This document shows, one piece after another, positions 1 through 64,000 of a stretch of 64,000 nt of DNA. The number at the start of each line of letters is the position of its first letter. Position 1 is the first letter of the stretch. Source of the stretch: Acutalibacteraceae bacterium (lineage in GTDB: Bacteria; Bacillota; Clostridia; Oscillospirales; Acutalibacteraceae); contig JAZRNB010000040.1 in assembly GCA_045647985.1 (NCBI GenBank), positions 3,293 to 67,292 on the forward strand. Direction: 5' to 3'. Below the pieces are notes generated by a model that ran no database searches, was not told the DNA's origin, and saw only the letters and a list, made by a program, of their open reading frames with translations. A program made the translations under genes and the position numbers.

Positions 1-1
1 A

Positions 2-424
2 ACTGCATTTGATCTTTATGAATATCTCGGTGTTGATTCTGTAACAAGCTATAACTGGGGTTGCAGCGTTAATTTTGACGGAGACTACAGAGAGCTTACA
101 AATGCCTACACTGAAAAGATTACAAAGGATTCGGAAAAGCTTAATATTCCGTTTTATCCCAATATTTCTGTGGGTTGGGACAATAATGTAAGATTTTATG
201 AATTCAGGGAAGGGGTGGTTGAAAATAACACTCCCGAAAATTTCAGAGTTGCTTGTGAAACAATAAAAGCCTTTGCTGATAAGTCAATAAAAAAGGGTAT
301 TATGAAAGCTCCGCTCATTACTGTAAACAGCTGGAATGAATGGACAGAAACAAGCTATCTGCAGCCTGATGACCTTTACGGCTACGGTTATCTTGAGGCA
401 ATAAAAAAAGTTTTTCAGGATTAA
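2..424 (+). CDS. WbsX-like / GH99-like domain protein, C-terminal fragment (5' end lies outside the window)
   Basis: Frame 2 is open from the window edge to the TAA at 422-424. The motifs YPNISVGWDNNVRF and NSWNEWTETSYLQPD resemble the C-terminal part of the WbsX/GH99-like family. The family call is from memory. Confidence 0.5.
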   Translation, partial: TAFDLYEYLGVDSVTSYNWGCSVNFDGDYRELTNAYTEKITKDSEKLNIPFYPNISVGWDNNVRFYEFREGVVENNTPENFRVACETIKAFADKSIKKGIMKAPLITVNSWNEWTETSYLQPDDLYGYGYLEAIKKVFQD

Positions 425-556
425 TCATATACAACAGGGACTGTTTCATATCCGGAGGCAGTCCTTGTTTACATTATTACGGAAAAAATAATAATTGTTG
501 ACATAATTTTTAAAAAGCATTATGATTGAATTAACATAAATTATATTTTTCTGAGG

Positions 557-1969
557 GTGATGAATTTGAAAAAATTTCTGAAGACAGTTATTGGTACAAT
601 AGCAGGTGCTTTCGGACTTATTATGTGGATTGCCGTTTTATTGTGCCTTGTAACTTTCGGTTGGTCTTGTGTGCAGATGTCAAAAGGTACGGTTACGGAT
701 ACTCTGCCTGTTACACCTGAGGATTTTGTCCCTGAGGTCAGAATTATTACCTTTACCGATACTCATAATGAAAATGAAAATGTCATTGATGCGGTATATA
801 CTGCCTATGAGCTTTTTGATTATGATGAGGTATATCCGGGTGTTGATGCCTTCTTCGGCTTAGGTGATTTCACCTCTGTAGGTGGTGAGCAGGATTTTGA
901 AGCATATAAGGCTGCTCTGGATGAGTGCGTGAGGGAAGAGACGGTTATTATCAATGTTCTCGGAAATCACGAAATGAAGAACCCTATGGCAGAAGAGTAT
1001 TTTGTTAATTATTTTGAGCACGAATTAAACACTGTAACAGATGTAAAAGGCTTTACCTGTATTGCTTTTTCGGGCTCCCGCTGGCTTACTGAGTGGACAG
1101 TTTCTGCAGATGATCTTATATGGCTCAATGATGAAATAGAAAAGGCTGAAGAAAAAGCAGGAGATAAGCCGATTTTTGTTTTTCAACACCCCCATCCCTT
1201 CGGTACTGTTTACGGAAGTACAATATGGTGCAATCCTCAGCTGAATCCTGTTTTTGCAGGTCACAACAAGGTTATTAACTTCTCCGGACACTCACACTTC
1301 CCCATGAATGATCCCAGAAGCATTAATCAGACAACATACACCTCTGTAGGTGTTGGTGCAATGGCAAGATTTGAGCTTGATAAGAATTATATGATCGGAC
1401 AGCATCCGGAAGGATACGAGGATGCTGTACAGTTTGCCGTTATTGAGGCTGACAGCAAAGGAAGAGTCAGAATAAGAGGCTTTGATGTTCTTTCAGAAAC
1501 CTATTTCTGTGATTATTTTATTGAAGATATAAATAATACCGACACGTATGCCTATACATATAAGAATCTCAAGGCTCACGACGAGGCACCTGCTTTCCCC
1601 GAGAATATTATCGTTTCTGCACTGGAGAATGATGAGGGAAATTATGAGTTGTCCTTCAGTGAAGCAGTTGCAAATGCAGGCTTTGTTGTTCATAATTACC
1701 GTATAAATATAAGCAATTCTTCCGGAGAAGAAATCTATAAGGATCAGTTTGTTAATGATTATTATATAATTGATGACGACAGTACTGCAGAGCTTATAAT
1801 ACCCGCAGGTGTTCTTGTTGACGGAGAAAAATACAGCATTAATATAACTGCCGAAAGTGCATATCATAAGAAGCAGGAATCAGGAGTAATCTCTTTTGTT
1901 GCAGGTGAAGAGCCTGAGGTTATTGAAGAGGAAGAAAATGATTACTCCGATTGGGAGAGTGAGTACTGA
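557..1969 (+). CDS. Membrane-anchored calcineurin-like metallophosphoesterase
   Basis: 470-aa ORF with an N-terminal TM helix. Metallophosphoesterase motifs are present: TDTHN, GLGDF, GNHE, FQHPHP, GHSHFP. The exact start is uncertain (GTG 557, ATG 560 or TTG 566). Confidence 0.7.
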   Translation: MMNLKKFLKTVIGTIAGAFGLIMWIAVLLCLVTFGWSCVQMSKGTVTDTLPVTPEDFVPEVRIITFTDTHNENENVIDAVYTAYELFDYDEVYPGVDAFFGLGDFTSVGGEQDFEAYKAALDECVREETVIINVLGNHEMKNPMAEEYFVNYFEHELNTVTDVKGFTCIAFSGSRWLTEWTVSADDLIWLNDEIEKAEEKAGDKPIFVFQHPHPFGTVYGSTIWCNPQLNPVFAGHNKVINFSGHSHFPMNDPRSINQTTYTSVGVGAMARFELDKNYMIGQHPEGYEDAVQFAVIEADSKGRVRIRGFDVLSETYFCDYFIEDINNTDTYAYTYKNLKAHDEAPAFPENIIVSALENDEGNYELSFSEAVANAGFVVHNYRINISNSSGEEIYKDQFVNDYYIIDDDSTAELIIPAGVLVDGEKYSINITAESAYHKKQESGVISFVAGEEPEVIEEEENDYSDWESEY

Positions 1970-2010
1970 TAAAACAGCTTGCTGCCCGATAATGCTTAAG
2001 AGGTGAGCAG

Positions 2011-3039
2011 ATGCCTTTAAAGATTTTAAGACAGGATATAACCTTGATGGAGGTTGATGCCATTGTAAATACCACTAATGAAGAGATGGTGGGGTATAGT
2101 GGTATTGATTTTGCCGTACATAAAAAAGCAGGCAAGGGGCTTGACGATGAATGCCGCAGTATTGCTCCTTTGGGGTTGGGAGAAGCAAAGCTTACAAAGG
2201 GATACAATCTTCCTGCAAGGTATGTTATTCATACTTCAGGTCCTGTATGGCAGGGAGGTCTTTGCGGAGAAAGCATTATTCTTAAATCCTGTTATCTGGA
2301 ATCTCTGAAGCTTGCAGCAGCATACAAGCTGAAGTCTGTTGCATTTCCCCTTATATCCTCAGGTGCTTACGGTTATCCTAAGGATAAGGTGCTGAGGTTT
2401 GCTGTAGATATAATATCGGAGTTTTTGTTTGATCACGAGCTTGATGTGTATCTGTGCGTTTTTGATAGGGCTTCGTATGAATTTAGTAAAACACTTTTCC
2501 GTGAAATCAGTGATTTTATTGAAAGCACGGAGGATGAGTATTCCGACTATAGTGAATTATCGGCTTCTGTTTGCAGTGTGAGAGCACCGTCTCCTGACTT
2601 TGTTGAATCCTCGTGCAGTATTTTTAAGTCCAAAAGAAACGAAGTCTGTTCGAAGGAAAGTGCCTCAGAATCTCTCCTGGATTATATGAAAAATATGGAT
2701 AAACCATTTGCATATAAGCTTTTTGAGTTTATTGATGAGCGTGGAATGACGGATGTTGAGTGCTACAAAAAGGCTAATGTTGATAAAAAGACCTTTTCAA
2801 AAATTAAATGCCATCCGGATACATATAAGCCTTCAAAGCAGACCGCTGTTGCTTTTGCAATTGCTCTGAGGCTGGATCTTGACGAAACACAGGAGCTTCT
2901 GGCAACTGCAGGGCTTACATTATCAAAGAGCTTTACTTTTGATAAAATAATACGGTACTTTATTCATAAGGGTATTTATGATATTTTTGAAATAAATGAG
3001 GCTCTTTTTGAATTTGATCAGGTGCTTCTCGGATGTTGA
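2011..3039 (+). CDS. Macro domain (ADP-ribose binding/hydrolase) protein with a C-terminal helical domain
   Basis: Macro-domain motifs lie in the first ~160 aa: DITLMEVDAIVNTTN, VIHTSGPVW, AFPLISSGAYGYP. The C-terminal ~110 aa (MTDVECYKKANVDKKTFSKIK...) is helix-rich. A GAGGTG RBS precedes the ATG. Confidence 0.75.
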   Translation: MPLKILRQDITLMEVDAIVNTTNEEMVGYSGIDFAVHKKAGKGLDDECRSIAPLGLGEAKLTKGYNLPARYVIHTSGPVWQGGLCGESIILKSCYLESLKLAAAYKLKSVAFPLISSGAYGYPKDKVLRFAVDIISEFLFDHELDVYLCVFDRASYEFSKTLFREISDFIESTEDEYSDYSELSASVCSVRAPSPDFVESSCSIFKSKRNEVCSKESASESLLDYMKNMDKPFAYKLFEFIDERGMTDVECYKKANVDKKTFSKIKCHPDTYKPSKQTAVAFAIALRLDLDETQELLATAGLTLSKSFTFDKIIRYFIHKGIYDIFEINEALFEFDQVLLGC

Positions 3040-3048
3040 TATGAAAAA

Positions 3049-3088
3049 CGGCAGCAAGAATCCGATGTTTCTTTGCTGTCGCTTTTTT
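3049..3088 (+). terminator. Rho-independent terminator after the macro-domain gene
   Basis: Imperfect stem cggcagcaagaa / ttctttgctgtcg followed by a T6 run. Confidence 0.6.
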
Positions 3089-3410
3089 ATTATATAGGAA
3101 ATTGCTCGCGTAGTGAGCAGTTTAGCTTATAACAAGAAACACCTACAGCCCTCAAGAATGGGGGTAGGGGGTTGATAAATTGTATGATTTTTTCTTGCTT
3201 TATAGAAAAATCCTTTCTGTAAGGTAAAAAAATTATATGTCCCTGAGAACACAAAGTAAGCCTACCTCGGAGACGGACTATTCAAAAACGGTCACCATAT
3301 GTGTTCAGCGAAGCCGTTTTTTTGAGCTATAGTTCTTTTTCGGAAAAACTGTTATAATATTAGTGTTAAAATACAGTGTATGAATAAATATTCACAGAAA
3401 GGTGATAAAT

Positions 3411-4802
3411 ATGAAAAAACCATTACCTAAAAGCAAAATGTACCGTTATTGTCTTGCTGATATAGCAAAGGGTTTGTTCAACGGTATGATAGGTAACTAT
3501 CTGCTTTATTTCTTTCAGCCTACTGTAAAAAGCGGGCTTCCGTTGCTGCTTCCTGAGAATAAGCTTCTCGGATTTATCACAATAATGGCACTCATTACTG
3601 CCATAGGAAAAATTGTCGATGCAGTAACTGATCCTATTGTTGCATCCTTATCCGATAAATGTAAGCACAAGGCAGGCAGAAGAATGCCGTTTTTGCGTTA
3701 TGCAGCAATTCCATATGCGCTGTCAGTGCTTCTTATTTTCTTTGCACCGTTCAAGGAAGGCTCTGTGCTTAATGCCGTATGGGTAGGCTTCTTCCTGGTT
3801 ACATACTACACATCATACACATTCTACTTTATTCCGAAGAATGCACTTGTCCCCGAGATTATTCCCGATGCAAAGGTAAGAGTCGGATATTACGGGGTAA
3901 GTACCGTATTTTTTATGGGATCAAGCTCATTTATGTACGCTGCCACCCTGTTTGTTGATATGCTTAAAAATGCAGGCTTTTCTCCTCTTTGGGCATGGAG
4001 AACAGTATTTACCGTGTTTGCTGCAATCGGACTTATCTGTGTACTTTTAAGTGCCTATGCTTTTAATGAAAAGGATTATGTTACGGAAAACACAAAACCT
4101 AAGGAATCAATGCTTAAGTCCTTTGTACTTGTTTTCAGAAATAAGAATTTTGTTATTTTCAGCCTGGGTGATTTGTTCAGCGGTGTATCAATGGCATTTT
4201 TCCAGACTGCAATGCTTTACTACATAACAATGCTTCTGAATGTACCCGAATCCCAGTCGTTTCTTGTTATGCTGTCAGCCATTGCAGTTGCAATATGCTT
4301 ATTCCCGGTAATTATAAAAATGAGCAGAAAATACAATAAAAAGCTTCCTCTTATAATTGCCAGTGTTATTTTTACCGTGGTTTTCGGACTTATATACTTC
4401 GGTGACAAAATTGCTGCACTTGCTCCCGGAAATGAGCTTTTCATAGGTCTTGCTATGGGGGTTATAGTGTCATTCCCCTTTGCTGCCATAAATATCCTGC
4501 CTCAGTCTGTTGTTTCGGATATAATTCAGTGTGACTCTCTTGTCAGCGGTGTAAACCGTGAAGGAATATTCTCTGCCGTTAAGACATTTATTGAAAAAAT
4601 CTGTTCCGCAATTGCTATGATGGGTGTTTCAAGTATTCTTGCTGTCGGTGCACTTGAAGGTGAATCTGTAGGACTTCAGGGAGTAAAGCTTACCGGTGTT
4701 TTTGCAGGAATATTCAGCCTTCTTTCTCTTGTTATATTTATTTTCTATAATGATAAAAAGGTTACCTCAACAATTGAAAAATACAGAGGTGAAAATAAGT
4801 GA
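3411..4802 (+). CDS. GPH-family (glycoside-pentoside-hexuronide) cation symporter, MFS superfamily
   Basis: About 12 predicted TM segments. The N-terminal region (DPIVASLSDK...GRRMPF) is typical of MelB/GPH. ATG 3411 follows a GAAAGGTG RBS; an upstream extended -10 (TGtTATAAT) lies at 3350-3358. Confidence 0.75.
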   Translation: MKKPLPKSKMYRYCLADIAKGLFNGMIGNYLLYFFQPTVKSGLPLLLPENKLLGFITIMALITAIGKIVDAVTDPIVASLSDKCKHKAGRRMPFLRYAAIPYALSVLLIFFAPFKEGSVLNAVWVGFFLVTYYTSYTFYFIPKNALVPEIIPDAKVRVGYYGVSTVFFMGSSSFMYAATLFVDMLKNAGFSPLWAWRTVFTVFAAIGLICVLLSAYAFNEKDYVTENTKPKESMLKSFVLVFRNKNFVIFSLGDLFSGVSMAFFQTAMLYYITMLLNVPESQSFLVMLSAIAVAICLFPVIIKMSRKYNKKLPLIIASVIFTVVFGLIYFGDKIAALAPGNELFIGLAMGVIVSFPFAAINILPQSVVSDIIQCDSLVSGVNREGIFSAVKTFIEKICSAIAMMGVSSILAVGALEGESVGLQGVKLTGVFAGIFSLLSLVIFIFYNDKKVTSTIEKYRGENK

Positions 4803-6178
4803 TAAAAAAAAGAATTTTATCTGGCGAAGAAAAACGTAAAAATGTAACGCCTGAAAAAAACAATGAGTATGCACAAAAGCTCAAGCAAATGATTGATTGT
4901 AAAACTGTATTTACAAGAGACGGTGAGAATAAGGCAGAGTATGAAAGGTTCAATTCTGTTATAGAGAAAAATTTTCCGAATCTGATAAATAAAGCCCAAA
5001 AGCTTGTTTTCGGAAGCGGCTGCTTCGTTTATGTGATAAAAGGCAGAAATGCAGATAAGAACATAATGCTTATGTCCCATCACGATGTGGTTGAAGGGGA
5101 TGATACATGGAAAACCGATCCCTTCAATGCAGTTATAAAGGATGGTGCTATGTGGGGCAGAGGTACTATTGACACCAAAACTCCGCTTTTTGCACAGCTT
5201 CAGGCTTGTGAAGAATTGATTTCCGAGGGATTCTCTTTTGACGGAATTAATCTGTATATCGGCTCCTCTGACAATGAAGAGGTATGCGGTGACGGAATGG
5301 TGCTTGCAACCGGATATTTCAAGGAAAACGGTATACACTTTGATGTTGTTCTTGATGAAGGCGGTGCAATTACTGAGGGCATGATTCCCGGTGTAAAGAA
5401 TAAGAGTGCGATGGTGGCCGTTCACGAAAAAAGCCGTCATTTGTACAGAGTGAAAACAAAAGGAATCACAAAAGGTCACGGCGGACTGAATCCTTCAGAT
5501 GACAGTGCAATTTTAAGACTTAACGGTTTTATAAATGAAGTAAGTAAGAAAAAAATATATAAGGGTGCTTTTCATCCCGAGGTTAAAGCAACCTTTGAAA
5601 CACATGCACCTTATATGCCCTTGCCCTTAAGTCTGCTATTCGGAAATCTTACGTTTTTTTCTCCTTTGGTTAAGAAAATTATGTCATTCATTCCGCAGAC
5701 AAAGGCAATGCTCTCGACAAGCATTACTTTTACAAACTTCTTTGCAGGTACAAAGGAGGATCCTCAGATTAAGGCAAAAGAGGCTGAGGCAACAATGTTT
5801 CTTCGATGTATCCGTGAGGATGATTTGCTTAAAGGTCTTGAAAAAATCAAGAGAATTGCAAAGAAATACAGCGTCGAAATAGAGGAAATTGAAAGGGACT
5901 ACTGTCAGCCATCAACCTTTGACAGTAAGCCTTATAAGCTGTTAGAGCAGATAATGAATGAAAATTTTCCTGATGTTATTGTTTCGCCGTTCCTTCTTAC
6001 TGCCGGTACTGATGCAAGAAGATTTACAGATGTTGCTGACAGTATTCTTCGTTTCGCTCCTATCGATCTTGACAAAAAGCAGTTTGCTTCAATTCACAGC
6101 GGTAATGAGCATATAAAGATAAAAAATATCGGTGAATGTGTCTGTTTCTATAAGGATTTTGTGAAAAAGTATAATTGA
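4799..6178 (+). CDS. M20-family metallopeptidase (ArgE/DapE/carboxypeptidase-like)
   Basis: M20 motifs MSHHDVVEGDDTWKTDPF, GRGTIDTK and DEGG. The GTG start overlaps the transporter stop by 4 nt. Confidence 0.75.
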   Translation: MIKKRILSGEEKRKNVTPEKNNEYAQKLKQMIDCKTVFTRDGENKAEYERFNSVIEKNFPNLINKAQKLVFGSGCFVYVIKGRNADKNIMLMSHHDVVEGDDTWKTDPFNAVIKDGAMWGRGTIDTKTPLFAQLQACEELISEGFSFDGINLYIGSSDNEEVCGDGMVLATGYFKENGIHFDVVLDEGGAITEGMIPGVKNKSAMVAVHEKSRHLYRVKTKGITKGHGGLNPSDDSAILRLNGFINEVSKKKIYKGAFHPEVKATFETHAPYMPLPLSLLFGNLTFFSPLVKKIMSFIPQTKAMLSTSITFTNFFAGTKEDPQIKAKEAEATMFLRCIREDDLLKGLEKIKRIAKKYSVEIEEIERDYCQPSTFDSKPYKLLEQIMNENFPDVIVSPFLLTAGTDARRFTDVADSILRFAPIDLDKKQFASIHSGNEHIKIKNIGECVCFYKDFVKKYN

Positions 6179-6224
6179 AAAAAGTCTCCCGGCAAGCGAC
6201 CATTCTGATTCCGGAAAAATGTAT

Positions 6225-6269
6225 AATGTGATTGTAAGGTAAGAAAACCTGCAATCACATTATTTTTTT
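6225..6269 (+). terminator. Rho-independent terminator after the M20 peptidase gene
   Basis: Stem aatgtgattg / caatcacatt followed by a T7 run. Confidence 0.6.
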
Positions 6270-6284
6270 CAGGAGGAAAACAAA

Positions 6285-6944
6285 ATGGAAAAAAAGAGAA
6301 ATAATATTACAGAGCTTGTATTTATTCTTGACAGAAGCGGTTCTATGGCAGGACTTGAGAAGGATACAATAGGAGGCTTCAATGCAATGATAGAAAAGCA
6401 GAAAAAGGAAGAGGGGATATGCTATATTTCAACTGTCCTTTTTGACGGTGAGTCAGAAGTTCTTCATGACAGAGTAAATCTTTCCGATATAAAGCCTATG
6501 ACAGATAATGACTATACCGTAAGAGGCTGCACCGCATTGCTGGATGCAATAGGGGGTGCTGTTCATCATATCGGAAATGTGCATAAATATGCCCGCCGTG
6601 AGGATGTCCCCGACAGCACAATGTTTGTAATAACCACGGACGGAATGGAAAATGCAAGTCATTATTATTCAGCAGACAAGATTAAAATGATGATTGAAAG
6701 ACAGAAGGAAAAATACGGTTGGGAATTCCTTTTCATTGGTGCAAATATTGATGCTGTAGAGACAGCGTCACGTTACGGTATATCAAAAGATCGTGCCGTT
6801 AATTATATGGCAGACAGGGAAGGAACGGAAATTCTTTATGATACAGTTTCTTCTGCAGTGGTTGATGTACGGGCAAAAAGAAAGCTTGACAAAAACTGGA
6901 GCAGCCGTATTGATGAGAATTACAGAAGAAGAAGAGAAAAATAA
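6285..6944 (+). CDS. von Willebrand factor A (vWA) domain protein
   Basis: MIDAS-type start LVFILDRSGSMAG, followed by TTDGMEN. Length is 219 aa. An AGGAGG RBS is present. Confidence 0.7.
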   Translation: MEKKRNNITELVFILDRSGSMAGLEKDTIGGFNAMIEKQKKEEGICYISTVLFDGESEVLHDRVNLSDIKPMTDNDYTVRGCTALLDAIGGAVHHIGNVHKYARREDVPDSTMFVITTDGMENASHYYSADKIKMMIERQKEKYGWEFLFIGANIDAVETASRYGISKDRAVNYMADREGTEILYDTVSSAVVDVRAKRKLDKNWSSRIDENYRRRREK

Positions 6945-7037
6945 AGAAATAGCCATTTTTGTTATCAGTTTCCGTATCTTCTTTTTTCAGATAATACCGA
7001 TAAGATAGCTCAGTGCCAAAAATTCGCATAAAAAAGC

Positions 7038-7067
7038 GCGTCTTCCCTCGGGAAGACGCTTTTCTTT
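7038..7067. terminator. Bidirectional terminator between convergent genes
   Basis: Perfect 9-bp stem gcgtcttcc / ggaagacgc with loop ctcg, flanked by an A-run and a T-run. Confidence 0.65.
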
Positions 7068-7070
7068 ATA

Positions 7071-8708
7071 TCAGATGTTTGTTACATCACAGTATTTGCC
7101 GAGTGCAAATTTAAGTGCCGGGAAAATAACCTTTCTTCCGCAGACCTTAACATTGTCAAGGGTTACCTGTACAGTGTTTGTATTACTGTCGTTACCTGCA
7201 ATCTGTGACGGGAGATATGATGTGTAAGAAATATCCTTGAATACTACATTTTTTATTTCAAAGTTCTGTGCATTCTCGTCATATATCTTTACGAGAATTG
7301 CTCTGCCCTCATCACGGAAAATCTCAATGTTTTCAAACAGTATTCCGTCAATGCTGCCCTCGCACTGTTCAGCCACAACAACGAGAGAACCGATTCTGTC
7401 GTTGTCCCATACTCCGTCTCGATAGATTACTGCACAGTCACGGAATGTTACATCGGATATCATTTTGTTGACCTCGCCTGTGATACCAAAGCACCGTGCG
7501 TAGCCGCCCCAGGCGATACAGTCTGAGAAAGTAATATGTCTGCTGTCCATATTACCGCCAAGTGCCTTTACCTCAAATGTATCATCAGCCACTCTTGCAA
7601 AGCAATCATTTACGCTTACATTATGGCTGTTACAGATTGCAAAGCCGTCACAGTTACCGCGGTTGCCTATAATATCAACCTGATCAATATTGACACCTGT
7701 GCAACAGTAAGAAATAAATGACCATTCAGGTGAATTGATAATTTTGATACCGCTTACGGTGATGTTGGAGCAATTTGTGAATACCACGCCGCGTCTTTCA
7801 CGTCTGTCAAGGCGTGTCAGATCTATTACGCCTCTGCCTGTAAGGGTAATGTTGTTGCAGTTGAAAAAATTCAGGAACGGATATCTTGTCAGTCCGACGG
7901 AATTGTGCTGACAAGCATCAGCTTCGATATATTTATTCTCATCCTCAGCGCTCTCTATATCATAAAGGTGATTTGCAATAACATATGCACCTTCTCTCAG
8001 GTAAATCACCTGATTGCTCTGTGCAACAAAATTCACATAATCGTATTCATAAACACCTTTGTCAAGGACAATGACATTTTCTTCTCCGTACTGAGCAATA
8101 TAGTTTGCTATTTCTGCATTTTCATCAATTTTTTCACGTACAAAAAGAGTGTAACCGTAATACTGGTTTGCCCCGTTGAAAAGGAAGGTATAAATACCGG
8201 GTTTGCTGATTGATGCAGTTACGGTGCCGTCCTTGCATACCGCGCCTACGCCGTGAGATGCAGGAAGCACAATTGCATTTTTAAGCTGAACTGATTTTCC
8301 TGTAATAGAAATATTAAAAGAGAACTCACTGTCAGCATCGACATAAACCTCAGAGAATGAATGAAGTGTTCCCGTATCATCAACACGGATAAATACGACA
8401 GAAGCATAAACAGGTATATCTGTATCGCTGATCTGAGCAGTATAATAAGGAGAAACGGTAATTCCGTTTATATCATCATAACCGCCGGATTGTACATATT
8501 CGGGAAGAGTAGCCGAAGCTCTGTTCACAAGCTCTTCTTCGGATAAACCTGCCTCCTCAAGGGTTATGATTGCTTCTTCGGGATAAGAAAGATAAGAGAA
8601 ATCAAAGTTTTCACTTTCGGGATAAATCTGTGCCGGACAAAGCAGATTTGACAGAAAAACAGATATAACGGTAAATACAGTAAAAAATGGTTTAACTAGT
8701 GTGTTCAT
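7071..8708 (-). CDS. Secreted right-handed beta-helix glycoside hydrolase (GH28-like)
   Basis: Signal-peptide-like N-terminus. NSPEWSF, NCDGFAI and ADDTFEVKA resemble the GH28 NTDG / DD catalytic pattern. Confidence 0.55.
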   Translation of the reverse strand: MNTLVKPFFTVFTVISVFLSNLLCPAQIYPESENFDFSYLSYPEEAIITLEEAGLSEEELVNRASATLPEYVQSGGYDDINGITVSPYYTAQISDTDIPVYASVVFIRVDDTGTLHSFSEVYVDADSEFSFNISITGKSVQLKNAIVLPASHGVGAVCKDGTVTASISKPGIYTFLFNGANQYYGYTLFVREKIDENAEIANYIAQYGEENVIVLDKGVYEYDYVNFVAQSNQVIYLREGAYVIANHLYDIESAEDENKYIEADACQHNSVGLTRYPFLNFFNCNNITLTGRGVIDLTRLDRRERRGVVFTNCSNITVSGIKIINSPEWSFISYCCTGVNIDQVDIIGNRGNCDGFAICNSHNVSVNDCFARVADDTFEVKALGGNMDSRHITFSDCIAWGGYARCFGITGEVNKMISDVTFRDCAVIYRDGVWDNDRIGSLVVVAEQCEGSIDGILFENIEIFRDEGRAILVKIYDENAQNFEIKNVVFKDISYTSYLPSQIAGNDSNTNTVQVTLDNVKVCGRKVIFPALKFALGKYCDVTNI

Positions 8709-8803
8709 ACTTAACTCCTTTTTTGATAGTATTTTTCGTGTTGATTAATTTTCCTTTTGAGATTTTACTTGGTTTTTGTGATTTATTAAAAATCTGATGT
8801 GAG

Positions 8804-9964
8804 TCATATTGACCACATACTGTCAGCAAATCGTGTGGTCCTATGAGGAAATGCTCTGAAAAATCCCTCTGTATTACCGTTTAATTCAACACCGTTTATG
8901 TAAATTGCCGTTTCTTTGGTGAGTCCTTCACCTGCAAGAAGCAGTCTTGCTGCAGCAGGGGCGGTCAGTGAAATATCATAGTCACCGTCAGACTTATAAG
9001 TAACCTCAGCTCTTCCGTGCTGATATTCTACCTCAAAAATTCCGTTATTCTGAGGTAAGTCATCAATGCTTTTTATGCGAAATCGACCGTATTGCTCTGG
9101 GTAGGTGTTGTTTTCAAGAATTGTCTTAAGGTTATATATTCTTCCGGCTGCACCGCTGCAGTGTTCATAAATGACGCCGTCAATCCCGTCGGCAATTATT
9201 GCAAAGGGCGAGCCCGGATACTGATTTTTTACAAGAATATCCTTTACAAGACCGTCATAATTTCTGAGGAAACCGATAAGTCCGTAAAGTGCCTCGGGGG
9301 TAAGTGTATATAATTCCTCCACCGTCAGTACGTCAGGTCTTTTTACGGTAAAACGGATGTAACCGTCGGCAACCCCATTTTTATCGCGGCGGAAATATGT
9401 GTAATCAGATTTCTCAAGGGGAGTGTCACAAAAGTGCTTTTTATCCTCGCGCAGTGTCATAAGGTTTTCTTTGAGGGCGCATCTGTTATGAAGAGTACAC
9501 AGCTCCTCGGTCTGCTCACCTGTATAAAGAATAACATCAGTATTACGGGGGATGTTTTTCAGCTTTTCAAAGGGTACTCTGACGGTAAGCATACGATTAA
9601 GGTTTGCGTAGCCGAATTTTTCATAGTATTCGATTGAAAAAGGATGAAGAAAGCCTGCTGCCCAATTGTTTTCTGGTGCAGCTTTTCCGATTTCATTGAA
9701 GATTTCCCTTATTCCGCCCATACGCCTGTATTCGGGCTGTGAGCAGACTCCGCTGACAACAACGGAATCCAGTATATTTCCGCAGTAATTGAACCTGAAA
9801 TCAAATATTTCGGCACCTGCAATAAGTCTTCCTTCGTGAAAAGCCCCCAGAACGGGCATATCTACATGAGTATCTTCATCTTTATTAAAATTCCAGATAA
9901 AGGAAGTAGAGGAGACTTTAAGATAATCTACTCCTTCATCATTGTTTATGTATCGTACTTCCAT
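8804..9964 (-). CDS. GNAT N-acetyltransferase with a C-terminal extension (Eis-like architecture)
   Basis: GNAT motif A region QPEYRRMGGIREIF. The 386-aa length, with a ~150-aa C-terminal domain, matches Eis-type GNAT-SCP2 proteins. The call is by architecture only. Confidence 0.5.
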   Translation of the reverse strand: MEVRYINNDEGVDYLKVSSTSFIWNFNKDEDTHVDMPVLGAFHEGRLIAGAEIFDFRFNYCGNILDSVVVSGVCSQPEYRRMGGIREIFNEIGKAAPENNWAAGFLHPFSIEYYEKFGYANLNRMLTVRVPFEKLKNIPRNTDVILYTGEQTEELCTLHNRCALKENLMTLREDKKHFCDTPLEKSDYTYFRRDKNGVADGYIRFTVKRPDVLTVEELYTLTPEALYGLIGFLRNYDGLVKDILVKNQYPGSPFAIIADGIDGVIYEHCSGAAGRIYNLKTILENNTYPEQYGRFRIKSIDDLPQNNGIFEVEYQHGRAEVTYKSDGDYDISLTAPAAARLLLAGEGLTKETAIYINGVELNGNTEGFFRAFPHRTTRFADSMWSI

Positions 9965-9988
9965 AATTTTCTCACGTCTTACGGTAAA

Positions 9989-11587
9989 TCATTTTTTTGC
10001 ATCAATCATAATCTGTTCATTTGCCAGGGCTTCAAGTTCATCCGGGTTGCTGCTTTCCACTGCCTTTGACATCATCATACGGCGTGCGAGAAGCTCCTTG
10101 TACATTGCTTCCTTCTTTTCGTTATTAAGATCATAGAAAAGCATAGGAATAATACCCAGTGAGCCTGTAACAGCAGGAATAATGGTAAACATTGCGAACA
10201 GATAGAATTTAACCTTGTCGGTTTGTTCCGTTCCCTTGCGGAATGCATTAACCTCATAGCCAATCATCTTTTTGATCGCGGTTGTAACAACATTACTTGT
10301 GTTTGCGGATATTTTTGCTGCAATATCCTTTGTAACGGAAGCCATAGCCTCTGTACGGTAGCCGTTTTTCCATTCACAATAGTCCATAGCCTCGTTGTAC
10401 ATTTCTGTACCGATAACGGATTTAAGACCGAAGAATAAGGTCCAGATAATTTCCCAGAGAGCCATTGCAACGCCCATAGGCGCAATTTTCTGATACATGC
10501 CGCCCGAGAAATCCTTCTTCATACCGATACATCCGAAGAAGAAAACGGGGATGTAGAGAATGTTTCCTATTTCTTTTGCAAGAATATAAAGCAGACGGCT
10601 GGAGAAATGTCTTCTCATCCAGGGGACCCATGCATAGCTGGCGGGACTTATTGGTGCTGCAGGAATACCCGCAACAAGTGTCATAGATGAAAAATGAAGA
10701 ACATCAGTGTAATAGTCATCCTGACTGCCCTTGATTGCAAATCCGCTTAAGAAGTCAGACAGAGTAATGAGAAGCAGAGGCTTATTATTTATAACTGATT
10801 TTACGGACATAAGGATACCCGGGGATTTGATTGACTGCATAACTCTTTCCTTGGACATGCTGAAGAACCAGAAGGAGGCTGCACTTGAGCAGAACGTTGT
10901 GAATACTCCCATACCTGAAAACAATCCTGTATACGCTTTTGACAGCTGTTCGGAATTATTAAGGTATTTACTTCTCAGCACATCAATGAGGATTGTTACA
11001 GCCTGTTCGGGCAGTTTTTCGCCAAAAAATCCCGAAGCAAAGTTTGCCATTGTGATAAGCCTTGTTCTGTCATTCGGGTGCGGTGTTATGGTTGACATAA
11101 GTCCTGTCCTGGAAATTGTCTGGAACGTTGTTACACCTTCACGGATAACAGTCAGAAAGAGGTAAAATGCAAATTTTACCATATTGGTCTGTGTTGTGCC
11201 GGCAAAGAAGTAGGGCATCAGCCAATACATAGATGTAAGTATACATCCGGGTACTGCTAGAAACAGCAGATATGGTCTGAATTTACCCCAGCGGGTACGT
11301 GTTTTATCAACAATTGCTCCGAAGAAAATATCATTTATGATGTCCCATATACTGTTTATTGAATTGACAAGTGTCTGAAGTCCCAGGTCAACACCCAGTA
11401 TGCTTGTGATAAAACGGGTTGAGTAAGTGTTGATATTGAAGCTTTGTGCAGCATCCCAGATAACAAAACCGAGAGTTTCTTTAGCGCCTACATAACGGCG
11501 ATCCTGAGTTTTCCCCACATAATTCTGTTCATCTCTGAGTCGTAGCTGTTCAAAAGATTTTGCGTTTGAATCTGAATTATTATCCAT
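9989..11587 (-). CDS. GPH/MFS-type glycoside transporter
   Basis: 532 aa and polytopic. The DKTRTRWGKFRPY motif is typical of GPH symporters. Confidence 0.7.
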   Translation of the reverse strand: MDNNSDSNAKSFEQLRLRDEQNYVGKTQDRRYVGAKETLGFVIWDAAQSFNINTYSTRFITSILGVDLGLQTLVNSINSIWDIINDIFFGAIVDKTRTRWGKFRPYLLFLAVPGCILTSMYWLMPYFFAGTTQTNMVKFAFYLFLTVIREGVTTFQTISRTGLMSTITPHPNDRTRLITMANFASGFFGEKLPEQAVTILIDVLRSKYLNNSEQLSKAYTGLFSGMGVFTTFCSSAASFWFFSMSKERVMQSIKSPGILMSVKSVINNKPLLLITLSDFLSGFAIKGSQDDYYTDVLHFSSMTLVAGIPAAPISPASYAWVPWMRRHFSSRLLYILAKEIGNILYIPVFFFGCIGMKKDFSGGMYQKIAPMGVAMALWEIIWTLFFGLKSVIGTEMYNEAMDYCEWKNGYRTEAMASVTKDIAAKISANTSNVVTTAIKKMIGYEVNAFRKGTEQTDKVKFYLFAMFTIIPAVTGSLGIIPMLFYDLNNEKKEAMYKELLARRMMMSKAVESSNPDELEALANEQIMIDAKK

Positions 11588-11670
11588 AATATATCTCCTC
11601 TGAATAAACTGTTAATTTTATGTTAGCAGATGTTGCTTCCGATTACAATAGAAATAATGCTTCCGACTGT

Positions 11671-14600
11671 TTATTTTCTGCTGTCGAGCAGCTTTTTTAC
11701 GTCATTTTTATACTTTCGCCTGTGATTAAGGCTTCGTAAGATGTAATATCCCTCATCCATAGCATATTTATTGTGGAAATCTCCCAGCTTTATATAAAGT
11801 GAGAATGTTCTGTCTATGAAGCGGTCGAGGAATCTTTCAATTTTATTGGGGTACATCAGCTTTTTTGCGTATTCTGAAAATTCATAGTCAAAGCTGCGCT
11901 TTTCCAGTCTGTCAAAATGCTCGTCTCCCTTAGTAAAGGTTATATTGTCTGTTGCTGCTGTTGCGGCAAAAATAACTATATCCTTATCATCGGGAAGTGT
12001 CACTTCATTATTACCGGCAAGAGGAATTTCAGCATGAAAAAGATAAAGCTGCTTTGCAACCATATTGCCGTCTTTTTTATGAGAATGTGTAAAAGTATGT
12101 GCCTGGGGAACGGGGTTAATATAACCTGTAAGACCCTGCTGCATAAGATCCCAATGACCGAGAGCTTTGAAGCAATCGGGGACGGTAATTGTAATTTCTT
12201 TTTTACCGCAGATGAATTTTACTCTTTTTTCTCCCGAAAGAGAAGTAAGGAGAAGATGTATACTGTTGCCATCTGCGGATATTTTACTGCCGTCACATAC
12301 AAGACAGTTCATTTTTTCCTTTGAAAAATTATATTTTACTCCTGCAAATGTAAGAGTATCGGGCGTGATTTCCGTCGGTACCGATATTCCGTCAGCAAGT
12401 GAGGAGCTTTCTGTGTCGGTATCAGACGTGATTCCTCGTGCGTTGAAGCTGAGTTGCAGGGGAGTGGTGCTGTCGGTATACTTTTTCTGACCGTCAAACA
12501 CAAGAGCAAAGCTTCTTATTGAATTTCCTTCAATATCAAAAGAGAGCTTTCCGTCAGTTACGGGATAAGGCTTCAGCTCAATTTCGTCACCTCTTACTTC
12601 AAACGCTTCCTTTACGGGTAAGGGGAATGATGCTTTAACATTTTCTGCCCTTTGTCCCGAGGACTCCGTTACACGGAAAATAATTCTGTCGGATTCCTGA
12701 GCCTTTTTCAATGCAGAGATTCTTACCTTGTCATTGTCAAGCTGTGCAGCAGAGAAGGTATTTTCAGCAGTTCCTTCGTGAATATCCGTAATAAATGTAT
12801 GCATAGGCTGACAGAAGCAGTCTGCATCAGTCTGTATACTGCCGGGATTACCTTTGTGTCCCATTATTGCGAAGGAATAGCGGTTAATTCCCATATCCAT
12901 AATGTGCTGTGAGCATTCCCAACGGTAATTGCACATAGGTGTATGGACTATTGTCAGGCGGAGTGTCGAATTGTCAGGCTTGTCCCAGCCGGTTCTTGAA
13001 TCACTGAAAACAGAAACACCGAAGTCCTCTTTTTCATCTGTGATATCCGCCCATTTCTGAGCAGGTACCTCATAAAGCTTTTCAGTATTTGTCGGACGCT
13101 TTACATATCCTGTACCGATATCGTAATTTGCATTTTCGTTCTTTGCAGTAAAGCAGAATTGTGCCTTGAGAAGGGAAGCCTCCTCTCTCCAGTCTGTTTC
13201 GTTATAAACAGAAACATATCTGCTGTCGGAATCAACAGAAACTATCTGAGTAAATCTTGTTTTTCCTGCAGTTTTTGTAATTTCAAGAGAAATAAGGGCA
13301 GGACCGCAGTCCTTGATGCTTATTGTCGGTGCTGTGGCATACATATAAGGCTTTTTGCTGCAGTCCTCATATTTTATTTCCCAGGCGGGCCAGTCGAAGC
13401 TGTGTGTATTGCTGAGAACAGAGAGTTTTACGGGGCTTTTCAGCAGTTCTTTGCCGAGTGTCTTATCAAAAATCCCTGAAATATCTCCGTTGCTGTCAAT
13501 TTTTACGGAAATATATTTGTTTTCAAGACAGTTTTCAGAAAGTGAAAGTCCGGTATCAATATTACAGTCACATTCGGCTTCTCTTATATCAAAAACCGAA
13601 AGTCCGCAGGAGGGGACTGCAGCAGTAAATGTAATTGATCTGCGGTTTTCTGAGATAATTTTGACCTGAGAGGGAAGCTCATTACCGTTTCTGTCAAAGA
13701 CTGAGAAAAAAGCCTTATCGGAATTTATTGTTACACTGACGGCTTCTTTTCTGTCGCTTATCCCTTGTACGGGATTTGATACCACAACGGGAATACCCTT
13801 GCAGAAGGATGTGTCAAGCTGAGAAGACAGTGCCTTACAGGCTGCGGTGTATTCCTCCGAAAAGGTGTTCAAGGACTGTATATAATCATTGTGATTTCTG
13901 TTGTAGCACTTTTCGAATGATGTTCCTGTTATATCATCATGGAAATGATGGGCAATCACACGCTTCCATGCGTTGTCAAGGCTTTCAGAAGGATAATCTG
14001 CCAGACCTTTTATATATGCGGCTGTTGAATATCTTTCTGCTGCATCTGCAAGAAGCTCACATCTTCTGTTCCATCTTTTTGTAACTGTTCGTGAGGTATA
14101 GCTTCCTGCTCCGTGAGCGGTTAGAAGAAATTCTCCGTTATATACGGGCATATTTTCCTTTTTCGCATCACTCATATTTTCGAGCATCTGAAAATATTCC
14201 TTTGTTGTTGCTGAGTAAACCTCTGTTTCGGCGGTATTGTTGCTTCTTTGCGCCTTAATCACGTTTTTTACCGAAGATGTGTGGGGAGAACCGCCTCGGT
14301 CACCGACTCCGTGATATACGAAGGTGAAGTCGGGAAGCTTCTTCTTTCTGTTCTCCTCCATTTTTTCAAGTATCCTTTTTGCTTTGTGCATCGGACCGAA
14401 GGCTGTTGTATATGCAAAGGGCATAATTGCAGCCCATACTCCTTTTCCATCTGCACCTGTCCATTTTCCAGTGTCAAAGGGAACGGGGACGGAGCTTCCC
14501 CACAAAAGCTTACCCGTAGAAAAGCCCGTAAGTCCCGAATGAGCAGCAACTGTCGGAAGAGCTTTGCCGAAGCCGAAGCAGTCCGGCAAAAATATGTCAT

Positions 14601-14964
14601 TTGATTCTGTGCCGAATTCCTTTCTGAAATATCCGTTGCCGTACATAATATTTCTTGTAAGAGCCTCAGGGGAAGGAATATTTACGTCGCCGTTTTCATA
14701 ACAGGCACCGTTAGGATTCCATCTTCCGTTTTTTATGTATTTTTTCAGTTTTTCGTATTCCTCTGGATAGTATTCTTTTATAAGCTCATATCTGAGACTG
14801 CCCTCAAAATTGAATTTATATTCGGGATAGGCTTCAAGCAGACTGAAATTCCGTTTCAGTGTATCGGGAATGTATTCAGTTATTGTCTGTTCAAGTGTCC
14901 ACAGCCAGGAGGTATCAAGATGTGCGGTTGCGATTGTAAAAATCTGCGGTTTATTCTTTTCCAT
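11671..14964 (-). CDS. GH38 alpha-mannosidase
   Basis: 1097 aa. The N-terminus IATAHLDTSWLW, HHFHDDITGTS and the overall size are typical of bacterial GH38 enzymes. Confidence 0.85.
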   Translation of the reverse strand: MEKNKPQIFTIATAHLDTSWLWTLEQTITEYIPDTLKRNFSLLEAYPEYKFNFEGSLRYELIKEYYPEEYEKLKKYIKNGRWNPNGACYENGDVNIPSPEALTRNIMYGNGYFRKEFGTESNDIFLPDCFGFGKALPTVAAHSGLTGFSTGKLLWGSSVPVPFDTGKWTGADGKGVWAAIMPFAYTTAFGPMHKAKRILEKMEENRKKKLPDFTFVYHGVGDRGGSPHTSSVKNVIKAQRSNNTAETEVYSATTKEYFQMLENMSDAKKENMPVYNGEFLLTAHGAGSYTSRTVTKRWNRRCELLADAAERYSTAAYIKGLADYPSESLDNAWKRVIAHHFHDDITGTSFEKCYNRNHNDYIQSLNTFSEEYTAACKALSSQLDTSFCKGIPVVVSNPVQGISDRKEAVSVTINSDKAFFSVFDRNGNELPSQVKIISENRRSITFTAAVPSCGLSVFDIREAECDCNIDTGLSLSENCLENKYISVKIDSNGDISGIFDKTLGKELLKSPVKLSVLSNTHSFDWPAWEIKYEDCSKKPYMYATAPTISIKDCGPALISLEITKTAGKTRFTQIVSVDSDSRYVSVYNETDWREEASLLKAQFCFTAKNENANYDIGTGYVKRPTNTEKLYEVPAQKWADITDEKEDFGVSVFSDSRTGWDKPDNSTLRLTIVHTPMCNYRWECSQHIMDMGINRYSFAIMGHKGNPGSIQTDADCFCQPMHTFITDIHEGTAENTFSAAQLDNDKVRISALKKAQESDRIIFRVTESSGQRAENVKASFPLPVKEAFEVRGDEIELKPYPVTDGKLSFDIEGNSIRSFALVFDGQKKYTDSTTPLQLSFNARGITSDTDTESSSLADGISVPTEITPDTLTFAGVKYNFSKEKMNCLVCDGSKISADGNSIHLLLTSLSGEKRVKFICGKKEITITVPDCFKALGHWDLMQQGLTGYINPVPQAHTFTHSHKKDGNMVAKQLYLFHAEIPLAGNNEVTLPDDKDIVIFAATAATDNITFTKGDEHFDRLEKRSFDYEFSEYAKKLMYPNKIERFLDRFIDRTFSLYIKLGDFHNKYAMDEGYYILRSLNHRRKYKNDVKKLLDSRK

Positions 14965-15123
14965 ATATTTTCTCCCCGTGTTAATAACTATTATACTAAA
15001 TCTATCATAAATAAAATAATTTGTCTATATATACTGCACATTTTTGGTTTTTACTTGTATTATAAGAAAAAAAACTGTATAATTGATATGAATAACTATA
15101 TTTGTCGGACGGAGACAAGAAAA

Positions 15124-16599
15124 ATGACGGTAAACGAATATCTGAAGCTCATTGATGAGGTTAATGAAAACGGAAAGTATAAGCCCCGTTGGGATTCCCT
15201 TTCGCATCATAATGTACCCTCCTGGTATATGAATGACAAGGTCGGTGTATTTATCCATTGGGGTGTTTATTCTGTGCCTGCATACGGAAATGAATGGTAT
15301 TCAAGAAATATGTACGGAAAAGAATCTCCCGAATATGAGCATCATATAAAAACTTACGGTGCTCATAAGAATTTCGGTTACAAGGATTTTATTCCTATGT
15401 TCAAGGCAGAAAAATTTGATGCCGCCGAATGGATAGATCTTTTCAGAAGGGCAGGCATAAAATATGTTATGCCTGTAGCAGAGCATCACGACGGATTTGC
15501 TATGTACGATACAGAGTTTAACCATTGGAATTCCGTGAATATGGGTCCCTGCCGTGATGTTACGGGAGAATTGAAGGCAGAGTGCGAAAAAAACGGTCTT
15601 ACCTTCTGTGCATCAACCCACAGAGCAGAGCATTATTTCTTTATGAATATGGGAAGAACCATAGACAGTGATGTAAATGATGAAGAATACCGTGATTTCT
15701 ATGGTCCCGCAGTTTACTGTGATCAGTTTGACTCAAGAGTTCTCGGTGAAACAACGGAAAACCCCCACACCGTAGGTGCAAGTAAGGAATGGCTTGAGGA
15801 CTGGCTTGTCCGCACCTGTGAGCTTGTTGACAGATATCAGCCCTCTGTGCTTTATTTTGACTGGTGGATTCATAACCATTCCTTCAAGCCTTATCTTAAG
15901 AAGCTTGCTGCGTATTACTATAACCGCGCAGAGGAATGGGGTAAAGAGGTTACAATAAACTACAAGCATCAGGCATTTCCTCCTACGGTTGCAGTTTTTG
16001 ATGTTGAACGAGGAGCGCTTACAGATATTTCGCCTTTGTACTGGCAGACGGATACTGCTATCGGTAAGTATTCCTGGGGCTACAGAAAGGACAATAAGTA
16101 TAAAAGTGCACGTCAGGTAATCTGCGATCTTGTAGACATTGTTTCAAAAAACGGCAATCTGCTTATCAATATAGGTCCCCGTGCAGACGGAACAATTACC
16201 GAAGAAGAAACAGAGGTACTTCTTACAATGGGTAAGTGGCTCAGTATAAACGGCGAAGGCATTTACGGTACAACCTTCTGGAAGCGGTTCGGCGAAGGAA
16301 GTGTCAATGCCGAGGCAGGTTTTTTCAAGGACGGAGACGAAAAGCAGTTTACCTCCGAGGATTTCAGATTTACATATAAAAACGGATATCTTTATGCTTT
16401 CCAGATGCGTCCTTCAAGGAATGTAAAAATAAAGACACTTAAAAAGCAGGGAATGCACGATTATTTTATTGAAAGTATTACACTTCTCGGAAGTGATGAG
16501 GAGATTGATTTCGTCAGAAATGAAGATTGGCTGGAGATTAACTTAAAGAGTGTAATTGAAACAGATTTACCGATTTGCTTCAGAATGGAAATCGGGTGA
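15124..16599 (+). CDS. GH29 alpha-L-fucosidase
   Basis: GVFIHWGVYSVPAYGNEWYSRNMY and EHHDGFAMYDT are classic GH29 motifs. ATG 15124 follows a GGAG RBS. The longer ORF-track start at 14920 overlaps the GH38 gene. Confidence 0.85.
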   Translation: MTVNEYLKLIDEVNENGKYKPRWDSLSHHNVPSWYMNDKVGVFIHWGVYSVPAYGNEWYSRNMYGKESPEYEHHIKTYGAHKNFGYKDFIPMFKAEKFDAAEWIDLFRRAGIKYVMPVAEHHDGFAMYDTEFNHWNSVNMGPCRDVTGELKAECEKNGLTFCASTHRAEHYFFMNMGRTIDSDVNDEEYRDFYGPAVYCDQFDSRVLGETTENPHTVGASKEWLEDWLVRTCELVDRYQPSVLYFDWWIHNHSFKPYLKKLAAYYYNRAEEWGKEVTINYKHQAFPPTVAVFDVERGALTDISPLYWQTDTAIGKYSWGYRKDNKYKSARQVICDLVDIVSKNGNLLINIGPRADGTITEEETEVLLTMGKWLSINGEGIYGTTFWKRFGEGSVNAEAGFFKDGDEKQFTSEDFRFTYKNGYLYAFQMRPSRNVKIKTLKKQGMHDYFIESITLLGSDEEIDFVRNEDWLEINLKSVIETDLPICFRMEIG

Positions 16600-16625
16600 A
16601 ATATAAAGATTAAGGATGATTATTC

Positions 16626-18314
16626 GTGATTGATATAAAAGGTTACCTGCTTTCGGGATACGGCGGATTTGTAGGTGTATGCGAGCATATAAAACTGAAT
16701 ATATATTCCCGCAGAGGACTTAAAATGCAGGAGAAAACCGTAAGAAGGCTTATGCGCTGGAATAAGTCAACCGTATACGGGAAGCTGAATAATTTTGATA
16801 AGGTAAAATCAATTGCAGACTATCAGAGAATAGTTCCCCTTTCAACCTATGCCGATTATGATGAATATGTATGGCGTATGGCAGACGGAGAGAAAGGTCT
16901 TATTACAAATCTTCCCGTAAGACGTTTTACAGAAAGCTCGGGCAGTACGGGAAAATCAAAGCTCGTACCTTTGTCATTCTGGGCAGAGTGGGTAGCACAG
17001 TGCTTCGGCTTTTCCGCCCCTATAGGCTGTGCAGTAAAATGGTTTTTCAGGAAGGGAAGAGCTCTTCCTCCCCAGAAGGGACTTCTGACTGCGGAAACCT
17101 CCTGGCGTAAGGTAAAGGGAGGAACAATCAGCTGCCTTTCTTCTGTGCCGCTTCTTAATATACGTCCTCTGGTGCCTCTCTTCGCAACTTCCCCCAAGGA
17201 GGTGCTTTTCCCCGACGGCTCGGATATGGATATGCACTACTTAAAGCTGAGATTTGCTCTTATAAATAAAAAAACAAGCTATCTCGGAACAATTTTTATT
17301 ACTACGCTTGAGTCAATGTTCTTTTATATGGAAGAAAACTGGGAAATGCTTTGTGATGATATTGAAAAGGGCATAATAAACGAGAATGTGAATGTGCCTG
17401 ATCATATCAGAAAGAAGCTTAACAAAAAATTAAAGCCTATGCCGAAAAGAGCTGAAGAGCTTCGTGCTGAATTCAGAAAGGGCTTTGATGAATCCCCCAT
17501 AATTCCGAGAATTTTGCCTAAGGTTCAATGGCTTTACGGAATGGGAACAGGTGCGCTTTCTCTTTATTCTAAGAAGCTTCGCAGGTACATAGGTGAGGAT
17601 ATGCCTATCCATTACCTTGGTTATACTGCAACAGAGGCATTTATGGCGGTGCCTATGGAGCTCAATTCCTTTGAGTATGTTATGCTTCCGCAGAACGGTT
17701 TTTACGAATTCCGTCCGATAGAGCAGGAGGGCTATGACAATTTACTTACAATAAAGGATCTTGAGCCCGGCAAAGAGTATGAATTGATTCTTACAAATAT
17801 GAGCGGCTTTTACCGTTACAGAATTGAAGATGTGGTAAAATGTACAGGATATTACTATCAGGTGCCGAAAATTACCTTCTGTTACCGACTTAATCAGATT
17901 GCCAACATAAGCGGTGAAAAAATCAGTCAGATGGCATTTGATGAAATTGTGGAGAATCTTTCAGAGGCTATGGATGATTTGTATATAGGCTATAGTATTT
18001 ATCCCGATCGCTCAACCTCTCCCGGACATTATGTGCTTCTTGTGGAAACCGCAACTCCTGTTACGGATGAAAAGAAGGCCGTTTATAATGAAACCTTCGA
18101 GAAGATGCTCTGTAAGGGTAATGTTTCCGTAGAGCCTCTTATAAAAAGCGGAGCTTTGGGACATCCTGTGGTAAAATTCCTCCGCCGCGGTACTTATGAT
18201 GATTACAGAGAGGTGCTCAGAAAACGCGGTGCAAACTTAAACCAGGTAAAGCCTATTAAGGTTATTGATAATGATGAGAAGAAGGAGTTCTTTTTCTCTC
18301 ATATTGAAGAATGA
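16626..18314 (+). CDS. Bacterial GH3-family (auxin-responsive GH3-like) acyl-acid amido synthetase / adenylating enzyme, copy 1
   Basis: The TESSGSTGKSKLVP P-loop resembles the GH3 SSGTTxGxxK motif. GFYRYRIEDVV is present. It is a paralog of the ORF at 25925-27616 along its whole length. Confidence 0.7.
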   Translation: MIDIKGYLLSGYGGFVGVCEHIKLNIYSRRGLKMQEKTVRRLMRWNKSTVYGKLNNFDKVKSIADYQRIVPLSTYADYDEYVWRMADGEKGLITNLPVRRFTESSGSTGKSKLVPLSFWAEWVAQCFGFSAPIGCAVKWFFRKGRALPPQKGLLTAETSWRKVKGGTISCLSSVPLLNIRPLVPLFATSPKEVLFPDGSDMDMHYLKLRFALINKKTSYLGTIFITTLESMFFYMEENWEMLCDDIEKGIINENVNVPDHIRKKLNKKLKPMPKRAEELRAEFRKGFDESPIIPRILPKVQWLYGMGTGALSLYSKKLRRYIGEDMPIHYLGYTATEAFMAVPMELNSFEYVMLPQNGFYEFRPIEQEGYDNLLTIKDLEPGKEYELILTNMSGFYRYRIEDVVKCTGYYYQVPKITFCYRLNQIANISGEKISQMAFDEIVENLSEAMDDLYIGYSIYPDRSTSPGHYVLLVETATPVTDEKKAVYNETFEKMLCKGNVSVEPLIKSGALGHPVVKFLRRGTYDDYREVLRKRGANLNQVKPIKVIDNDEKKEFFFSHIEE

Positions 18315-18326
18315 CGGAGTATACAT

Positions 18327-19700
18327 ATGGATTTTGAATCACTGCGGGAATACCTTTTATCAAAGGGGATTTCTGATGAAAAGGTAATTGCTGATCTTTT
18401 TGAATATAAAAGCTTGCATCCCGTTACATACAGCAAAAGGCTTCCTGCCGAGATGTATGATAAGGTTAATCTTATGTGCAGGAATTATATGGACAGACTT
18501 GCCCGTTTTGAAATGGACTACGATTTTGTTGTAGATGCTGAAAAGTTTAAAACTGTTGCACTCTGCTGTCTTGAAACTGTGCTTATTCTTCGCTCTCAGG
18601 TAATAAATCATCCTGTTGCTCCTTATTGGAGAGTTTCCGACTATGATATTTCTGATTTCATAATCGAAAAAGAGGTTGAAGATATAGCTGCTGCCCGTGA
18701 AGAGTTTTTCTCACGGCAGATTCCTCTTGAAAGCAATGTTCAGATGAATATAGGACTTTTTTACTGTAAGGGTAAAACTTATGTTCTTTTTATCTGGAAT
18801 CATATGTGCTTCGACGGCGGCGGATTTAAAATGTTCTGGAGTGATTTCTGCAGAAATTATACAGATTATAACCTTTACGGTATTTCACCTGTCAAGTTTT
18901 CTGTCGGTTCCCGTATGTATACCGAGGTGTACAAGGATTTTGATAAGAAAACCTTAAAGCGTGCAAAATCGCAGCTTGCAAATGTTTCTCCGCGGGTAAA
19001 GCACAGATTTCCTTTTACTCCCGTAAGCGGTGACGAAAAGGTTATTATTGTGTCACGAAAAATTGAGGCTCAGTATTTTGAAAAAGCAAAGGCTTATCTG
19101 AAAACCGTCGGGGCAACGGTAACCGATCTTCTTCTTGCTTCTTATATTGATGCTCTCGGAAAGATTTCGGGGCTTACAGACTCCGACAGCATAAGTGTTG
19201 CCTGCGCAACAGATTTAAGGCGTCATATGAAGGATCTGTATGATATCGGTTACACGAACCATGTGTCATTTATGCACTGTGCAATTGATAAAAAGGGGAG
19301 AGATCTCAGGGAGACACTTGTGCTTGTAAGGGATAAAACAAGGGAACTGAAGAATGATGAATTTATTGGTCTTCATGGTCTTCCTCTTCTGAATGCGGCA
19401 TATAAATCAATGTTTTATTTCCAGGCAGAAGCAATTGTAAAGCTTTTTTACAATAACCCTGTTTTATCGGTAAGTAATGTGGGACTTATTAATCCTTCTC
19501 AGTTTCCGTTGGGAGAAAACGGTCCCTTTGATGCCTTTGTTGCAGGAGCTGCTAAGAATAAGCCCTGTGCTGTTATGACCGCTCTTTCAATCGGCGGAAA
19601 TCTTTCTGCCTCAATGTGTCTTCGCGGTAATGAAAAGGACCGAGAAATTCTTGAGAAATTTTTCACTGAATTTGAAAGAAATATAAAATCATTCACATGA
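18327..19700 (+). CDS. Condensation-domain-like acyltransferase (HxxxDG motif)
   Basis: NHMCFDGGG matches the HxxxDG catalytic motif of the NRPS condensation / WS-DGAT / PapA superfamily. Its length of 457 aa suits a stand-alone C domain. It starts 12 nt after the GH3 gene. Confidence 0.5.
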   Translation: MDFESLREYLLSKGISDEKVIADLFEYKSLHPVTYSKRLPAEMYDKVNLMCRNYMDRLARFEMDYDFVVDAEKFKTVALCCLETVLILRSQVINHPVAPYWRVSDYDISDFIIEKEVEDIAAAREEFFSRQIPLESNVQMNIGLFYCKGKTYVLFIWNHMCFDGGGFKMFWSDFCRNYTDYNLYGISPVKFSVGSRMYTEVYKDFDKKTLKRAKSQLANVSPRVKHRFPFTPVSGDEKVIIVSRKIEAQYFEKAKAYLKTVGATVTDLLLASYIDALGKISGLTDSDSISVACATDLRRHMKDLYDIGYTNHVSFMHCAIDKKGRDLRETLVLVRDKTRELKNDEFIGLHGLPLLNAAYKSMFYFQAEAIVKLFYNNPVLSVSNVGLINPSQFPLGENGPFDAFVAGAAKNKPCAVMTALSIGGNLSASMCLRGNEKDREILEKFFTEFERNIKSFT

Positions 19701-19703
19701 AAA

Positions 19704-19738
19704 GACCGCCCCTCAAAAAGTGGGGCGGTGATCTTTTA
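19704..19738. terminator. Bidirectional terminator between convergent genes
   Basis: Stem gaccgcccc / ggggcggt with an A-rich loop, followed by gatctttt. Confidence 0.6.
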
Positions 19739-20569
19739 TATGTTCAGCAGTATGAGTGAAATGATTATGAGGCTTAATGCAAGCCACTGTATTTTTGTTA
19801 ATTTTTCTTTGAATGCCATAACACCCACCAATGTTACCATGAGAATAGTTGCAACCGAGAATGTCGGATATATAACAACTGCGGGGATGGCTGTGAGAGC
19901 TGAAATCAGGAATTTTGATGAGAAGAAATTCGGTATTCCAATTAAGGCGCCGAATAAAACATCTTTTATTGCGGGCTTTTCTTTTTTTAGTATGATAATA
20001 GTTAAACAAATGATGAATGAGGTTGCAAAAGTATAAAATAAGAACTGATTGGTAAGTGATTCAGGCCCCCAATATTCATAAACCTTAGACATCGCATCAG
20101 CACTGCCTCCGAAAAGAAGCAAAAGAATGAGGCTTATGCTGAAATTTTTAATTGAACTGCCTTTTTTCAGATTTATAAGAATAATTGCGATAACCGCAAT
20201 AACAAATCCTGCAATCTGAATTGCAGAGGGGATTTCACTGAAAAACAGTACGGAAAGCACAATGGGTACTAAAAGTCCTAATTTCATAAAAATTGAAGAA
20301 AGTACAATTCCGTGCTTTGCTGTATTTAACTGCAAAAGCAAAAAGCTTACAAGATAAAGCACACCGTTTATTAAACCAAAGCCTAATACTTTTCCGGCAT
20401 CGTTTGCAATCGGTATTATGTTAAAACCGGTGTATATTGCACCGCATAAGGTACAAACAGAATAATTCGCTGCAAGCATTGAAAGCCTACCTTTAACATT
20501 ATCTGAACTTATTCGCATTATTATTGAGATAAGGGAACTGCAAAGTATTGCAAGAATTAAAAATACCAT
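19736..20569 (-). CDS. Polytopic membrane protein (DMT/EamA-like transporter candidate)
   Basis: 277 aa and about 9-10 hydrophobic segments with two-fold internal symmetry. No diagnostic motif was recognised. Confidence 0.4.
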   Translation of the reverse strand: MVFLILAILCSSLISIIMRISSDNVKGRLSMLAANYSVCTLCGAIYTGFNIIPIANDAGKVLGFGLINGVLYLVSFLLLQLNTAKHGIVLSSIFMKLGLLVPIVLSVLFFSEIPSAIQIAGFVIAVIAIILINLKKGSSIKNFSISLILLLLFGGSADAMSKVYEYWGPESLTNQFLFYTFATSFIICLTIIILKKEKPAIKDVLFGALIGIPNFFSSKFLISALTAIPAVVIYPTFSVATILMVTLVGVMAFKEKLTKIQWLALSLIIISLILLNI

Positions 20570-20707
20570 ATGCTACTCCAAACCTTTTTTTGACTTAAAT
20601 TATAACAGAACTATTTATGTTTTTCTACTGTAAGTTTGATATTCCATATTTACAGTTTTTTTTATTTGTGGTATATTTTTTGTAGTTTTATGAATGGACG
20701 ATAAATT

Positions 20708-21418
20708 ATGGGGTGCAGAAAATTTGGTTTAACCAATAATCAATTGAAGATAATTGCGGTAATAGCAATGCTTTGTGACCATATCGGTAAGGAGCTTCTT
20801 GTTCAATTTGAATTTTTACAGGTTATCGGAAGAATAGCTTTGCCTATATTTGCTTATATGATTGCTGAGGGGTGCTTATATACCCGTAACCGTAAGCAAT
20901 ATATTATGAAAATTGCTTTATTTGCATTGGGATGCCAGCTTGTGTATTTTATTGCGGAGAGGTCATTATATCAGAATATTCTCGTGACATTTTCCCTTTC
21001 TGTGTTAACGGTATTCGCAATTGATAATTTCAGAAAAAGAAAAGATATTTTATCTGCTGTTCTGATGACCACAGAATTGGCTATTGTAGTTTTTTTATGT
21101 ATAGGCTTGCAGAAATTACCTGCATTTGCCGGTTTTCGTATCGATTACGGTATATTCGGCGTTTTGCTGCCTGTATCGGTGTATTTTGCTCCGAATAAGC
21201 AATTAAAGATAATTGCTGCTACTGTCATATTAATCGCTCTCGCATTTGATATGGGCGGTGTGCAATGGTTTTCCTTGGCTGCTGTGCCGTTGATTATGTT
21301 GTATAACCAAAAAAGAGGAAAATTTAATCTTAAGTATTTGTTTTACATATTTTATCCGTCACATCTTGCCGTCATTTATTTAATAAAGCTATTGCTGCAG
21401 AGCTTTAATATATTGTAA
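20708..21418 (+). CDS. TraX-family membrane protein (acyltransferase-like)
   Basis: The N-terminus LKIIAVIAMLCDHIG and the polytopic 236-aa layout are typical of the TraX family. Confidence 0.65.
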   Translation: MGCRKFGLTNNQLKIIAVIAMLCDHIGKELLVQFEFLQVIGRIALPIFAYMIAEGCLYTRNRKQYIMKIALFALGCQLVYFIAERSLYQNILVTFSLSVLTVFAIDNFRKRKDILSAVLMTTELAIVVFLCIGLQKLPAFAGFRIDYGIFGVLLPVSVYFAPNKQLKIIAATVILIALAFDMGGVQWFSLAAVPLIMLYNQKRGKFNLKYLFYIFYPSHLAVIYLIKLLLQSFNIL

Positions 21419-21423
21419 AAATC

Positions 21424-21451
21424 AGCCGCTCCCAAAAAAAAGGGAGCGGCT
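21424..21451. terminator. Stem-loop between convergent genes
   Basis: Perfect 10-bp stem agccgctccc / gggagcggct with an A8 loop. There is no strong T tail on the plus strand. Confidence 0.5.
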
Positions 21452-21457
21452 TGATAA

Positions 21458-22891
21458 TTATCCGATGATGAAAGTTGTTATACTGTTGCCTTTAAGATTT
21501 GTAGTAAATGAATTATCAGCTACTTCAATTTCAGAAAGCCTTGCCCAATGCTCCCCATTTTTCATATCACCGCTTGTTCTGATTACATTTACCGTTTCAT
21601 TTTTATGCGGGATATCCTTAAGTGTAAACGAAACTTTGTCGTCAGTATGATGCGTATTAACCGCAACAATAACAGTCTTTCCGTTGCTCTTATCATATGC
21701 GGCAAGAGTATTGCTGTCACCGGTGTGAATAATTGTCATACCGGGTCTAATGTATCTTGAAAACTGACCGAAGGCAAAATATTTCTGTGTAAGATAAATT
21801 TCCTCGTTGTCAATATCTGCAAAGGCCGTACCCCAGTAGCCTTTTGTAAGGTCGGGAATTCCGGGCATATCAAGCCGGCCTTTTTCATCGGGAATTTTTG
21901 AAATATATGCTGCTACTATCTGCCATATTACCCAGGCAGAAGGGGAGAGTGTGTTCATATCCTCTATGATTTTTTCCGCAAGCCACAATGCAGGCCCCAT
22001 TTCTCCCGGATTTTCTCCGCTGACACTGCTCCAGTCGCTTTCATCCATCCATATATTTTTATTGAGATCTCTTGCCAGCTTTCCTATCTGCGGTGTTGCC
22101 TTCATATAAGTGTGGGTGCTGATTCTTCCTACCTCGGCTAAAGCTTGCTTCGAGAGCATTCTGGTGGCAACATATTGTGCAACGGTATTTGTTTCATCGC
22201 TTGCCGTAACAACAATATCGTGAAGCCCCTTTTCTCTCAGAGCCTCTGCAGTTGCAATTATAATACTGCTCTGCATTTTTCCGGGAGAGACAAAGCATCC
22301 CTCCTGCTTTTCCGAATATGCTCTCCAGAAGTTAGTGAAAGGCTCATTCATAGCCGCAAGGCTTCTTATTCTTATACCTGAGCTTTTCTGAATATAATCA
22401 CACACATTTGCAAGATATTCAGCAAAGGGGCGGATGCAGACCTTTTTCAGATTGTTGGATATTGCATTCTGACTTCCCGAGCTGCAGCCGCTTACCGTCA
22501 TATAGTAAGGCGGTGAATTTGAAAAAGCCTCAACATAAGCATTTTTTCCTGCCTTTTTATAGCATTCGGAAAGCACGGCAAGCTGATTAGAGTCGGTATC
22601 GGCATTAAAAACAAATTCATTTTTATTTTCATCAAATTTCCACCAACCGGGCATTTCTGAATCTGTTCTTTTTATGTGATTATGTGACGGGTCATCTCCG
22701 CCTCCGATGTTATATCTCATAATGTTGAGGTTAAGACCTTCATCGGAATAGAAAAGACGGGCACTGTTTTCAATCATTTTTGCACTGAAGCCCACTCTGT
22801 TTGCCCACCAGCAAAGACTGGTGCCCCAGCCTTCAAAGAAGCCGTTATTTGTATGGGAGGCATTATTGACCGAAACTGTAATCTTTCTCAT
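21458..22891 (-). CDS. GH30-like glycoside hydrolase
   Basis: FFEGWGTSLCWWANRVG resembles the GH30 N-terminal motif. 477 aa with a TIM-barrel plus beta-sandwich length. No signal peptide is present. Confidence 0.6.
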   Translation of the reverse strand: MRKITVSVNNASHTNNGFFEGWGTSLCWWANRVGFSAKMIENSARLFYSDEGLNLNIMRYNIGGGDDPSHNHIKRTDSEMPGWWKFDENKNEFVFNADTDSNQLAVLSECYKKAGKNAYVEAFSNSPPYYMTVSGCSSGSQNAISNNLKKVCIRPFAEYLANVCDYIQKSSGIRIRSLAAMNEPFTNFWRAYSEKQEGCFVSPGKMQSSIIIATAEALREKGLHDIVVTASDETNTVAQYVATRMLSKQALAEVGRISTHTYMKATPQIGKLARDLNKNIWMDESDWSSVSGENPGEMGPALWLAEKIIEDMNTLSPSAWVIWQIVAAYISKIPDEKGRLDMPGIPDLTKGYWGTAFADIDNEEIYLTQKYFAFGQFSRYIRPGMTIIHTGDSNTLAAYDKSNGKTVIVAVNTHHTDDKVSFTLKDIPHKNETVNVIRTSGDMKNGEHWARLSEIEVADNSFTTNLKGNSITTFIIG

Positions 22892-22921
22892 AACATCACC
22901 TGCTTACTTGTAATGAATAGA

Positions 22922-25168
22922 TCAGAATAATTTTGCCAAATTTCCGATAATTGTAAGTATGATTGCTGTAAGTAATTCTATAAGTGAATCGGCATTTTCT
23001 ATATTTACATCAAAGGGATTTCCCGTAATCTCTGTTTCGGGACCGAATGAAATGTTATCTATGCTGATTGAAGCTGTGCTGTTATCTTTTGAGGAAAAAG
23101 TAAATTGTATATCGCGTATTTTATTGAGCTTTTCATTATCGTAAGATAATGAGCACTCGTTGCCAAGGTGATATAGTTTGTTAAGATTAAGGGTGATGTA
23201 ATGCCAGCTGCCGTCTGCGGGAATAATTGCTGAAACATCGAGAGTTCCTGTTATTTCTGGGGAATACCACATTACGGGATTTATGATAAATTTTGCTCCC
23301 TCGAAAACCACATCTGCCGTGCCGTTGTTTTTAGCATAGAAACTTATACTTCCGTAAGATGAATAATCAGTTTCTGTATCTCTGAAATTTTTTGTTGTAG
23401 TGTTTTCTTTGTAAGAAGTAACAGGGGAGATATAAAATGATTTTTTTGCGGAAGCAATATTCAACCCTGATGTGCTATCAATGCTGTCATTTCCTGAAAA
23501 TGAAATTTCCGCATTGTTGCTGTTCCATGTATTGTAATAGCCTGAGAATTTATCATCTTCTGTGTGCCATGTTAATTCGTCATCGCACTGAGTCCAGGTT
23601 TTTTCCTTCCAGAATTTTTCTGCGTAATTGTAATCCGTTATAAACGGGGCAACGGGAAGGGCAAGTTCTTTGTTATCGGTGGTATAAAGATTTGCAGTCT
23701 GATTAGCTACACAGTATGCGTATGTTACGGATTTGGGATTATCGATCAAATCGGAATATACTTTTATTGTATCTGCAGATACAATTTCTGCTGTTGCATT
23801 TACATACACACCGTCTTTACCGCAGATCGCAAAGCCTTTTGCTGTTTTTCCGTTTATTGTAAGTCCGTTGCCGACATTGTTAAATGAAACATAAATCTCG
23901 TTGTCGGTAATTTCAACCTTGCTGACGGTTGCTGCTGTATATGAATCGTTTCTGTTATACACAAGGCCGTAGGCTGCATCGGCCATTCTTTGGCCTACTT
24001 CTTCCTTTCTTTCGGGATGTATGAGACCTGCATCGGGAAGATACGTAAGCGGAATGTCATATATGGTAATCAAAGCTCTTGAAGAGGCTTTCTGCTGCTG
24101 CATTTTTGTATATTCATAGTTCCAGTTGTTCAGAAGTGATTCGTCTTCGGAATAGTTGTAAGAAGCTATCTGTGTGAATACCAGAGGAAGAAGTCCGCTT
24201 TTGTATGAGAAAACATCGGTGTAGGAACTCTGAAGTAAATTCAGCATTTCAGCATACTCTGTGTTGCCTGTCATAAGGTCCGTTTCTCCCTGATACCACA
24301 GCATGCCTGAAATTCTGAAGTTCTTTAACGGAGCAATTTTCTGGTTGAAATTGGCTGTCATATCAAAATATACACTCTGCTCAGCTTCATTCCAGTCAGA
24401 AAGAGAAAAATATTCACCTTTACCGATAAGATAATTTTTAATTTTTTCATTGCCGTCTATAGCTTCTCTTGATAACCAGGAGCGGATTGATGAGCCGCCG
24501 AGCGAGGAATTGAGAATGCCGACAGGCATACCGAGCTTATCCATCATATCTTCTGCAAAGAAATAGGCTACTGCACTCATGTTGAATATATCCGACAATT
24601 CACCGTTTACCCACACTGCGTCAGATAAATCATTCTGTGGCTCGGCAGGAATAAGAGATGTCGAGTTTTTGTACTCAGGATAAGCAGGTACCATAAGCAC
24701 TCGGAGCCATTTGCTGAATTTTTCGGAATTATTAAATTTCTCTGCACCTGTTTTAGTCTGGATGAGAGGGTATTGCATATTGCTCTGACCGCTTGCAAGC
24801 CACAATTCGCCGAAAACCACATTGCTGAGGGTTTCAAAGCTTTTACCGTTTTCTGAAAGCGTGATAGTATACTCACTGAAGCTGCCGGCAGGTGCAGGAA
24901 ATGTTACGGCAAATGTGCCGTCTGATGCCGTTGTTGAGTTGCCTGTTGCTATAACGGTATTATTCTTATCGTAAAGTGAAAGTGTGATTTTACTTCCCGG
25001 ATTGCCTTTACCTTCAATTACAGCCTCTGAATTCTGAAGGAACAGCATTCCGTCAGAATAAATATTCAGTATTTTTGCTGTTTCTTCAGTTGCTGAAATC
25101 ATAAAAGCAAACGAAAACAGCATAGCTGAAGCGAGTATTGCTGCAAGAATTCTTTTAGTGTTTTTCAT
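22922..25168 (-). CDS. Secreted SASA-domain carbohydrate esterase (sialate O-acetylesterase-like)
   Basis: Signal peptide MKNTKRILAAILASAMLFSFAFMISA. GELWLASGQSNMQYPL is the SASA/SGNH-like active-site block. There is a C-terminal hydrophobic tail. Start ATG 25168 is preferred over 25207. Confidence 0.7.
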   Translation of the reverse strand: MKNTKRILAAILASAMLFSFAFMISATEETAKILNIYSDGMLFLQNSEAVIEGKGNPGSKITLSLYDKNNTVIATGNSTTASDGTFAVTFPAPAGSFSEYTITLSENGKSFETLSNVVFGELWLASGQSNMQYPLIQTKTGAEKFNNSEKFSKWLRVLMVPAYPEYKNSTSLIPAEPQNDLSDAVWVNGELSDIFNMSAVAYFFAEDMMDKLGMPVGILNSSLGGSSIRSWLSREAIDGNEKIKNYLIGKGEYFSLSDWNEAEQSVYFDMTANFNQKIAPLKNFRISGMLWYQGETDLMTGNTEYAEMLNLLQSSYTDVFSYKSGLLPLVFTQIASYNYSEDESLLNNWNYEYTKMQQQKASSRALITIYDIPLTYLPDAGLIHPERKEEVGQRMADAAYGLVYNRNDSYTAATVSKVEITDNEIYVSFNNVGNGLTINGKTAKGFAICGKDGVYVNATAEIVSADTIKVYSDLIDNPKSVTYAYCVANQTANLYTTDNKELALPVAPFITDYNYAEKFWKEKTWTQCDDELTWHTEDDKFSGYYNTWNSNNAEISFSGNDSIDSTSGLNIASAKKSFYISPVTSYKENTTTKNFRDTETDYSSYGSISFYAKNNGTADVVFEGAKFIINPVMWYSPEITGTLDVSAIIPADGSWHYITLNLNKLYHLGNECSLSYDNEKLNKIRDIQFTFSSKDNSTASISIDNISFGPETEITGNPFDVNIENADSLIELLTAIILTIIGNLAKLF

Positions 25169-25312
25169 AGAATCAACTCCCTGAATTTTATAGTTAAATA
25201 TTAACACAATCTTTTGTTTCCGTCAACAAAACTATTGACTTCAGGTTTAAACTGTTTACTTTATTCTGCCGGTGCTGTATACTGTAGATATATACAGGAC
25301 GGAGAATGAATT

Positions 25313-25840
25313 ATGAAAAATGTCAGCTTAAGATATGCCTGTGCAGAGGATGCAGAGCCTTTACTTGAAATATACTCATATTATGTAAGCAATACGGCAA
25401 TTTCATATGAATATGATGTGCCATCTGTTGAAGAGTTCAGAAGAAGGATAGTTACAACACTTGAAAAGTATCCTTATTTTGTTCTTGAGGAAAACGGTGT
25501 TGTTGTCGGTTATTCGTATGCAGGGCCTTTTAAGGTAAGGGAAGCCTACAGATATTCTGTTGAAACCACCATTTATCTGAAGCACGGCTTTCAGAAAAAG
25601 GGCTACGGCAGAATCCTTCTTACAGCTCTCGAAACAGAGCTTTCGGAAAGAGGATTTACAAATGCCAATGCCTGTATTGCGTTCACTGAAACAGACGATG
25701 AGTATCTGAATAAAAACAGTATGGCTTTTCACTCTGCTATGGGTTACACTCTTGTCGGAAGATTTCATAAATGTGCATATAAATTCGGCAGATGGTACGA
25801 TATGATATGGATGGAGAAGTTTATCGGTGAGCACAAATAA
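25313..25840 (+). CDS. GNAT N-acetyltransferase (phosphinothricin/MnaT-like)
   Basis: 175 aa. LRYACAEDAEPLLEIYSYYV plus FQKKGYGRILL (motif A). Confidence 0.65.
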   Translation: MKNVSLRYACAEDAEPLLEIYSYYVSNTAISYEYDVPSVEEFRRRIVTTLEKYPYFVLEENGVVVGYSYAGPFKVREAYRYSVETTIYLKHGFQKKGYGRILLTALETELSERGFTNANACIAFTETDDEYLNKNSMAFHSAMGYTLVGRFHKCAYKFGRWYDMIWMEKFIGEHK

Positions 25841-25924
25841 AATATACAATATATGAAAAATATGTAATTGAAATGTAAACAAATTTGTGATACCATTATA
25901 GTATTGTTATATAGGAGTGATATT

Positions 25925-27616
25925 ATGGCAGTATCAAATATAGGTGTTTTTCTCGGAAACATAGTTTATACCGGATTTAAGCACTTTACTTCAATTCCCA
26001 TGGAAACACAGCAGAAAACTCTTGAAACAATAATGAAAAGGAATAAGGACTGTGAGCTGGGTAAAAAATACGGTTTTTCGGAAATCCGCACACTTCGTGA
26101 TTTTCAGGACAAGGTTCCTCTTTCTACATTTGAAGATTACTTTCCTCTTATAAACCGTATGATTGATAATAATGAGGAAAATATCATTACAGGCAGCAAG
26201 ATTATCAGATACTGCTCTTCCTCGGGCAGTGTAGGTGTTCCGAAGCTGCAGCCCAAAACTGCAAGAGATCTTTTTAATATGCAGTCAATGGGCTTTGCAG
26301 CAACACCTGCCTGTGCTGCCAATTATTTTAAGGAGAAGGGTATATATAAAAAGCTTCCTGCCCAGATGGGACCGTTACTTCTGTCTCTTAACGGGCATCC
26401 TCTTAAAAACGGTATGCGCTGTAACGGTGCAGGACAGATACCTTTTACTTATCTTCTGCCCCTTATTCCGTTTTTTTCAACAACTCCTCTTGATATTCTC
26501 TTTCCCGAGGATGAAGAGAATACCGATATCTCATATTTCCAGTTAAGATTTGCTCTTACCAACCGAAAGGTTACTTATCTCGGTTCAATGGTAATCACTC
26601 TTATGCTTACTATGTTTGAATATCTTGAAGCCAACTGGGAAATGATTTGTAATGATATAGAAAATGGAACAATTGATCCTTCGGTCAGATGTCCTGAATC
26701 TCTGCGTAAAAAATACGAAAAATTAAAGCCTGATCCCAAGAGAGCTAAGGAGCTTCGCACGGAATTTGAAAAGGGCTTTGATACGGAAATACCTATAGCA
26801 AAGAGAATATGGCCCAAGGTTTGCTGGGGATACGGAATGATAAGCTCAACTCTTTCAGTTTATGTTGAAAAGCTTAATCGCTATATCGGTGATATGCCCC
26901 TTCACAATATGGGATATGCGGCATCGGAGGGATATATGGCAATGCCCATTACCCTTAATGCCAATGACTATGTGCTTCTTCCCAGGAGTATCATATATGA
27001 GTTTTTACCTGTTGATGCTCCCGACGGCACAAGACCTCTTTTTATGGATGAGGTTGAGGTTGGTAAGGAATACGAGATAATTGTCACAAATTTCTCTGGA
27101 CTTTACAGATACCGTATTCTTGATATTGTAAAAATTACGGGTATGCACAATAAGACTCCTAAAATTGAATTCCTTTACCGTTCAAATATGGGACTTAATG
27201 TAGCTAACGAAAAAACAACCACCCAGATGCTTGATTATGTGGCAAATAAGGTTCAGAAAGAGTTTGATATTTCATTTAACGGATATAGCTTCTACGGTGA
27301 TACTGATGAGACAGGTGCACTTCCCAGATATGCCTTTATGTGTGATACATCTTCCGATATCCCGACTGTAAGGAATGATGAGCTTGTTCATTTTATTGAT
27401 GAGGCATTCAGAGAGTGCAACGAAAAGTACGATAAATACAGAAGATGGGGTATGCTCCGTGAGCCGATTGTTTATCAGCTGGAAACAGGTGCATATGCCG
27501 CATACAAGTCTTCTCTTGTTGCTCAGGGCAGAGTTCTTAATCAGATAAAGCCCGTTGTTGTAATCAATACACCCGAAAGAAAAGATTTCTTCTTTTCAAA
27601 GATTATAAGTAAATAA
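25925..27616 (+). CDS. Bacterial GH3-family adenylating enzyme, copy 2
   Basis: CSSSGSVGVPKLQP P-loop and GLYRYRILDIVK. Collinear with copy 1. ATG 25925 follows an AGGAG RBS. Confidence 0.7.
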   Translation: MAVSNIGVFLGNIVYTGFKHFTSIPMETQQKTLETIMKRNKDCELGKKYGFSEIRTLRDFQDKVPLSTFEDYFPLINRMIDNNEENIITGSKIIRYCSSSGSVGVPKLQPKTARDLFNMQSMGFAATPACAANYFKEKGIYKKLPAQMGPLLLSLNGHPLKNGMRCNGAGQIPFTYLLPLIPFFSTTPLDILFPEDEENTDISYFQLRFALTNRKVTYLGSMVITLMLTMFEYLEANWEMICNDIENGTIDPSVRCPESLRKKYEKLKPDPKRAKELRTEFEKGFDTEIPIAKRIWPKVCWGYGMISSTLSVYVEKLNRYIGDMPLHNMGYAASEGYMAMPITLNANDYVLLPRSIIYEFLPVDAPDGTRPLFMDEVEVGKEYEIIVTNFSGLYRYRILDIVKITGMHNKTPKIEFLYRSNMGLNVANEKTTTQMLDYVANKVQKEFDISFNGYSFYGDTDETGALPRYAFMCDTSSDIPTVRNDELVHFIDEAFRECNEKYDKYRRWGMLREPIVYQLETGAYAAYKSSLVAQGRVLNQIKPVVVINTPERKDFFFSKIISK

Positions 27617-27648
27617 CTGGTTGCAGTTCATAATAACGGAGGAAAATT

Positions 27649-29022
27649 ATGGAAAAGAAACTTACAAAAAAGACCTGGTTTAACATAATCCTTTTCAGCT
27701 TAACGGGTCAGCTTGCATGGAACGTTGAAAATATGTGCTTTAACGTATTTATGTATAATTCAATTTATGCTGATGCTACCCAGGAAGCAGCTTCAAAATT
27801 TGAAGCTATGTCTGCCGTTAACGTAATGGTTGCCTGTTCTGCTGTAGTAGCTGTACTTACAACCTTCATTATGGGTAATCTCAGCGATAAGTTCAGAAAC
27901 AGACGTTTGTTTATCTCTGTCGGTTATATTGCTTGGGGTATTGTTACCGGTCTTTTCGGTTTTATCACAAAGGACAACATTGCTTCTCTTACGGGCATTT
28001 CAGATGAGGTGAGCCTTCTTCTTGCAAGTGTATGGGCAGTTATTATTATGGACTGTATTATGACCGCAATGGGCTCAACCAGTAATGACTCTGCATTCAA
28101 TGCATGGGTAACGGATATAACAACACCTTCTGTAAGGCCCAAGGTTGAAACACTTCTTGCTGTTATTCCTCTTGTTGCAACAGTTGTGGTTCTCGGTTTT
28201 AATACTCTCGCTCAGTCAGGCACAATTTCCTACACAACATTCTTTATAGGGCTCGGTGCATTTGTTATTCTCTGCGGTGTGCTCGGCTTATTTATTCTTG
28301 AAGAACCTAAGTCTAAGAGTCCTGAAAATGAGAAGATTCCTTATTTTAAGAATCTTGTATATACCTTCCGTCCTTCTGTTATCAAGGAAAACAGCCGTCT
28401 ATATATGGCACTTGCCGCTATTTGCTGTATAAGTGTTGCTTTCCAGACCTTCTTCCCCTATTTCTTCATTTATATCCAGCACGCACTTCTTCCCGGACTT
28501 GAAACAATTAAGATCGGTGTGCTTCCCATTGCTGCAGTTGTTCTTGGTCTTGCTGCTTCTGTTGCTGTTGCTGTTCTCTTTATGAAAATGGCAGCAAAGG
28601 ACAAGAAATCTATCTTTGTTCCCAGTATTGTTATTCTTTTTGCAGGACTGATGGGTGCATCATTTGCAGGAAATAATATTTTCTACTTTATTGCATTTGC
28701 GCTGCCCGCAGTGGTTGCATATTTCATTTTCTCTATTCAGCTTAATGCTCTTATAAGGGACTTTACTCCCGAAGGCAAGGCTGGTCTTTTCCAGGGTGTC
28801 AGAATGATTTTCGTGGTTCTTATTCCTATGGTTATCGGTCCCAAGCTCGGCGAAATTGCAAGTAAGGGCTCACAGATTTATTATGAAAACGAAGTTCATG
28901 TGCAGAAGCTTCTTCCCTCGGCAAGTATGTTTGCATATGCCGCGGTTGCTGCCGCTGTAGCACTTATTCCCCTTATCATCCTTATGAAAAAGGGTATTGA
29001 ATTAAAAAAAGAACAGAAATAA
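27649..29022 (+). CDS. MFS transporter
   Basis: 457 aa and about 12 TM segments. It begins 32 nt after GH3 copy 2. Confidence 0.7.
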   Translation: MEKKLTKKTWFNIILFSLTGQLAWNVENMCFNVFMYNSIYADATQEAASKFEAMSAVNVMVACSAVVAVLTTFIMGNLSDKFRNRRLFISVGYIAWGIVTGLFGFITKDNIASLTGISDEVSLLLASVWAVIIMDCIMTAMGSTSNDSAFNAWVTDITTPSVRPKVETLLAVIPLVATVVVLGFNTLAQSGTISYTTFFIGLGAFVILCGVLGLFILEEPKSKSPENEKIPYFKNLVYTFRPSVIKENSRLYMALAAICCISVAFQTFFPYFFIYIQHALLPGLETIKIGVLPIAAVVLGLAASVAVAVLFMKMAAKDKKSIFVPSIVILFAGLMGASFAGNNIFYFIAFALPAVVAYFIFSIQLNALIRDFTPEGKAGLFQGVRMIFVVLIPMVIGPKLGEIASKGSQIYYENEVHVQKLLPSASMFAYAAVAAAVALIPLIILMKKGIELKKEQK

Positions 29023-29034
29023 GAGAATAATCAC

Positions 29035-29070
29035 AGGCATCCCCGATAAAACGGAGATGCCTTGATTTTT
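29035..29070 (+). terminator. Rho-independent terminator after the MFS gene
   Basis: Stem aggcatc / gatgcct followed by tgattttt. Confidence 0.5.
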
Positions 29071-29081
29071 AGGAACAGAAA

Positions 29082-29579
29082 ATGAAAAAAGTAATTGTAA
29101 TAGGCTGTCCCGGATCGGGAAAAAGTACATTTTCAAGAGCATTACACGAGTTGATAGGTTTACCCTTATATCATCTTGATTTATTATACTGGAACAGCGA
29201 CAGAACAATTGTCAGCAAAGAGATTTTCCGTGAAAGACTGCAAAATGTTCTTGTTTTTGACAGGTGGATAATTGACGGTAATTACGGCTCCACAATGGAA
29301 ATGAGAATGGCAGAATGTGATACGGTTTTCTTTCTTGATTATCCTTTGGAAGTCTGCATTGAGGGCATTCGGCAACGGCAAGGGAAACCACGTCCTGATA
29401 TGCCTTGGATAGAAACAGAAGACGACGAAGAATTTATGGAATTTATTAAAAATTTTGAAAAAGAAAGTAAGCCGAAAATACTCCGGTTGTTGCAAAAGTA
29501 CAAAGAAAAGAATATTATTATACTAAAAAGCCGTGAAGAGGCTGATAAACTTATAAATAATTTAGTAAAAGTTACTTGA
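29082..29579 (+). CDS. P-loop NTPase, adenylate-kinase-fold (topology-modulation-protein-like)
   Basis: Walker A motif VIGCPGSGKST. 165 aa. Confidence 0.65.
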   Translation: MKKVIVIGCPGSGKSTFSRALHELIGLPLYHLDLLYWNSDRTIVSKEIFRERLQNVLVFDRWIIDGNYGSTMEMRMAECDTVFFLDYPLEVCIEGIRQRQGKPRPDMPWIETEDDEEFMEFIKNFEKESKPKILRLLQKYKEKNIIILKSREEADKLINNLVKVT

Positions 29580-29591
29580 GGGAGAAATAAT

Positions 29592-30176
29592 ATGCCTGTT
29601 TTTTCTATAATGTTTTGTGTAATCATTTTAATTGTTTATATTTTTGATAATTTTATAATAATTCCGAAAACAGAAAACATAACACTTAAAGAAAAACTGT
29701 TGTCAGGACACAACAAAGGTTACATAAACCACGCACTGTATCTGTCTGAAAATAAAATCAAAAAAGGGCAATTATGGCGTCTTGTTTCGTCATCACTTCT
29801 TCATGTCGGTATAGTGCATATCGCTTTTAATATAACAGCAATTCTCATTGTAGGATGGGCAGTTGAATCCCGGCTTGGTTCAGTAAAAACCGCACTTTGT
29901 TTTATTGTAACCACTTTAGTATCAGGTTTATTCATGGCTTTTGTGTATAAGCTCCAGGAGGGCGAGGGTGCATCACCGGGAATTTACGGTCTTGTTGCGG
30001 TATTTGTTATGCTCGCTGTCAAAAACGGTACTGTTTTCTTTTCTCCCGTACCGTGGGGAGCATTGATAGTTTTAGCAATTTATACGGTCAGCGGAATGTT
30101 TATGGGTAAGACAACCGCTTTTGAACATATATCCGGCTTTGTCGGCGGTCTTTTGGTTGGAATTGTGTTGATATAA
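29592..30176 (+). CDS. Rhomboid-family intramembrane serine protease
   Basis: HVGIVHIAFN (HxxxN), GASPGIYG (GxSxxxxG) and HISGFVGG (catalytic His), within about 6 TM segments. Confidence 0.75.
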   Translation: MPVFSIMFCVIILIVYIFDNFIIIPKTENITLKEKLLSGHNKGYINHALYLSENKIKKGQLWRLVSSSLLHVGIVHIAFNITAILIVGWAVESRLGSVKTALCFIVTTLVSGLFMAFVYKLQEGEGASPGIYGLVAVFVMLAVKNGTVFFSPVPWGALIVLAIYTVSGMFMGKTTAFEHISGFVGGLLVGIVLI

Positions 30177-30302
30177 TCTGAGATGGTAAGCTTTACAAAC
30201 AATTTGAAACAAGGTAAAGACAGTCCTTTTGTTGGCTGTAATACGTGGGGTAACGTTCCGTGCCGGTATACTCATTGTGAGATTAAGATAAGGAGAAATT
30301 GA

Positions 30303-32075
30303 ATGCTCAGAAGTCATATTGAATACAGTAACGGAATTCCGTATGTGTCCATAAATAATGAATTGCATTATCCTCTTGCATATACCTCATACTTTGAGGA
30401 ATGTGGGGAGTTTTCCGATTTCATAAAAAGCGGATACAGAATGTTTTTTATAAATGTTTCGTTTTCAGATTTGCCCATTAATAACGGCACAGGATTCAGT
30501 CCATTTCTTACGGGTGTGTTTGAGGATGAAGCTCCCGATTACAGTGAATTTGACAGCCGTGTAAGAGAAATTTTAACCATTTGCCCTGAGGCTTTGATTT
30601 TTCCGAGAATCAATATTGCAATGCCACGGAAGTGGATACGGGAAAATAAAGATGAATGTGTGGAAACTCCTTCGGGAATGAGAGAATCCCTTTACTCTGA
30701 TAAATTTCTTCGTGACGGCAGAGAGCTCCTGCTGACGTTGGTTTCTCATATAAGAAATTCAACCTATTCACACTCTGTTGCAGGATATCAGCTTTGCGGC
30801 GGTACAACGCAGGAATGGTTTCATCATGATCTTTCAGGTTCATTTTCAAAAAAGAGTATCGGAAAATTCCGTTTGTGGATGGAAGAGAGATATGATGCAC
30901 ATGACGTTCCGGAATTTATTAAGGAAGATTTTGTAAGAGAAGAGTTTCGGGAAAACGTGAACCGTTTCGGGGAATTTTCTTGTGAAATGGCAGCAAAAAC
31001 AGCAGAGTATTTTTCAAAAGTGTTGAAGGAATATATCTATGGTGAACAGATTGTCGGTATTTTTTACGGCTATAATGTTTTTCTGAACGATGTTCTGTGG
31101 GGGCATCACGGCTTGAGATTTATTGTTGATTCTCCTTATATAGATTTCTTTTCTTCTCCCTGCGGATATGATGACGGCAGACGGCTCGGTATTGACTGGA
31201 GTGATATGCTCCCTACGGCTTCTCTTAAAGCACATAATAAGCTTTATTTTGTTGAGTGTGATATAAGAACTTATCTAACCCGAAGGATGCAGGATGCACG
31301 CCCCGGGAAATATCCCGAGGATATATATCTGCAGATTGATAGCGGCGGTAATAAAACCGTGTGGTCGGGCCCTGAAACAAAGGTGCTGTCCCTTTCGGTA
31401 ATAAGAAAATCTTTTGTTCATCAGCTGACAAAGGGCTCCGGAATATGGTGGTTTGATATGTGGGGCGGCTGGTTTCATGATGATGATATTATGAATGAGC
31501 TTCAGAATATGAAGATTATTGCAGAGTCTTCGCGTAATAAAAGTGCCGATTTATTTCCTAAAGCCGAAACAGTTGTTTTTATAGATGAAAAGGCATATTT
31601 CGGCAGTACCATTTGCCATTCCGTTAATATTATACGAAGCAATATGGGAAATACGGGAATACCATTTGATTTCTGTATGGTCGAAGATGCTGAGAAAGTT
31701 ATAGATAAATATAAAGCAGCAATATTTACCGCTCCTGTTTCGTCAAATACAGGTGAAAATGCTAAAATACTATGTAAATCTGTAAAATTACCGTATATGG
31801 AAACAAGCCCCGTAAAGCCGTATTTTACCGGAAAAGAGCTTAGTGAATTTCTTATAGCTTCAGGTGTTCATTGTTATAACAGCGACGGTAATGTTATTTA
31901 CAGCGGAAACGGATATCTTGGTGTTCATACAGTAAAAGACGGGAATGTGAAAATTAGCTTACCGGATAAATATAAAATAAGACCACTTTTCGGTACAGAT
32001 TTTACATCAGATGAAACTGATTACTTTGAAATATATCTTGATAAACACGAGACGGCTGTTTTTGAATTGATTTAA
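30303..32075 (+). CDS. Hypothetical protein, possible cytoplasmic glycoside hydrolase (GH42-like layout)
   Basis: 590-aa ORF in a glycan-utilisation context. No catalytic motif was recognised with confidence. Confidence 0.3.
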   Translation: MLRSHIEYSNGIPYVSINNELHYPLAYTSYFEECGEFSDFIKSGYRMFFINVSFSDLPINNGTGFSPFLTGVFEDEAPDYSEFDSRVREILTICPEALIFPRINIAMPRKWIRENKDECVETPSGMRESLYSDKFLRDGRELLLTLVSHIRNSTYSHSVAGYQLCGGTTQEWFHHDLSGSFSKKSIGKFRLWMEERYDAHDVPEFIKEDFVREEFRENVNRFGEFSCEMAAKTAEYFSKVLKEYIYGEQIVGIFYGYNVFLNDVLWGHHGLRFIVDSPYIDFFSSPCGYDDGRRLGIDWSDMLPTASLKAHNKLYFVECDIRTYLTRRMQDARPGKYPEDIYLQIDSGGNKTVWSGPETKVLSLSVIRKSFVHQLTKGSGIWWFDMWGGWFHDDDIMNELQNMKIIAESSRNKSADLFPKAETVVFIDEKAYFGSTICHSVNIIRSNMGNTGIPFDFCMVEDAEKVIDKYKAAIFTAPVSSNTGENAKILCKSVKLPYMETSPVKPYFTGKELSEFLIASGVHCYNSDGNVIYSGNGYLGVHTVKDGNVKISLPDKYKIRPLFGTDFTSDETDYFEIYLDKHETAVFELI

Positions 32076-32083
32076 TACAGAAA

Positions 32084-32117
32084 AATTCCCCCTCCGTTTT
32101 ACACGGAAGGGGGAATT
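32084..32117. terminator. Bidirectional terminator between convergent genes
   Basis: Stem aattccccctccg / cggaagggggaatt with one bulge, flanked by an A-run and a T-rich stretch. Confidence 0.6.
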
Positions 32118-32131
32118 ACTATTTGATAATC

Positions 32132-33757
32132 TTATTTTACTTCTGCAATAAGTGCCTCGAAAGCCTTAGTTAATGCAGAGCCGGATTTTGTTGAAGAAGC
32201 ATTGATTTCTTCATTTTCCGTAAACATAGAGTGAATGTCATTATCTGCAAGGATATAACCGATCTGATCGTTGTTGAGACCGAAGCATATGAGCTTGTTA
32301 ACCTTTGCTGTATCAGCCATAGATTCATAATCCCATGTGTCATGTGACCAGCTCTTATCTGCACCTACAACACCGCCCCAGATAATTTCGGGAGCAATTT
32401 CACCGGGAATCATAACGATACCAACCTCATTACCAAGCTCCATATAAGCGATTTCTGTAATGATGTTATAGTCAAGACCGTTCTTAGTGATAACACTGTT
32501 GATAAGACCTTCTCTTACAACAAGAGTAAGAATCTGATTGTCAGTTTCAATTGTAACTTCCTTTACTGCAACGTTGAGAACAGGATCAAGTTCAATTTCA
32601 TTTTCAATAGCAATAGCCTTCTTTGCAAGTTCAGCACCGTAAGCTGCCACTCTTGCTTCGTCTTCGGTTGACTCTGTCTGAATGATATCATACTCAGTTG
32701 TAATTGCAAGCTCAGCGCCCTGAACATAAACAACATCAGCACCGGTGTTTTCCTTTACATATTCCTTGAAATAGTAGGGGAAGTCAGCGGAGATAACGTC
32801 TGCACCTGCACCGAAGCCTACGCAATGGATGCCTGCTTCGCAAAGCCAGATTTCATTGGATGCTTCATTGTCGGGATCAAAACGGAATCTGTGAAGCTCA
32901 CCGTCAAATGTGATGGGTTCGCGCTTATCATACATAAATTCCTTAGCGTCAATGCTGCCGTAGTAGAGAGAGCCTGTCTCCATATCGTTTACAGCTGTCA
33001 TAACGCAGTCAGCAACCACATTGTACATATTTTCCATAAATGTAGGATTCTTACCGCCGACATAATCCTTGATATTACCGCCGATAAGGCTTAATGCAGG
33101 ATTCTTAAGGATAGCGGGAAGAAGGGGAGCACCCATGCCGAGAATATCGATACCTGAATGCTGATGAAGTGCGGAAATGTTGATGCTTATGATGTTGTTT
33201 TCTTCAGCAAAATCCTTAAGCTTGCTTCTTATAGCAAGAACATCGCCTCTTGCAATGCCGTAGCCGTCAACAACTGCCTGAATAACGATACCGCTTGTGC
33301 CGTCGGAAAGAGCATAAACATTAACACCCTGATCGTCAATAACCTTAGTGGGAACTCTGCCTTCAGTTACTTCGAGAGTACCTGCCATATAGTAGCTGCC
33401 GTCAAAAATGTCAAGGCCTTCAAGGAATGAACCGTAGGCATAGCCTGCGCTCCACTTTGCTCCCTGGGCTACCTCTGTGTCAAAGGTTGCTTCACCGGGA
33501 TAGAAGCCTTCAGGTGCTGTGTAATCATCATAATTCTGCCAGCTGTCACCGAGATTGAGGCCGGGAATAAGAAGATTGAGCACTTTTCCGAGGTAGAACA
33601 CAAGCTTGTCGAGAACCTGATAGAAGGTTGCTTCAATCTGTGCACCGATACCTTCGGAGGGGTCAACTTTGGATGCTGCAGATGCAGGTACTGCCATTGT
33701 AAGAAGTACAAAAACAACTGCAAGCACAAGAGCTAAAATTCTTTTTGTGTTTTTCAT
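32132..33757 (-). CDS. Secreted protein, paralog 1 of 3 (neutral-ceramidase-like HxH motif; function unverified)
   Basis: Signal peptide MKNTKRILALVLAVVFVLLTMAVPASA. It shares the blocks ALHQHSGIDILGMG, ADFPYYFKEYV and FGLNNDQIGYILADND with the next two genes. Confidence 0.4.
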   Translation of the reverse strand: MKNTKRILALVLAVVFVLLTMAVPASAASKVDPSEGIGAQIEATFYQVLDKLVFYLGKVLNLLIPGLNLGDSWQNYDDYTAPEGFYPGEATFDTEVAQGAKWSAGYAYGSFLEGLDIFDGSYYMAGTLEVTEGRVPTKVIDDQGVNVYALSDGTSGIVIQAVVDGYGIARGDVLAIRSKLKDFAEENNIISINISALHQHSGIDILGMGAPLLPAILKNPALSLIGGNIKDYVGGKNPTFMENMYNVVADCVMTAVNDMETGSLYYGSIDAKEFMYDKREPITFDGELHRFRFDPDNEASNEIWLCEAGIHCVGFGAGADVISADFPYYFKEYVKENTGADVVYVQGAELAITTEYDIIQTESTEDEARVAAYGAELAKKAIAIENEIELDPVLNVAVKEVTIETDNQILTLVVREGLINSVITKNGLDYNIITEIAYMELGNEVGIVMIPGEIAPEIIWGGVVGADKSWSHDTWDYESMADTAKVNKLICFGLNNDQIGYILADNDIHSMFTENEEINASSTKSGSALTKAFEALIAEVK

Positions 33758-33781
33758 TTTTTTATTCCTCCAATTTATTTA

Positions 33782-35233
33782 TTAATCTGACTTCGCAGTA
33801 TTAACCTTATTCATCAAGGCTCTGAAATTTTCTGCAATAATCTCTGCAGTTTCAGGCCCCATTGAGTTTGTTTCCTCATAATGCCTTCTGCCGAAACGGT
33901 CAATTGCCTTATCGAGATAAGGTGAATCATCATTCAGCATAAAGTCATTAGGCGGAAGCACATATCCTAATTCATCGTTTGCAAGACCGAAAATAAGAAG
34001 ATTTTCATCGTCTGCAATTTCAATGAGAGGCTCGGGATTGATGTCGGGGGAGAGTCCTTCTGCTGATTCATCCTCTGAGAGATATCCGCCGTAAGCAAGC
34101 TCCGGGAATAATTCACAGGGAATCATAAGAATTTTCAGATCGTCTATTTCGTAATAGCTGATTTCTGATTTGAGCGCCTTCTTGTCAGAGTAGGGAACAG
34201 AGTAAGCATCTGCATTGAGAAGACCTATCTGACAGGCTATTGTAAGCACGGGGTTTTCAACCGGAACATAAAACTCCTGCTTGATGTAGCTGATTCTGGG
34301 ATCAAGCTTCCTTTCCTTTCTGATGCTTAAAGCGTAGTCTGCAAGCTTGTAGCCAATGCTTCTTGTGGATTCAAGCAGGCGGTTTTCACGTCTTAATCTG
34401 TCCTCATCCTCAATTTCCATGCTTATCATACCGCCGATTGCACCTACACCATAGATGGTTTCCGCGCCTGTTTCATTTCGAATCTTTTCGCGAAGATAGC
34501 AGGGGAAGTCGGCACTGACAAGAGAGTTACAGCCCTGTAAGGACTCGGAATGTGAAGCAAAGTTCAGGAAATATATTTCTCTTGTTCCGTCATTCGGGAC
34601 AAAACGAAGGCGTGTAAGTGTTTTTGAATATACTTCGGGAGTTCTTATATCCTCCTGCATATCGGGTACTTCAATTGTTCCGAGATAAAGCTTTCCTTCA
34701 CGTCGGTCTCTGTAAGCAGCACCTGCAGCAGTGATTACGGCATTGAAAAGAATAGTCATAAACTTTCTGTCCTTGCCGGTGTGGGGAAGCTTGCCCCAGA
34801 TCCCCATAGTATCAATACCTGCGTGGTTGTGAGTGCTCATTATTGTGATCGTCTGACAGCCTGTGATATCACAAAACTCACCGAGTGCTTTTTTCAGTGC
34901 ATTTACATCCTTGTTGAGAAGACCGACAATATCGAGAGAAACAAAAAGATGTCCTCCTTTGCCTGAATTATCATCAAGCCAGAGTGCGTGTGCATACTGA
35001 GGATCTATAACGCCCTTAGCCGGATTGTTTTCACCATAGCCTGCAATGTAATACTTCTTTGTTTTTATGTCATCAGGGAGCATTACTGCTTTGCCGAAGC
35101 CGGCGGTGAAGTATTTTGCGTTTGCTTTTTCTGTGTAATGGAACTCATTTTCCGGAATCGGTTCCGTATAGGAATATTTTCCGATATGAGTAATTTTTTT
35201 AAGGGCAGCGGATGCCAATTTGGAAAAATCCAT
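33782..35233 (-). CDS. Paralog 2 of 3 (neutral-ceramidase-like; no signal peptide)
   Basis: STHNHAGIDTMGIWG, ADFPCYLREKI and FGLANDELGYVLPPNDF are collinear with paralogs 1 and 3. Confidence 0.4.
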   Translation of the reverse strand: MDFSKLASAALKKITHIGKYSYTEPIPENEFHYTEKANAKYFTAGFGKAVMLPDDIKTKKYYIAGYGENNPAKGVIDPQYAHALWLDDNSGKGGHLFVSLDIVGLLNKDVNALKKALGEFCDITGCQTITIMSTHNHAGIDTMGIWGKLPHTGKDRKFMTILFNAVITAAGAAYRDRREGKLYLGTIEVPDMQEDIRTPEVYSKTLTRLRFVPNDGTREIYFLNFASHSESLQGCNSLVSADFPCYLREKIRNETGAETIYGVGAIGGMISMEIEDEDRLRRENRLLESTRSIGYKLADYALSIRKERKLDPRISYIKQEFYVPVENPVLTIACQIGLLNADAYSVPYSDKKALKSEISYYEIDDLKILMIPCELFPELAYGGYLSEDESAEGLSPDINPEPLIEIADDENLLIFGLANDELGYVLPPNDFMLNDDSPYLDKAIDRFGRRHYEETNSMGPETAEIIAENFRALMNKVNTAKSD

Positions 35234-35235
35234 AC

Positions 35236-36927
35236 TTATACCCCCAGTTCATCTTTCATTTCCATAAATGCCTTGATTATTGTGGAGCCGGTATTCTTAC
35301 CGATACCTATAAGCTCGTGGTAGTGATTTCCGAATTCTCCGAGAACATAGTCATTATCGGGGACAATATAGCCTATAGCATCGTTTGCAAGACCGAAGGC
35401 AACAAGGTCGCGGTTGAAGATTTCCGTAAGCGGAGGGTAGGGGAAGTTCATTTCATTGAATGAGCCCTCAGCTTTAAGTGATTCACCGCCTGTAAGCAGG
35501 TCTGCACAGAATTCACCGGGAACAAGAACGATGTTAAGGTCTTTGCCTATCTGCATAAAGCCGATTTCTGTTACAACTGTATATGTTCCGTCTTTTTCGC
35601 GAAGAACTCTGTAAGATACAAGATTCAGCTTGCCGACAATCTTGATAAGGGGATTTGTGACAGTAAGCGGTACTTCCTTGATTCTTACATTAAGCATCGG
35701 TTTTACCGCGGTTTCCTTTACAGGTGTCCAGTTTTCGCACCAGAGTGTGTATTTGCAGCCGTTAGCTTCGGAATCCTTGATTTCTCTTTCAATTTCTTCC
35801 TCATTATACAAAACGGGATCAGCCTTGATTTCTTCCTCTGTTTTTGTAAGAGACAGAACTATTTTTCCCATCTCTCTTCCGAATCTTATTGACTTGTCAT
35901 ATCTGTGGGGGAGTGTAACGCCGTCATCCGTAGCACCGCAGGACATATAAATGGCACAGATGGCACCGTTGAAGAACATAAAGTTTGCGCCTGCCTTGTT
36001 AACAGTTTCCCCCATATAGTATATGTATTCACCGCAGAGGTCATGTCCCGTGCCGTGACCGTCTGATGTGGGAAGTCCTGCAACATCAGGATGTGCACCC
36101 ATTGTTGCAATAATGGTCGGTTTTTTTTCTGTATCTTCAGGAGTAAAAACAAGTCTTGTGATTGATGTGACAAGGCTTGTTGCCGACTTTCTGTTTTTAT
36201 TGTTGAAGTATGTGTCTCCAATGTCCTTTGTTGCCAGTGTCATTGTTCCGGGAACCATATCTTCATATGCTTTCAGAAGTCCCTGTGCAACCTTTGAGGC
36301 AAGTGCATTCATAAACTCACTGTCAGCACCGCTTAAGTATGTGCCTTTTCCCTTTTTGTTCTTCTTTTTGTTATGAAGAACCTTTGAAAGGGTATCGGTC
36401 CATAAGCCTTGTGTATCAACGCAGGAATGAGCGTGTGTTGAAAATACATTGACTGATGCTATTTTTGCTTCGGGGTGATTATATTTCATAAGATCGGCAA
36501 ATCGTCTTCTTATGAGTTTTATGTCTGCATTTCCCGTGCCTATACAGTCAATTGTTGCAAAAAATGATGTTCCGTTTCCCGAATTGTCATCAAGGGCAAT
36601 TATTCTTGCCTGCATTTTGTCAATAATCTTCTGAATACGGTTGTTGAAGCCGTTATCGGGGGTAAGATAACCGCCGAGATAATAATCCTTTTCAGCGTAG
36701 TCATAGGGTGTAAGGTCAGCTATTGCATAACCCAGACTCCAATATGCGTTTTTTGCAGGTGCTTTACGGAATTTTTCCGTGCCTTTGTAGAAATATCTGC
36801 TGTCATAATCCGAAGCACTAATAAAAAGCGGTCCGTCATTTAATGAATCAGCAAAATTTCCCAGCAGCTTATTGATTGTGTTCTCTGTAAAACGCACAAA
36901 TCTTTTTGATGAAAAAAAATCTGACAT
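35236..36927 (-). CDS. Paralog 3 of 3 (neutral-ceramidase-like; no signal peptide)
   Basis: STHAHSCVDTQGLW and FGLANDAIGYIVPDNDY. Its stop lies 2 nt before the start of paralog 2. Confidence 0.4.
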   Translation of the reverse strand: MSDFFSSKRFVRFTENTINKLLGNFADSLNDGPLFISASDYDSRYFYKGTEKFRKAPAKNAYWSLGYAIADLTPYDYAEKDYYLGGYLTPDNGFNNRIQKIIDKMQARIIALDDNSGNGTSFFATIDCIGTGNADIKLIRRRFADLMKYNHPEAKIASVNVFSTHAHSCVDTQGLWTDTLSKVLHNKKKNKKGKGTYLSGADSEFMNALASKVAQGLLKAYEDMVPGTMTLATKDIGDTYFNNKNRKSATSLVTSITRLVFTPEDTEKKPTIIATMGAHPDVAGLPTSDGHGTGHDLCGEYIYYMGETVNKAGANFMFFNGAICAIYMSCGATDDGVTLPHRYDKSIRFGREMGKIVLSLTKTEEEIKADPVLYNEEEIEREIKDSEANGCKYTLWCENWTPVKETAVKPMLNVRIKEVPLTVTNPLIKIVGKLNLVSYRVLREKDGTYTVVTEIGFMQIGKDLNIVLVPGEFCADLLTGGESLKAEGSFNEMNFPYPPLTEIFNRDLVAFGLANDAIGYIVPDNDYVLGEFGNHYHELIGIGKNTGSTIIKAFMEMKDELGV

Positions 36928-36951
36928 TTATTTTCTCTCCTTAAAAGCCGT

Positions 36952-37437
36952 TTACTTTGCGGCAGTGTTTTCCTGGTTTCTGTATACAACAAATTTGCAG
37001 AACAGATATTCTGTTATCATGTTACAAGCCATTGTAGCACCGAGTACAATATATTCTATTGCGGGTATGTCGGGGAATTTACCCGTGAAGAAATTGCCGA
37101 GAATTGTTGAAACGGGGGTGAATACCACATAAAAGCCTAAAACCTTCAGCATTGCGACGGGAATATTTGCTGCAGATTTGAACGTGAACTTTCTGTTGAA
37201 TGTAAAATTCCATATGACAGAAAGCAGGAGGGCAATAAGGTAAAACGGCCCGTATTCGTTTGTCATTATCTTTGCAAATGTTTCGTTGTCTGCAATGAGA
37301 TTCTGCATTAATTCTGTTTTCAGAAGGACTTCATTCATTAATGTGAAGCTGCCTATCTGAATAATTCCTGCAGAAGCTGAAAATAAGGCAAATTTTATAA
37401 ATTGGAATATGTTAGGTTTTGAAGAATTTTCTGCCAT
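36952..37437 (-). CDS. GtrA-family membrane protein
   Basis: FIKFALFSASAGIIQIGSF... with four TM segments and FTFNRKFTF, typical of GtrA. ATG 37437 follows an AAGGA RBS. Confidence 0.65.
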   Translation of the reverse strand: MAENSSKPNIFQFIKFALFSASAGIIQIGSFTLMNEVLLKTELMQNLIADNETFAKIMTNEYGPFYLIALLLSVIWNFTFNRKFTFKSAANIPVAMLKVLGFYVVFTPVSTILGNFFTGKFPDIPAIEYIVLGATMACNMITEYLFCKFVVYRNQENTAAK

Positions 37438-37565
37438 TATTGCATCCTTCTTTCCTATTTTATATAATATTAACATAATGTTTTGTTATTTGCAATAGAA
37501 AGGTTGTTGATTATTCGTTTTTTTTGTGTTAATATAACAAGCAAGAAAGGGCGAGGTGTTGTTAA

Positions 37566-39155
37566 ATGAAAGATTGTCCTCTTTTTGTCGGTAAGAATTG
37601 CGAAGCTTTCAGCAAATTTTATGATGATGAGTTACAGTTCAGCAATATGAAGGATGGTAGAATTCCATCGATTCTAAGCATAAAAAACGGTAAGCATAAG
37701 GGTACCGTTATTGCGGCAGCTGATAAAGCGTCCTGCGGCGCCGACTGGGGTTATATTGAAATTGCCGTGAGATTAAGCGAAAATAATGGTGAAAGCTTTT
37801 CGTCAATGAAAACAATATTTACCCCTCCTGTAAGGAAATATCCGTATGACGGAGAGGAGTATACATCTGCATTTGCCATTGATCCGTTGATAATGGAAAC
37901 TGTTGACGGTAAAGTAATTATGCTTGTCGATTTTTATCCTGAATGTAAAGGTCTTCACGCAGCAAGACTTCTTGAGAAGGGAAGCGGATATATAAGCACT
38001 GACAAGGGATTTGCACTGAAATTGTATTCGGGGAAAACAAAGCTTGATGGTATGTTTGTAAGAAAAGGCAAGGAATATACTTTACAAACTGATGGCTTTA
38101 TTTATGACTCGAACGGCAGAAAAACAAGGTTCTATATCCCGAAAAATCACTCTGCCGAATTTGGATTTTCTACAATCGGCGATATGTATTATTGTGCCGG
38201 TGAAAAACCGCAGTATCTTGATGTTGCCCCGCCTCTTGTGCCGGAAAATATTCCGGGGGAAGATGTATATGTCGGTAATATTTATCTCAGCAAGGGTAAG
38301 GCTGTTTTTGATGAAAGCAAGATTGATTTTGTTCAGAAAAACAGGGTTTTTGATGATAATGGTAATCTTCTTTGTGTTGAAACCTCTCCAGCTCCTTTGA
38401 GAGCGCCAATGCTTTCGTATATATTTATGTTGGAAAGTGAAGATGGCGGCAATACCTTCTCACAGCCTGTTGATATAACACCCTATTACAAAAAAGACTC
38501 TGACGGAGTATTCCTCGGGGTAGGACCCGGTGTCGGAATAACGCTTAAAAATCAAAAACATAAGGGCAGGATTCTTGCACCTTGTTATATACTTAATAAG
38601 GCACTTGTTCTCATAAGTGATGATAACGGAAAAACATGGAGAAGAAACAAGGCGGAATTCTGTGAGAATATAGATGAGTGTCAGTTAGTTGAAATGCCTG
38701 ACGGAAAGGTTTTCTGCTTCGGACGTCCCAAGGGTGGCGGAAAGATACCACTCAGTGTGTCAGAAGACGGGGGAGAAAACTTCAGAAAGCTACCTGCCAT
38801 TGAGCCTCAGACTCCTCAGTGTCAGCGTTCCGTTATAAATATTCCCGCGGATTTTGTGCTTCCGGATAATATGGAAAATGACGGAAGATTTATCCTGCTT
38901 GCTACTCCTACGGGACACGGAGGAAAGGATAAAACAAGAACTGAGGGTAAGGTATTTCTCGGAAGAATTGACGGTGAAACAATAAGTTGGCTGAAAACAT
39001 ATGATATTACAGATAAGGATAAATATGCTCCTTTTGAAAGATATGCCGATTTTTATGCATATTCCTGTCTGTGCTGTCTTGAGGATAATACAATAGGACT
39101 TCTGTACGAAGCATATCCGTCAGGATATATGACATTTGCCAGGTTCAGGCTGTAA
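37566..39155 (+). CDS. GH33 exo-alpha-sialidase (no signal peptide)
   Basis: RIP motif (DGRIPSI) plus Asp boxes SENNGESF, SEDGGNTF, SDDNGKTW and SEDGGENF. Confidence 0.8.
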   Translation: MKDCPLFVGKNCEAFSKFYDDELQFSNMKDGRIPSILSIKNGKHKGTVIAAADKASCGADWGYIEIAVRLSENNGESFSSMKTIFTPPVRKYPYDGEEYTSAFAIDPLIMETVDGKVIMLVDFYPECKGLHAARLLEKGSGYISTDKGFALKLYSGKTKLDGMFVRKGKEYTLQTDGFIYDSNGRKTRFYIPKNHSAEFGFSTIGDMYYCAGEKPQYLDVAPPLVPENIPGEDVYVGNIYLSKGKAVFDESKIDFVQKNRVFDDNGNLLCVETSPAPLRAPMLSYIFMLESEDGGNTFSQPVDITPYYKKDSDGVFLGVGPGVGITLKNQKHKGRILAPCYILNKALVLISDDNGKTWRRNKAEFCENIDECQLVEMPDGKVFCFGRPKGGGKIPLSVSEDGGENFRKLPAIEPQTPQCQRSVINIPADFVLPDNMENDGRFILLATPTGHGGKDKTRTEGKVFLGRIDGETISWLKTYDITDKDKYAPFERYADFYAYSCLCCLEDNTIGLLYEAYPSGYMTFARFRL

Positions 39156-39173
39156 GTTTTTTTCTTATTAAGG

Positions 39174-39214
39174 AACGGGGATCCGATTTGTGCGGATCCC
39201 CGTTGATATTTTTT
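39174..39214. terminator. Bidirectional terminator between the convergent sialidase genes
   Basis: Perfect 12-bp stem aacggggatccg / cggatccccgtt followed by gatatttttt. Confidence 0.65.
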
Positions 39215-39218
39215 ATAG

Positions 39219-40190
39219 TCAGTCCTCGAGTTCTATTTTCCAGAAAACTATCTGCTTTCTCTTATGTGTGTAAGTGATGTAAAGAGTGTTATCCTTGCAG
39301 GTAATTGCAGGGTAGGAAAATTCGCCGTTACCGGGCTCGGGCACAAGAACTTCTGTGAAGTGCTTGCCGTTATCCTTTGAATATGCAAGGGAAAGGGGAT
39401 GGCGTACGCCCCAGTTTATGTCGACGGGATTATATATAAGCCACAGTCTTTCTGATTCGTCCTTTACACAGTCTATTCCTGAATTGTTATTCGGAAGTCT
39501 TGTTCTTGAGGGTTTTGACCAGTTAAGTCCGTTATCATAAGAATCACTGCGATAAATTGCTCCTTTGTCTGAACGCATAAAGCAGTGGACTCCGTTGTCG
39601 GATTCCCATAGTGTAGGCTGAATCAGTCCTACATAGGCACCCTTGTATTTCGGTCTTTCCATATTACCGTTGAACTGCCAGGTGATACCGTCATCAAAAG
39701 ACATGTCTATAAAAGGTATCCATTTTTTGTTTTGTTCTGTTGATGCGGGGCCTAATAGGGTGCCGTTTTTTAACTTCAGACATTTATTTTTTACTGGACC
39801 TCTTCCACCGGATGTGTCTCCCGGTACGAGAGTTTCGGGTCGGCTCCAGGTGCTGCCGTTATCGTCGCTTACGATATATCTTGTTATCCAGTCGGGAATT
39901 TTTTCTCCATGCTTGTAGTAGAGAATTATTCTGCCGTTTTCCTGCTTATAAAGAACAGGGTTCCAATGGGCAACATTATCTCCCTCACTTACTGAAACGG
40001 GAGTGCTCCAGTTTCCTTCTGTATCTCTTTTTGATAACCATATTTCAACACTGTTGTCGCCCTCATGTGCACCGCCGAACCAGGCGGCAAGAACAGTGCC
40101 GTCATCAAGAGGAAGAACTGTTGATGCGTGACAGCTGGGTGCCTTTTCGTTTTTTACGAATATAAATTCTTTTTTTGCGGATTTTATCAT
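39219..40190 (-). CDS. BNR/Asp-box repeat sialidase-like protein
   Basis: Asp boxes SDDNGSTW, SFDDGITW, SYDNGLNW and SKDNGKHF. 323 aa. No RIP motif was seen. Confidence 0.55.
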   Translation of the reverse strand: MIKSAKKEFIFVKNEKAPSCHASTVLPLDDGTVLAAWFGGAHEGDNSVEIWLSKRDTEGNWSTPVSVSEGDNVAHWNPVLYKQENGRIILYYKHGEKIPDWITRYIVSDDNGSTWSRPETLVPGDTSGGRGPVKNKCLKLKNGTLLGPASTEQNKKWIPFIDMSFDDGITWQFNGNMERPKYKGAYVGLIQPTLWESDNGVHCFMRSDKGAIYRSDSYDNGLNWSKPSRTRLPNNNSGIDCVKDESERLWLIYNPVDINWGVRHPLSLAYSKDNGKHFTEVLVPEPGNGEFSYPAITCKDNTLYITYTHKRKQIVFWKIELED

Positions 40191-40346
40191 ATTCTATCGG
40201 CTCCTTAAATTTCTTTCACTGTAATTGTAGCAAGTTATGAAAGCTTTTACAAGTTTTCTTGTGATAAAATTTAAAAAATTGTGAATATAATTGCAAAAAG
40301 AAAAACAAAGTGCTATAATGTACAAAAAACAGGGAGGCTGAGAATA

Positions 40347-42176
40347 ATGAAAATTTATACAAAAAAAGTTTTAGCCGTATTGATGTGTGTGATTATGCTG
40401 CTTTCGTCTGTCGCAGTTGTTTCATTTGCTGCAGATGAAAAATGTGATTGTGAGCATTGTCCTTCTATTGTAATTCCCGGCATTTTCCAGTCTAAAGTCC
40501 GCTATCTTGATGAAAACGGAAATGAAATGCTTAATGAAGAAGGAAAGCCTTATTCCGCTCCTTTCTTTATGAAGTCCACCGATGAAATAGTAAAAAAGGC
40601 TCTTGAAGAGGCACTTCTGCCCCTTGCAGGTCTTCTTCTTACGCAGACTGATATTGAAAAGCGCTGTGCAAATGCTGTTGCCGATGTTCTCGGTGATGCT
40701 CTTTTAAGTAACATTGCACTTGACAATACAGGCAGAGTTATCAAGAATATCCGGGCTGATAAATATACAACCAGCCTTGCAAATCTTACAGAAGAGCAGA
40801 GAGAATATGCTCTCGATCAGATTCCTCTTGATCTCTATGCGGATATTGCAGGTATGGATCATCTGTATTTCTTCTCATATCATTCAACCGGAAATATGAT
40901 TGATAACGTGAAGGAGCTTTATGAGCTTATTCAGATTGCAAAGGCAGAAACAGGACACGATAAGGTGAATCTTGTTCCCATAAGCCAGGGCGGTTCAGTT
41001 GAGAACGCACTTATGCAGTACTATATTGATAACGGTTATTCATTCGAAGAAGATGTCAACAGAGTTTGCTATGTTGTACCTGCTGCTGACGGTGCTGCAG
41101 TGCTCGGCGATATTTATCACTACGGTCTTCTTGACGATGATCAGGCGCTGTATAACTATATGTTCCCCTCACTGCTTGATGATGAGCAGCAGTATCTTGC
41201 ATATCTTATCAATCTTATCCTCAGAATTCTTCCCAATGCAGATGTAAACAATATTATAGATACTGCAGTGCAGGTGCTTGTTGAGGATTATCTTGAATAT
41301 TCAACAATGCTCTGGGCGCTTGTTCCTTCAAAGGATTATTCCGAATGCCGTGAAATGTACCTTTCCGATCCTGAGGATTCAATTGTCCGCGAACAGACGG
41401 ACTGGTATTATAATGCTCAGGTAAATGCAAGAGATTATATTCTCGGTTTTAAAGAAAAAGGTGTTGAATTTTTTGACATCGTGGATTATAATGTAACTAT
41501 GTATCAGATAGCTGACTCATGGGATGAAGTTAATGCTGACGGAATTATTCATCTTGATTCGGAATCTTTCGGTGCAACAAGTGTTAAGGTTAATACTTCG
41601 CTTCCCGAGGATTATGTGCAGGCAAATACATATTGTACCGATCCTTCGCATAATCACATTGATGCAGACAGACTTGTTGATGCATCCACCGGTATTCTTT
41701 GTGAATCAACATTCTATTTCAAGAATCAGAATCACGAGCAGACTGCGCGTAATGATGTAATTATGCGTCTCGCAATAAGAATCCTTACGGATGAATCATT
41801 TGAGAATGTTTATTCCGATCCCGGATTCCCTCAGTTTAACTTCGCACGAGACTCAAGAGGTATCATCAATCAGTACAATCTTTGGAAGGATTATGATACT
41901 TCAAATCTCTCCGCAGAGGATGCCGCAGAATTTGAGGCAGCTCTGAGTGAAACTGAAAAAGCTATCAACAGCACATATATGCCTACCGAAGAATTCAATG
42001 CTGTAAAGGACAGATTTGAGGCCGTCATTTATAAGATAGTAAACGGTGAGGAAAAGCAGGAGGAGGAGCCCGATTTCTTCAGTAACTTCTTCACTGCGAT
42101 CATTAGGTTCTTCAGCAACATTGTGTATATTTTATTTGGCGGCAAGGGCTGGTCTGATATCATTCTATTCAGGTAA
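40347..42176 (+). CDS. Secreted or membrane-tethered protein, possible alpha/beta-hydrolase lipase-like
   Basis: Signal peptide after ATG 40347 (AGGGAGG RBS). VNLVPISQGGS resembles a nucleophile elbow. There is a hydrophobic C-terminal tail. This is a weak call. Confidence 0.3.
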   Translation: MKIYTKKVLAVLMCVIMLLSSVAVVSFAADEKCDCEHCPSIVIPGIFQSKVRYLDENGNEMLNEEGKPYSAPFFMKSTDEIVKKALEEALLPLAGLLLTQTDIEKRCANAVADVLGDALLSNIALDNTGRVIKNIRADKYTTSLANLTEEQREYALDQIPLDLYADIAGMDHLYFFSYHSTGNMIDNVKELYELIQIAKAETGHDKVNLVPISQGGSVENALMQYYIDNGYSFEEDVNRVCYVVPAADGAAVLGDIYHYGLLDDDQALYNYMFPSLLDDEQQYLAYLINLILRILPNADVNNIIDTAVQVLVEDYLEYSTMLWALVPSKDYSECREMYLSDPEDSIVREQTDWYYNAQVNARDYILGFKEKGVEFFDIVDYNVTMYQIADSWDEVNADGIIHLDSESFGATSVKVNTSLPEDYVQANTYCTDPSHNHIDADRLVDASTGILCESTFYFKNQNHEQTARNDVIMRLAIRILTDESFENVYSDPGFPQFNFARDSRGIINQYNLWKDYDTSNLSAEDAAEFEAALSETEKAINSTYMPTEEFNAVKDRFEAVIYKIVNGEEKQEEEPDFFSNFFTAIIRFFSNIVYILFGGKGWSDIILFR

Positions 42177-42211
42177 AAAAAATTTTTAATGCAAAGGAGC
42201 AAAAATCTATT

Positions 42212-43207
42212 ATGGCAACAACAACTATCACCGCATTTTTCTATAAACTGCTTCTGTGGTTTATATCCTTCACTGCACTTTTCGGCGCAACGATACCCGG
42301 ACCTGCAACTGACACACCTATAAAGGTTAATGAAGATGCAGAGATGTCAGTAGTTCTCTGGGGTGATCCTCAGCTTTCTGACTACATGGCTGACAGACAT
42401 CAGTACACAAAGAATGCAGCAATCGATCTTTCAAATGCTGAAGGTACTTTTGATGCACTCGTTGTAGCAGGTGACATTGCAGAAAACGGCAAAACTCCTG
42501 AATATCAGCTTGTTCTTGATTATCTTTCTGTTGCCGAAAATATTGATCATCACATCATGACAGTCGGTAACCACGATGTAAGACTCAGATCTTACTCTCA
42601 GGTTGTAAAAACATTTGACGAATTTTGTAACGCATCAAATGACAAGTTTGCAGAAAACGCAAAGTACTATAAGGACGGTAAACTTTCCTATACTTATGAA
42701 GTAAACGGATACACATTTATTGCTCTCGGTACAGATAAGGTTGTTTTTGAAGAATCTTACTTCTCTGATGAATGTCTTGAATGGTTTGATGGTGAACTCA
42801 GCAAGGCTGCTGTTGACGGAAAGCCCGTATTTGTAATTCTTCATCAGCCCCTCAAGGATACTCATAATGTATGGAATTCATGGAATTCTCCTGATGATAA
42901 TGCAGGTACTGTAGGTGCTCAGAGTGATGCTCTTCAGGAAATTATGAATAAGTATGAGAATGTAATTCTTATCACAGGTCACCTTCATATGGGCTTCAGT
43001 GCTGAATGGTCAATCCATGAAATCGGTAATTTCTGGGGCGTTAATCTTCCCGGTATCGGACCTAAGAATGCTGACGGTGATTTCTATAATGAATCCGGAA
43101 CAGGTTACATTATGGAAGTTTATGAGGACAGAATTGAATTTATCGCAAGAGACTTCAATCTCGGAAAGTACATTCCCGAGCATAACGAAGTTATCACTCT
43201 TAAATAA
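42212..43207 (+). CDS. Calcineurin-like metallophosphoesterase with an N-terminal TM/signal segment
   Basis: Motifs GDPQ, GDIAENG, GNHD, LHQP and GHLH. Confidence 0.7.
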   Translation: MATTTITAFFYKLLLWFISFTALFGATIPGPATDTPIKVNEDAEMSVVLWGDPQLSDYMADRHQYTKNAAIDLSNAEGTFDALVVAGDIAENGKTPEYQLVLDYLSVAENIDHHIMTVGNHDVRLRSYSQVVKTFDEFCNASNDKFAENAKYYKDGKLSYTYEVNGYTFIALGTDKVVFEESYFSDECLEWFDGELSKAAVDGKPVFVILHQPLKDTHNVWNSWNSPDDNAGTVGAQSDALQEIMNKYENVILITGHLHMGFSAEWSIHEIGNFWGVNLPGIGPKNADGDFYNESGTGYIMEVYEDRIEFIARDFNLGKYIPEHNEVITLK

Positions 43208-43218
43208 ATAATGATATA

Positions 43219-43265
43219 ACCGCTTGTATAGTTTTTACAATAAAACTGTTGACAAGCGGTTTTTT
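43219..43265 (+). terminator. Rho-independent terminator after the phosphoesterase gene
   Basis: Stem aaccgcttgt / acaagcggtt plus a T6 run. Its 3' arm overlaps the rpsF -35 box. Confidence 0.6.
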
Positions 43266-43277
43266 ATCTGTTATAAT
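43249..43277 (+). promoter_or_regulatory. Consensus sigma-A promoter of the rpsF-ssb-rpsR operon
   Basis: TTGACA (43249-43254), a 17-nt spacer, then TATAAT (43272-43277). Confidence 0.7.
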
Positions 43278-43351
43278 ATCGCAGTTGTATAAAGTTACAA
43301 CTATCCTTGCCCCGGAAAAAGGGGCCAATGTCCAAAAGGAGGTGCATCTAA
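43278..43351 (+). promoter_or_regulatory. Structured rpsF 5' leader (possible S6:S18 autoregulatory element)
   Basis: Two hairpins are present, gttgta..tacaac and gcccc-ggaaaaa-ggggc, immediately upstream of the AAGGAGG RBS. An S6:S18-binding rpsF leader has been described in Firmicutes; the match here is not verified. Confidence 0.35.
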
Positions 43352-43630
43352 ATGGCAAAGTATGAAACCGTAGCAGTATTCTCACTTAAGAACGGTGAAG
43401 AAAAGGCTAAGGAGCTTGTTGAAAAGTTCAAGGCTCTTATCGAAGCTAACGGCACAATGGAAGCTGTAGATGAATGGGGTACTCGTAAGCTTGCTTACGC
43501 CATCAACTACGAAACAGACGGCTACTATGTTCTCTACACATATGAAGCTGACGTAGCTTTCCCTGCTGAACTTGACCGTGTTTTCAACATCACAGACGGC
43601 GTTCTCCGTTCTCTTATTGTTGCTAGATAA
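43352..43630 (+). CDS. rpsF: 30S ribosomal protein S6
   Basis: MAKYETVAVF...GTRKLAYAI... 92 aa, in conserved rpsF-ssb-rpsR synteny. Confidence 0.95.
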   Translation: MAKYETVAVFSLKNGEEKAKELVEKFKALIEANGTMEAVDEWGTRKLAYAINYETDGYYVLYTYEADVAFPAELDRVFNITDGVLRSLIVAR

Positions 43631-43642
43631 GGAGATAAATGT

Positions 43643-44068
43643 ATGTTGAATTCAATCATTATTATGGGCAGACTTACTGCAGATCCCGAGCTCCGTTCCA
43701 CAAGCTCAGGCTTATCTGTAACTTCTTTTACAGTTGCAGTTGACCGTGGCTATGTAAGAGCAGGAGAGGAAAGAAAGGCTGATTTCATTCCCGTTGTAGC
43801 ATGGCGTGAAAAGGCAGACTTTGTGTCAAAGTATTTCCGCAAGGGTTCTATGATTGCTGTCCAGGGCTCACTTCAGAGCCGCAGTTATGAGGATAAGAAC
43901 GGAAATAAGCGTGTTGCTTATGAAATAATTGCAGACCAGGTAAGCTTTTGCGGATCAAAGGCTGAATCAGGTACAGGCAATTACGATTCTGTAAGTCCCT
44001 CATCTTATAATAACAGCAGTGCTGATGATTTTTCATCTGTTGTTGAAGATGATGATTTACCCTTCTGA
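43643..44068 (+). CDS. ssb: Single-stranded DNA-binding protein
   Basis: OB-fold start IIMGRLTADPELR and the acidic C-terminal tip DDDLPF. Confidence 0.95.
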   Translation: MLNSIIIMGRLTADPELRSTSSGLSVTSFTVAVDRGYVRAGEERKADFIPVVAWREKADFVSKYFRKGSMIAVQGSLQSRSYEDKNGNKRVAYEIIADQVSFCGSKAESGTGNYDSVSPSSYNNSSADDFSSVVEDDDLPF

Positions 44069-44101
44069 TTCCTTTAAGATTTTTTAAGGAGGATATTAGT
44101 A

Positions 44102-44359
44102 ATGGCTTTTGAAAAGAAAGATAACAAAGGCGGTCGCCCCATGAACAGAAAGAGCCGTAAAAAGGTTTGTACTTTCTGTGTAGAAAAATCTGATTTTATC
44201 GACTACAAAGACAGCCAGAAGCTTCGTCGTTTTATGTCTGAAAGATCAAAGATTTTACCCCGCAGAGTTACAGGTACTTGCGCAGCTCACCAGAGAGAGC
44301 TTACAATAGCTATCAAGCGTGCTCGTCACCTTGCTCTTATTTCCTACATCAGCGACTAA
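44102..44359 (+). CDS. rpsR: 30S ribosomal protein S18
   Basis: CTFCVEK..IDYKD...[24 protein letters not shown]. Confidence 0.95.
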
Positions 44360-44368
44360 TCAAAGCAT

Positions 44369-44398
44369 TCCGCATCATTATGATGCGGATTTTTTTTT
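44369..44398 (+). terminator. Rho-independent terminator after rpsR
   Basis: Stem tccgcatca / tgatgcgga followed by a T9 run. Confidence 0.75.
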
Positions 44399-44448
44399 GC
44401 ATAAAATTTGCCTTTTTACGAAAAATATCCGTGAAAGGGCGTGTTGAT

Positions 44449-44904
44449 ATGAAAAAAGCTTTGCCGGATAAAGAATACTCTGAAAGAGTAAAAAAACTTA
44501 CTCCCTCGTCTCCATTGTTAAAGGACTGCTTGTTTGCTTTCTTGTTTGGTGGGATAATGTGTGTTTTGGGAGAAACTCTTTTTAATTTGTATTATGGTGT
44601 ATTTGCAGATGAAAAGGTTTCAAGAACCGTGGTTTCAATTTCGGTTATTGTGCTTACTGCAATTCTTACGGGTATAGGAGTCTATGATAAAATTGCAAAA
44701 ATCGGCGGAGCAGGGCTTGCTGTTCCCATCAGCGGTTTTGCAAATTCTGTATGTTCACCTGCTATTGAGTACTCAACTGAGGGGCATATTCTCGGTACCT
44801 CTGAAAAAATGTTTTCTCTTGCAGGTGCAGTTATAGTATACGGATGCTCTCTTGCCTCGCTTTACGGAATGATATATTACTTTTTCCTCGGAGGTAATGT
44901 ATGA
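44449..44904 (+). CDS. spoVAC: Stage V sporulation protein AC
   Basis: LKDCLFAFLFGGIMCVLGE...GAGLAVPISGFANS...EYSTEG is collinear with B. subtilis SpoVAC as recalled. ATG 44449 was chosen because the longer ORF overlaps rpsR. Confidence 0.85.
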   Translation: MKKALPDKEYSERVKKLTPSSPLLKDCLFAFLFGGIMCVLGETLFNLYYGVFADEKVSRTVVSISVIVLTAILTGIGVYDKIAKIGGAGLAVPISGFANSVCSPAIEYSTEGHILGTSEKMFSLAGAVIVYGCSLASLYGMIYYFFLGGNV

Positions 44905-45542
44905 AAAGACGCAGAGTATTTGAACTGAAAAACAAGCCTTGTATCATTACTTCGGCTGCCGCTGTAGGTAAGGTAGAGGGTGAAGGCCCCTTAAAGGATG
45001 AATTTGATGTAGTTTTTCCGGATGATGGTATTATGCAGAACTCCTGGGAAAATGCAGAAAGTGAGCTGATGTTTACTGCCGTAAGCAAGAGTCTTGAAAA
45101 ATCAGGGCTCGGGGAAAGTGACATCGGTGTGATTTTTGCAGGCGATCTTATAAATCAGTGTACCTCAAGCACATATGCAATAAGAGGCTTTGATTTTCCC
45201 TTCTGCGGATTGTTCGGTGCCTGTTCGACAATGGCATATTCTCTTGCTTTGGCATCAATTGTAGTTGACGGCGGTTATTCGGATTTGGCGCTTGCTGCAA
45301 CATCTTCGCATTTCTGTTCTGCAGAAAAACAGTTCAGATATCCGCTTGAATACGGAAGCCAGCGTGCTCCTGCATCTCAGCGTACGGTTACGGGTTCAGG
45401 TGCATTTATTGTGGGGAGAAACAGACATTCTGAAATTGTTATACCCCGTGTGATGTTCGGGAAAATCACAGATGCGGGAATCAGTGATACTTCCAATATG
45501 GGAGCCGCAATGGCACCTGTAGATGTTAAAATAGAACCATAA
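44901..45542 (+). pseudogene. spoVAD: spoVAD, 3'-truncated (about 206 conserved codons of an expected ~335-340)
   Basis: Collinear with SpoVAD (thiolase-like) through FAGDLINQ, CGLFGACSTM, LAATSSHFCSAEKQFRYPLEYG and TSNMGAAMAP. Seven unrelated codons and a TAA follow. The C-terminal third and spoVAE are absent from the window. Confidence 0.8.
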
Positions 45543-45748
45543 ATTAAGCGAAAAGCAACACAAAATCTTACACAAATTTCGACACGAAAGGTGGTGAAAA
45601 CGCCCTATTTTACTGGGGTTACGGGCATTTTTGAACTCGAAAATTTGCAGCTGAAGCAATCGTCAAAAATTGCCTGTTCACAATTTGTTTATAATTAGTT
45701 TTTGACACAAAAATCAGCACTATTATTACAATAAAGAAAAATGAAAGG

Positions 45749-46111
45749 ATGAATCAAATGAAAATTACATACCGTGAAGTAAATGGTTACCTTATCCCAA
45801 ATCTTAAACTACCACCTGAAGAGGCAAGTGTTAGGCTTGGGAAATGGGGAATGATGTACAAAACTTATCTTGAAAAGCATAAGTCAGTGGTTTTTAATTT
45901 GTTACTTATTAAAGGTGAGCTGTATCAACATTGTGCAGAAGTTGAGAAGCAGGCAAGGGAGATGTTTGATATACTTGTTGAGCAGATGAAAGTTGCTGAA
46001 GGTGTTACCGAGCAACTGAAAGAAGAAAATCAGATGGAGTGGGTGCAGATAATGGGGAATATTGAAGCGAGGGCTAGGGAGATAGTAAACAATGAAATTA
46101 TATTCAAATAG
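45749..46111 (+). CDS. tnpV: TnpV-family transposon protein
   Basis: MKITYREVNGYLIPNL...LVEQMKVAEGVTEQLKEENQMEWVQIMGNIEARAREIVNNEIIF closely resembles the ~120-aa TnpV proteins of Tn4451-like elements as recalled. The start may be ATG 45758. Confidence 0.7.
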   Translation: MNQMKITYREVNGYLIPNLKLPPEEASVRLGKWGMMYKTYLEKHKSVVFNLLLIKGELYQHCAEVEKQAREMFDILVEQMKVAEGVTEQLKEENQMEWVQIMGNIEARAREIVNNEIIFK

Positions 46112-46304
46112 AAAATTTGGTGTCAGATTTTTGAAATCTATGTAGCAAATCGTTTTTTGCACCAAGAACTAAAAATTAATATATAAATTAAATCGGAAGT
46201 AACAAAAATATATACTATCATTGTTTTTTATCGAAGTCATACATACCTCTTAAAATACCCTTTCTGCATTTTTGCACGTTTTTAATGCATTTTTGTAGTT
46301 ATTA

Positions 46305-46333
46305 TTGATTAATTCGTCAGATAAGAGTATAAT
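46305..46333 (+). promoter_or_regulatory. Sigma-A-type promoter upstream of the PHP-ATPase operon
   Basis: TTGATT (46305-46310), a 17-nt spacer, then TATAAT (46328-46333). Confidence 0.5.
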
Positions 46334-46385
46334 ACGACACAACGCTGTCAAAGCGATGTTGATTTTGGCAGGTAATATGAATTTT

Positions 46386-46431
46386 AACCTCCCTGCTTAT
46401 TTTGTCAGGGAGGTTTTGTGTTTGAATTGTT
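46386..46431 (+). promoter_or_regulatory. Terminator-like stem-loop in the 5' leader of the PHP-ATPase gene
   Basis: Perfect 10-bp stem aacctccctg / cagggaggtt with a 10-nt loop, followed by the T-rich ttgtgtttgaattgtttttt. It lies between the predicted promoter and the GGAGGG RBS. Confidence 0.45.
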
Positions 46432-46448
46432 TTTTGGAGGGATAGTTA

Positions 46449-48818
46449 TTGAACAGAATTGTAAATAATGGTGTAAAAATAGACTTGCATATACATTCCT
46501 GTGCATCGTCAAAAAAAGACGGTAAAAAAGTAAAAAATAACACGTTAGAAAGAATACCGCTTTTGATTGAAAAGCTGAATGAAAACAGCGTGAATGTTTG
46601 TGCTATAACAGATCACGATACTTTTTCTTATGAAATGTACTCAACATTGAAAAAAGCAGAGAAAGATGATTCTTCAATTCAAAAGGTGCTTCCCGGTGTC
46701 GAGTTTACAGTTAGTTTTTTAGATGATAATCAACAAAACAAGTCCGTCCATGTTGTATCAATTTTTTCTGATAAAGATGAATCTAAAATTAAAAATATTG
46801 AAAAAATTTTAGTAGATAATCCTCCTTCAACAGGTGGGTTCTATATGGAAGAAAATTTTCTAAAGATTTTACGTTTAATTGATATTGACACTATTTTAAT
46901 TGCACATCAAAAAAATACATTATCCACAAAAAAAGTGCGTGACAATGATGTAAATGCATTGGGTGAAAACAAATTTTTAGAACTTGTTGAATCTGATTTT
47001 TTTGAGTCATACGAATTTAAAAACAAACGCAATGAAATATTGAACAAGAATCATTTAGCAATTAACAATATGCAGGACAAAGTAAGATTTGTAACCGGTA
47101 CAGATTGTCATGATTGGTCTGTTTACCCAAGAGAAGATTCTTCAGAAAAAATGGAAAGTTTCCCTTATACATATGCTAAATGTTTACCAACTTTTAAAGG
47201 ATTAGTAATGGCAGTAACAAATAATAGACGCCTAAAAAGAGTCGATAGCTTTTTCAATGTAGATAAATTCACACTGAATGCTATTAATATTGAAAAAAAC
47301 GGTAAAAAATTGCAAATACCGCTTTCAAAAGGTATTAATGTGATAATCGGAGATAACTCCATAGGAAAATCAATGTTATTACATTCTCTTGCAGGTTTTG
47401 AAAAGGACGGAGAAAAATTAGATTCTAAAATTAAAAGTGGGTATCAGAAATATGCAAAAGATAATGGTTTAAAAATAAAGAAGCTTTTATCTAAAGATAA
47501 CATTTTTCATTTTGATATGCAGGGAGAAGTTAGGAAAAAATTCGAATTGAATCAGCTTGTTGCTACAGAATTTTCTAAATATTTTCCTAAAAATATAGAT
47601 CCTAAACCATATCGTTCAATAATTGAAAATGAAATAAATAATTTGATTTGTTTTTTAGATAAAAAATTTTCAATTGAAAAAGAACTGTTGCATCTTACAA
47701 AATTTGATATACATGAATCAAAAGAATTTGCTGAAAGTCTTTCTTTTGTAGGAGACGTTCGTTCTATAAAAAAAGATTGTGATATATTCAAAAATATTCA
47801 ATCTAAAATTAAGCAAATCGATATTGATATTGATGAGGTGCTTAAATTAAAATTAGACGAACTGGATGCTGATGAATTTAGGAAAATTAAAGCACAAATT
47901 AATGGGATTAAGACAAAGTATATCGAAAAAGAAGAAGCTGCAAAAAAGGAAAATACAAAAATTGAATCTGTTGCAAAAAATATTGATAAAGCAAAAAAAC
48001 GTCATGATGAGATTATTACTGATGAACAAAAATTAGATACAACTTTCATAGAAAAAACAAATAATTTAAAAGAAGCAATTATTAAGATAATTAAACAAAG
48101 TCAAAGTCTTTCTGAATATAAAATATCCATCGAGCGTACAGAGGTTAAACCGGCCACAAATCCCATACAGGAATATAATTTCATTTCTAAAATTAATGTT
48201 GATGTTATTGATTCTGATTATTTTTTGAAACATGTATACAATGTGTTTAAAGCAAATAAAAAAATTGATTTTAATAATATAAGTGAAAAACAATTGCGGG
48301 ATTCATTATTACGCTATGACAATTCTATTCCAGTGTTGCAATTTTTGAAAGATGCTTTACTGCAGGAATTTGAGAAGGATTTTGAACCAAAAAACACAAT
48401 AACGCTTAACGATATGGATGAAACACGAGAACTTTCAGCAGGATTAAATGCTAAAATATACTTTGATTTATTGTCTTATGAAAGCAGTATGGAAGGTATT
48501 TATATTATTGACCAACCGGAAGATAATGTTTCTCAACCTTCTATCAAAGAATATCTGTTGGATTGTTTTTCAGCTATGAGCGACAATAGGCAAATCATAA
48601 TGGTTTCCCATAATCCACAATTTATTGTTAACTTAGATATAGATAATTTAATATATCTATCAAAAACTGAAACTGGAGAATTAACAGTAAAGTATGGCGC
48701 TTTAGAATACGAAAATGATGATTATAGTATTCTTGATATTGTTGCAAATAACATAGATGGTGGTTTAGATACCATTCAGAAAAGGTGGAAAAGATATGAA
48801 AAGATTAATAAGATTTAA
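46449..48818 (+). CDS. PHP phosphoesterase domain fused to an SMC/Rad50-like ABC ATPase with a coiled-coil insert
   Basis: TTG start, 7 nt after GGAGGG. PHP ligand set: H14-x-H16, D55-H56, E85, H101, H153, D219-x-H221. Walker A GDNSIGKS (301-308). Lys/Glu-rich predicted coiled coil at about 450-560. Signature-like LSAGL (662-666). Walker B IYIIDQPE (684-691). H-loop SHN (720-722). Confidence 0.75.
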   Translation: MNRIVNNGVKIDLHIHSCASSKKDGKKVKNNTLERIPLLIEKLNENSVNVCAITDHDTFSYEMYSTLKKAEKDDSSIQKVLPGVEFTVSFLDDNQQNKSVHVVSIFSDKDESKIKNIEKILVDNPPSTGGFYMEENFLKILRLIDIDTILIAHQKNTLSTKKVRDNDVNALGENKFLELVESDFFESYEFKNKRNEILNKNHLAINNMQDKVRFVTGTDCHDWSVYPREDSSEKMESFPYTYAKCLPTFKGLVMAVTNNRRLKRVDSFFNVDKFTLNAINIEKNGKKLQIPLSKGINVIIGDNSIGKSMLLHSLAGFEKDGEKLDSKIKSGYQKYAKDNGLKIKKLLSKDNIFHFDMQGEVRKKFELNQLVATEFSKYFPKNIDPKPYRSIIENEINNLICFLDKKFSIEKELLHLTKFDIHESKEFAESLSFVGDVRSIKKDCDIFKNIQSKIKQIDIDIDEVLKLKLDELDADEFRKIKAQINGIKTKYIEKEEAAKKENTKIESVAKNIDKAKKRHDEIITDEQKLDTTFIEKTNNLKEAIIKIIKQSQSLSEYKISIERTEVKPATNPIQEYNFISKINVDVIDSDYFLKHVYNVFKANKKIDFNNISEKQLRDSLLRYDNSIPVLQFLKDALLQEFEKDFEPKNTITLNDMDETRELSAGLNAKIYFDLLSYESSMEGIYIIDQPEDNVSQPSIKEYLLDCFSAMSDNRQIIMVSHNPQFIVNLDIDNLIYLSKTETGELTVKYGALEYENDDYSILDIVANNIDGGLDTIQKRWKRYEKINKI

Positions 48819-49458
48819 ATTAGTTGATAATAATTATGTTTTAGAAGAAAACAGTGAAATAATATTCACAATAAATTCTATGGACTTAAAATTTATTTCA
48901 ATTGACTTTTATAATGGCTTATATGAAAACAAGTATCCTATAGTTTCTTTAGAATATGATATTGAAGACGATATACATAAAAAAGGCAAATATATATTTA
49001 ATTGGTTGACCGGTATTATCGATTCAATAAACAAGGAGTTTCCTAATGAATTAGATAAATGTAACTCTGATGAGGATGAGATTCATACTGAAAACAAAAC
49101 TGTCAAACTATTTGATTATGCTGCTTGTGCAGGAGATGGGTTTTATTTAGATGAAAACTCTTCTTATACACAAATAGAAACTACTATACTTGACGCTGAG
49201 TATGCAGTCAAGATATCTGGGCAAAGTATGGAGCCAACTATCAAGGATGGTACCGTGATTTTTGTTAAACCTACCGAAGAACTTGAAGCTAAGAGCATAG
49301 GATTATTTATTGTTGACGGTAACGTTATGTGCAAAAGATTAATTAAAAGAGGAAAAGGTACATTTTTAGTTCCTGACAACACTTCGGGTGAATATGAAGA
49401 AATTAACCTTAAAAAGGTTGATTCATATAAATTGTTAGGTAAAGTACTTGTTTATTGA
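48796..49458 (+). CDS. S24 (LexA/UmuD-type) peptidase-domain protein with an unknown N-terminal domain and no HTH
   Basis: The C-terminal half reads AACAGDG...KISGQSMEPTIKDGTVIFV...FIVDGNVMCKRL. Ser144 and Lys180 are spaced 36 residues apart (37 in LexA, as recalled). ATG follows a GGTGG RBS and overlaps the upstream gene by 23 nt. Confidence 0.7.
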   Translation: MKRLIRFKLVDNNYVLEENSEIIFTINSMDLKFISIDFYNGLYENKYPIVSLEYDIEDDIHKKGKYIFNWLTGIIDSINKEFPNELDKCNSDEDEIHTENKTVKLFDYAACAGDGFYLDENSSYTQIETTILDAEYAVKISGQSMEPTIKDGTVIFVKPTEELEAKSIGLFIVDGNVMCKRLIKRGKGTFLVPDNTSGEYEEINLKKVDSYKLLGKVLVY

Positions 49459-49537
49459 AAATATTAGTATATACACTTTTGGTTAGAAATATTGAGGTGT
49501 ATATTTAATGTAAATAATAAATGAAAGGAATGATATT

Positions 49538-51169
49538 ATGCCACGTCCAAATATGACAGGCTATAGTTTGCTTTTATCCTGTCCGGGAGATGTGTTAGAT
49601 TTAAAAGACACCGTTGAATCATGTGTTAAGAGTTTTAATGCTTCAATTGGAGAAATAAATAACATTTTTATTACTGTTAAGCATTGGTCTACTGATAGCT
49701 TTTCGCAATCAGGTGACAAGCCGCAAAACATCCTCAACAGTCAATTTGTCGACGATTGTGATTTATGCATAGCTCTTTTGGGTGGTCGTTTTGGAACACC
49801 AACTGATAATTATGATTCAGGAACAGAAGAAGAAATAGAGAGAATGATTGCCCAAAACAAACAAGTATTCTTATACTTTGTTGAACGAGATATAAACTTA
49901 GGTAGCATTGATATTGCTCAATACCAAAAAGTACAAAACTTTAAGAAAAAATATGCTGATAAGGGTGTTTACAGAGTTGTGAAAAGTGCAGAAGAATTAA
50001 GATCTTCTTTCCAAAACGCACTTTCTTTATATTTTATTAAATTAGCTGCGCCGCTCACTACCAATTTACAACCTGCACTCACTCCAGAATTGCTTATATC
50101 AACTGATGATGATATTTCTGAAAATATTGAGCCATTTTATAATGACTATATAGATTCTAAGTTTGTGCATGACAAAGAATCTGAAATTGCTTCCTTAATT
50201 GACGAAATATCAGCTTTTTCAATAGAAGTTTCTCCGGATACGACACAGAATAATGAAAATTCAGAGTATACCGATGAAGAAGTAAGCAATATGACTTTTG
50301 GAGAATTATCAAAAGCGGCTGAGAAAAACAAAGTATCTACAGCTCAAGTTAATAGATTTTTAGGAATCAAATCTCCAAGTTATGAACCTGCAGAAATTAT
50401 ACCGCAAGAAAAGGATATGATTATATCCTACTGTAAAGATAAGGGTATAGATTTAGATGATTCTTTTTGGTTTTTAGGTAATTTAAAAAAGAAAACTGCT
50501 TATCCAATGATAACTGTATGGGGAAATACAGACATTTCTTTCTCAGGCAGTAAATCTGAAGAGGAAAAATATGCATCTATACAGAAGCTGATTAGAAAAT
50601 TACGTGAGTATAATCATATAAGTGAATACTTTAAACAAATAGATGCTTATGCAACGCTTTCTCTTATCGTTAGTAATATTGGTAACACTTACGATGAAGA
50701 TATAGATGTTAAGTTGTATATACCCAAAGGATGTTTACTTTTCAGTGACGAAATCCCAAAGCCAGGTCTATTCTTTCTGGATAAAGCGGTAGATATTAAA
50801 CTGCCTAACATTATATTTAGAGGAAGTAATCATCCTGAAATTGACGATTACTCTCAATATCCAATTGAACATTATGTTACACCTATGTTGGCAAACCTAT
50901 TCAAGAGCAGAGACGATGAAATAGAAGCGCAAAGACAAGAATATGATAATTATGTTGAACGCATTTTTTGTTATGAAATAAAAGAAACGAATGAGCTTGA
51001 TGTACTTTGTTTTAACATCCCATATTTAAAACAGCACACAAAAATGTTTTTTCCTTCATATCTGCTTTTTAACGATATTCCTGATGAAATCCGATATGAC
51101 ATTCGAGCCAAGCGGTCACCGGATGTGTATAGAGGTATACTTACCATAAAAAAAGATATTGTTGACTAA
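49538..51169 (+). CDS. DUF4062-like (TIR/flavodoxin-like) N-terminal domain protein with an unknown ~400-aa C-terminal region
   Basis: Residues about 10-120 (LLLSCPGDVLDLKD...CDLCIALLGGRFGTP...SGTEEEIERMIAQNKQVFLYFVE) follow the DUF4062 pattern as recalled (fISs..D...cD.fv.ilg.rYG...S.TE.E...A....k.vl.F). The remainder is unrecognised. Confidence 0.5.
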   Translation: MPRPNMTGYSLLLSCPGDVLDLKDTVESCVKSFNASIGEINNIFITVKHWSTDSFSQSGDKPQNILNSQFVDDCDLCIALLGGRFGTPTDNYDSGTEEEIERMIAQNKQVFLYFVERDINLGSIDIAQYQKVQNFKKKYADKGVYRVVKSAEELRSSFQNALSLYFIKLAAPLTTNLQPALTPELLISTDDDISENIEPFYNDYIDSKFVHDKESEIASLIDEISAFSIEVSPDTTQNNENSEYTDEEVSNMTFGELSKAAEKNKVSTAQVNRFLGIKSPSYEPAEIIPQEKDMIISYCKDKGIDLDDSFWFLGNLKKKTAYPMITVWGNTDISFSGSKSEEEKYASIQKLIRKLREYNHISEYFKQIDAYATLSLIVSNIGNTYDEDIDVKLYIPKGCLLFSDEIPKPGLFFLDKAVDIKLPNIIFRGSNHPEIDDYSQYPIEHYVTPMLANLFKSRDDEIEAQRQEYDNYVERIFCYEIKETNELDVLCFNIPYLKQHTKMFFPSYLLFNDIPDEIRYDIRAKRSPDVYRGILTIKKDIVD

Positions 51170-51314
51170 CATATGAAAAAAACTTTTATGGTACATAAAA
51201 AAAGCGATTCTTTGCAGAAACATTATTTTTTTTAAGTATTCCCAACGACAGAAGTTAATCAAATGAGGAACTGTTTCAGCAGAACCGTCAACATCTCAAC
51301 CAAAAACATTCAAA

Positions 51315-51360
51315 TCCCCGTTGTCACAGTAACCTGCACCAACGGGGATTTTCCTTTTTT
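51315..51360 (+). terminator. Rho-independent terminator of the three-gene operon
   Basis: Stem tccccgtt / aacgggga followed by ttttcctttttt, 146 nt after the stop of the third gene. Confidence 0.65.
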
Positions 51361-51768
51361 ATGCATCCTTAAAACACACTGTGTCCTTCAAACACTCACG
51401 CCTTTTTACATAGGTTTGGTTAACAGCTGGATATTCGGTGTTAGGTAGAGTAGTTTTCGCAAGGTAGTGATAAATCTTAAACGCTACAATAATATAGTTT
51501 TTTAGTGATGTATGAAAGCATATCTTTTTTGCTCATTTTTCCAAAGATGCTATCATTAAAGATTTTTAGTGTACTTTCATCCGGTAATGATTTGATAAAT
51601 GTTTCTAACTGTTCCGTTATAAAACTACAGTCTTTAACCGCACTCAGAGTTATCTTGATTTCTGATGCTTCGTTCATCTGTAATATTATTAATAGTACCT
51701 GTACACGTAATACTGAAAAATACAAAGTATCTGCTTTGTGTAGCAGAGGACAGTTTAGGTGAAATATA

Positions 51769-51807
51769 CGGTGTAGTCAGTTGCGGCTACACCGTGTTTT
51801 CATTTTT
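51769..51807 (+). terminator. Stem-loop plus T-tract abutting the 3' end of the recombinase gene
   Basis: Stem cggtgtag / ctacaccg followed by tgttttcattttt. It would block plus-strand read-through into the antisense strand of the recombinase gene. Confidence 0.45.
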
Positions 51808-53518
51808 ACGAAGCTTTTTTAGCGTAAGCTTTCATTTCTTCTTTTGTCTTTTCTAACATTTCAGCATCAGGAAACTGCATAACACCTACTCCCACAAAGT
51901 GTATTTTTATGGTGACATGTTTCTTTCCGTCTTCACCTCTTACTCGGTCAAAGACTTCAATTTTGTCAATGAGCTTATTAACAATAGAAGGTGTCAGTTC
52001 CTTCAAGTCAGTACACTGACGAATGTTAGAAAGAAAGTTTCTGGCATCAACATTTTCTTGCTGTGCGGTATTGATAAGTTTCTCAGCATCCTCAACCTTT
52101 TGCATTAAATCCATCTGCTCATTTTCATAGTTGGTTAACATTCGGTTGTAACGGTAATCAGGCAGTTTGCCAAGAACATTTTGTTCAAATACCGCCTCAA
52201 TGAGTTTATCCAACTCCTGTATGCGTTTCTTGTTTTTCTCAAGCTCATACTTTGCTTCTTTAAGGTTGTTCGCGATACTAAGTCTGTGTTGCTTTGCGAA
52301 GAGATACAGAAACAGTCGTTCATATTCAGTAATATATTCTGCCGCTTCTCGTATAGTTTTGAGCACCATTTTCTCTAACACTACATTTCTGATATAGTGA
52401 ATAGAACAACTGCCTCTGTTTTCCTTATAAGCGGAGCAACGGAAGAACTCCTGATGTTCTTTAACACTTTTTGCGGCACAGAAATATAGTTTTGAACCAC
52501 AATCTCCACAGTAAACCAATCCCGAAAATATACTTTGCCTGCCCGTCGCTGTATTTCTGCGGCGGTGTTTGTTTATTTCCTGAACTCGTTCCCAAGTATC
52601 CATATCAATAATAGGTTCCTGTGTGTTCGGTATGATAACCCAATCTTCAGCATCGTTATATACCGTTTTATGAACCTTGAAGCTGACAGTTGTTGACTTG
52701 AAATTTACAGTGCAACCTGTGTATTGCATATTCTCAAGGATATGCTTTACACTTGTTTCTTGCCATTCATATGAAGTGGTGAGAGCATTTCTTGTTTTTC
52801 GTCCTATAGAATAGAAATATGCAGTAGGTGTCAGTATTTCCTCGCTTTCAAGTCTTCGGGCAATCTTTCTGATACCTAACCCCTCAATCGCTAACTGATA
52901 AATATATCTGACTACCTTTGCAGCAGGCTCATCAATTACCCATTGTTTAGGGTTCTCTTTATCCTTTTTGTAACCGTAAGGCACCATAGCGGAAACTCTT
53001 TCTCCGTTATCGGATTTTGATTGCCACACCTGACGAATTTTCTTGCTTGTCTGTGAAGCATACCACTCATTAAACAGATTGTGAAATGGCATCATTTCCG
53101 TTCCCTTGCCGCTTATGGTTTCAACGTTCTCCTGAATAGATATAAAGTTCACACCTAAAGACGGATAAAGCACCTGAGTATAGTGGTCAAACAATATATG
53201 CTCACGTCCAAAACGGGATAAATCCTTTACAATAACAGTACCGATTTCACCTGTTTCTATCATACGCTCCATACGCTGAAAGTCAGGTCTGTCAAAAGTT
53301 GTACCTGATATACCGTCATCAACAAAGAACATTGTATTCTTGTAGCCGTGCTTTTTGGCATAGTCTGCAAGAATACGTTTTTGATTAGTAATGCTGTTGG
53401 ATTCTGAATCCTTGTTGTTATCCTTATCCTTATCTTTATCCTTTATATCGTCAACAGATAAACGGCAGTATAATGCGGTTATTTTTTCATTAATATTTTT
53501 CTCGGCTTTCTTTGCCAT
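51806..53518 (-). CDS. Large serine recombinase (TnpX/TndX-like)
   Basis: The N-terminal resolvase domain has the catalytic Ser in ALYCRLSVDD, plus VIVKDLSRFGR. A recombinase domain and a Cys-rich zinc-ribbon region (CGDCGSKLY...FRCSAY) follow, then a C-terminal coiled coil. ATG 53518 follows a GGAG RBS. Confidence 0.85.
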   Translation of the reverse strand: MAKKAEKNINEKITALYCRLSVDDIKDKDKDKDNNKDSESNSITNQKRILADYAKKHGYKNTMFFVDDGISGTTFDRPDFQRMERMIETGEIGTVIVKDLSRFGREHILFDHYTQVLYPSLGVNFISIQENVETISGKGTEMMPFHNLFNEWYASQTSKKIRQVWQSKSDNGERVSAMVPYGYKKDKENPKQWVIDEPAAKVVRYIYQLAIEGLGIRKIARRLESEEILTPTAYFYSIGRKTRNALTTSYEWQETSVKHILENMQYTGCTVNFKSTTVSFKVHKTVYNDAEDWVIIPNTQEPIIDMDTWERVQEINKHRRRNTATGRQSIFSGLVYCGDCGSKLYFCAAKSVKEHQEFFRCSAYKENRGSCSIHYIRNVVLEKMVLKTIREAAEYITEYERLFLYLFAKQHRLSIANNLKEAKYELEKNKKRIQELDKLIEAVFEQNVLGKLPDYRYNRMLTNYENEQMDLMQKVEDAEKLINTAQQENVDARNFLSNIRQCTDLKELTPSIVNKLIDKIEVFDRVRGEDGKKHVTIKIHFVGVGVMQFPDAEMLEKTKEEMKAYAKKAS

Positions 53519-53604
53519 AATTAAAACTCCTTTCCGGAAGCCGAGCATTGCATTAGGTGTTTCCATTTTACAATGCCCGACTGCCGTTTTTCAAATGTGT
53601 GATT

Positions 53605-53886
53605 TTATGACAGCTGTTCTGACAGTATAATTTCTTTAAACTGCTGTAACAACGATTTATTTAACTTACCGTCAAAGACACCTGTTACATCATAAACAAT
53701 ACCGTGTATCTGTTCTGAAACTTTGATTTCATCGGGAACAGTCTGCATTTCTTCCGTTCTCTTTATTTCGTCAGGCTTTGGAATTGCATACTCCATTAAA
53801 TCAACCGGGATATCAGCATTTATTCTGCCTGAACCTTTTCTTGAAACAAGCTTAGGAGCTATTGAAAGTTTCTTCATCCGCATCAC
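53605..53886 (-). CDS. Small hypothetical protein in the mob-parB-recombinase operon
   Basis: 93-aa ORF whose ATG overlaps the ParB-like stop by 4 nt (translational coupling). No motif was recognised. Confidence 0.4.
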   Translation of the reverse strand: MMRMKKLSIAPKLVSRKGSGRINADIPVDLMEYAIPKPDEIKRTEEMQTVPDEIKVSEQIHGIVYDVTGVFDGKLNKSLLQQFKEIILSEQLS

Positions 53887-54818
53887 CTCGCATCCCTGTT
53901 TCTCTGTCGCTGAAGATATTTGTGGTAATATTCCAGAGCTTTTAAGATATGCTCCTCTTTCTGCTGTTTGCTATAGTTTTTACCGAAGAATTTGTTAATA
54001 CGTTCTTCAGGGATTTTAATAGCTTCTGCCTGATTAGGCTTTGGTGCAGTCAGAATTGCTAACACTGTATCTGCACTAAGCTGATTCTGTTCAGAGAGTT
54101 TACGCATTTTCTGTGCCTGTGCAAGTGAGGGAGTGACCTCATCACTCTCATAGGTTTCAAAAATCATCATCTGCTCTTCGGGAGTAAGATATGAGATTTC
54201 AACCGCAGGTCGCATTGCAATTCTGCCTTCATCAACAAGGTTAAGAAGCGACATTTCAAGGTTAGTCAGACGGATATACCTCTTGATTTGAGTTGCACTG
54301 TCTTCGCTATCCTTGGAAATTTTTTCTGCAGAGCTCAACTTTGGACCCACCGGGTCCGAAGTTAAATCCGTGCGTTTACCTTGCTTTTTAATAGCATCCA
54401 TTTTCATCTTATAGGCAAAGGCTTTTTCCGAGGGCAGAATATGCTCACGGTGCAGATTACTGTCAACGAGAATAATATCTGCTTCCTCTTTGCTTATGTC
54501 CAATACAACAACGGGAACCTCTGCTATTTTCAGCCTTGTTGCCGCAAGGTATCTTCTGTGACCTGATATGATTTCATATATATCAGCCTTATCATCCTTA
54601 CGCACCATAAGGGGTTGGATAATACCATTATCACGGATACTATCTTCCAACGGCTTCATATCTTCCTCACGGCACTTATACGGATTCTTAAAATTAGGAA
54701 CAATACTGCTCATAGGCATCTTTATGATTTCTGTTGTCTGAGGCTTTACCGCCTCTGTTTCTTTGGATTCTTCTGTTTTCTCAAACAGGGTGTTAATAAA
54801 ATTATCTTCTTTATTCAT
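53883..54818 (-). CDS. ParB/Spo0J-like N-terminal domain protein
   Basis: IIQPLMVRKDD...YEIISGHRRYLAATRL is a ParB-box (GxRR). 311 aa. It starts 4 nt after the relaxase stop. Confidence 0.75.
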   Translation of the reverse strand: MNKEDNFINTLFEKTEESKETEAVKPQTTEIIKMPMSSIVPNFKNPYKCREEDMKPLEDSIRDNGIIQPLMVRKDDKADIYEIISGHRRYLAATRLKIAEVPVVVLDISKEEADIILVDSNLHREHILPSEKAFAYKMKMDAIKKQGKRTDLTSDPVGPKLSSAEKISKDSEDSATQIKRYIRLTNLEMSLLNLVDEGRIAMRPAVEISYLTPEEQMMIFETYESDEVTPSLAQAQKMRKLSEQNQLSADTVLAILTAPKPNQAEAIKIPEERINKFFGKNYSKQQKEEHILKALEYYHKYLQRQRNRDAR

Positions 54819-54822
54819 TTAA

Positions 54823-56022
54823 TTACCTCTCTTTTCTGATATCAATTTTTTTATTGGTTTTCTCTTTTCGGACAGTTTTTAGCACATCCGAGATAAATGC
54901 TTTAACTTTTTCAGGCATTGCTTTTAGTGCTTCAAGGTACGGTGCACAGATCTGTTCAAGCTCACTAAGCCTTTTACTCAGTCTGTTTATATGGCTCTGC
55001 AATTCCCAATTCCTTTTTCGAAGTCTTTCATTTTCTCCCTCAAGGTCAAAAATCTTACTCCTTGCCGCAACGGACTGCTTTGCCATATTGCTCAGATCAT
55101 TGAAATCTTCACTTGAAATTGTCACTTTACCCGTTAGGGTTTTCTTACCCATACCGTCAATCTCGTTGAATGTCTTATGCACGGTCTTAATTTCATCGTA
55201 TCTGACTTTTTCCGTCTGCAATCGTTCCTTGATTTCTTCAAGCCTCTTTTTATCCTGCTGAATCTCATATTGCAGACAAGACAGATGCTCAGCCGTACTG
55301 CCTTTCTCACCACGAATGAAATCATTAAAACCGGCTTTTTGCATGTGATTGAAGAAATCATCCTGCAAAATACTGTAGGACGGAATCAGCACAGGTTTAC
55401 CTTTTTCATTGAATATGACATTACCGTTTTCATCCACAGCCTGAGGTGACTTCCATTTCTTTGAATGGCTTATCTGATTGACAGTTTCTTTTACAGTACC
55501 TACAAGTGATTTATCTTTGCATCGCTTTGTCCACAGAATTTGCTTTTCCACAACAGGCAGAGCTACAAGGTGCATATGATAGTGATATACCGGTTTCCCG
55601 TACTGTTCTGTGAGCGCCACATTCAGTTCATCAGCGTGCATAACGGCAGATAAAATATTCTGTTCACCGTAGAGATTAACTGCGAAACGATAGGCTTCTG
55701 CATAAAACTCTTTTGCATATTCATAACCGCCGTGAGTTTCAAAGTAGTCTGTGTTTACATCGAATATGACTTCATCAAAGACCTTCGCATCAGCTTTAAG
55801 ACCACGCATACAGACTCTCTTTTCGGCTATTAGTTTGTTCAGTTGTTCGTTGTAGGTCAGTTCTTCGCAACTCTTGAAATGCACATTCATATCAGAGTGA
55901 GCCATATCAACATTCATGTTTGCGTAAGACTCATTCTTTCTCTCATTGTGCCTTTCACACTTACCGATTGTGCTTTGTGTATGAGTGACAACTCTTGCTA
56001 CACTGTAGTTTTTCTTAGACAT
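54823..56022 (-). CDS. MobV-family (Mob/Pre) relaxase
   Basis: MSKKNYSVARV...GKCERHNERKN (the HxxR motif) and VMHADE...YHYHMHLVALP (the HxDE...HxH motif), with a coiled-coil C-terminus. ATG 56022 follows GGAAGGAG. The longer ORF starting at 56148 is probably not used. Confidence 0.8.
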   Translation of the reverse strand: MSKKNYSVARVVTHTQSTIGKCERHNERKNESYANMNVDMAHSDMNVHFKSCEELTYNEQLNKLIAEKRVCMRGLKADAKVFDEVIFDVNTDYFETHGGYEYAKEFYAEAYRFAVNLYGEQNILSAVMHADELNVALTEQYGKPVYHYHMHLVALPVVEKQILWTKRCKDKSLVGTVKETVNQISHSKKWKSPQAVDENGNVIFNEKGKPVLIPSYSILQDDFFNHMQKAGFNDFIRGEKGSTAEHLSCLQYEIQQDKKRLEEIKERLQTEKVRYDEIKTVHKTFNEIDGMGKKTLTGKVTISSEDFNDLSNMAKQSVAARSKIFDLEGENERLRKRNWELQSHINRLSKRLSELEQICAPYLEALKAMPEKVKAFISDVLKTVRKEKTNKKIDIRKER

Positions 56023-56149
56023 AGGTTTATCTCCTTCCTGCATTACTGCTTTATTTGTTCCGCTGACTTTCTTCGAAAGTGCGTAACCCACTATGACACT
56101 TTCACGGATTTCCCGTGCAAAGATGTCAGTGGGCTCTGCGAGGCTCATA

Positions 56150-56206
56150 AACTAAAATTTATCGCTTATCAAGGGAGCGACAAACTTTAGTTGCGGTATA
56201 TACCGC
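56150..56206. promoter_or_regulatory. Compound inverted repeats upstream of the relaxase gene (oriT or operator candidate)
   Basis: A nested hairpin aactaaa-tcgct...agcga-tttagtt (56150-56192) is followed directly by the perfect 14-bp palindrome gcggtatataccgc (56193-56206). The structure lies 128-184 nt upstream of the mob start. Confidence 0.35.
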
Positions 56207-56357
56207 AGACGAGCTTCGCTATGTAAGGGTGGCTGTAGTATCCTTTATGCCGTGTTACGTTTGAGGGGACAGTTATTATATAAAGAAATTGCACCTAAAA
56301 GTAATGGGAACAAGCCACATAAAATTGTTCCTGATTTTCAGAAATACTTTTTAGAAA

Positions 56358-56556
56358 ACAAAAAAGCCGTCACACAGACAGCACAAATAGCGAGAAGACA
56401 TTTCATCCTCTCGCATAGTTTATACTGAAACTATGTAACGGCTTAAATTTTAAGCACTGATTGTCCGTATGTTACTGACCGAGTATCGGACTATACTTTC
56501 TTCAGTCAGATAATATGTGTGGCATAAAGCCAATAAGTAAAAAATATGTGTTTCAG
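56358..56556. repeat. Direct repeat copy 1 (~199 bp)
   Basis: By hand alignment it is about 87% identical to 63098-63295. It contains several hairpins and, on the minus strand, a stem followed by a T6 run. Confidence 0.85.
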
Positions 56557-57075
56557 TTTGTATTAAGTTGTAAGGCAAATACATTATTTACCAATTTACC
56601 ATTATAAAGAACATTTGTTCTTTTGTCAATGATTTTCTACAAATTTCTTGCCGTTTCACCTGAAATAGTTCCTACCCCGGAATCTCACTACAGCGTTGCC
56701 TTGCTCGTATCATCGCAAAGTCGTATCACTTTCAGACGGTCATTAAATTTTCAAGGTGCATAAAAGCAAAAAAGTCCTCACCTCCGATGAACAGAGGAAA
56801 GGACTTTTACCGTCGGTATCACGCAAGACAAACAAAAAAAAACACCGCTGAAATAAGTACAGATTGCCTCTGTTCTTATCTTCATACGGTGCTTGGGTAG
56901 TCAATAATATTGCTCCGCTTACGCGCTACAAAGTTATTTGTATTAAATTGTGTTTTAAGTATACAGAACTGATACATGCTTGTCAATAGTTTTTTGCAAA
57001 TTAAAGTTCGTGTTGGTGGAAAAAGTTATGAAGTAACAAGTGAATGTAAACGGATTGAATTTTATGGTGTTGGTG

Positions 57076-57084
57076 TGATATAAT
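57076..57084 (+). promoter_or_regulatory. Extended -10 promoter element upstream of the cargo operon
   Basis: TGaTATAAT lies 31 nt upstream of the NUDIX ATG. No good -35 box is present. Confidence 0.4.
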
Positions 57085-57114
57085 GTGCTTATTAGAATTA
57101 TGGGGGGTGAAAAT

Positions 57115-57555
57115 ATGCATAAAGTATTTGGCGTTAAAGAAAAAGCTGAATATGCAGATAGAGAAGGTGCATATTTAATCCCTATTCATAACAATAAAAT
57201 GGGTGTAATAAAAACTGACAAAGGTTACTTTCTGCTTGGTGGCGGTTTAGATAAAAATGAAAGCCACGAGGATTGCATAAAAAGAGAATGTATTGAAGAA
57301 ACCGGCCATGCTGCTGCAATAAAAGAAAAAATATGTTCTGCTGAAGCCTATACCACACATCCTAAATTAGGGCATTTTCATCCTGTTCAGAGTTATTATG
57401 TTGGTGAACTCAAACAAAGGGTTTCTGCGCCGATAGAAGCAGACCATATTTTAATGTGGTTCAAATATGAAGAAATAAAAGGCAAAATGTTTGCTGAAAT
57501 GCAGAATTGGGCATTGGAGCAAGTATGGAATGAGGTTATGAAATGGAATTTATAA
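57115..57555 (+). CDS. NUDIX hydrolase
   Basis: Nudix box GGGLDKNESHEDCIKRECIEETG (GX5EX7REUXEEXGU). ATG 57115 follows a GGGGGTG RBS. Confidence 0.8.
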   Translation: MHKVFGVKEKAEYADREGAYLIPIHNNKMGVIKTDKGYFLLGGGLDKNESHEDCIKRECIEETGHAAAIKEKICSAEAYTTHPKLGHFHPVQSYYVGELKQRVSAPIEADHILMWFKYEEIKGKMFAEMQNWALEQVWNEVMKWNL

Positions 57556-57911
57556 ATCGTAAAAACATAAAAGAACTTTCAAATCCTGGTGTTATTTCAA
57601 AGCAACTTATAAACCCCGAAAACTCAAAAAGCGAAAGAGTTACAATAACGGAAGTTCATCTTGAAGTCGGTGCAATTCAGCCAAGACACAAACACGATTC
57701 TTCAGAACAAATTTGGTATGCTATTCAAGGAACAGGCAAATTACTTCTTGCCGACGAAAAAGAAATGATTTTCACCGCAGGTGATGTTGTCAGATTTGCT
57801 GCTAATGATATTCATGGTTTATTGAATGATGGTGAAACTGATTTTGTGTATATTTCTGTTACTTCGCCACCGATAGATTTTGGATATGCCTACAAAGATA
57901 AAAGCAACTAA
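57543..57911 (+). CDS. Cupin-domain protein
   Basis: 122 aa. The pattern QPRHKHDSSEQIWY...GDVVRF..NDIHG is a cupin_2 His/Glu pattern. It overlaps the NUDIX gene by 13 nt. Confidence 0.65.
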   Translation: MEFINRKNIKELSNPGVISKQLINPENSKSERVTITEVHLEVGAIQPRHKHDSSEQIWYAIQGTGKLLLADEKEMIFTAGDVVRFAANDIHGLLNDGETDFVYISVTSPPIDFGYAYKDKSN

Positions 57912-58030
57912 TACTGATACAAATACAATTGTTGATTTGACGAGGTTTTAATTATGGCTGAATCAGAAAAAGTAATTTTAACCAATAAGTATGGTATAAT
58001 TCGATTGAATAAATTGTTGAGGTGACATTT

Positions 58031-58549
58031 ATGGAAATAAAAGAGTATGAAGAAAAATATGCAAAAGAAATGTCAGAAATTATTTTAAGTAATTTATATA
58101 CTATAACTATAAAAGATCATGGACAAGAAGTAGTTGATAGAATATCCAGACATTTTACAGAAGAAGAGATAAAGAAGAATTTTCCTAAACGAATCAAGTG
58201 TTTTGTTGCTATTGAGGGGGATAAAGTGTTAGCGACAGCAAGTATAGATAATGTAAATGGTATGTACGGTATTCAGGCAGAAAATCCAGAAAACAAATAT
58301 ATAATACTTACTGTATTTACACATCTTGAATATCAAAAGCGAGGTATTGGCAAAGCTCTTATACAAAAAATTGATGAATATGCTGAGGAAATTGGTGCAG
58401 ACGAAGTGATTATACCTGCATCAGTTTATGGTCTTGAATTTTATAGAAAGCTTGGATATGACTTTTATAATGGAAATTCTACACAAAATGAAGATGGAGA
58501 GTATATATTATCCAAACATTTTAATAAAAAAACAAAAAAGAATTTATAA
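58031..58549 (+). CDS. GNAT N-acetyltransferase
   Basis: YQKRGIGKALIQKIDEYA is motif A. ATG 58031 is preferred over GTG 58022. Confidence 0.7.
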   Translation: MEIKEYEEKYAKEMSEIILSNLYTITIKDHGQEVVDRISRHFTEEEIKKNFPKRIKCFVAIEGDKVLATASIDNVNGMYGIQAENPENKYIILTVFTHLEYQKRGIGKALIQKIDEYAEEIGADEVIIPASVYGLEFYRKLGYDFYNGNSTQNEDGEYILSKHFNKKTKKNL

Positions 58550-58608
58550 AAAATCATCAAAAAATAAAGAAATTTAATTATGGAATAATAAATTCGACAA
58601 AAAAGAAC

Positions 58609-59190
58609 ATGGAGAGGAATAGCAGAATTATGAAACATTGCGGAACACAAATGTTAGAAACAAGCAGATTGATTTTAAGAAGATATGTGAACGAAGATGC
58701 TGCCGCGATGTATAAGAATTGGGCATCCGATTCAGAGGTCACTAAATATTTAATGTGGCAGACACACTCCAGTGAGACGGTCAGCCAAAGCATTATAAAT
58801 GAATGGTTAAAAGAATATTCTAACGATAATTATTATCATTGGGCTATCGTATTAAAAGAAAACGGTAATGAACCTATTGGTGATATTGCCGTTGTACATA
58901 TGAACGAAGAAGTTTCAATGATGCATATCGGTTATTGTATAGGTAGAGATTGGTGGCATCAAGGGATTACATCAGAAGCACTTAAAGCAATTATGGATTT
59001 TTTATTTGATGTAGTAGATGCAAATCGTATTGAATCAAGACACGACCCGAGAAATCCAAACTCCGGCGGAGTAATGAAAAAATGCGGCATGAAGTACGAA
59101 GGAACTTTACGTAGCTCTGATTGGAATAATCAGGGAATCTGTGATGCTTGTTATTATGCTTTGTTAAAATCAGAGCGCTATGGTGACTAA
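58609..59190 (+). CDS. GNAT N-acetyltransferase (RimJ/RimL-like)
   Basis: LETSRLILRRY start, WHQGITSEALKAIMDFLF, and the ending NSGGVMKKCGMKYEGTLR. The true start may lie at an internal Met (58630 or 58651). Confidence 0.7.
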   Translation: MERNSRIMKHCGTQMLETSRLILRRYVNEDAAAMYKNWASDSEVTKYLMWQTHSSETVSQSIINEWLKEYSNDNYYHWAIVLKENGNEPIGDIAVVHMNEEVSMMHIGYCIGRDWWHQGITSEALKAIMDFLFDVVDANRIESRHDPRNPNSGGVMKKCGMKYEGTLRSSDWNNQGICDACYYALLKSERYGD

Positions 59191-59192
59191 TA

Positions 59193-59705
59193 ATGAAAGT
59201 AGAATTAAAACAGTTAAATGTTAATATGGCTGAACAAGAATATGACATGCTACAAGGTATTCTTGATATAGAAAATGGCTTTACAAATCCTGCATATAAC
59301 TTGTCCTACAAGAAATACCAAAAATGGTTGCAAGAAATGGATAATCATTCACGTGGTATTGATTTACCAAAGGGTTGGATTCCTTATACTACATATTTTT
59401 TGTATATTGATGATATCCCGGTAGGCTATGGCAGAGTAAGACATTCGTCATCTGAATATTTGGAAACTGTCGTTGGTGCAGGAAATCTTGGATATGGTAT
59501 TTCAAAAGAATACCGTGGTAAAGGTTTTGGAAATATCCTGTTTAAAGAATTATTGAAAAAATGCAAAGAACATGGCTATAATGAAATCAAGTTATTTCCG
59601 TTGAAAACAAACGAAGCTACTGTAAAGATAATGCTTAAAAACGGTGGAAAGATAATCGGTGATTTCAAAGGCGAAAAACATATTGTATTAATTCCGTTAC
59701 ATTAA
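59193..59705 (+). CDS. GNAT N-acetyltransferase
   Basis: EYRGKGFGNILFKELLKKCKEHG is motif A. It starts 2 nt after the preceding stop. Confidence 0.65.
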   Translation: MKVELKQLNVNMAEQEYDMLQGILDIENGFTNPAYNLSYKKYQKWLQEMDNHSRGIDLPKGWIPYTTYFLYIDDIPVGYGRVRHSSSEYLETVVGAGNLGYGISKEYRGKGFGNILFKELLKKCKEHGYNEIKLFPLKTNEATVKIMLKNGGKIIGDFKGEKHIVLIPLH

Positions 59706-59733
59706 TTGACATTCTAATTTAGGGGGGATACTA

Positions 59734-60216
59734 ATGTTAAGATTAAGACCTTACAATAAAAATGATGCAGACACAATACTTTCTTGGAGTAAAGAGAAAA
59801 TATCCTTTTACAAATGGTCTGCAGGAGTTATGGGCAAGTATCCCTTAAGCAAAAAGCGATTCAGCTTCGTTGAAAATCTTATGGCTTTTACTGCTATTGA
59901 AGATGATGAGGTCGTAGGATTTTTTACTATGAGAAGACCGTCAGAAAGCTTTGACGAACTGAGATTCGGCTTTGTAGTTGTTGACCCCACAAAGCGTGGT
60001 AAAGGCTACGGCAAAGCAATGCTTCAGTTAGGTTTGAAATTTGCAAAAGAAATCTATGGTGCAAAAAAAGTTTCTTTAGGTGTATTTGAAAATAATGAAT
60101 CTGCTTATTACTGTTACAAAGCAGTTGGTTTTCAAGATGTTGTTTTGGAAAAGAAAGAAACCTATACTGTACTTGGCGAAGAATGGAAATGTTTAGAATT
60201 GGAAATGCAACCATAA
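59734..60216 (+). CDS. GNAT N-acetyltransferase
   Basis: PTKRGKGYGKAMLQLGLKFA is motif A. LRLRPYNKNDADTI is a typical start. Confidence 0.7.
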   Translation: MLRLRPYNKNDADTILSWSKEKISFYKWSAGVMGKYPLSKKRFSFVENLMAFTAIEDDEVVGFFTMRRPSESFDELRFGFVVVDPTKRGKGYGKAMLQLGLKFAKEIYGAKKVSLGVFENNESAYYCYKAVGFQDVVLEKKETYTVLGEEWKCLELEMQP

Positions 60217-60251
60217 ACTATCATGTATTTATTTTCTTAAGGTGATTTTCA

Positions 60252-60824
60252 ATGGATAATTATAATTTGATTAATATAATTAAAAACAAATATCTCAGTA
60301 ACAATAAAGAAGATGTTTTGAAGCATGTTGAAACTGTGGCAGAATTAGCTATCGGTTTAGCTGAAGTATATAGCCTTGATGTTACAAAAACAAATCTTGC
60401 AGCATTACTTCACGATATAAGTGGAACAATGACACCCCAGGAAATGTATGATTTTGCAATAACGAAAGGATTAGAAATAGACCCTGCCGAAGAAAAATAC
60501 CATGCTCTTTTACATCAAAGAGTTTCAAAAATCATAGCACAGGAAGAATACTGTATTACCGATTCAGATGTTCTGAATGCAATTGAATGCCATACAACTC
60601 TAAGAAAAAATGCAAGTATATATGATAAGGTTATATTCATAGCAGATAAAATATCTTGGGACCAAAAAGGTGTACCATCATATGATGATTTACTAAAAGG
60701 TGGTTCTGTTGAATCATTAAATGAAGCCTGCTACCTTTATATAAAATATCAATTTGATAACAATATGTTAGTTATGCCTCACCAATGGTTAATTGAGGCT
60801 TACGAGGAATTGCAAAAAGCATAG
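60252..60824 (+). CDS. HD-domain phosphohydrolase (YqeK-like)
   Basis: LLHDISG is the HD motif, followed by HALLH and ECHTT. 190 aa. Confidence 0.6.
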   Translation: MDNYNLINIIKNKYLSNNKEDVLKHVETVAELAIGLAEVYSLDVTKTNLAALLHDISGTMTPQEMYDFAITKGLEIDPAEEKYHALLHQRVSKIIAQEEYCITDSDVLNAIECHTTLRKNASIYDKVIFIADKISWDQKGVPSYDDLLKGGSVESLNEACYLYIKYQFDNNMLVMPHQWLIEAYEELQKA

Positions 60825-60832
60825 GTGATTTT

Positions 60833-61633
60833 ATGGTTTATGACGTTAGAACACCAGAGGCAGCAACACAAACGCTTGCTGACATTACGGGTATACCCTA
60901 TAACTTTTGGGTTTATGAGAGTTATTTGACTGATGGAAATGTTGATGCAGATTATTTGTATGATATTATAGAGAAATACAATGGTCATTTACCTCCATTT
61001 GAAGATTTATATCTGATTATCAGTCATATAACAACTAGTGCAAACGGTTGCATTGAAATCGCAGAGAACGGAATCGGTGATTTGCAATCTGCATACAGAA
61101 ATCCAAATTCAGAATTAAGGCAGTTTTTAGATATAAATGGTATCGATATACGGATTAATAATTCTTGTTTAGTACACAATGGAACGTATTACAGTATTGA
61201 ATACGATAGATATGATTGTCCTTTGGATGATGAAAGCATAGAACATAAAGGTTGGTGTGTGGGTAGGAAATTTTATAGTGACAACAGTCTCTGTGGTTTC
61301 TTTGCTATTGATGCAGAAAGGCCTTATGGTGGATATGTTCACGAACGACCTGAGATACTTTATAATATTGATGAGCTGTTAAACACAAACTTAGCAGATG
61401 CTTGGAAAAATAGTCATACTGCATATGAAGTTATTATTAAGATACATAGTAGTGAAGTGGAATTATATGGACACGACAATGATGAAGATGAGACAAAGAT
61501 AATTAGACTATTATTGGATGCATTTTATGAAATGTGTTCAGGTTCATCAGAAGTTCTTGCTCAATGCAAACCTGATGTTAAAATAACCCCCGACAGAATA
61601 GTTTCTATTTTGCCTTTTGATAAATGGCAATAA
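60833..61633 (+). CDS. Hypothetical protein
   Basis: 266-aa ORF with an AGGTGA RBS, tightly packed in the operon. No motif was recognised. Confidence 0.45.
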   Translation: MVYDVRTPEAATQTLADITGIPYNFWVYESYLTDGNVDADYLYDIIEKYNGHLPPFEDLYLIISHITTSANGCIEIAENGIGDLQSAYRNPNSELRQFLDINGIDIRINNSCLVHNGTYYSIEYDRYDCPLDDESIEHKGWCVGRKFYSDNSLCGFFAIDAERPYGGYVHERPEILYNIDELLNTNLADAWKNSHTAYEVIIKIHSSEVELYGHDNDEDETKIIRLLLDAFYEMCSGSSEVLAQCKPDVKITPDRIVSILPFDKWQ

Positions 61634-61655
61634 TTTAAGAAAAGGAGTTGAAAGT

Positions 61656-62420
61656 ATGGATACCACAAAAAAATTCAATGGTATAGCAAACGAATATACT
61701 CAGAGCAGACCAAGTTATGCGGCAGAATTTATTGAGTGCTTATTAAGCAAATACGAATTTTCTGCTTCATCTGTTGTTGCCGACATAGGTTCAGGCACAG
61801 GTAAGTTTGCAAAACAGCTTCTTGATAAAGGTAGCAATGTTATTTGTGTTGAGCCGAACACTGATATGCGACTTGTGGCTGAAAAAGAATTATGTGAATA
61901 TCCTAACTTTAAATCTGTTGCCGGTAGTGCGGAAAACACAATGCTCCCTGATAGTTCTGTTGATTTCATAACTACTGCACAAGCATTTCATTGGTTTGAT
62001 ACAAAAAGTTTTAAAGAAGAATGTTCCCGAATAATCAAGCCTAACGGAAAAGCATTTCTAATTTGGAATACCAGAGATACTGAAGCATTGATTAATCAGA
62101 AATTACATAGTGTTTATTCCAAGTATTGTCCTAACTTTAATGGTTTTAGCGGTGGCACAAAGCCACATGATGACCGAATTAAATATTTCTTTGATAATAA
62201 TTATGAATATATAACTTTTGACAATCCGTTATATTTTGACAGAGAAAAATTTATAAACCGTAGTCTTTCAGGCTCATATTCTTTGAAAAAAGGCGACAGC
62301 AATTTTGACTTGTACATAGAAGAAATAGAAAATATTTTTGATGAGTTTGAAACCGACGGTATTGTGAAAATCGAAAATCAGACAGTCGCTTATATCGGTA
62401 CAGTAAAAAAAGAGGTTTAA
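61656..62420 (+). CDS. Class I SAM-dependent methyltransferase
   Basis: VADIGSGTGKFAKQLLDKGSNVICVEPNTDM is motif I plus the acidic loop. ATG 61656 follows an AAGGAG RBS. Confidence 0.75.
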   Translation: MDTTKKFNGIANEYTQSRPSYAAEFIECLLSKYEFSASSVVADIGSGTGKFAKQLLDKGSNVICVEPNTDMRLVAEKELCEYPNFKSVAGSAENTMLPDSSVDFITTAQAFHWFDTKSFKEECSRIIKPNGKAFLIWNTRDTEALINQKLHSVYSKYCPNFNGFSGGTKPHDDRIKYFFDNNYEYITFDNPLYFDREKFINRSLSGSYSLKKGDSNFDLYIEEIENIFDEFETDGIVKIENQTVAYIGTVKKEV

Positions 62421-62421
62421 T

Positions 62422-63009
62422 ATGAACAGACAGTATGCTGAAAAATTAATTGCAGAAGCAAAAGAGTTAAACGGCGGTGCGTGGATTGACCATTCATATA
62501 ATGTCGCTCGTTTAGCTGAAAAGATTGCAAGTAAAGCAAATATGGATACTGAAAAGGCTTACATCATTGGACTTCTCCACGATATAGGAAGAAGAAACGG
62601 CACAATGCAAGCTCGTCATGCTTTGGAAGGCTATAATTATTTAACAAGCATCGGTTTTGATGATGGTGCAAGAATTTGCATGACACATACTTTTCAATAT
62701 AAAGATGTTGATGCTATTTATGATAGTTGGGATTGCTCTGCAGATGAAAAGCAGTTTATAAAAAATTATCTTGATAGTGTTACATACGATGACTATGATA
62801 AGCTAATTCAGTTGTGTGATGCTTTATCATTAGCAAACGGCTACTGCTATGCCGAAAAGAAAATGGTAAACAGTATTTTGAAATTTGATTTTAAAGATAC
62901 CACCGCAAATAAATGGAAAGCTATATTAGAGTTAAAAGATTATTTTGATGCTTTGATTTGCGGAGATGTTTATTCTTTGTTTTGCGAGTTAAAACAAGCT
63001 AAGTGGTGA
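62422..63009 (+). CDS. HD-domain protein
   Basis: HSYNVARLAEKIA...LLHDIGRR is an H...HD pattern. It starts 1 nt after the preceding stop. Confidence 0.6.
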   Translation: MNRQYAEKLIAEAKELNGGAWIDHSYNVARLAEKIASKANMDTEKAYIIGLLHDIGRRNGTMQARHALEGYNYLTSIGFDDGARICMTHTFQYKDVDAIYDSWDCSADEKQFIKNYLDSVTYDDYDKLIQLCDALSLANGYCYAEKKMVNSILKFDFKDTTANKWKAILELKDYFDALICGDVYSLFCELKQAKW

Positions 63010-63030
63010 AACATAAAAACAATAGTTATT

Positions 63031-63057
63031 GCCCTCACATTTGTGGGGGCAATTTTA
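63031..63057 (+). terminator. Stem-loop after the cargo operon
   Basis: Stem gccctcaca / tgtgggggc (one G-T pair) followed by aatttta. The T tail is weak. Confidence 0.45.
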
Positions 63058-63097
63058 ATATATCAAAGCCTGCCTTTAAAGCAACGGAAGAAGCACT

Positions 63098-63295
63098 ACA
63101 AAAAACCGTCACATAGACAGAACAAACTGCGGAAAGACATTTCATCCTCTTGCTTTGTTTGCACTGAAACTATGTAACGGCTTAAACTTTAAGCTTTGCT
63201 TGTCCGTATGTTACTAACCGAGTATCGGACTATACTTTCTCTGGTCAGATAATATGTGTAGCATAAAGCTAAAAAGTAAAATACATGTGGTTCAG
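63098..63295. repeat. Direct repeat copy 2 (~198 bp)
   Basis: Same orientation as 56358-56556 and about 87% identical. It ends 7 nt before the stop codon of the minus-strand SIR2-like gene. Confidence 0.85.
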
Positions 63296-63302
63296 CTTAT
63301 TG

Positions 63303-64000
63303 CTATATATTTTCTTCAATGAAATAAAGTATCGAATCTGTTTGAGCATAATCTTCAATATAGATGGGTTCAACATTCAAATTATCTCTAAAATATCTTT
63401 CCATAACATTTCCCATAGGTTTCATAATTGAATAATGCTTAGGAGCTTTATTACCTTTAGTTTCATGTATGCTTTGTAGAAAAGCAAGAATATTTACATC
63501 TGAAAAACCAAACCCTACAAAAACACATGTTTTTTCAGATAAAAGGCGTTCTACTGCTTTCCTATATTTTTCACTGCGATATAAAAGTTTTGAATATTCT
63601 GTATCCCCAAAAACAATAGAACTGGCATTATCATAGGTGCCGTGAAGTTTGACTATTGGTGTTTCTTCATTATCTAAAACCTGAACTATGCAATCATAAC
63701 CTTCATCAATAAGGTTTTTAGGTAATATAACTTTAGAATTACTCCTGTATTTTTCTAAAAAATTATCATAATTAGTAGTTAGTATAATTCTGAAAGGAAG
63801 TTTTGAAAGGATTTCTTGCCTTGCAGAACGGCGTCCCTTAGTAGATAAATATTTCCTTATGTATTGGCTAAACCATTGCTCACCTAATCGGTAACGTAGA
63901 TAATCTGCGACTATTAAGAACTTCCCATCTGACAACAATTTTTGCAATTCTTCTCTCTCACATTCAGGTAATACCACTCGATTGTCTAGCTCATCTAATC
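63303..64000 (-). CDS. SIR2-like (SIR2_2 / DHS-like NAD-binding) domain protein, partial (5' end outside the window)
   Basis: RIILTTNYDNFLE and VFVGFGFSDVNI match the SIR2_2 family pattern. The expected N-terminal GAGxS block is missing and the reading frame stays open to the window edge. Confidence 0.6.
   Translation of the reverse strand, partial: LDELDNRVVLPECEREELQKLLSDGKFLIVADYLRYRLGEQWFSQYIRKYLSTKGRRSARQEILSKLPFRIILTTNYDNFLEKYRSNSKVILPKNLIDEGYDCIVQVLDNEETPIVKLHGTYDNASSIVFGDTEYSKLLYRSEKYRKAVERLLSEKTCVFVGFGFSDVNILAFLQSIHETKGNKAPKHYSIMKPMGNVMERYFRDNLNVEPIYIEDYAQTDSILYFIEENI

Follow-up and report, generated by a model that had tools for sequence, protein, structure and literature searches.

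Site-specific insertion of serine-recombinase elements within the sporulation gene spoVAD of gut Clostridia

The window, a 64-kb stretch of DNA (64,000 nucleotides) from an Acutalibacteraceae bacterium, contains the first genes of a spoVA operon and, fused to them, the left part of a mobile element (Table 1). The loading of developing spores with dipicolinic acid (DPA) depends on SpoVAD. The ORF that follows spoVAC (44901-45542, 213 aa) comprises the first 206 codons of spoVAD, seven foreign codons and a stop. After ...NMGAAMAP it continues with VDVKIEP and ends with TAA at 45540-45542, as a preliminary description of this DNA had read it. The ORF matches positions 3-206 of 329 of the Pfam SpoVAD profile (E = 6e-79) and positions 2-205 of 327 of NCBIfam spore_V_AD. 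Because it is truncated, its score stays under the full-length cut-off, with 248-266 bits against 402-412 bits (PF07451 / TIGR02845). Judged by these profiles, the ORF is a genuine SpoVAD fragment and an incomplete gene, short of the roughly 330 residues of the full-length protein. In tblastn searches the alignment of full-length relatives of about 335 aa stops at window base 45518, and the C-terminal 130 residues of SpoVAD have no match anywhere else in the 64-kb window. As had been stated earlier, the window lacks the last ~130 codons of the gene and continues with tnpV, and the B. subtilis-type sequence given for the equivalent point, MGSAMAPAAADTIKQH, is found in the solved SpoVAD structure 3LMA. 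The insertion point falls in the longest invariant stretch of the protein, ...N-M-G-A-A-M-A-P/A-A... (insertion at the slash).

A forespore-type (sigma-G/F-like) promoter candidate lies 5' of spoVAC and is conserved in three related loci (L001, L075 and L076); it is a consensus match only, against what we take to be the B. subtilis consensus. The sigma-G regulon of C. difficile includes spoVAC-D-E (PMC3789822), and by analogy the operon would be expressed in the forespore here too, in agreement with the preliminary description. In the related locus L002 the spoVA operon is fused to gpr. The same description had listed spoVAE among the genes missing from the window. A spoVAE gene does lie 3' of the second half of spoVAD in other hosts (L010, L077 and others), but in the lineage of the window the gene 3' of intact spoVAD is a 55-aa ORF (L075).

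Table 1. Features of the spoVAD locus and of the inserted element, in window coordinates; a slash within an att sequence marks the junction
Feature	Position	Strand	Basis or remark
rpsR terminator	44369-44389		Immediately 5' of the spoVA promoter candidate
Forespore-type (sigma-G/F-like) promoter candidate, spoVA operon	44399..44427	+	GCATA-N17-AAAAATA read from sequence
spoVAC (SpoVAC/SpoVAEB)	44449..44904	+	Pfam SpoVAC_SpoVAEB, full profile, E = 3e-35
Host 5' part of spoVAD, codons 1-206 (B arm of attL)	44901..45517	+	Pfam, tblastn end point, end of L075 collinearity
Element-encoded tail VDVKIEP + TAA closing the spoVAD ORF (core-proximal P' arm of att)	45518..45542	+	
Conserved left terminal region, ~110 bp	45518..45631	+	Imperfect inverted repeat of right end
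tnpV, first gene of element	45749..46111	+	Same orientation as spoVAD; Pfam TnpV, E = 3e-41
AT-rich cargo, probable defence cluster	46449..51169	+	Pfam, PADLOC, NCBIfam
TrlF-like PHP + AAA ATPase	46449-48818	+	
S24 peptidase	48796-49458	+	
DUF4062 / PDC-S60-like protein	49538-51169	+	
Candidate nested mobilisable unit	51359..56968	-	Pfam, NCBIfam MobV; limits tentative
20-nt inverted repeat bounding candidate nested unit	51359-51378 / 56949-56968		
Second large serine recombinase	51806-53566	-	Resolvase + Recombinase + Zn_ribbon_recom + DUF4368 architecture (Pfam)
ParB-like gene	53883-54818	-	
MobV/Mob_Pre relaxase	54823-56148	-	Pfam, NCBIfam MobV
Further low-GC cargo to window end	57085..64000	not assigned	GC 31-35%; Pfam, PADLOC
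Right-end sequence			AATTTATGGTTTTCTCTTGACATTTACCCC fused to GCNGCN...
attB			...ATGGCNCC/NGCNGC...
attP			...GACATTTACCCC/TGTAGATGTT...

The comparison with insertion-free relatives that had been proposed earlier was made with a close relative whose spoVAD locus is uninterrupted (L075). It is collinear with window positions 38886-45519 at 81% nucleotide identity, and the similarity stops exactly at the junction; together with L076 it provides an empty site with the same flanks. Among species-representative genomes the left element end is fused to spoVAD ...NMGAAMAP in 50 of 51 copies, and the right element end to spoVAD PAAA or SAAA in all 12 copies. The 3' fragments of spoVAD measure about 135 aa and all start with (M/L)TFTPAAA. 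The 3' fragment that the preliminary description sought on the other side of the element is seen in one relative, where both halves of spoVAD lie on one contig, on the same strand, 33 kb apart. Some relatives have a SpoVAD that ends at the same point, which could at first sight have spoken for a naturally short protein; they owe this end to a copy of the same element, whose DNA encodes the seven-residue tail. The VDVKIEP tail is identical in 45 of the 52 truncated SpoVAD relatives and recurs in relatives at 53-84% identity.

The uninterrupted gene was rebuilt in silico by joining the two halves at the dinucleotide CC, which closes the host part of spoVAD at 45516-45517. A full SpoVAD ORF resulted in all eight genomes with both junctions, with products of 335-345 aa (336-356 codons when counted from the preceding stop). 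A reconstructed protein is 94.6% identical to intact relatives without gaps. The position of the crossover follows from comparing attL with attR in hosts that have CCT and in hosts that have CCC as the proline codon; in the latter CC alone is common to attL and attR. The att sites are short, about 50 bp, and imperfectly dyadic: in the reconstructed attP, 22 of 29 positions are dyad-symmetric about CC when the left end is compared with the right end of relatives, and no target duplication exceeds the 2-bp crossover. The exact attP circle junction gave no match in JGI metagenome contigs, a collection with just one copy of either end. As far as the junction sequences indicate, the split in spoVAD is a site-specific insertion and not an assembly break. 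The earlier claim that a mobile element cuts the gene at ...MGAAMAP is strongly supported by the exact end of collinearity, by the 50 of 51 left ends, by the 3' remainder found across the element in a relative and by the eight of eight excisions.

The left terminal region of the element is near-identical among the window, L001, L002 and L007, and similarity of the window to all left-end loci extends at least to 45578-45631. It contains motifs that are inverted at the right end, e.g. ATTTTACTGGG / CCCAGTAAAAT. The tnpV arm is kept in most left-end loci, to about 46086-46110. No terminator-like hairpin was found between the stop of the truncated spoVAD and tnpV. Directly 5' of tnpV stands a weak TTGACA-N19-TACAAT. 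A single-sequence structure model of TnpV, of low confidence (pLDDT 68, pTM 0.35), consists of helices only. GC content is about 40% in the host but 27-33% in the cargo behind tnpV, and the window from 45519 to 49359 is 89% identical to L011, whose host is very different. The more distal cargo encodes NUDIX and cupin proteins, four GNAT acetyltransferases, two HD proteins, a methyltransferase and a SIR2/ThsA-like protein.

Between the two cargo regions lies the candidate nested unit, for which the plasmid collection gave just partial matches of 66-68% to the recombinase, Mob and ParB genes. The recombinase at 51806-53566 probably belongs to this unit. It was rejected as the enzyme that inserted the element into spoVAD, being 32% identical to the conserved spoVAD-associated recombinase. 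The window's 18.5 kb of element lack the matching recombinase, the element's right end and the remaining half of spoVAD, and neither host right-flank genes nor the right-end motif were found in the 64-kb window. The matching recombinase of this genome presumably lies beyond base 64000, and by analogy with relatives we infer that the element in this genome is intact.

In relatives the element reads tnpV, cargo, relaxase, DUF6870 and large serine recombinase, with a conserved right arm of a 298-aa protein, the relaxase, DUF6870 and a 564-aa recombinase. Some elements have DUF6809 in place of TnpV at the left end. Relaxases together with a coupling protein occur in L006, L007 and L010. The 564-aa recombinase is 97-98% identical across hosts whose SpoVAD is only 55-70% identical, and between the window and L002 host identity is 58% and element identity 83%. 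By these sequence comparisons the divergence of the element is decoupled from that of its hosts. An ancient vertical insertion was rejected, since element divergence fails to track host divergence. Two distinct element variants are present at the same spoVAD site within one MAG population. Taken together, the sequences indicate that the element spreads horizontally. A sister recombinase, 72% identical and using the same crossover, resides on a conjugative element with type IV secretion (P0323-type), which was found in five host backgrounds; 1265 index blocks list exactly this recombinase sequence. Type IV secretion genes are present in L077-L081.

The insertion is widespread. At least 51 distinct host alleles were counted among species-representative genomes, from Acutalibacteraceae, Oscillospiraceae and other Clostridia of animal guts, and of the 120 nearest SpoVAD sequence clusters, 52 show the cut at MGAAMAP. 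In the L002 lineage, ten contigs carry a left-end remnant only, with neither right end nor 3' half within 10 kb, suggesting that a permanent break in spoVAD can persist. For the 5' half of spoVAD, dN/dS is 0.06-0.10 with or without the element in all pairs, at saturated dS. Both families have sigma-A-like extended -10 promoters 5' of the recombinase, which are consensus matches only. In three elements, the sequence 5' of DUF6870 and the recombinase gave no hit to the sigma F/G/E/K consensus in a regex scan, although such consensus scans are weak evidence. Neither element end matched any viral contig in IMG/VR, and the element is therefore not a prophage family known to that collection. In the literature searched, spoVAD is nowhere connected with an integrated element, a recombinase or an att site; PMC6907783 lists SpoVAD genes as lying on gut genomic islands, without a description of this insertion.

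The layout resembles that of Tn4451/Tn4453 and of Tn6104, Tn6105 and Tn6106 of C. difficile (PMC3158075), with a TnpV homologue at one end, then cargo and a mobilisation/relaxase gene. In relatives, as in the Tn4451/Tn6106 group, a large serine recombinase with a DUF4368 tail lies toward the other end; the crossover is likewise 2 bp without a longer target duplication, and the candidate nested serine-recombinase unit has counterparts in Tn6103. Mobility is indicated by MobV in the window, by relaxases and type IV secretion genes in relatives and by the decoupled identities; the likeness to the Tn4451 group is drawn from sequence, and excision and transfer are predicted. TnpX elements accept loosely defined GA targets, whereas the spoVAD family occupies essentially one codon position in one gene (50 of 51 left ends). 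It further differs from the Tn4451 group in the DUF6870 gene that always lies 5' of the recombinase and in a cargo of defence-type genes rather than catP.

Like skin (sigK), SPbeta (spsM), vfbin (spoVFB), vrin (spoVR) and gin (gerE), the element is a serine-recombinase element inside a sporulation ORF, and its precise excision would restore the frame (PMC4191935, PMC5595907). Every characterised target in the skin/SPbeta group is a mother-cell gene, as the preliminary description had also held, and excision, confined to the terminal mother cell, leaves the germ line untouched, whereas the C. difficile regulon, the promoter candidate and the linkage to gpr would place spoVAD in the forespore (sigma-G) line. 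Elements of that group are largely immobile and vertically inherited; the spoVAD element, in contrast, is spreading horizontally, with a near-identical recombinase in divergent hosts, and the consensus scan 5' of that recombinase gave no sporulation-type promoter.

Streptococcal and clostridial serine-recombinase conjugative elements integrate inside conserved genes. The spoVAD family shares with them (see also PMC4701971) a lineage-specific attB in a conserved ORF, disruption of the gene and conjugation or mobilisation modules, and the sister P0323-type element shares their type IV secretion module. In contrast to their targets, spoVAD serves development and is silent during growth, and the cost of insertion would therefore be deferred to sporulation. 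In active lysogeny, as with the Listeria comK prophage, reversible excision restores the host gene and the element is retained. Excision in the forespore would need such a model, although the spoVAD element, with no match among viral contigs, differs from the comK prophage in not being a phage.

The likeliest of the readings, held with moderate confidence, is that the integrated element makes spoVAD a tolerated null allele that the recombinase can reverse. The window shows attL, the left junction of an element that is integrative, mobilisable and of the Tn4451 / Tn6104-6106 type; a large serine recombinase placed it at the ...N-M-G-A-A-M-A-P/A-A... codons through strand exchange at the CC of the proline codon. 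The left end supplies the seven codons and the stop, and the right end, to judge from relatives, abuts ...PAAA. In the integrated state spoVAD would be null because the only start open to its 3' half is an in-frame TTG that lacks a ribosome-binding site. The price would be paid during sporulation only, and the allele would be tolerated because clostridial spoVA mutants still give spores; those of C. perfringens and C. difficile are viable and DPA-poor. The gene would return only when the element excises in the course of its ordinary mobility, with no developmental programme, the recombinase promoter appearing to be of the housekeeping type. Counting against a null allele, nearly half of the nearest SpoVAD clusters are interrupted, which is much for a knock-out that is costly to obligate anaerobes presumed to depend on their spores. 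The two halves of spoVAD are also intact in every paired genome, which counts in the same direction; the intact halves and the low dN/dS fit recent insertion and maintained function equally well.

Maintained function would follow if the element were cut out in the forespore when spoVAD is needed, and kept in the germ line because the circle, caught in a spore that does not divide, integrates again after germination. A possible trigger is that sigma-G transcription of spoVA enters tnpV and the left-arm genes and biases the recombinase to excision. The target is a gene of the forespore line (C. difficile sigma-G regulon, PMC3789822; promoter candidate in the window; gpr linkage in L002), tnpV comes first, co-oriented with spoVAD and with no intervening terminator, and removal at CC is precise and in frame; the high prevalence and the intact halves point the same way, and TnpV was formerly proposed to be Xis-like (cited in PMC3158075). 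We nevertheless consider programmed excision unlikely. Promoters 5' of DUF6870 and the recombinase are sigma-A-like with no sporulation-sigma consensus, the weak TTGACA-N19-TACAAT lies directly 5' of tnpV, and nothing was found that points to sporulation timing. TnpX of Tn4451 works without a helper (reference 17 in PMC3158075), DUF6809 replaces TnpV in some elements, and the low-confidence all-helical TnpV model is not obviously Xis-like. Very recent horizontal spread argues against a domesticated developmental role, and one lineage retains a remnant only.

The insertion would be neutral if a second intact spoVAD or spoVA operon elsewhere in the carrier compensated for the loss. Bacillus has mobile spoVA operons (spoVA2mob, cited in PMC6907783) and an extra SpoVAC/SpoVAEB-family gene lies nearby in L002, but with no second SpoVAD-like sequence in the 64-kb window or in the flanks of the relatives examined, compensation seems quite improbable. 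It is very unlikely that the junction in this genome is a dead remnant, with the right part and the 3' half deleted, or a chimeric contig or other assembly artefact. Such a remnant exists in the L002 lineage, MAG contigs often break about 100-800 nt from these junctions, and the right end, matching recombinase and 3' half are indeed absent from the 18.5 kb of element. However, the junction equals base for base the canonical attL of 50 independent assemblies, the first 3.8 kb of the element are 89% identical to L011 in another host, and 18.5 kb without a right end is unremarkable because the elements of relatives reach 33 kb. Hardly credible is a split protein that works by assembly of the 213-aa N fragment with a 135-aa C fragment started from the right-end TTG (MTFTP...). 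The in-frame TTG is conserved in two element families, and in structures 3LMA and 3LM6, whose fold is thiolase-like with two lobes, the cut lies near the middle. Against this, there is no Shine-Dalgarno sequence within 15 nt 5' of the TTG, 18-33 kb or more of element separate the C fragment from the spoVA promoter, the motif that is lost to the cut is the best conserved one in SpoVAD, and the TTG would be conserved because it is part of a recombinase binding arm.

The attachment site in spoVAD is thus used by a whole clade of serine-recombinase elements, both mobilisable and conjugative. Its att sites and recombinase are well enough defined for direct experiments, and the recombinase could become an integration tool for Oscillospirales. 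If spoVAD were restored in the forespore, this would be a new kind of developmental rearrangement and, among endospore formers, the first programmed one in the forespore line, in which the element takes its timing from the gene that it interrupts. If the insertion is a plain null allele, it could be a frequent and so far unnoticed reason why gut commensals form spores that are poor in DPA and resist heat less well, or fail to sporulate, which would bear on their transmission, on culturing by ethanol or heat selection and on the 'former spore-former' phenotype.

The open reading frame that follows the SpoVAC gene matches the Pfam SpoVAD profile over positions 3-206 of 329 (E = 6e-79), and the NCBIfam SpoVAD models match the same portion with scores below their full-length cut-offs. 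Full-length relatives of ~335 residues can be aligned to the window only until base 45518, where the predicted product reads ...NMGAAMAP, continues with VDVKIEP and stops, and their last 130 residues have no match elsewhere in the 64-kb window. The GC content changes from ~40% to 27-33% slightly beyond tnpV. The B. subtilis sequence given in the preliminary description is present in the solved SpoVAD structure 3LMA. Because the junction match, the missing C terminus, the neighboring tnpV and 3LMA all agree with it, that description, of a frame collinear with SpoVAD until ...MGAAMAP that ends after seven further codons, lacks the last ~130 codons and is followed by tnpV, was accurate.

Used as a protein query, the truncated product retrieved many relatives with 53-84% identity that are ~212-216 residues long and end in VDVKIEP, and further ones that continue to ~335 residues. 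Of the 120 nearest SpoVAD clusters, 66 reach full length, whereas 52 break off at MGAAMAP, 45 of the latter with the VDVKIEP tail and the rest with related tails (e.g. VNVKIEP, VSVKLKP, DDVKIRPYP...). The 130 C-terminal residues absent from the window, used as a query in turn, yielded many products of ~135 residues starting with (M/L)TFTP and then AAA... The 3' fragment proposed to lie at the far end of the element was found in a relative, GCA_054271835.1, which carries both spoVAD halves on one contig and the same strand, separated by 33 kb that contain mobile-element genes. In a close relative (locus L075 and a second contig, L076), spoVAD is uninterrupted in the same neighborhood, and window positions 38886-45519 align to this empty site as one block (81%) ending exactly at the junction, which bears out the claim that a mobile element cuts the gene. 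Intact spoVAD is followed there by a 55-residue ORF and by HTH, His_Phos_1, DUF896, TatD and MetRS genes, and the same set follows the spoVAD 3' halves at two other loci (L008 and L009). An ORF of 51-68 residues with a hydrophobic C terminus and no Pfam match always follows spoVAD (L075 7013-7180; L008 1225-1392; L010 10411-10581), and in the window's lineage it stands where spoVAE is expected.

The left junction reads ...AAT ATG GGN GCN GCN ATG GCN CC|T GTA GAT GTT AAA ATA GAA CCA TAA..., and the right junction of the relatives ...AAATTTATGGTTTTCTC TTG ACA TTT ACC CC|N GCN GCN... In hosts with a CCC proline codon, CC is followed by C at the right junction and by T at the left one, and the exchange therefore takes place at CC, window positions 45516-45517. 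When the element ends are joined at CC, 22 of the 29 positions of the resulting attP are symmetric about its center, and the terminal ~110 bp of the two ends are imperfect inverted repeats of each other. When the host halves were fused at CC, the in silico reconstruction that had been proposed, an intact SpoVAD of 335-345 residues resulted in all eight genomes for which both junctions had been recovered (336-356 codons when counted from the preceding stop), and one rebuilt protein is 94.6% identical to intact relatives without a gap. The consensus of 51 distinct host left arms is AAtATGGGnGCnGCnATGGCaCC, with conserved first and second codon positions. The longest invariant run of the SpoVAD alignment is N199-P206, and this invariance is a sensible reason for a broad-host-range element to target it.

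One degenerate pattern for both ends was found at 63 places in a species-representative genome collection: 50 of 51 left ends are fused to ...NMGAAMAP, and all 12 right ends to PAAA or SAAA. The sole exception (L016) lies downstream of an unrelated gene; because its joint, ...TGTCCGCCTGTGTTCC|CTGTAGATG at ~540-600 of the locus (JAFTVI010000035.1), is just past the stop of that gene, it is an off-target or secondary attachment site. The hosts are MAGs labeled Acutalibacteraceae, Oscillospiraceae, Eubacteriales or Clostridia; where the title gives a source, it is the gut of goat, sheep, roe deer or water deer. A viral contig collection held no copy of either end.

The window's element extends from 45518 to at least 64000. 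The S24 peptidase gene overlaps the TrlF-like gene by 23 nt, and the three-gene cluster is a probable defense system. A 20-nt inverted repeat (51359-51378 / 56949-56968) brackets the second recombinase, ParB-like and MobV genes, so delimiting 5.6 kb, the size of Tn4451, that is probably a mobilizable unit nested in the spoVAD element; against a plasmid collection it gave only partial matches of 66-68%. The second recombinase was considered as the spoVAD enzyme and rejected, because it shares no more than 32% identity with the spoVAD-associated enzyme. The run downstream also encodes a 266-residue protein between its first HD gene and the methyltransferase, the latter a weak match to MADS mad2. 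The 64-kb window contains neither a DUF6870 gene nor the 298-residue protein, and neither the right end nor the host's right flank; the right end presumably lies past base 64000 or in a different contig.

Features at the left junction and in the element, with the DUF6870 genes of other genomes
Feature	Coordinates	Strand	Remark
SpoVAC gene	44449-44904	+	upstream of truncated spoVAD
Truncated spoVAD ORF	44901-45542	+	overlaps stop of SpoVAC gene
tnpV	45749-46111	+	first element gene; next after truncated spoVAD
TrlF-like PHP + AAA ATPase, S24 (LexA-like) peptidase, DUF4062 / PDC-S60-like protein	46449-51169		27-33% GC
Second large serine recombinase	51806-53566	-	
ParB-like gene, MobV relaxase	between 51359 and 56968	-	same bracket as second recombinase
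NUDIX, cupin, four GNAT acetyltransferases, two HD proteins, methyltransferase	57085-63977		one orientation
SIR2/ThsA-like gene	window edge	opposite to 57085-63977 run	
DUF6870 genes	L006 5193-5441; L010 4082-4330; L077 9645-9896		

Most copies share the left arm, terminal repeat and tnpV, until the end of tnpV, after which the cargo diverges. The right arm of the relatives comprises, in order, the 298-residue protein, a relaxase of varying type, DUF6870, a 564-residue large serine recombinase (Resolvase, Recombinase, Zn_ribbon_recom and DUF4368 domains; 359 members in its 90% cluster), variable cargo of the toxin or abortive-infection type and the right end. This recombinase is 97-98% identical across hosts with only 55-70% identical SpoVAD, and left-arm identity is uncoupled from host identity (window versus L002, 58% for host and 83% for element). 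These sequence comparisons indicate that the element moves horizontally, through recent and independent insertions. Over its first 3.8 kb (45519-49359, the extent of the compared block), the window's element is 89% identical to L011, from a very different host. In the MAG JAZSJT (SGB_384; loci L053, L058 and L073), a single contig of host DNA leads at the junction into two different element variants, so that two elements compete for the site within a population. The host contig stops 66 nt inside the element; two further contigs share a 141-nt overlap with it and enter variants that are 86% identical over ~660 nt and unrelated beyond.

A sister recombinase (P0323), named from Oscillibacter valericigenes and 72% identical to the 564-residue enzyme, is separated by 157 nt from a SpoVAD 3' fragment in each of five host backgrounds; its exact sequence occurs in 825 contigs (1265 index blocks). 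Its element carries type IV secretion genes, and its right end, ...TTG ACT TCT TCC CC|N GCN GCN, differs in sequence but has the same CC crossover. Thus a wider recombinase clade uses this site, and the other tails among the 52 cut clusters point to further related lineages. In both element families, an 82-83-residue DUF6870 gene is immediately upstream of the recombinase and may encode a partner or directionality factor for it. About 65 nt inside the right end, L006 (9907-9936) has a TTGCAA-N18-CATAAT that faces outward and is conserved in L008, L009 and L010. Transcription from this motif could enter the spoVAD 3' half and the genes after it or, in the circle, cross attP in the direction of tnpV, as has been reported for the Tn4451 joint.

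As the preliminary description held, known intervening elements sit in mother-cell genes, where alone they excise (PMC4191935, PMC5595907), and the spoVA operon is forespore-expressed: spoVAC-D-E belongs to the sigma-G regulon in C. difficile (PMC3789822), a GCATA-N17-AAAAATA upstream of spoVAC in the window is kept in relatives, and the L002 operon is joined to gpr. The target thus belongs to the forespore line. A rival reading is that the element is excised in the forespore, kept as a circle in the spore and later re-integrated. The very high prevalence of the interruption and the always intact spoVAD halves are in favor, as is tnpV, the first gene, co-oriented with spoVAD; no terminator-like hairpin lies between the spoVA promoter and tnpV, so forespore transcription should enter the element, and because the spore does not divide, the circle would stay undiluted and could re-integrate. 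However, TnpX is described as working without a helper (reference 17 as cited in PMC3158075), DUF6809 replaces TnpV in some elements, a weak promoter-like TTGACA-N19-TACAAT lies just before tnpV and a TnpV structure model was uninformative. Forespore excision is considered improbable.

Signs of a developmental program were sought at the recombinase promoters, in the 3' half, in a remnant lineage and in dN/dS, and none were found. The recombinase promoters of both families are sigma-A-like with an extended -10 (TTGAAA-17-TGcTACAAT and TTGCAT-17-TGcTATACT), and no sigma F/G/E/K consensus was found upstream of DUF6870 or the recombinase. A working split SpoVAD is unlikely, because the only in-frame start of the 3' half is a TTG without a ribosome-binding site. 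The remnant lineage (P0097; L002/L003/L004 10620-11720) retains only the left end, tnpV and a second, truncated tnpV, followed by housekeeping genes (ANTAR, glutamine synthetase, glutamate synthase), with no right end or spoVAD 3' half within 10 kb. As several samples yielded this arrangement, 10 contigs in all, it is not a chimera but a remnant or rearrangement that has become fixed, which suggests that a permanent spoVAD break can persist. For the 5' half, dN/dS is 0.06-0.10 both in pairs of carriers and in other pairs; because dS is saturated and the insertions are recent, these values fit a fresh insertion and a maintained function equally well. The spores of clostridial spoVA mutants are still viable, though poor in DPA. 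Because of this and the lack of developmental signs, the most economical reading is that interrupted spoVAD is a null allele, free during growth and tolerated in sporulation, which would revert only through ordinary recombinase-mediated excision.

The spoVAD element is a Tn4451/Tn6106-like serine-recombinase element, sharing with Tn4451 and C. difficile Tn6104-Tn6106 a TnpV homologue, cargo, a Mob gene, a large serine recombinase and a 2-bp crossover (PMC3158075), but it has a new and very strict target. In the literature searched, nothing connects spoVAD with an att site, a recombinase or an integrated element; a gut mobile-element survey reports SpoVAD genes on 'genomic islands' and mentions no insertion (PMC6907783). 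Whereas known intervening elements excise in the mother cell only, this element targets a forespore gene, and it is this target, together with the large scale of its occupancy, that makes it unusual.

Follow-up and report, generated by a model that had tools for sequence, protein, structure and literature searches.

The window analysed here, a stretch of 64,000 nt, carries at 46.3-51.4 kb a block of three genes that probably, though with modest confidence, consists of two independent conflict modules, adjacent to each other within a variable and element-derived hot-spot. Genes 1 and 2 (module A) form an unnamed but widely conserved pair, to which gene 3 (module B) is unrelated, and the two are candidates for neighbouring anti-phage modules. 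The view of the block as foreign-looking DNA whose three proteins all have conflict-system character is supported. The block is laid out as follows.

46305..46333, + strand: promoter-like site TTGATT-17-TATAAT, 10/12 matches, candidate only
46386..46423, + strand: terminator-like hairpin AACCTCCCTG / CAGGGAGGTT plus TTTTGTGTTT in the gene-1 leader, 25 nt 5' of the start codon
46449..48818, + strand: gene 1, 789 aa, TTG start, GGAGGG ribosome-binding site
48796..49458, + strand: gene 2, 220 aa, start inside the gene-1 end
49538..51169, + strand: gene 3, 543 aa, separate single-gene module
51312..51360, + strand: intrinsic terminator closing the block, 12-bp hairpin plus T-run

The lengths of the three ORFs, the 23-nt overlap of genes 1 and 2 and the 79-nt gap between genes 2 and 3, as given in the initial annotation, were confirmed from the ORF coordinates. 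The AT-richness claimed for the block was also borne out, with G+C of 0.27-0.33 over 46-51 kb against about 0.40 in the left flank and 0.38-0.40 at 52-56 kb. The proposed terminator at the block end was recovered with a folding z of -4.5, and equal folding was seen in 0/200 shuffles; it had been overlooked by the automatic scan because of its long loop. The site taken for the single promoter of the three genes is present, but such sites are no commoner in the AT-rich stretch than in shuffled sequence (35 found, 33.3 +/- 6.5 expected), and the leader hairpin lies between this site and the gene-1 start. The single-promoter operon is therefore a candidate only. The leader hairpin folds with z = -3.4 and matched no Rfam family; its stem is retained in the close relative L001, but of 34 other loci, 31 lack it ahead of gene 1. 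Both the gene-1 leader and the gene 2/gene 3 gap contain inverted repeats.

The domains named for the three proteins were recovered by HMM search: PHP (weak) and AAA_21/Walker A in gene 1, Peptidase_S24 in gene 2, and DUF4062, above the gathering score, in gene 3. In the initial annotation, they were combined as sensor, switch and effector of one integrated three-gene system. The genes are indeed co-oriented, with only the 79-nt gap and no terminator between genes 2 and 3 and with one after gene 3, and the same trio is retained in eight closely related contigs (91-95% nucleotide identity). These eight contigs are near-identical strains, however, and not independent evidence. Scoring the neighbours of collected gene-1 homologs kept gene 2 in the system and took gene 3 out of it: among the 36 gene-1 loci found in ~185,000 species genomes with the patterns used, the profile of the gene-2 N-terminal domain matches directly 3' of gene 1 in 34, whereas the gene-3 profile matches in 0. 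The homologs of gene 3 in other genomes stand alone, without genes 1 and 2. In the close relatives L001 and L060, genes 1 and 2 are intact, but gene 3 has been replaced, with its first ~10 codons left, and in published tests, a DUF4062 gene gives defence by itself. The three-gene reading is largely refuted by this lack of co-occurrence and is very improbable. Gene 3 may be co-transcribed with module A here and yet not be part of it. A tidy operon on a foreign-looking segment may be two systems in one hot-spot, and such operons should be read with caution.

Upstream of the block lies tnpV, and downstream lie genes for a large serine recombinase, a ParB_N protein and a Mob_Pre relaxase. The initial annotation placed the block in the cargo slot between tnpV and the recombinase/relaxase module; this position is true of the window, but the arrangement is not conserved. 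In ten related contigs (the eight with the trio and two that have genes 1 and 2 alone), tnpV accompanies genes 1 and 2, and the recombinase, ParB and Mob_Pre genes are absent. The homology of the relatives to the window ends at 51732. This point falls within a 373-aa gene, complete in those relatives, of which the window keeps the following part.

51477..51732, - strand: 3' remnant of the 373-aa gene, last ~96 codons; tblastn reaches 51767, junction at ~51732

As judged from these alignments, the recombinase/ParB/relaxase module is a separate insertion cutting the 373-aa gene. The block was also considered as cargo of a Tn4451-type mobilisable transposon with TnpX, TnpV and Mob as one unit, and this was rejected on the ten contigs without recombinase and relaxase and on the junction at 51732.

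In the gene-1 protein, a PHP phosphoesterase, presumably a nuclease, is joined to an ABC ATPase of the SMC/Rad50 type that bears a short coiled coil.

46476..47228, + strand: PHP domain, ~aa 10-260, with Pfam PHP and NCBIfam PHP-type phosphatase matches
47274..47588, + strand: N-terminal half of the ATPase head, Walker A G301-S308 (K307) and Q-loop Q358
47604..48107, + strand: coiled-coil insertion, AlphaFold2 long helices at aa 386-416, 445-465, 471-522 and 530-553
48153..48806, + strand: C-terminal half of the ATPase head, signature S663-G665, Walker B/DQPED D688-D692 (E691) and H-loop H721

The Pfam PHP match is weak (19.8 against a gathering score of 26.4); nonetheless, all nine PHP metal ligands (H14, H16, D24, H56, E85, H101, H153, D219, and H221) are invariant in 21 homologs, and E85, H101, H153, D219, and H221 are invariant in 32 gene-1 sequences, down to 37% identity. 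The PHP domain of DNA Pol III alpha was a Foldseek match for this domain. The ABC residues are invariant among homologs. The C-terminal head matches the AAA_21, GajA and Ppl profiles, and the Foldseek matches of gene 1 include the heads with coiled coils of SMC, Rad50, RecN, JetC, PtuA, and AriA; the AlphaFold2 model has a mean pLDDT of 70, which is a moderate confidence. Over 1,400 homologs of gene 1 were found, the full-length ones among them at 50-64% identity.

Gene 2 encodes a family-specific N-terminal domain followed by an S24 autoprotease of the LexA/UmuD type.

48796..49035, + strand: N-terminal domain, aa 1-80, predicted beta-beta-beta-alpha-beta-alpha fold, AlphaFold2 pLDDT ~95
49036..49125, + strand: variable, acidic linker, net charge -3 to -7 in 16/17 long forms
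49126..49134, + strand: predicted LexA-type self-cleavage site C111-A112 / G113, in the flexible cleavage-site loop of the model
49132..49455, + strand: S24 autoprotease core, predicted catalytic S144 and K180

The Peptidase_S24 match (PF00717) scores 72.7 bits against a cut-off of 23.3, with the E-value 2.6e-20. The C111-A112-G113 site and the S144/K180 dyad are invariant in 34 gene-2 homologs, and the best Foldseek matches of the core are the C-terminal domains of LexA, lambda CI and UmuD. The N-terminal domain matched nothing in the Pfam, PADLOC or PHROG libraries. It was found in only 61 clusters among 1.8 billion representative proteins, in two size classes and no others: ~90-125 aa when alone and ~215-245 aa when joined to S24.

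The S24 proteins with an N-terminal extension are mostly repressors (LexA, CI), PHROG and NCBI annotate the gene-2 relatives as repressors too, and the inverted repeats of the leader and of the gene 2/gene 3 gap fit such a role. Gene 2 would then be a LexA-like SOS-inducible repressor with a novel N-terminal DNA-binding domain that controls only the expression of gene 1. Against this, no HTH or other DNA-binding family was matched in gene 2 with Pfam and PHROG, in agreement with the earlier description of the protein as HTH-less, and the model predicts a beta-rich fold at the N-terminus, not the HTH or winged helix of the LexA/CI subtype. The TIGR00498 LexA model covers only aa 124-218, with 29.8 bits against a cut-off of 110.95. 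The N-terminal domain has a net charge of -10 to +1 and a pI of 4.3-8.0 across homologs, the pI being 4.3-6.6 in all but one (8.0), and the linker is strongly acidic; the net charge of linker or tail reaches -9. Because the domain pI is mostly 4.3-6.6 and the linker or tail acidic, the gene-2 partner is, as far as its sequence tells, unlikely to bind DNA. Further points against repression are that half of the loci encode a partner without any S24, composed of the domain plus an acidic tail; that gene 2 lies downstream of its supposed target, apparently translationally coupled to it in every locus; and that its domain was never found apart from gene 1. A repressor role of this kind is quite improbable. 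Where relatives of gene 2 carry the label of LexA family transcriptional regulator, repression is probably not their function.

Genes 1 and 2 are, as their distribution shows, a conserved, self-contained pair, gene 2 being a dedicated and translationally coupled partner of gene 1. The two loci without a match to the gene-2 domain have a truncated gene 1, so that full-length gene 1 is paired in 34/34 loci, and in all 34, the gene-2 start overlaps the gene-1 end. Conversely, the gene-2 domain is always beside gene 1 (61 clusters; 36 genome loci). The long form with S24 accompanies gene-1 proteins of at least 48% identity, and the short form those of 37-46%. No third conserved neighbour of the pair was found in the 36 genome loci. 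One metagenome contig carries a gene-1/gene-2 fusion protein (P0064), a single case that may be a frameshift artefact. The claim of an undescribed system may hold for this pair, to which the models of PADLOC v2.0.0 (2023) and NCBIfam 20.0 assigned no named system, though newer DefenseFinder/PADLOC models could cover it; it fails for gene 3, a member of the known DUF4062/NIR NADase family.

The association of the pair with defence islands was judged on neighbour lists. Among the neighbours with annotation are restriction-modification genes of types I and IIG, a Lamassu-like set (CTD7 + MC3 + LmuB_C) and ATPase_2/DUF234; BrxL, SspH, AbiL, type III REase, and large serine recombinases were seen in addition in the family scans. 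These lists bear on whether the pair is immunity at all. A PHP domain plus a Rad50/SMC-like ATPase resembles end-processing nucleases, UmuD, an S24 protein without HTH, controls a DNA enzyme once RecA has stimulated its cleavage, and the pair often lies in integrative or mobilisable elements, beside recombinases and MobC. It might thus be an SOS-linked machine for DNA repair or processing, analogous to SbcCD/Mre11-Rad50 with a UmuD-like regulatory subunit, or a toxin-antitoxin-style addiction module by which mobile elements are stabilised. Yet its distribution is patchy and rare (36 loci in ~185,000 species genomes), the block is low in G+C, the recurrent neighbours are restriction-modification, BREX, Lamassu-like, Ssp and Abi genes instead of repair genes, and Ppl, the closest characterised architecture, is an anti-phage nuclease. 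A repair or addiction role is unlikely. Addiction and abortive-infection roles of the pair are compatible with each other.

Ppl, reportedly described by Gao et al. in 2020, is said to be a single-gene PHP exonuclease plus NTPase with anti-phage activity in E. coli. Gene 1 and Ppl share an N-terminal PHP domain followed by an ABC-type NTPase in one polypeptide, as well as a defence context. In gene 1, the C-terminal ATPase lobe is picked up by the Ppl profiles (PADLOC, E = 4.9e-6 for the C-terminal 120 aa; NCBIfam, E = 2e-8). However, gene 1 scores 32.7 bits against the cut-off of 1000 for NF042955, with only aa 674-782 aligned, and is ~100 aa shorter. Ppl acts alone, whereas full-length gene 1 was always accompanied by its apparently coupled partner. 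One review describes Ppl as a PHP exonuclease that acts on ssDNA in the 3'-5' direction and is gated by NTPs and by 3'-OH ends (PMC12904381).

Of the library models, TrlF (NF045780) matched gene 1 best, with the E-value 3.3e-40 over aa 10-530, and hhalign aligned the C-terminal lobe of gene 1 with a TrlF protein from an E. coli plasmid at 99.2% probability. The TrlF genes lie in conflict contexts, beside an S-4TM effector or beside methyltransferase and helicase genes. With 138.6 bits against the equivalog cut-off of 350, gene 1 is not a TrlF equivalog. The TrlF proteins are ~890-945 aa long, compared with 789 aa for gene 1, and for the two TrlF genes that were inspected, the annotation shows nothing resembling gene 2 further downstream. 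The Spaf_1101 family (NF045781) is grouped with TrlF as a close relative of gene 1. No functional study of TrlF was found in the literature.

The gene-1 ATPase head with its coiled coil belongs to the same class as those of PARIS AriAB, Septu/retron PtuAB, Gabija GajAB, and Lamassu LmuABC, and gene 1 gives weak partial matches to the PADLOC models of GajA, LmuB, PtuA, and AriA. The logic may also be shared, with an ATPase scaffold that silences the effector until a trigger arrives. The difference is that in gene 1 the nuclease is fused to the ATPase, while the separate gene-2 protein is small, acidic, predicted to cleave itself, and not the effector. No homologs of AriB, PtuB, GajB, LmuA or LmuC were detected when the PADLOC models were compared with genes 2 and 3. 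Gene 2 resembles LexA, lambda CI and UmuD in that its S24 fold extends to the cleavage-site region and in having the Ala-Gly site and the Ser/Lys dyad, but differs from them in the lack of a DNA-binding domain, its N-terminal module being family-specific and mostly acidic. Its partner is a PHP-ATPase, in contrast to the operator DNA of LexA and the UmuC of UmuD.

The gene-1 and gene-2 proteins presumably interact physically; gene 2 may act as inhibitor or as activator/adaptor, and the dependence on RecA and the nuclease substrate are inferred. The best guess from the sequences is that gene 2 restrains the nuclease and that self-cleavage releases it. The acidic gene-2 partner would bind the gene-1 protein and hold the nuclease-ATPase quiescent. 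Infection or DNA damage would give a signal, the RecA-ssDNA filament being the most plausible one, as for LexA, lambda CI and UmuD, and this would stimulate self-cleavage of gene 2 at A112/G113. The N-terminal domain would thereby lose its connection to the S24 core, which dimerises, and might be destabilised. The released gene 1 would then bind DNA ends or structures and degrade DNA. In the clades with an S24-less partner, the same inhibitor would operate without this extra input. It is tentatively suggested that the S24 of gene 2 reads RecA filaments formed on phage DNA that is invading or replicating, or a phage mimic of such filaments, and that the cutting off and destabilisation of the inhibitor licenses gene 1 directly. 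On this equally tentative reading, the pair would represent a two-gene defence family undescribed so far, made up of a PHP-SMC ATPase and an acidic partner that may or may not carry S24; its SOS sensing would be post-translational and directed at the effector, not transcriptional.

If the pair works as a system, it would add a partnered branch to the poorly understood PHP-ATPase nucleases (Ppl, TrlF, and Spaf_1101), and would offer a testable case of LexA-style self-cleavage steering an immune effector directly. To our knowledge, the known damage-linked controls of defence systems, such as CapH/CapP and WYL-type regulators, work via transcription. The short and long partner forms provide a natural comparison for the contribution of S24.

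Gene 3 is, from its sequence features, apparently a stand-alone DUF4062/NIR TIR-like NADase of the Swarozyc/Evangelion kind.

49562..50062, + strand: DUF4062/NIR core, ~aa 9-175, predicted catalytic E97 in S94-G95-T96-E97
50063..51166, + strand: auxiliary region, ~aa 176-543, ~370 aa, no known domain, presumed sensor

PF13271 (DUF4062) is matched with 28.5 bits against a cut-off of 24.7. The S94-G95-T96-E97 motif is invariant, and E97 is kept in 29 gene-3 homologs. E97 aligns with chain residue 82 of the KpSwz structure (PDB entry 10wc), which is taken to be the catalytic E97 of the KpSwz paper if the chain starts at residue 16 (16-C construct). The sequence similarity between gene 3 and KpSwz is marginal (E = 0.017 over ~90 residues), and the gene-3 family profile had no match in PDB. 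The N-terminal part matches PDC-S60 with the E-value 8e-27 over profile positions 5-251 of 906; gene 3 does not match the PADLOC PDC-S60 model as a whole. The auxiliary region matched no family in Pfam, PADLOC, NCBIfam or PHROG, and is conserved at full length in the gene-3 homologs of ~540 aa.

DUF4062 proteins are NADases, each of which defends alone (bioRxiv 10.64898/2026.05.01.722283, 10.64898/2026.06.25.731849, 10.64898/2026.09.04.749371). Swarozyc, Evangelion, and Vulcan are single-protein defences by members of the DUF4062/NIR family reported in these 2026 preprints, and NAD+ depletion with abortive infection was shown for Swarozyc and supported for Evangelion. Gene 3 shares the N-terminal DUF4062 core, the S-x-T-E motif and a C-terminal auxiliary region with Swarozyc (KpSwz), Evangelion (Eva01), Vulcan/Vesta, and PDC-S60, and differs from PDC-S60 in an unlike auxiliary region, only 251 of the 906 profile positions being aligned. 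Like Swarozyc and Evangelion, its kind is a single polypeptide encoded by a gene that stands alone on mobile or defence DNA. Module B would deplete NAD+ upon phage detection and so lead to abortive infection. The gene-3 relatives labelled as hypothetical belong to this DUF4062/NIR NADase defence family, which has only recently been defined, the first description of such proteins dating from 2026. The stand-alone gene-3 homologs adjoin SMEK_N/caspase-like genes and lie near a DNA methylase gene.

Three proteins are encoded on the plus strand of the AT-rich block, and the coordinates re-derived from the window sequence place the ORFs where the initial annotation had put them. The functions described below for genes 1-3 are predictions from sequence.

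46449-48818, plus strand, gene 1, 789 aa, TTG start, with GGAGGG 5' of the start
48796-49458, plus strand, gene 2, 220 aa
49538-51169, plus strand, gene 3, 543 aa

The 23-nt overlap of genes 1 and 2, the 79-nt spacing of genes 2 and 3, and the low G+C content of the block (0.27-0.33 at 46-51 kb, against ~0.40 on its left side and values of 0.38-0.40 at 52-56 kb) were all as claimed. The terminator proposed after gene 3 is real. It consists of a 12-bp stem (51312-51351) followed by a T-run, and folds at -20.5 kcal/mol versus -8.75 +/- 2.6 for shuffles; it was overlooked by the automatic scan because of its long loop. The proposed promoter, TTGATT-17-TATAAT, exists at 46305-46333, but the frequency of such sites is at the shuffled level (35 promoter-like sites in the stretch versus 33.3 +/- 6.5 in shuffled sequence).

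The three genes had been interpreted as a single defence operon. Homologous loci were collected by scanning one genome per species, and 36 loci with a gene-1 relative were obtained from Clostridia, Negativicutes, Erysipelotrichaceae, and Bacilli, and from one MAG labelled Mycoplasma. The adjacency of gene 2 to gene 1 was borne out: 34 of the 36 loci have a match to a profile of the gene-2 N-terminal domain immediately 3' of gene 1, and the two loci without a match both have a truncated gene 1. Judged from this gene order, the pairing of gene 1 with its partner is obligate. In nearly all loci the partner ORF begins ~23-32 nt before gene 1 ends (up to ~59 nt before it when the longest-ORF start is taken), an overlap that suggests translational coupling of the two genes.

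The partner proteins have two forms. The long form (212-230 aa) is composed of the N-terminal domain, an acidic linker, and an S24 domain, and accompanies gene-1 proteins at identities of at least 48%. The short form (89-115 aa), composed of the domain and an acidic tail without S24, accompanies those at 37-46%. Among these predicted proteins, the S24 domain is optional between clades. The N-terminal domain forms 61 clusters among 1.8 billion representative proteins, in the same two size classes as in the loci, and was found in no other fusion among them; to the extent of this protein set, the domain is exclusive to the pairing with gene 1. All-against-all clustering of the neighbours in the 36 loci revealed no conserved third gene. 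One metagenome contig of 6 kb encodes a 1005-aa protein that joins gene 1 and gene 2 (P0064, at 1388-4405 of L045). The fusion may be genuine, or a single-base error in the assembly may have merged the two overlapping frames; since genes 1 and 2 overlap out of frame, one indel is enough to make it. As a Rosetta-stone link it was given little weight for these reasons.

Gene 3 behaves separately from this pair. Its profile has no match in any of the 36 gene-1 loci, which speaks against a single three-gene system, and the trio is common to only eight near-identical contigs with 91-95% nucleotide identity. Gene 3 has its own family with full-length homologs of ~540 aa, which stand alone elsewhere, in one case beside SMEK_N and caspase-like genes; the Clostridium botulinum homolog has a DNA methylase gene ~8 kb away. 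In two related contigs, L001 (the same as L061) and L060, gene 3 is gone; tnpV is kept, as are genes 1 and 2, both of them intact. At its position are an unannotated gene of ~290-330 aa and a sigma-70-like gene of ~546 aa. Of gene 3 itself, the ribosome-binding site and ~10 initial codons (ATGCCACGTCCAAAAATGACAAGCTATA) remain at ~8170-8210 of L001 and at the same locus of L060, L001 also keeps the intergenic region between genes 2 and 3, and homology to the window restarts at the terminator (51314). The remnant in L001 shows that gene 3 was replaced while genes 1 and 2 were kept, and the swap resembles a cassette-like exchange in which the flanks stay fixed.

The block had also been placed in the cargo slot of a mobilizable element, next to a recombinase/relaxase module on its right. 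This module is encoded by three genes:

51806-53566, minus strand, TnpX-like (DUF4368) serine recombinase
53883-54818, minus strand, ParB_N protein
54823-56148, minus strand, Mob_Pre relaxase

These genes are present in none of the ten related contigs. Homology between the window and all relatives stops at 51732, inside a gene for a 373-aa protein of which only the last ~96 codons are seen in the window; the element inserted in this gene extends from 51733 to at least 56190. From the stop of homology and the absence of the module in relatives, the recombinase/relaxase module is read as an independent later insertion, and not as the carrier of genes 1-3 as cargo. Neither the three-gene system nor the cargo-slot argument is supported. 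The right end of the element, the remainder of the 373-aa gene, and the neighbours of that gene were not found inside the window. A low-G+C stretch at 57-63 kb, which contains NUDIX, cupin, and GNAT genes, may be part of the recombinase element.

In the relatives, three conserved minus-strand genes adjoin the block (11936-14493 in L037, with equivalents in L038-L044, L060, and L061). The encoded proteins (373, 110, and 353 aa) have no Pfam family, and all relatives carry the three genes intact; in the window, the first of them is the disrupted one. On the other side, the block sits 3' of a truncated spoVAD followed by tnpV. The spoVAD gene (44901-45542, plus strand) is broken after ~213 of 329 profile positions, with the junction at ~45520, beyond which foreign sequence and tnpV follow. 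The junction is common to close relatives (L037-L040, L060, and L061), and no 3' part of spoVAD was found within 10 kb in the relatives.

Gene 1 shows a sub-threshold PHP match (aa 12-108), an AAA_21 match (aa 663-725), and P-loop matches at ~aa 296-314 against Pfam. In an alignment of 21 homologs with 53-64% identity, the PHP metal ligands H14, H16, D24, H56, E85, H101, H153, D219, and H221 are invariant, as are the ABC motifs: Walker A G301-S308, Q358, signature S663/G665, D688-Q-P-E691-D692, and H721. Most of these residues are also invariant in 32 sequences with identity down to 37%. In the AlphaFold2 model (mean pLDDT 70), long paired helices separate two ATPase lobes. Foldseek matched it to SMC, cohesin, Rad50, and RecN heads and to the PHP domain of Pol III alpha and, among defence ATPases, to JetC, PtuA, AriA, and GajA; a sequence search against solved structures gave no match. 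The NCBIfam scores were 138.6 bits for TrlF (curated cut-off 350), 46.8 bits for Spaf_1101 (475), and 32.7 bits for Ppl (1000), and PADLOC gave only partial ATPase matches to GajA, LmuB, Ppl, and PtuA. With these sub-cut-off scores and partial matches, gene 1 is classified as its own family inside the PHP-plus-ABC-ATPase architecture. On an E. coli IncI conjugative resistance plasmid (NZ_AP028312.1; L054 1498-6396), the gene for a TrlF family ATPase of 893 aa directly follows two others, one for a hypothetical protein and one for a putative pore-forming effector of the S-4TM family; this set looks like a three-gene conflict cassette.

The Peptidase_S24 domain of gene 2 covers aa 111-217 (E = 2.6e-20, Pfam), and C111-A112-G113, S144, and K180 are invariant across 34 homologs. 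The fold search with full-length gene 2 returned only S24 matches, to LexA, lambda CI, and UmuD, which include the cleavage-site region and do not cover the N-terminal domain. The first 80 residues are confidently predicted to form a beta-beta-beta-alpha-beta-alpha domain (pLDDT ~95) with no match in Pfam, PADLOC, NCBIfam, or PHROGs. This domain is acidic to neutral in all homologs but one, and a strongly acidic linker follows. It is unlikely that gene 2 is purely a transcriptional regulator, because its N-terminal domain has no HTH and in most homologs is acidic, gene 2 is positioned 3' of gene 1, some partners are short forms lacking S24, and this domain is never found apart from gene 1.

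The genomic context of the pair is defence genes and mobile elements. Annotated loci include type I/IIG restriction-modification genes, a Lamassu-like set (CTD7, MC3, and LmuB_C), ATPase_2/DUF234, ResIII helicases, large serine recombinases, MobC/NikA, RadC, and YqaJ. Across the 36 loci, family scans of the 124 nearest neighbours added BrxL (BREX), type III REase, SspH, AbiL, AriA, FtsK, and KilA-N, and the PADLOC candidate systems PDC-S41, PDC-S22, PDC-S02, and mad2 were matched. Viral collections seldom contain the pair (four loci in IMG/VR, none in INPHARED), and the gene-1 protein has no match in phage genomes. No near-identical DNA was found on plasmids, where gene 1 has only partial C-terminal matches at the TrlF level (12-18% of the query).

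Module A (genes 1 and 2) is built from components of known kinds, and the pair itself is unnamed in the libraries and literature searched. PADLOC, NCBIfam, Pfam, and PHROGs contain no such named system, and the matches of gene 1 there are sub-threshold or partial. No description of the pair was found in literature on TrlF, PHP plus S24, or PHP plus ABC ATPase, nor is it mentioned in the DefensePredictor and modularity-network papers. What distinguishes module A is a LexA-type autoprotease joined to the dedicated partner of a predicted defence-type nuclease. Its nearest relatives are Ppl, a characterised system, and TrlF, a named family for which no functional study was found in the literature. 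To our knowledge, Ppl is the only characterised PHP-NTPase defence protein.

According to a review (PMC12904381), Ppl is an ssDNA 3'-5' exonuclease that bound NTPs restrain and 3'-OH ends activate. As far as residue conservation indicates, the catalytic sets for the PHP phosphoesterase, the ABC ATPase, and the S24 autoprotease are intact in module A. LexA, CI, and UmuD cleave themselves at Ala/Cys-Gly with a Ser-Lys dyad when on RecA-ssDNA filaments. In the mechanism considered most likely for module A, the small acidic partner would bind and restrain gene 1, and its acidic linker or tail may cover a DNA-binding surface. In the long form, self-cleavage at A112/G113 would sever the domain's link to the dimerising S24 core, freeing gene 1. 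The cleaved N-terminal fragment would end with ...A-C-A, resembling the C-terminal degron that cleavage exposes on LexA. Control could also have the opposite sign, with the partner acting as an activator or adaptor.

Gene 3 matches Pfam DUF4062 with 28.5 bits (threshold 24.7) and, over the first 251 of its 906 positions, the PADLOC model PDC-S60 (E = 8e-27). In three preprints from 2026, DUF4062, renamed NIR, is a TIR-like NADase domain (10.64898/2026.05.01.722283; 10.64898/2026.06.25.731849; 10.64898/2026.09.04.749371), and is present in Avs, Vulcan, and Vesta (10.64898/2026.09.04.749371). The single protein Swarozyc hydrolyses NAD+ in portal-activated, E97-dependent abortive defence (10.64898/2026.05.01.722283). 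Evangelion is a single gene with a DUF4062 core and an auxiliary region, and its acidic-S-Y-T motif carries the catalytic Glu (10.64898/2026.06.25.731849). In gene 3, the motif S94-G95-T96-E97 is invariant. Its E97 aligns to residue 82 of the KpSwz chain 10wc, which corresponds to the catalytic E97 if the chain begins at residue 16, as in the construct name 16-C. Overall, gene 3 resembles KpSwz only marginally (E = 0.017), and its family profile has no match in PDB. Gene 3 is of the same DUF4062 kind as Swarozyc and Evangelion, but its presumed sensor region differs; no family was assigned to its 370-aa auxiliary region. Thus, gene 3 is predicted to be a further protein of the already described DUF4062/NIR family.

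Two further inverted repeats were observed in the block. A terminator-like hairpin with a T-run (46386-46423, plus strand) is in the gene-1 leader, 25 nt 5' of the start codon, and sits 3' of the only good promoter-like site, between this site and the start of gene 1. Its stem is kept in L001 and missing 5' of gene 1 in 31 of the 34 other loci. A family-wide attenuator was rejected, as the hairpin is confined to this lineage and has no match in Rfam; its possible roles are those of a read-through terminator for the tnpV unit, of an attenuator, or of a small-RNA end. The second is an 8-bp inverted repeat, ATATACAC-N20-GTGTATAT (49469-49504, plus strand), inside the 79 nt that separate gene 2 from gene 3; the repeat is either a possible operator or a chance product of AT-rich DNA.
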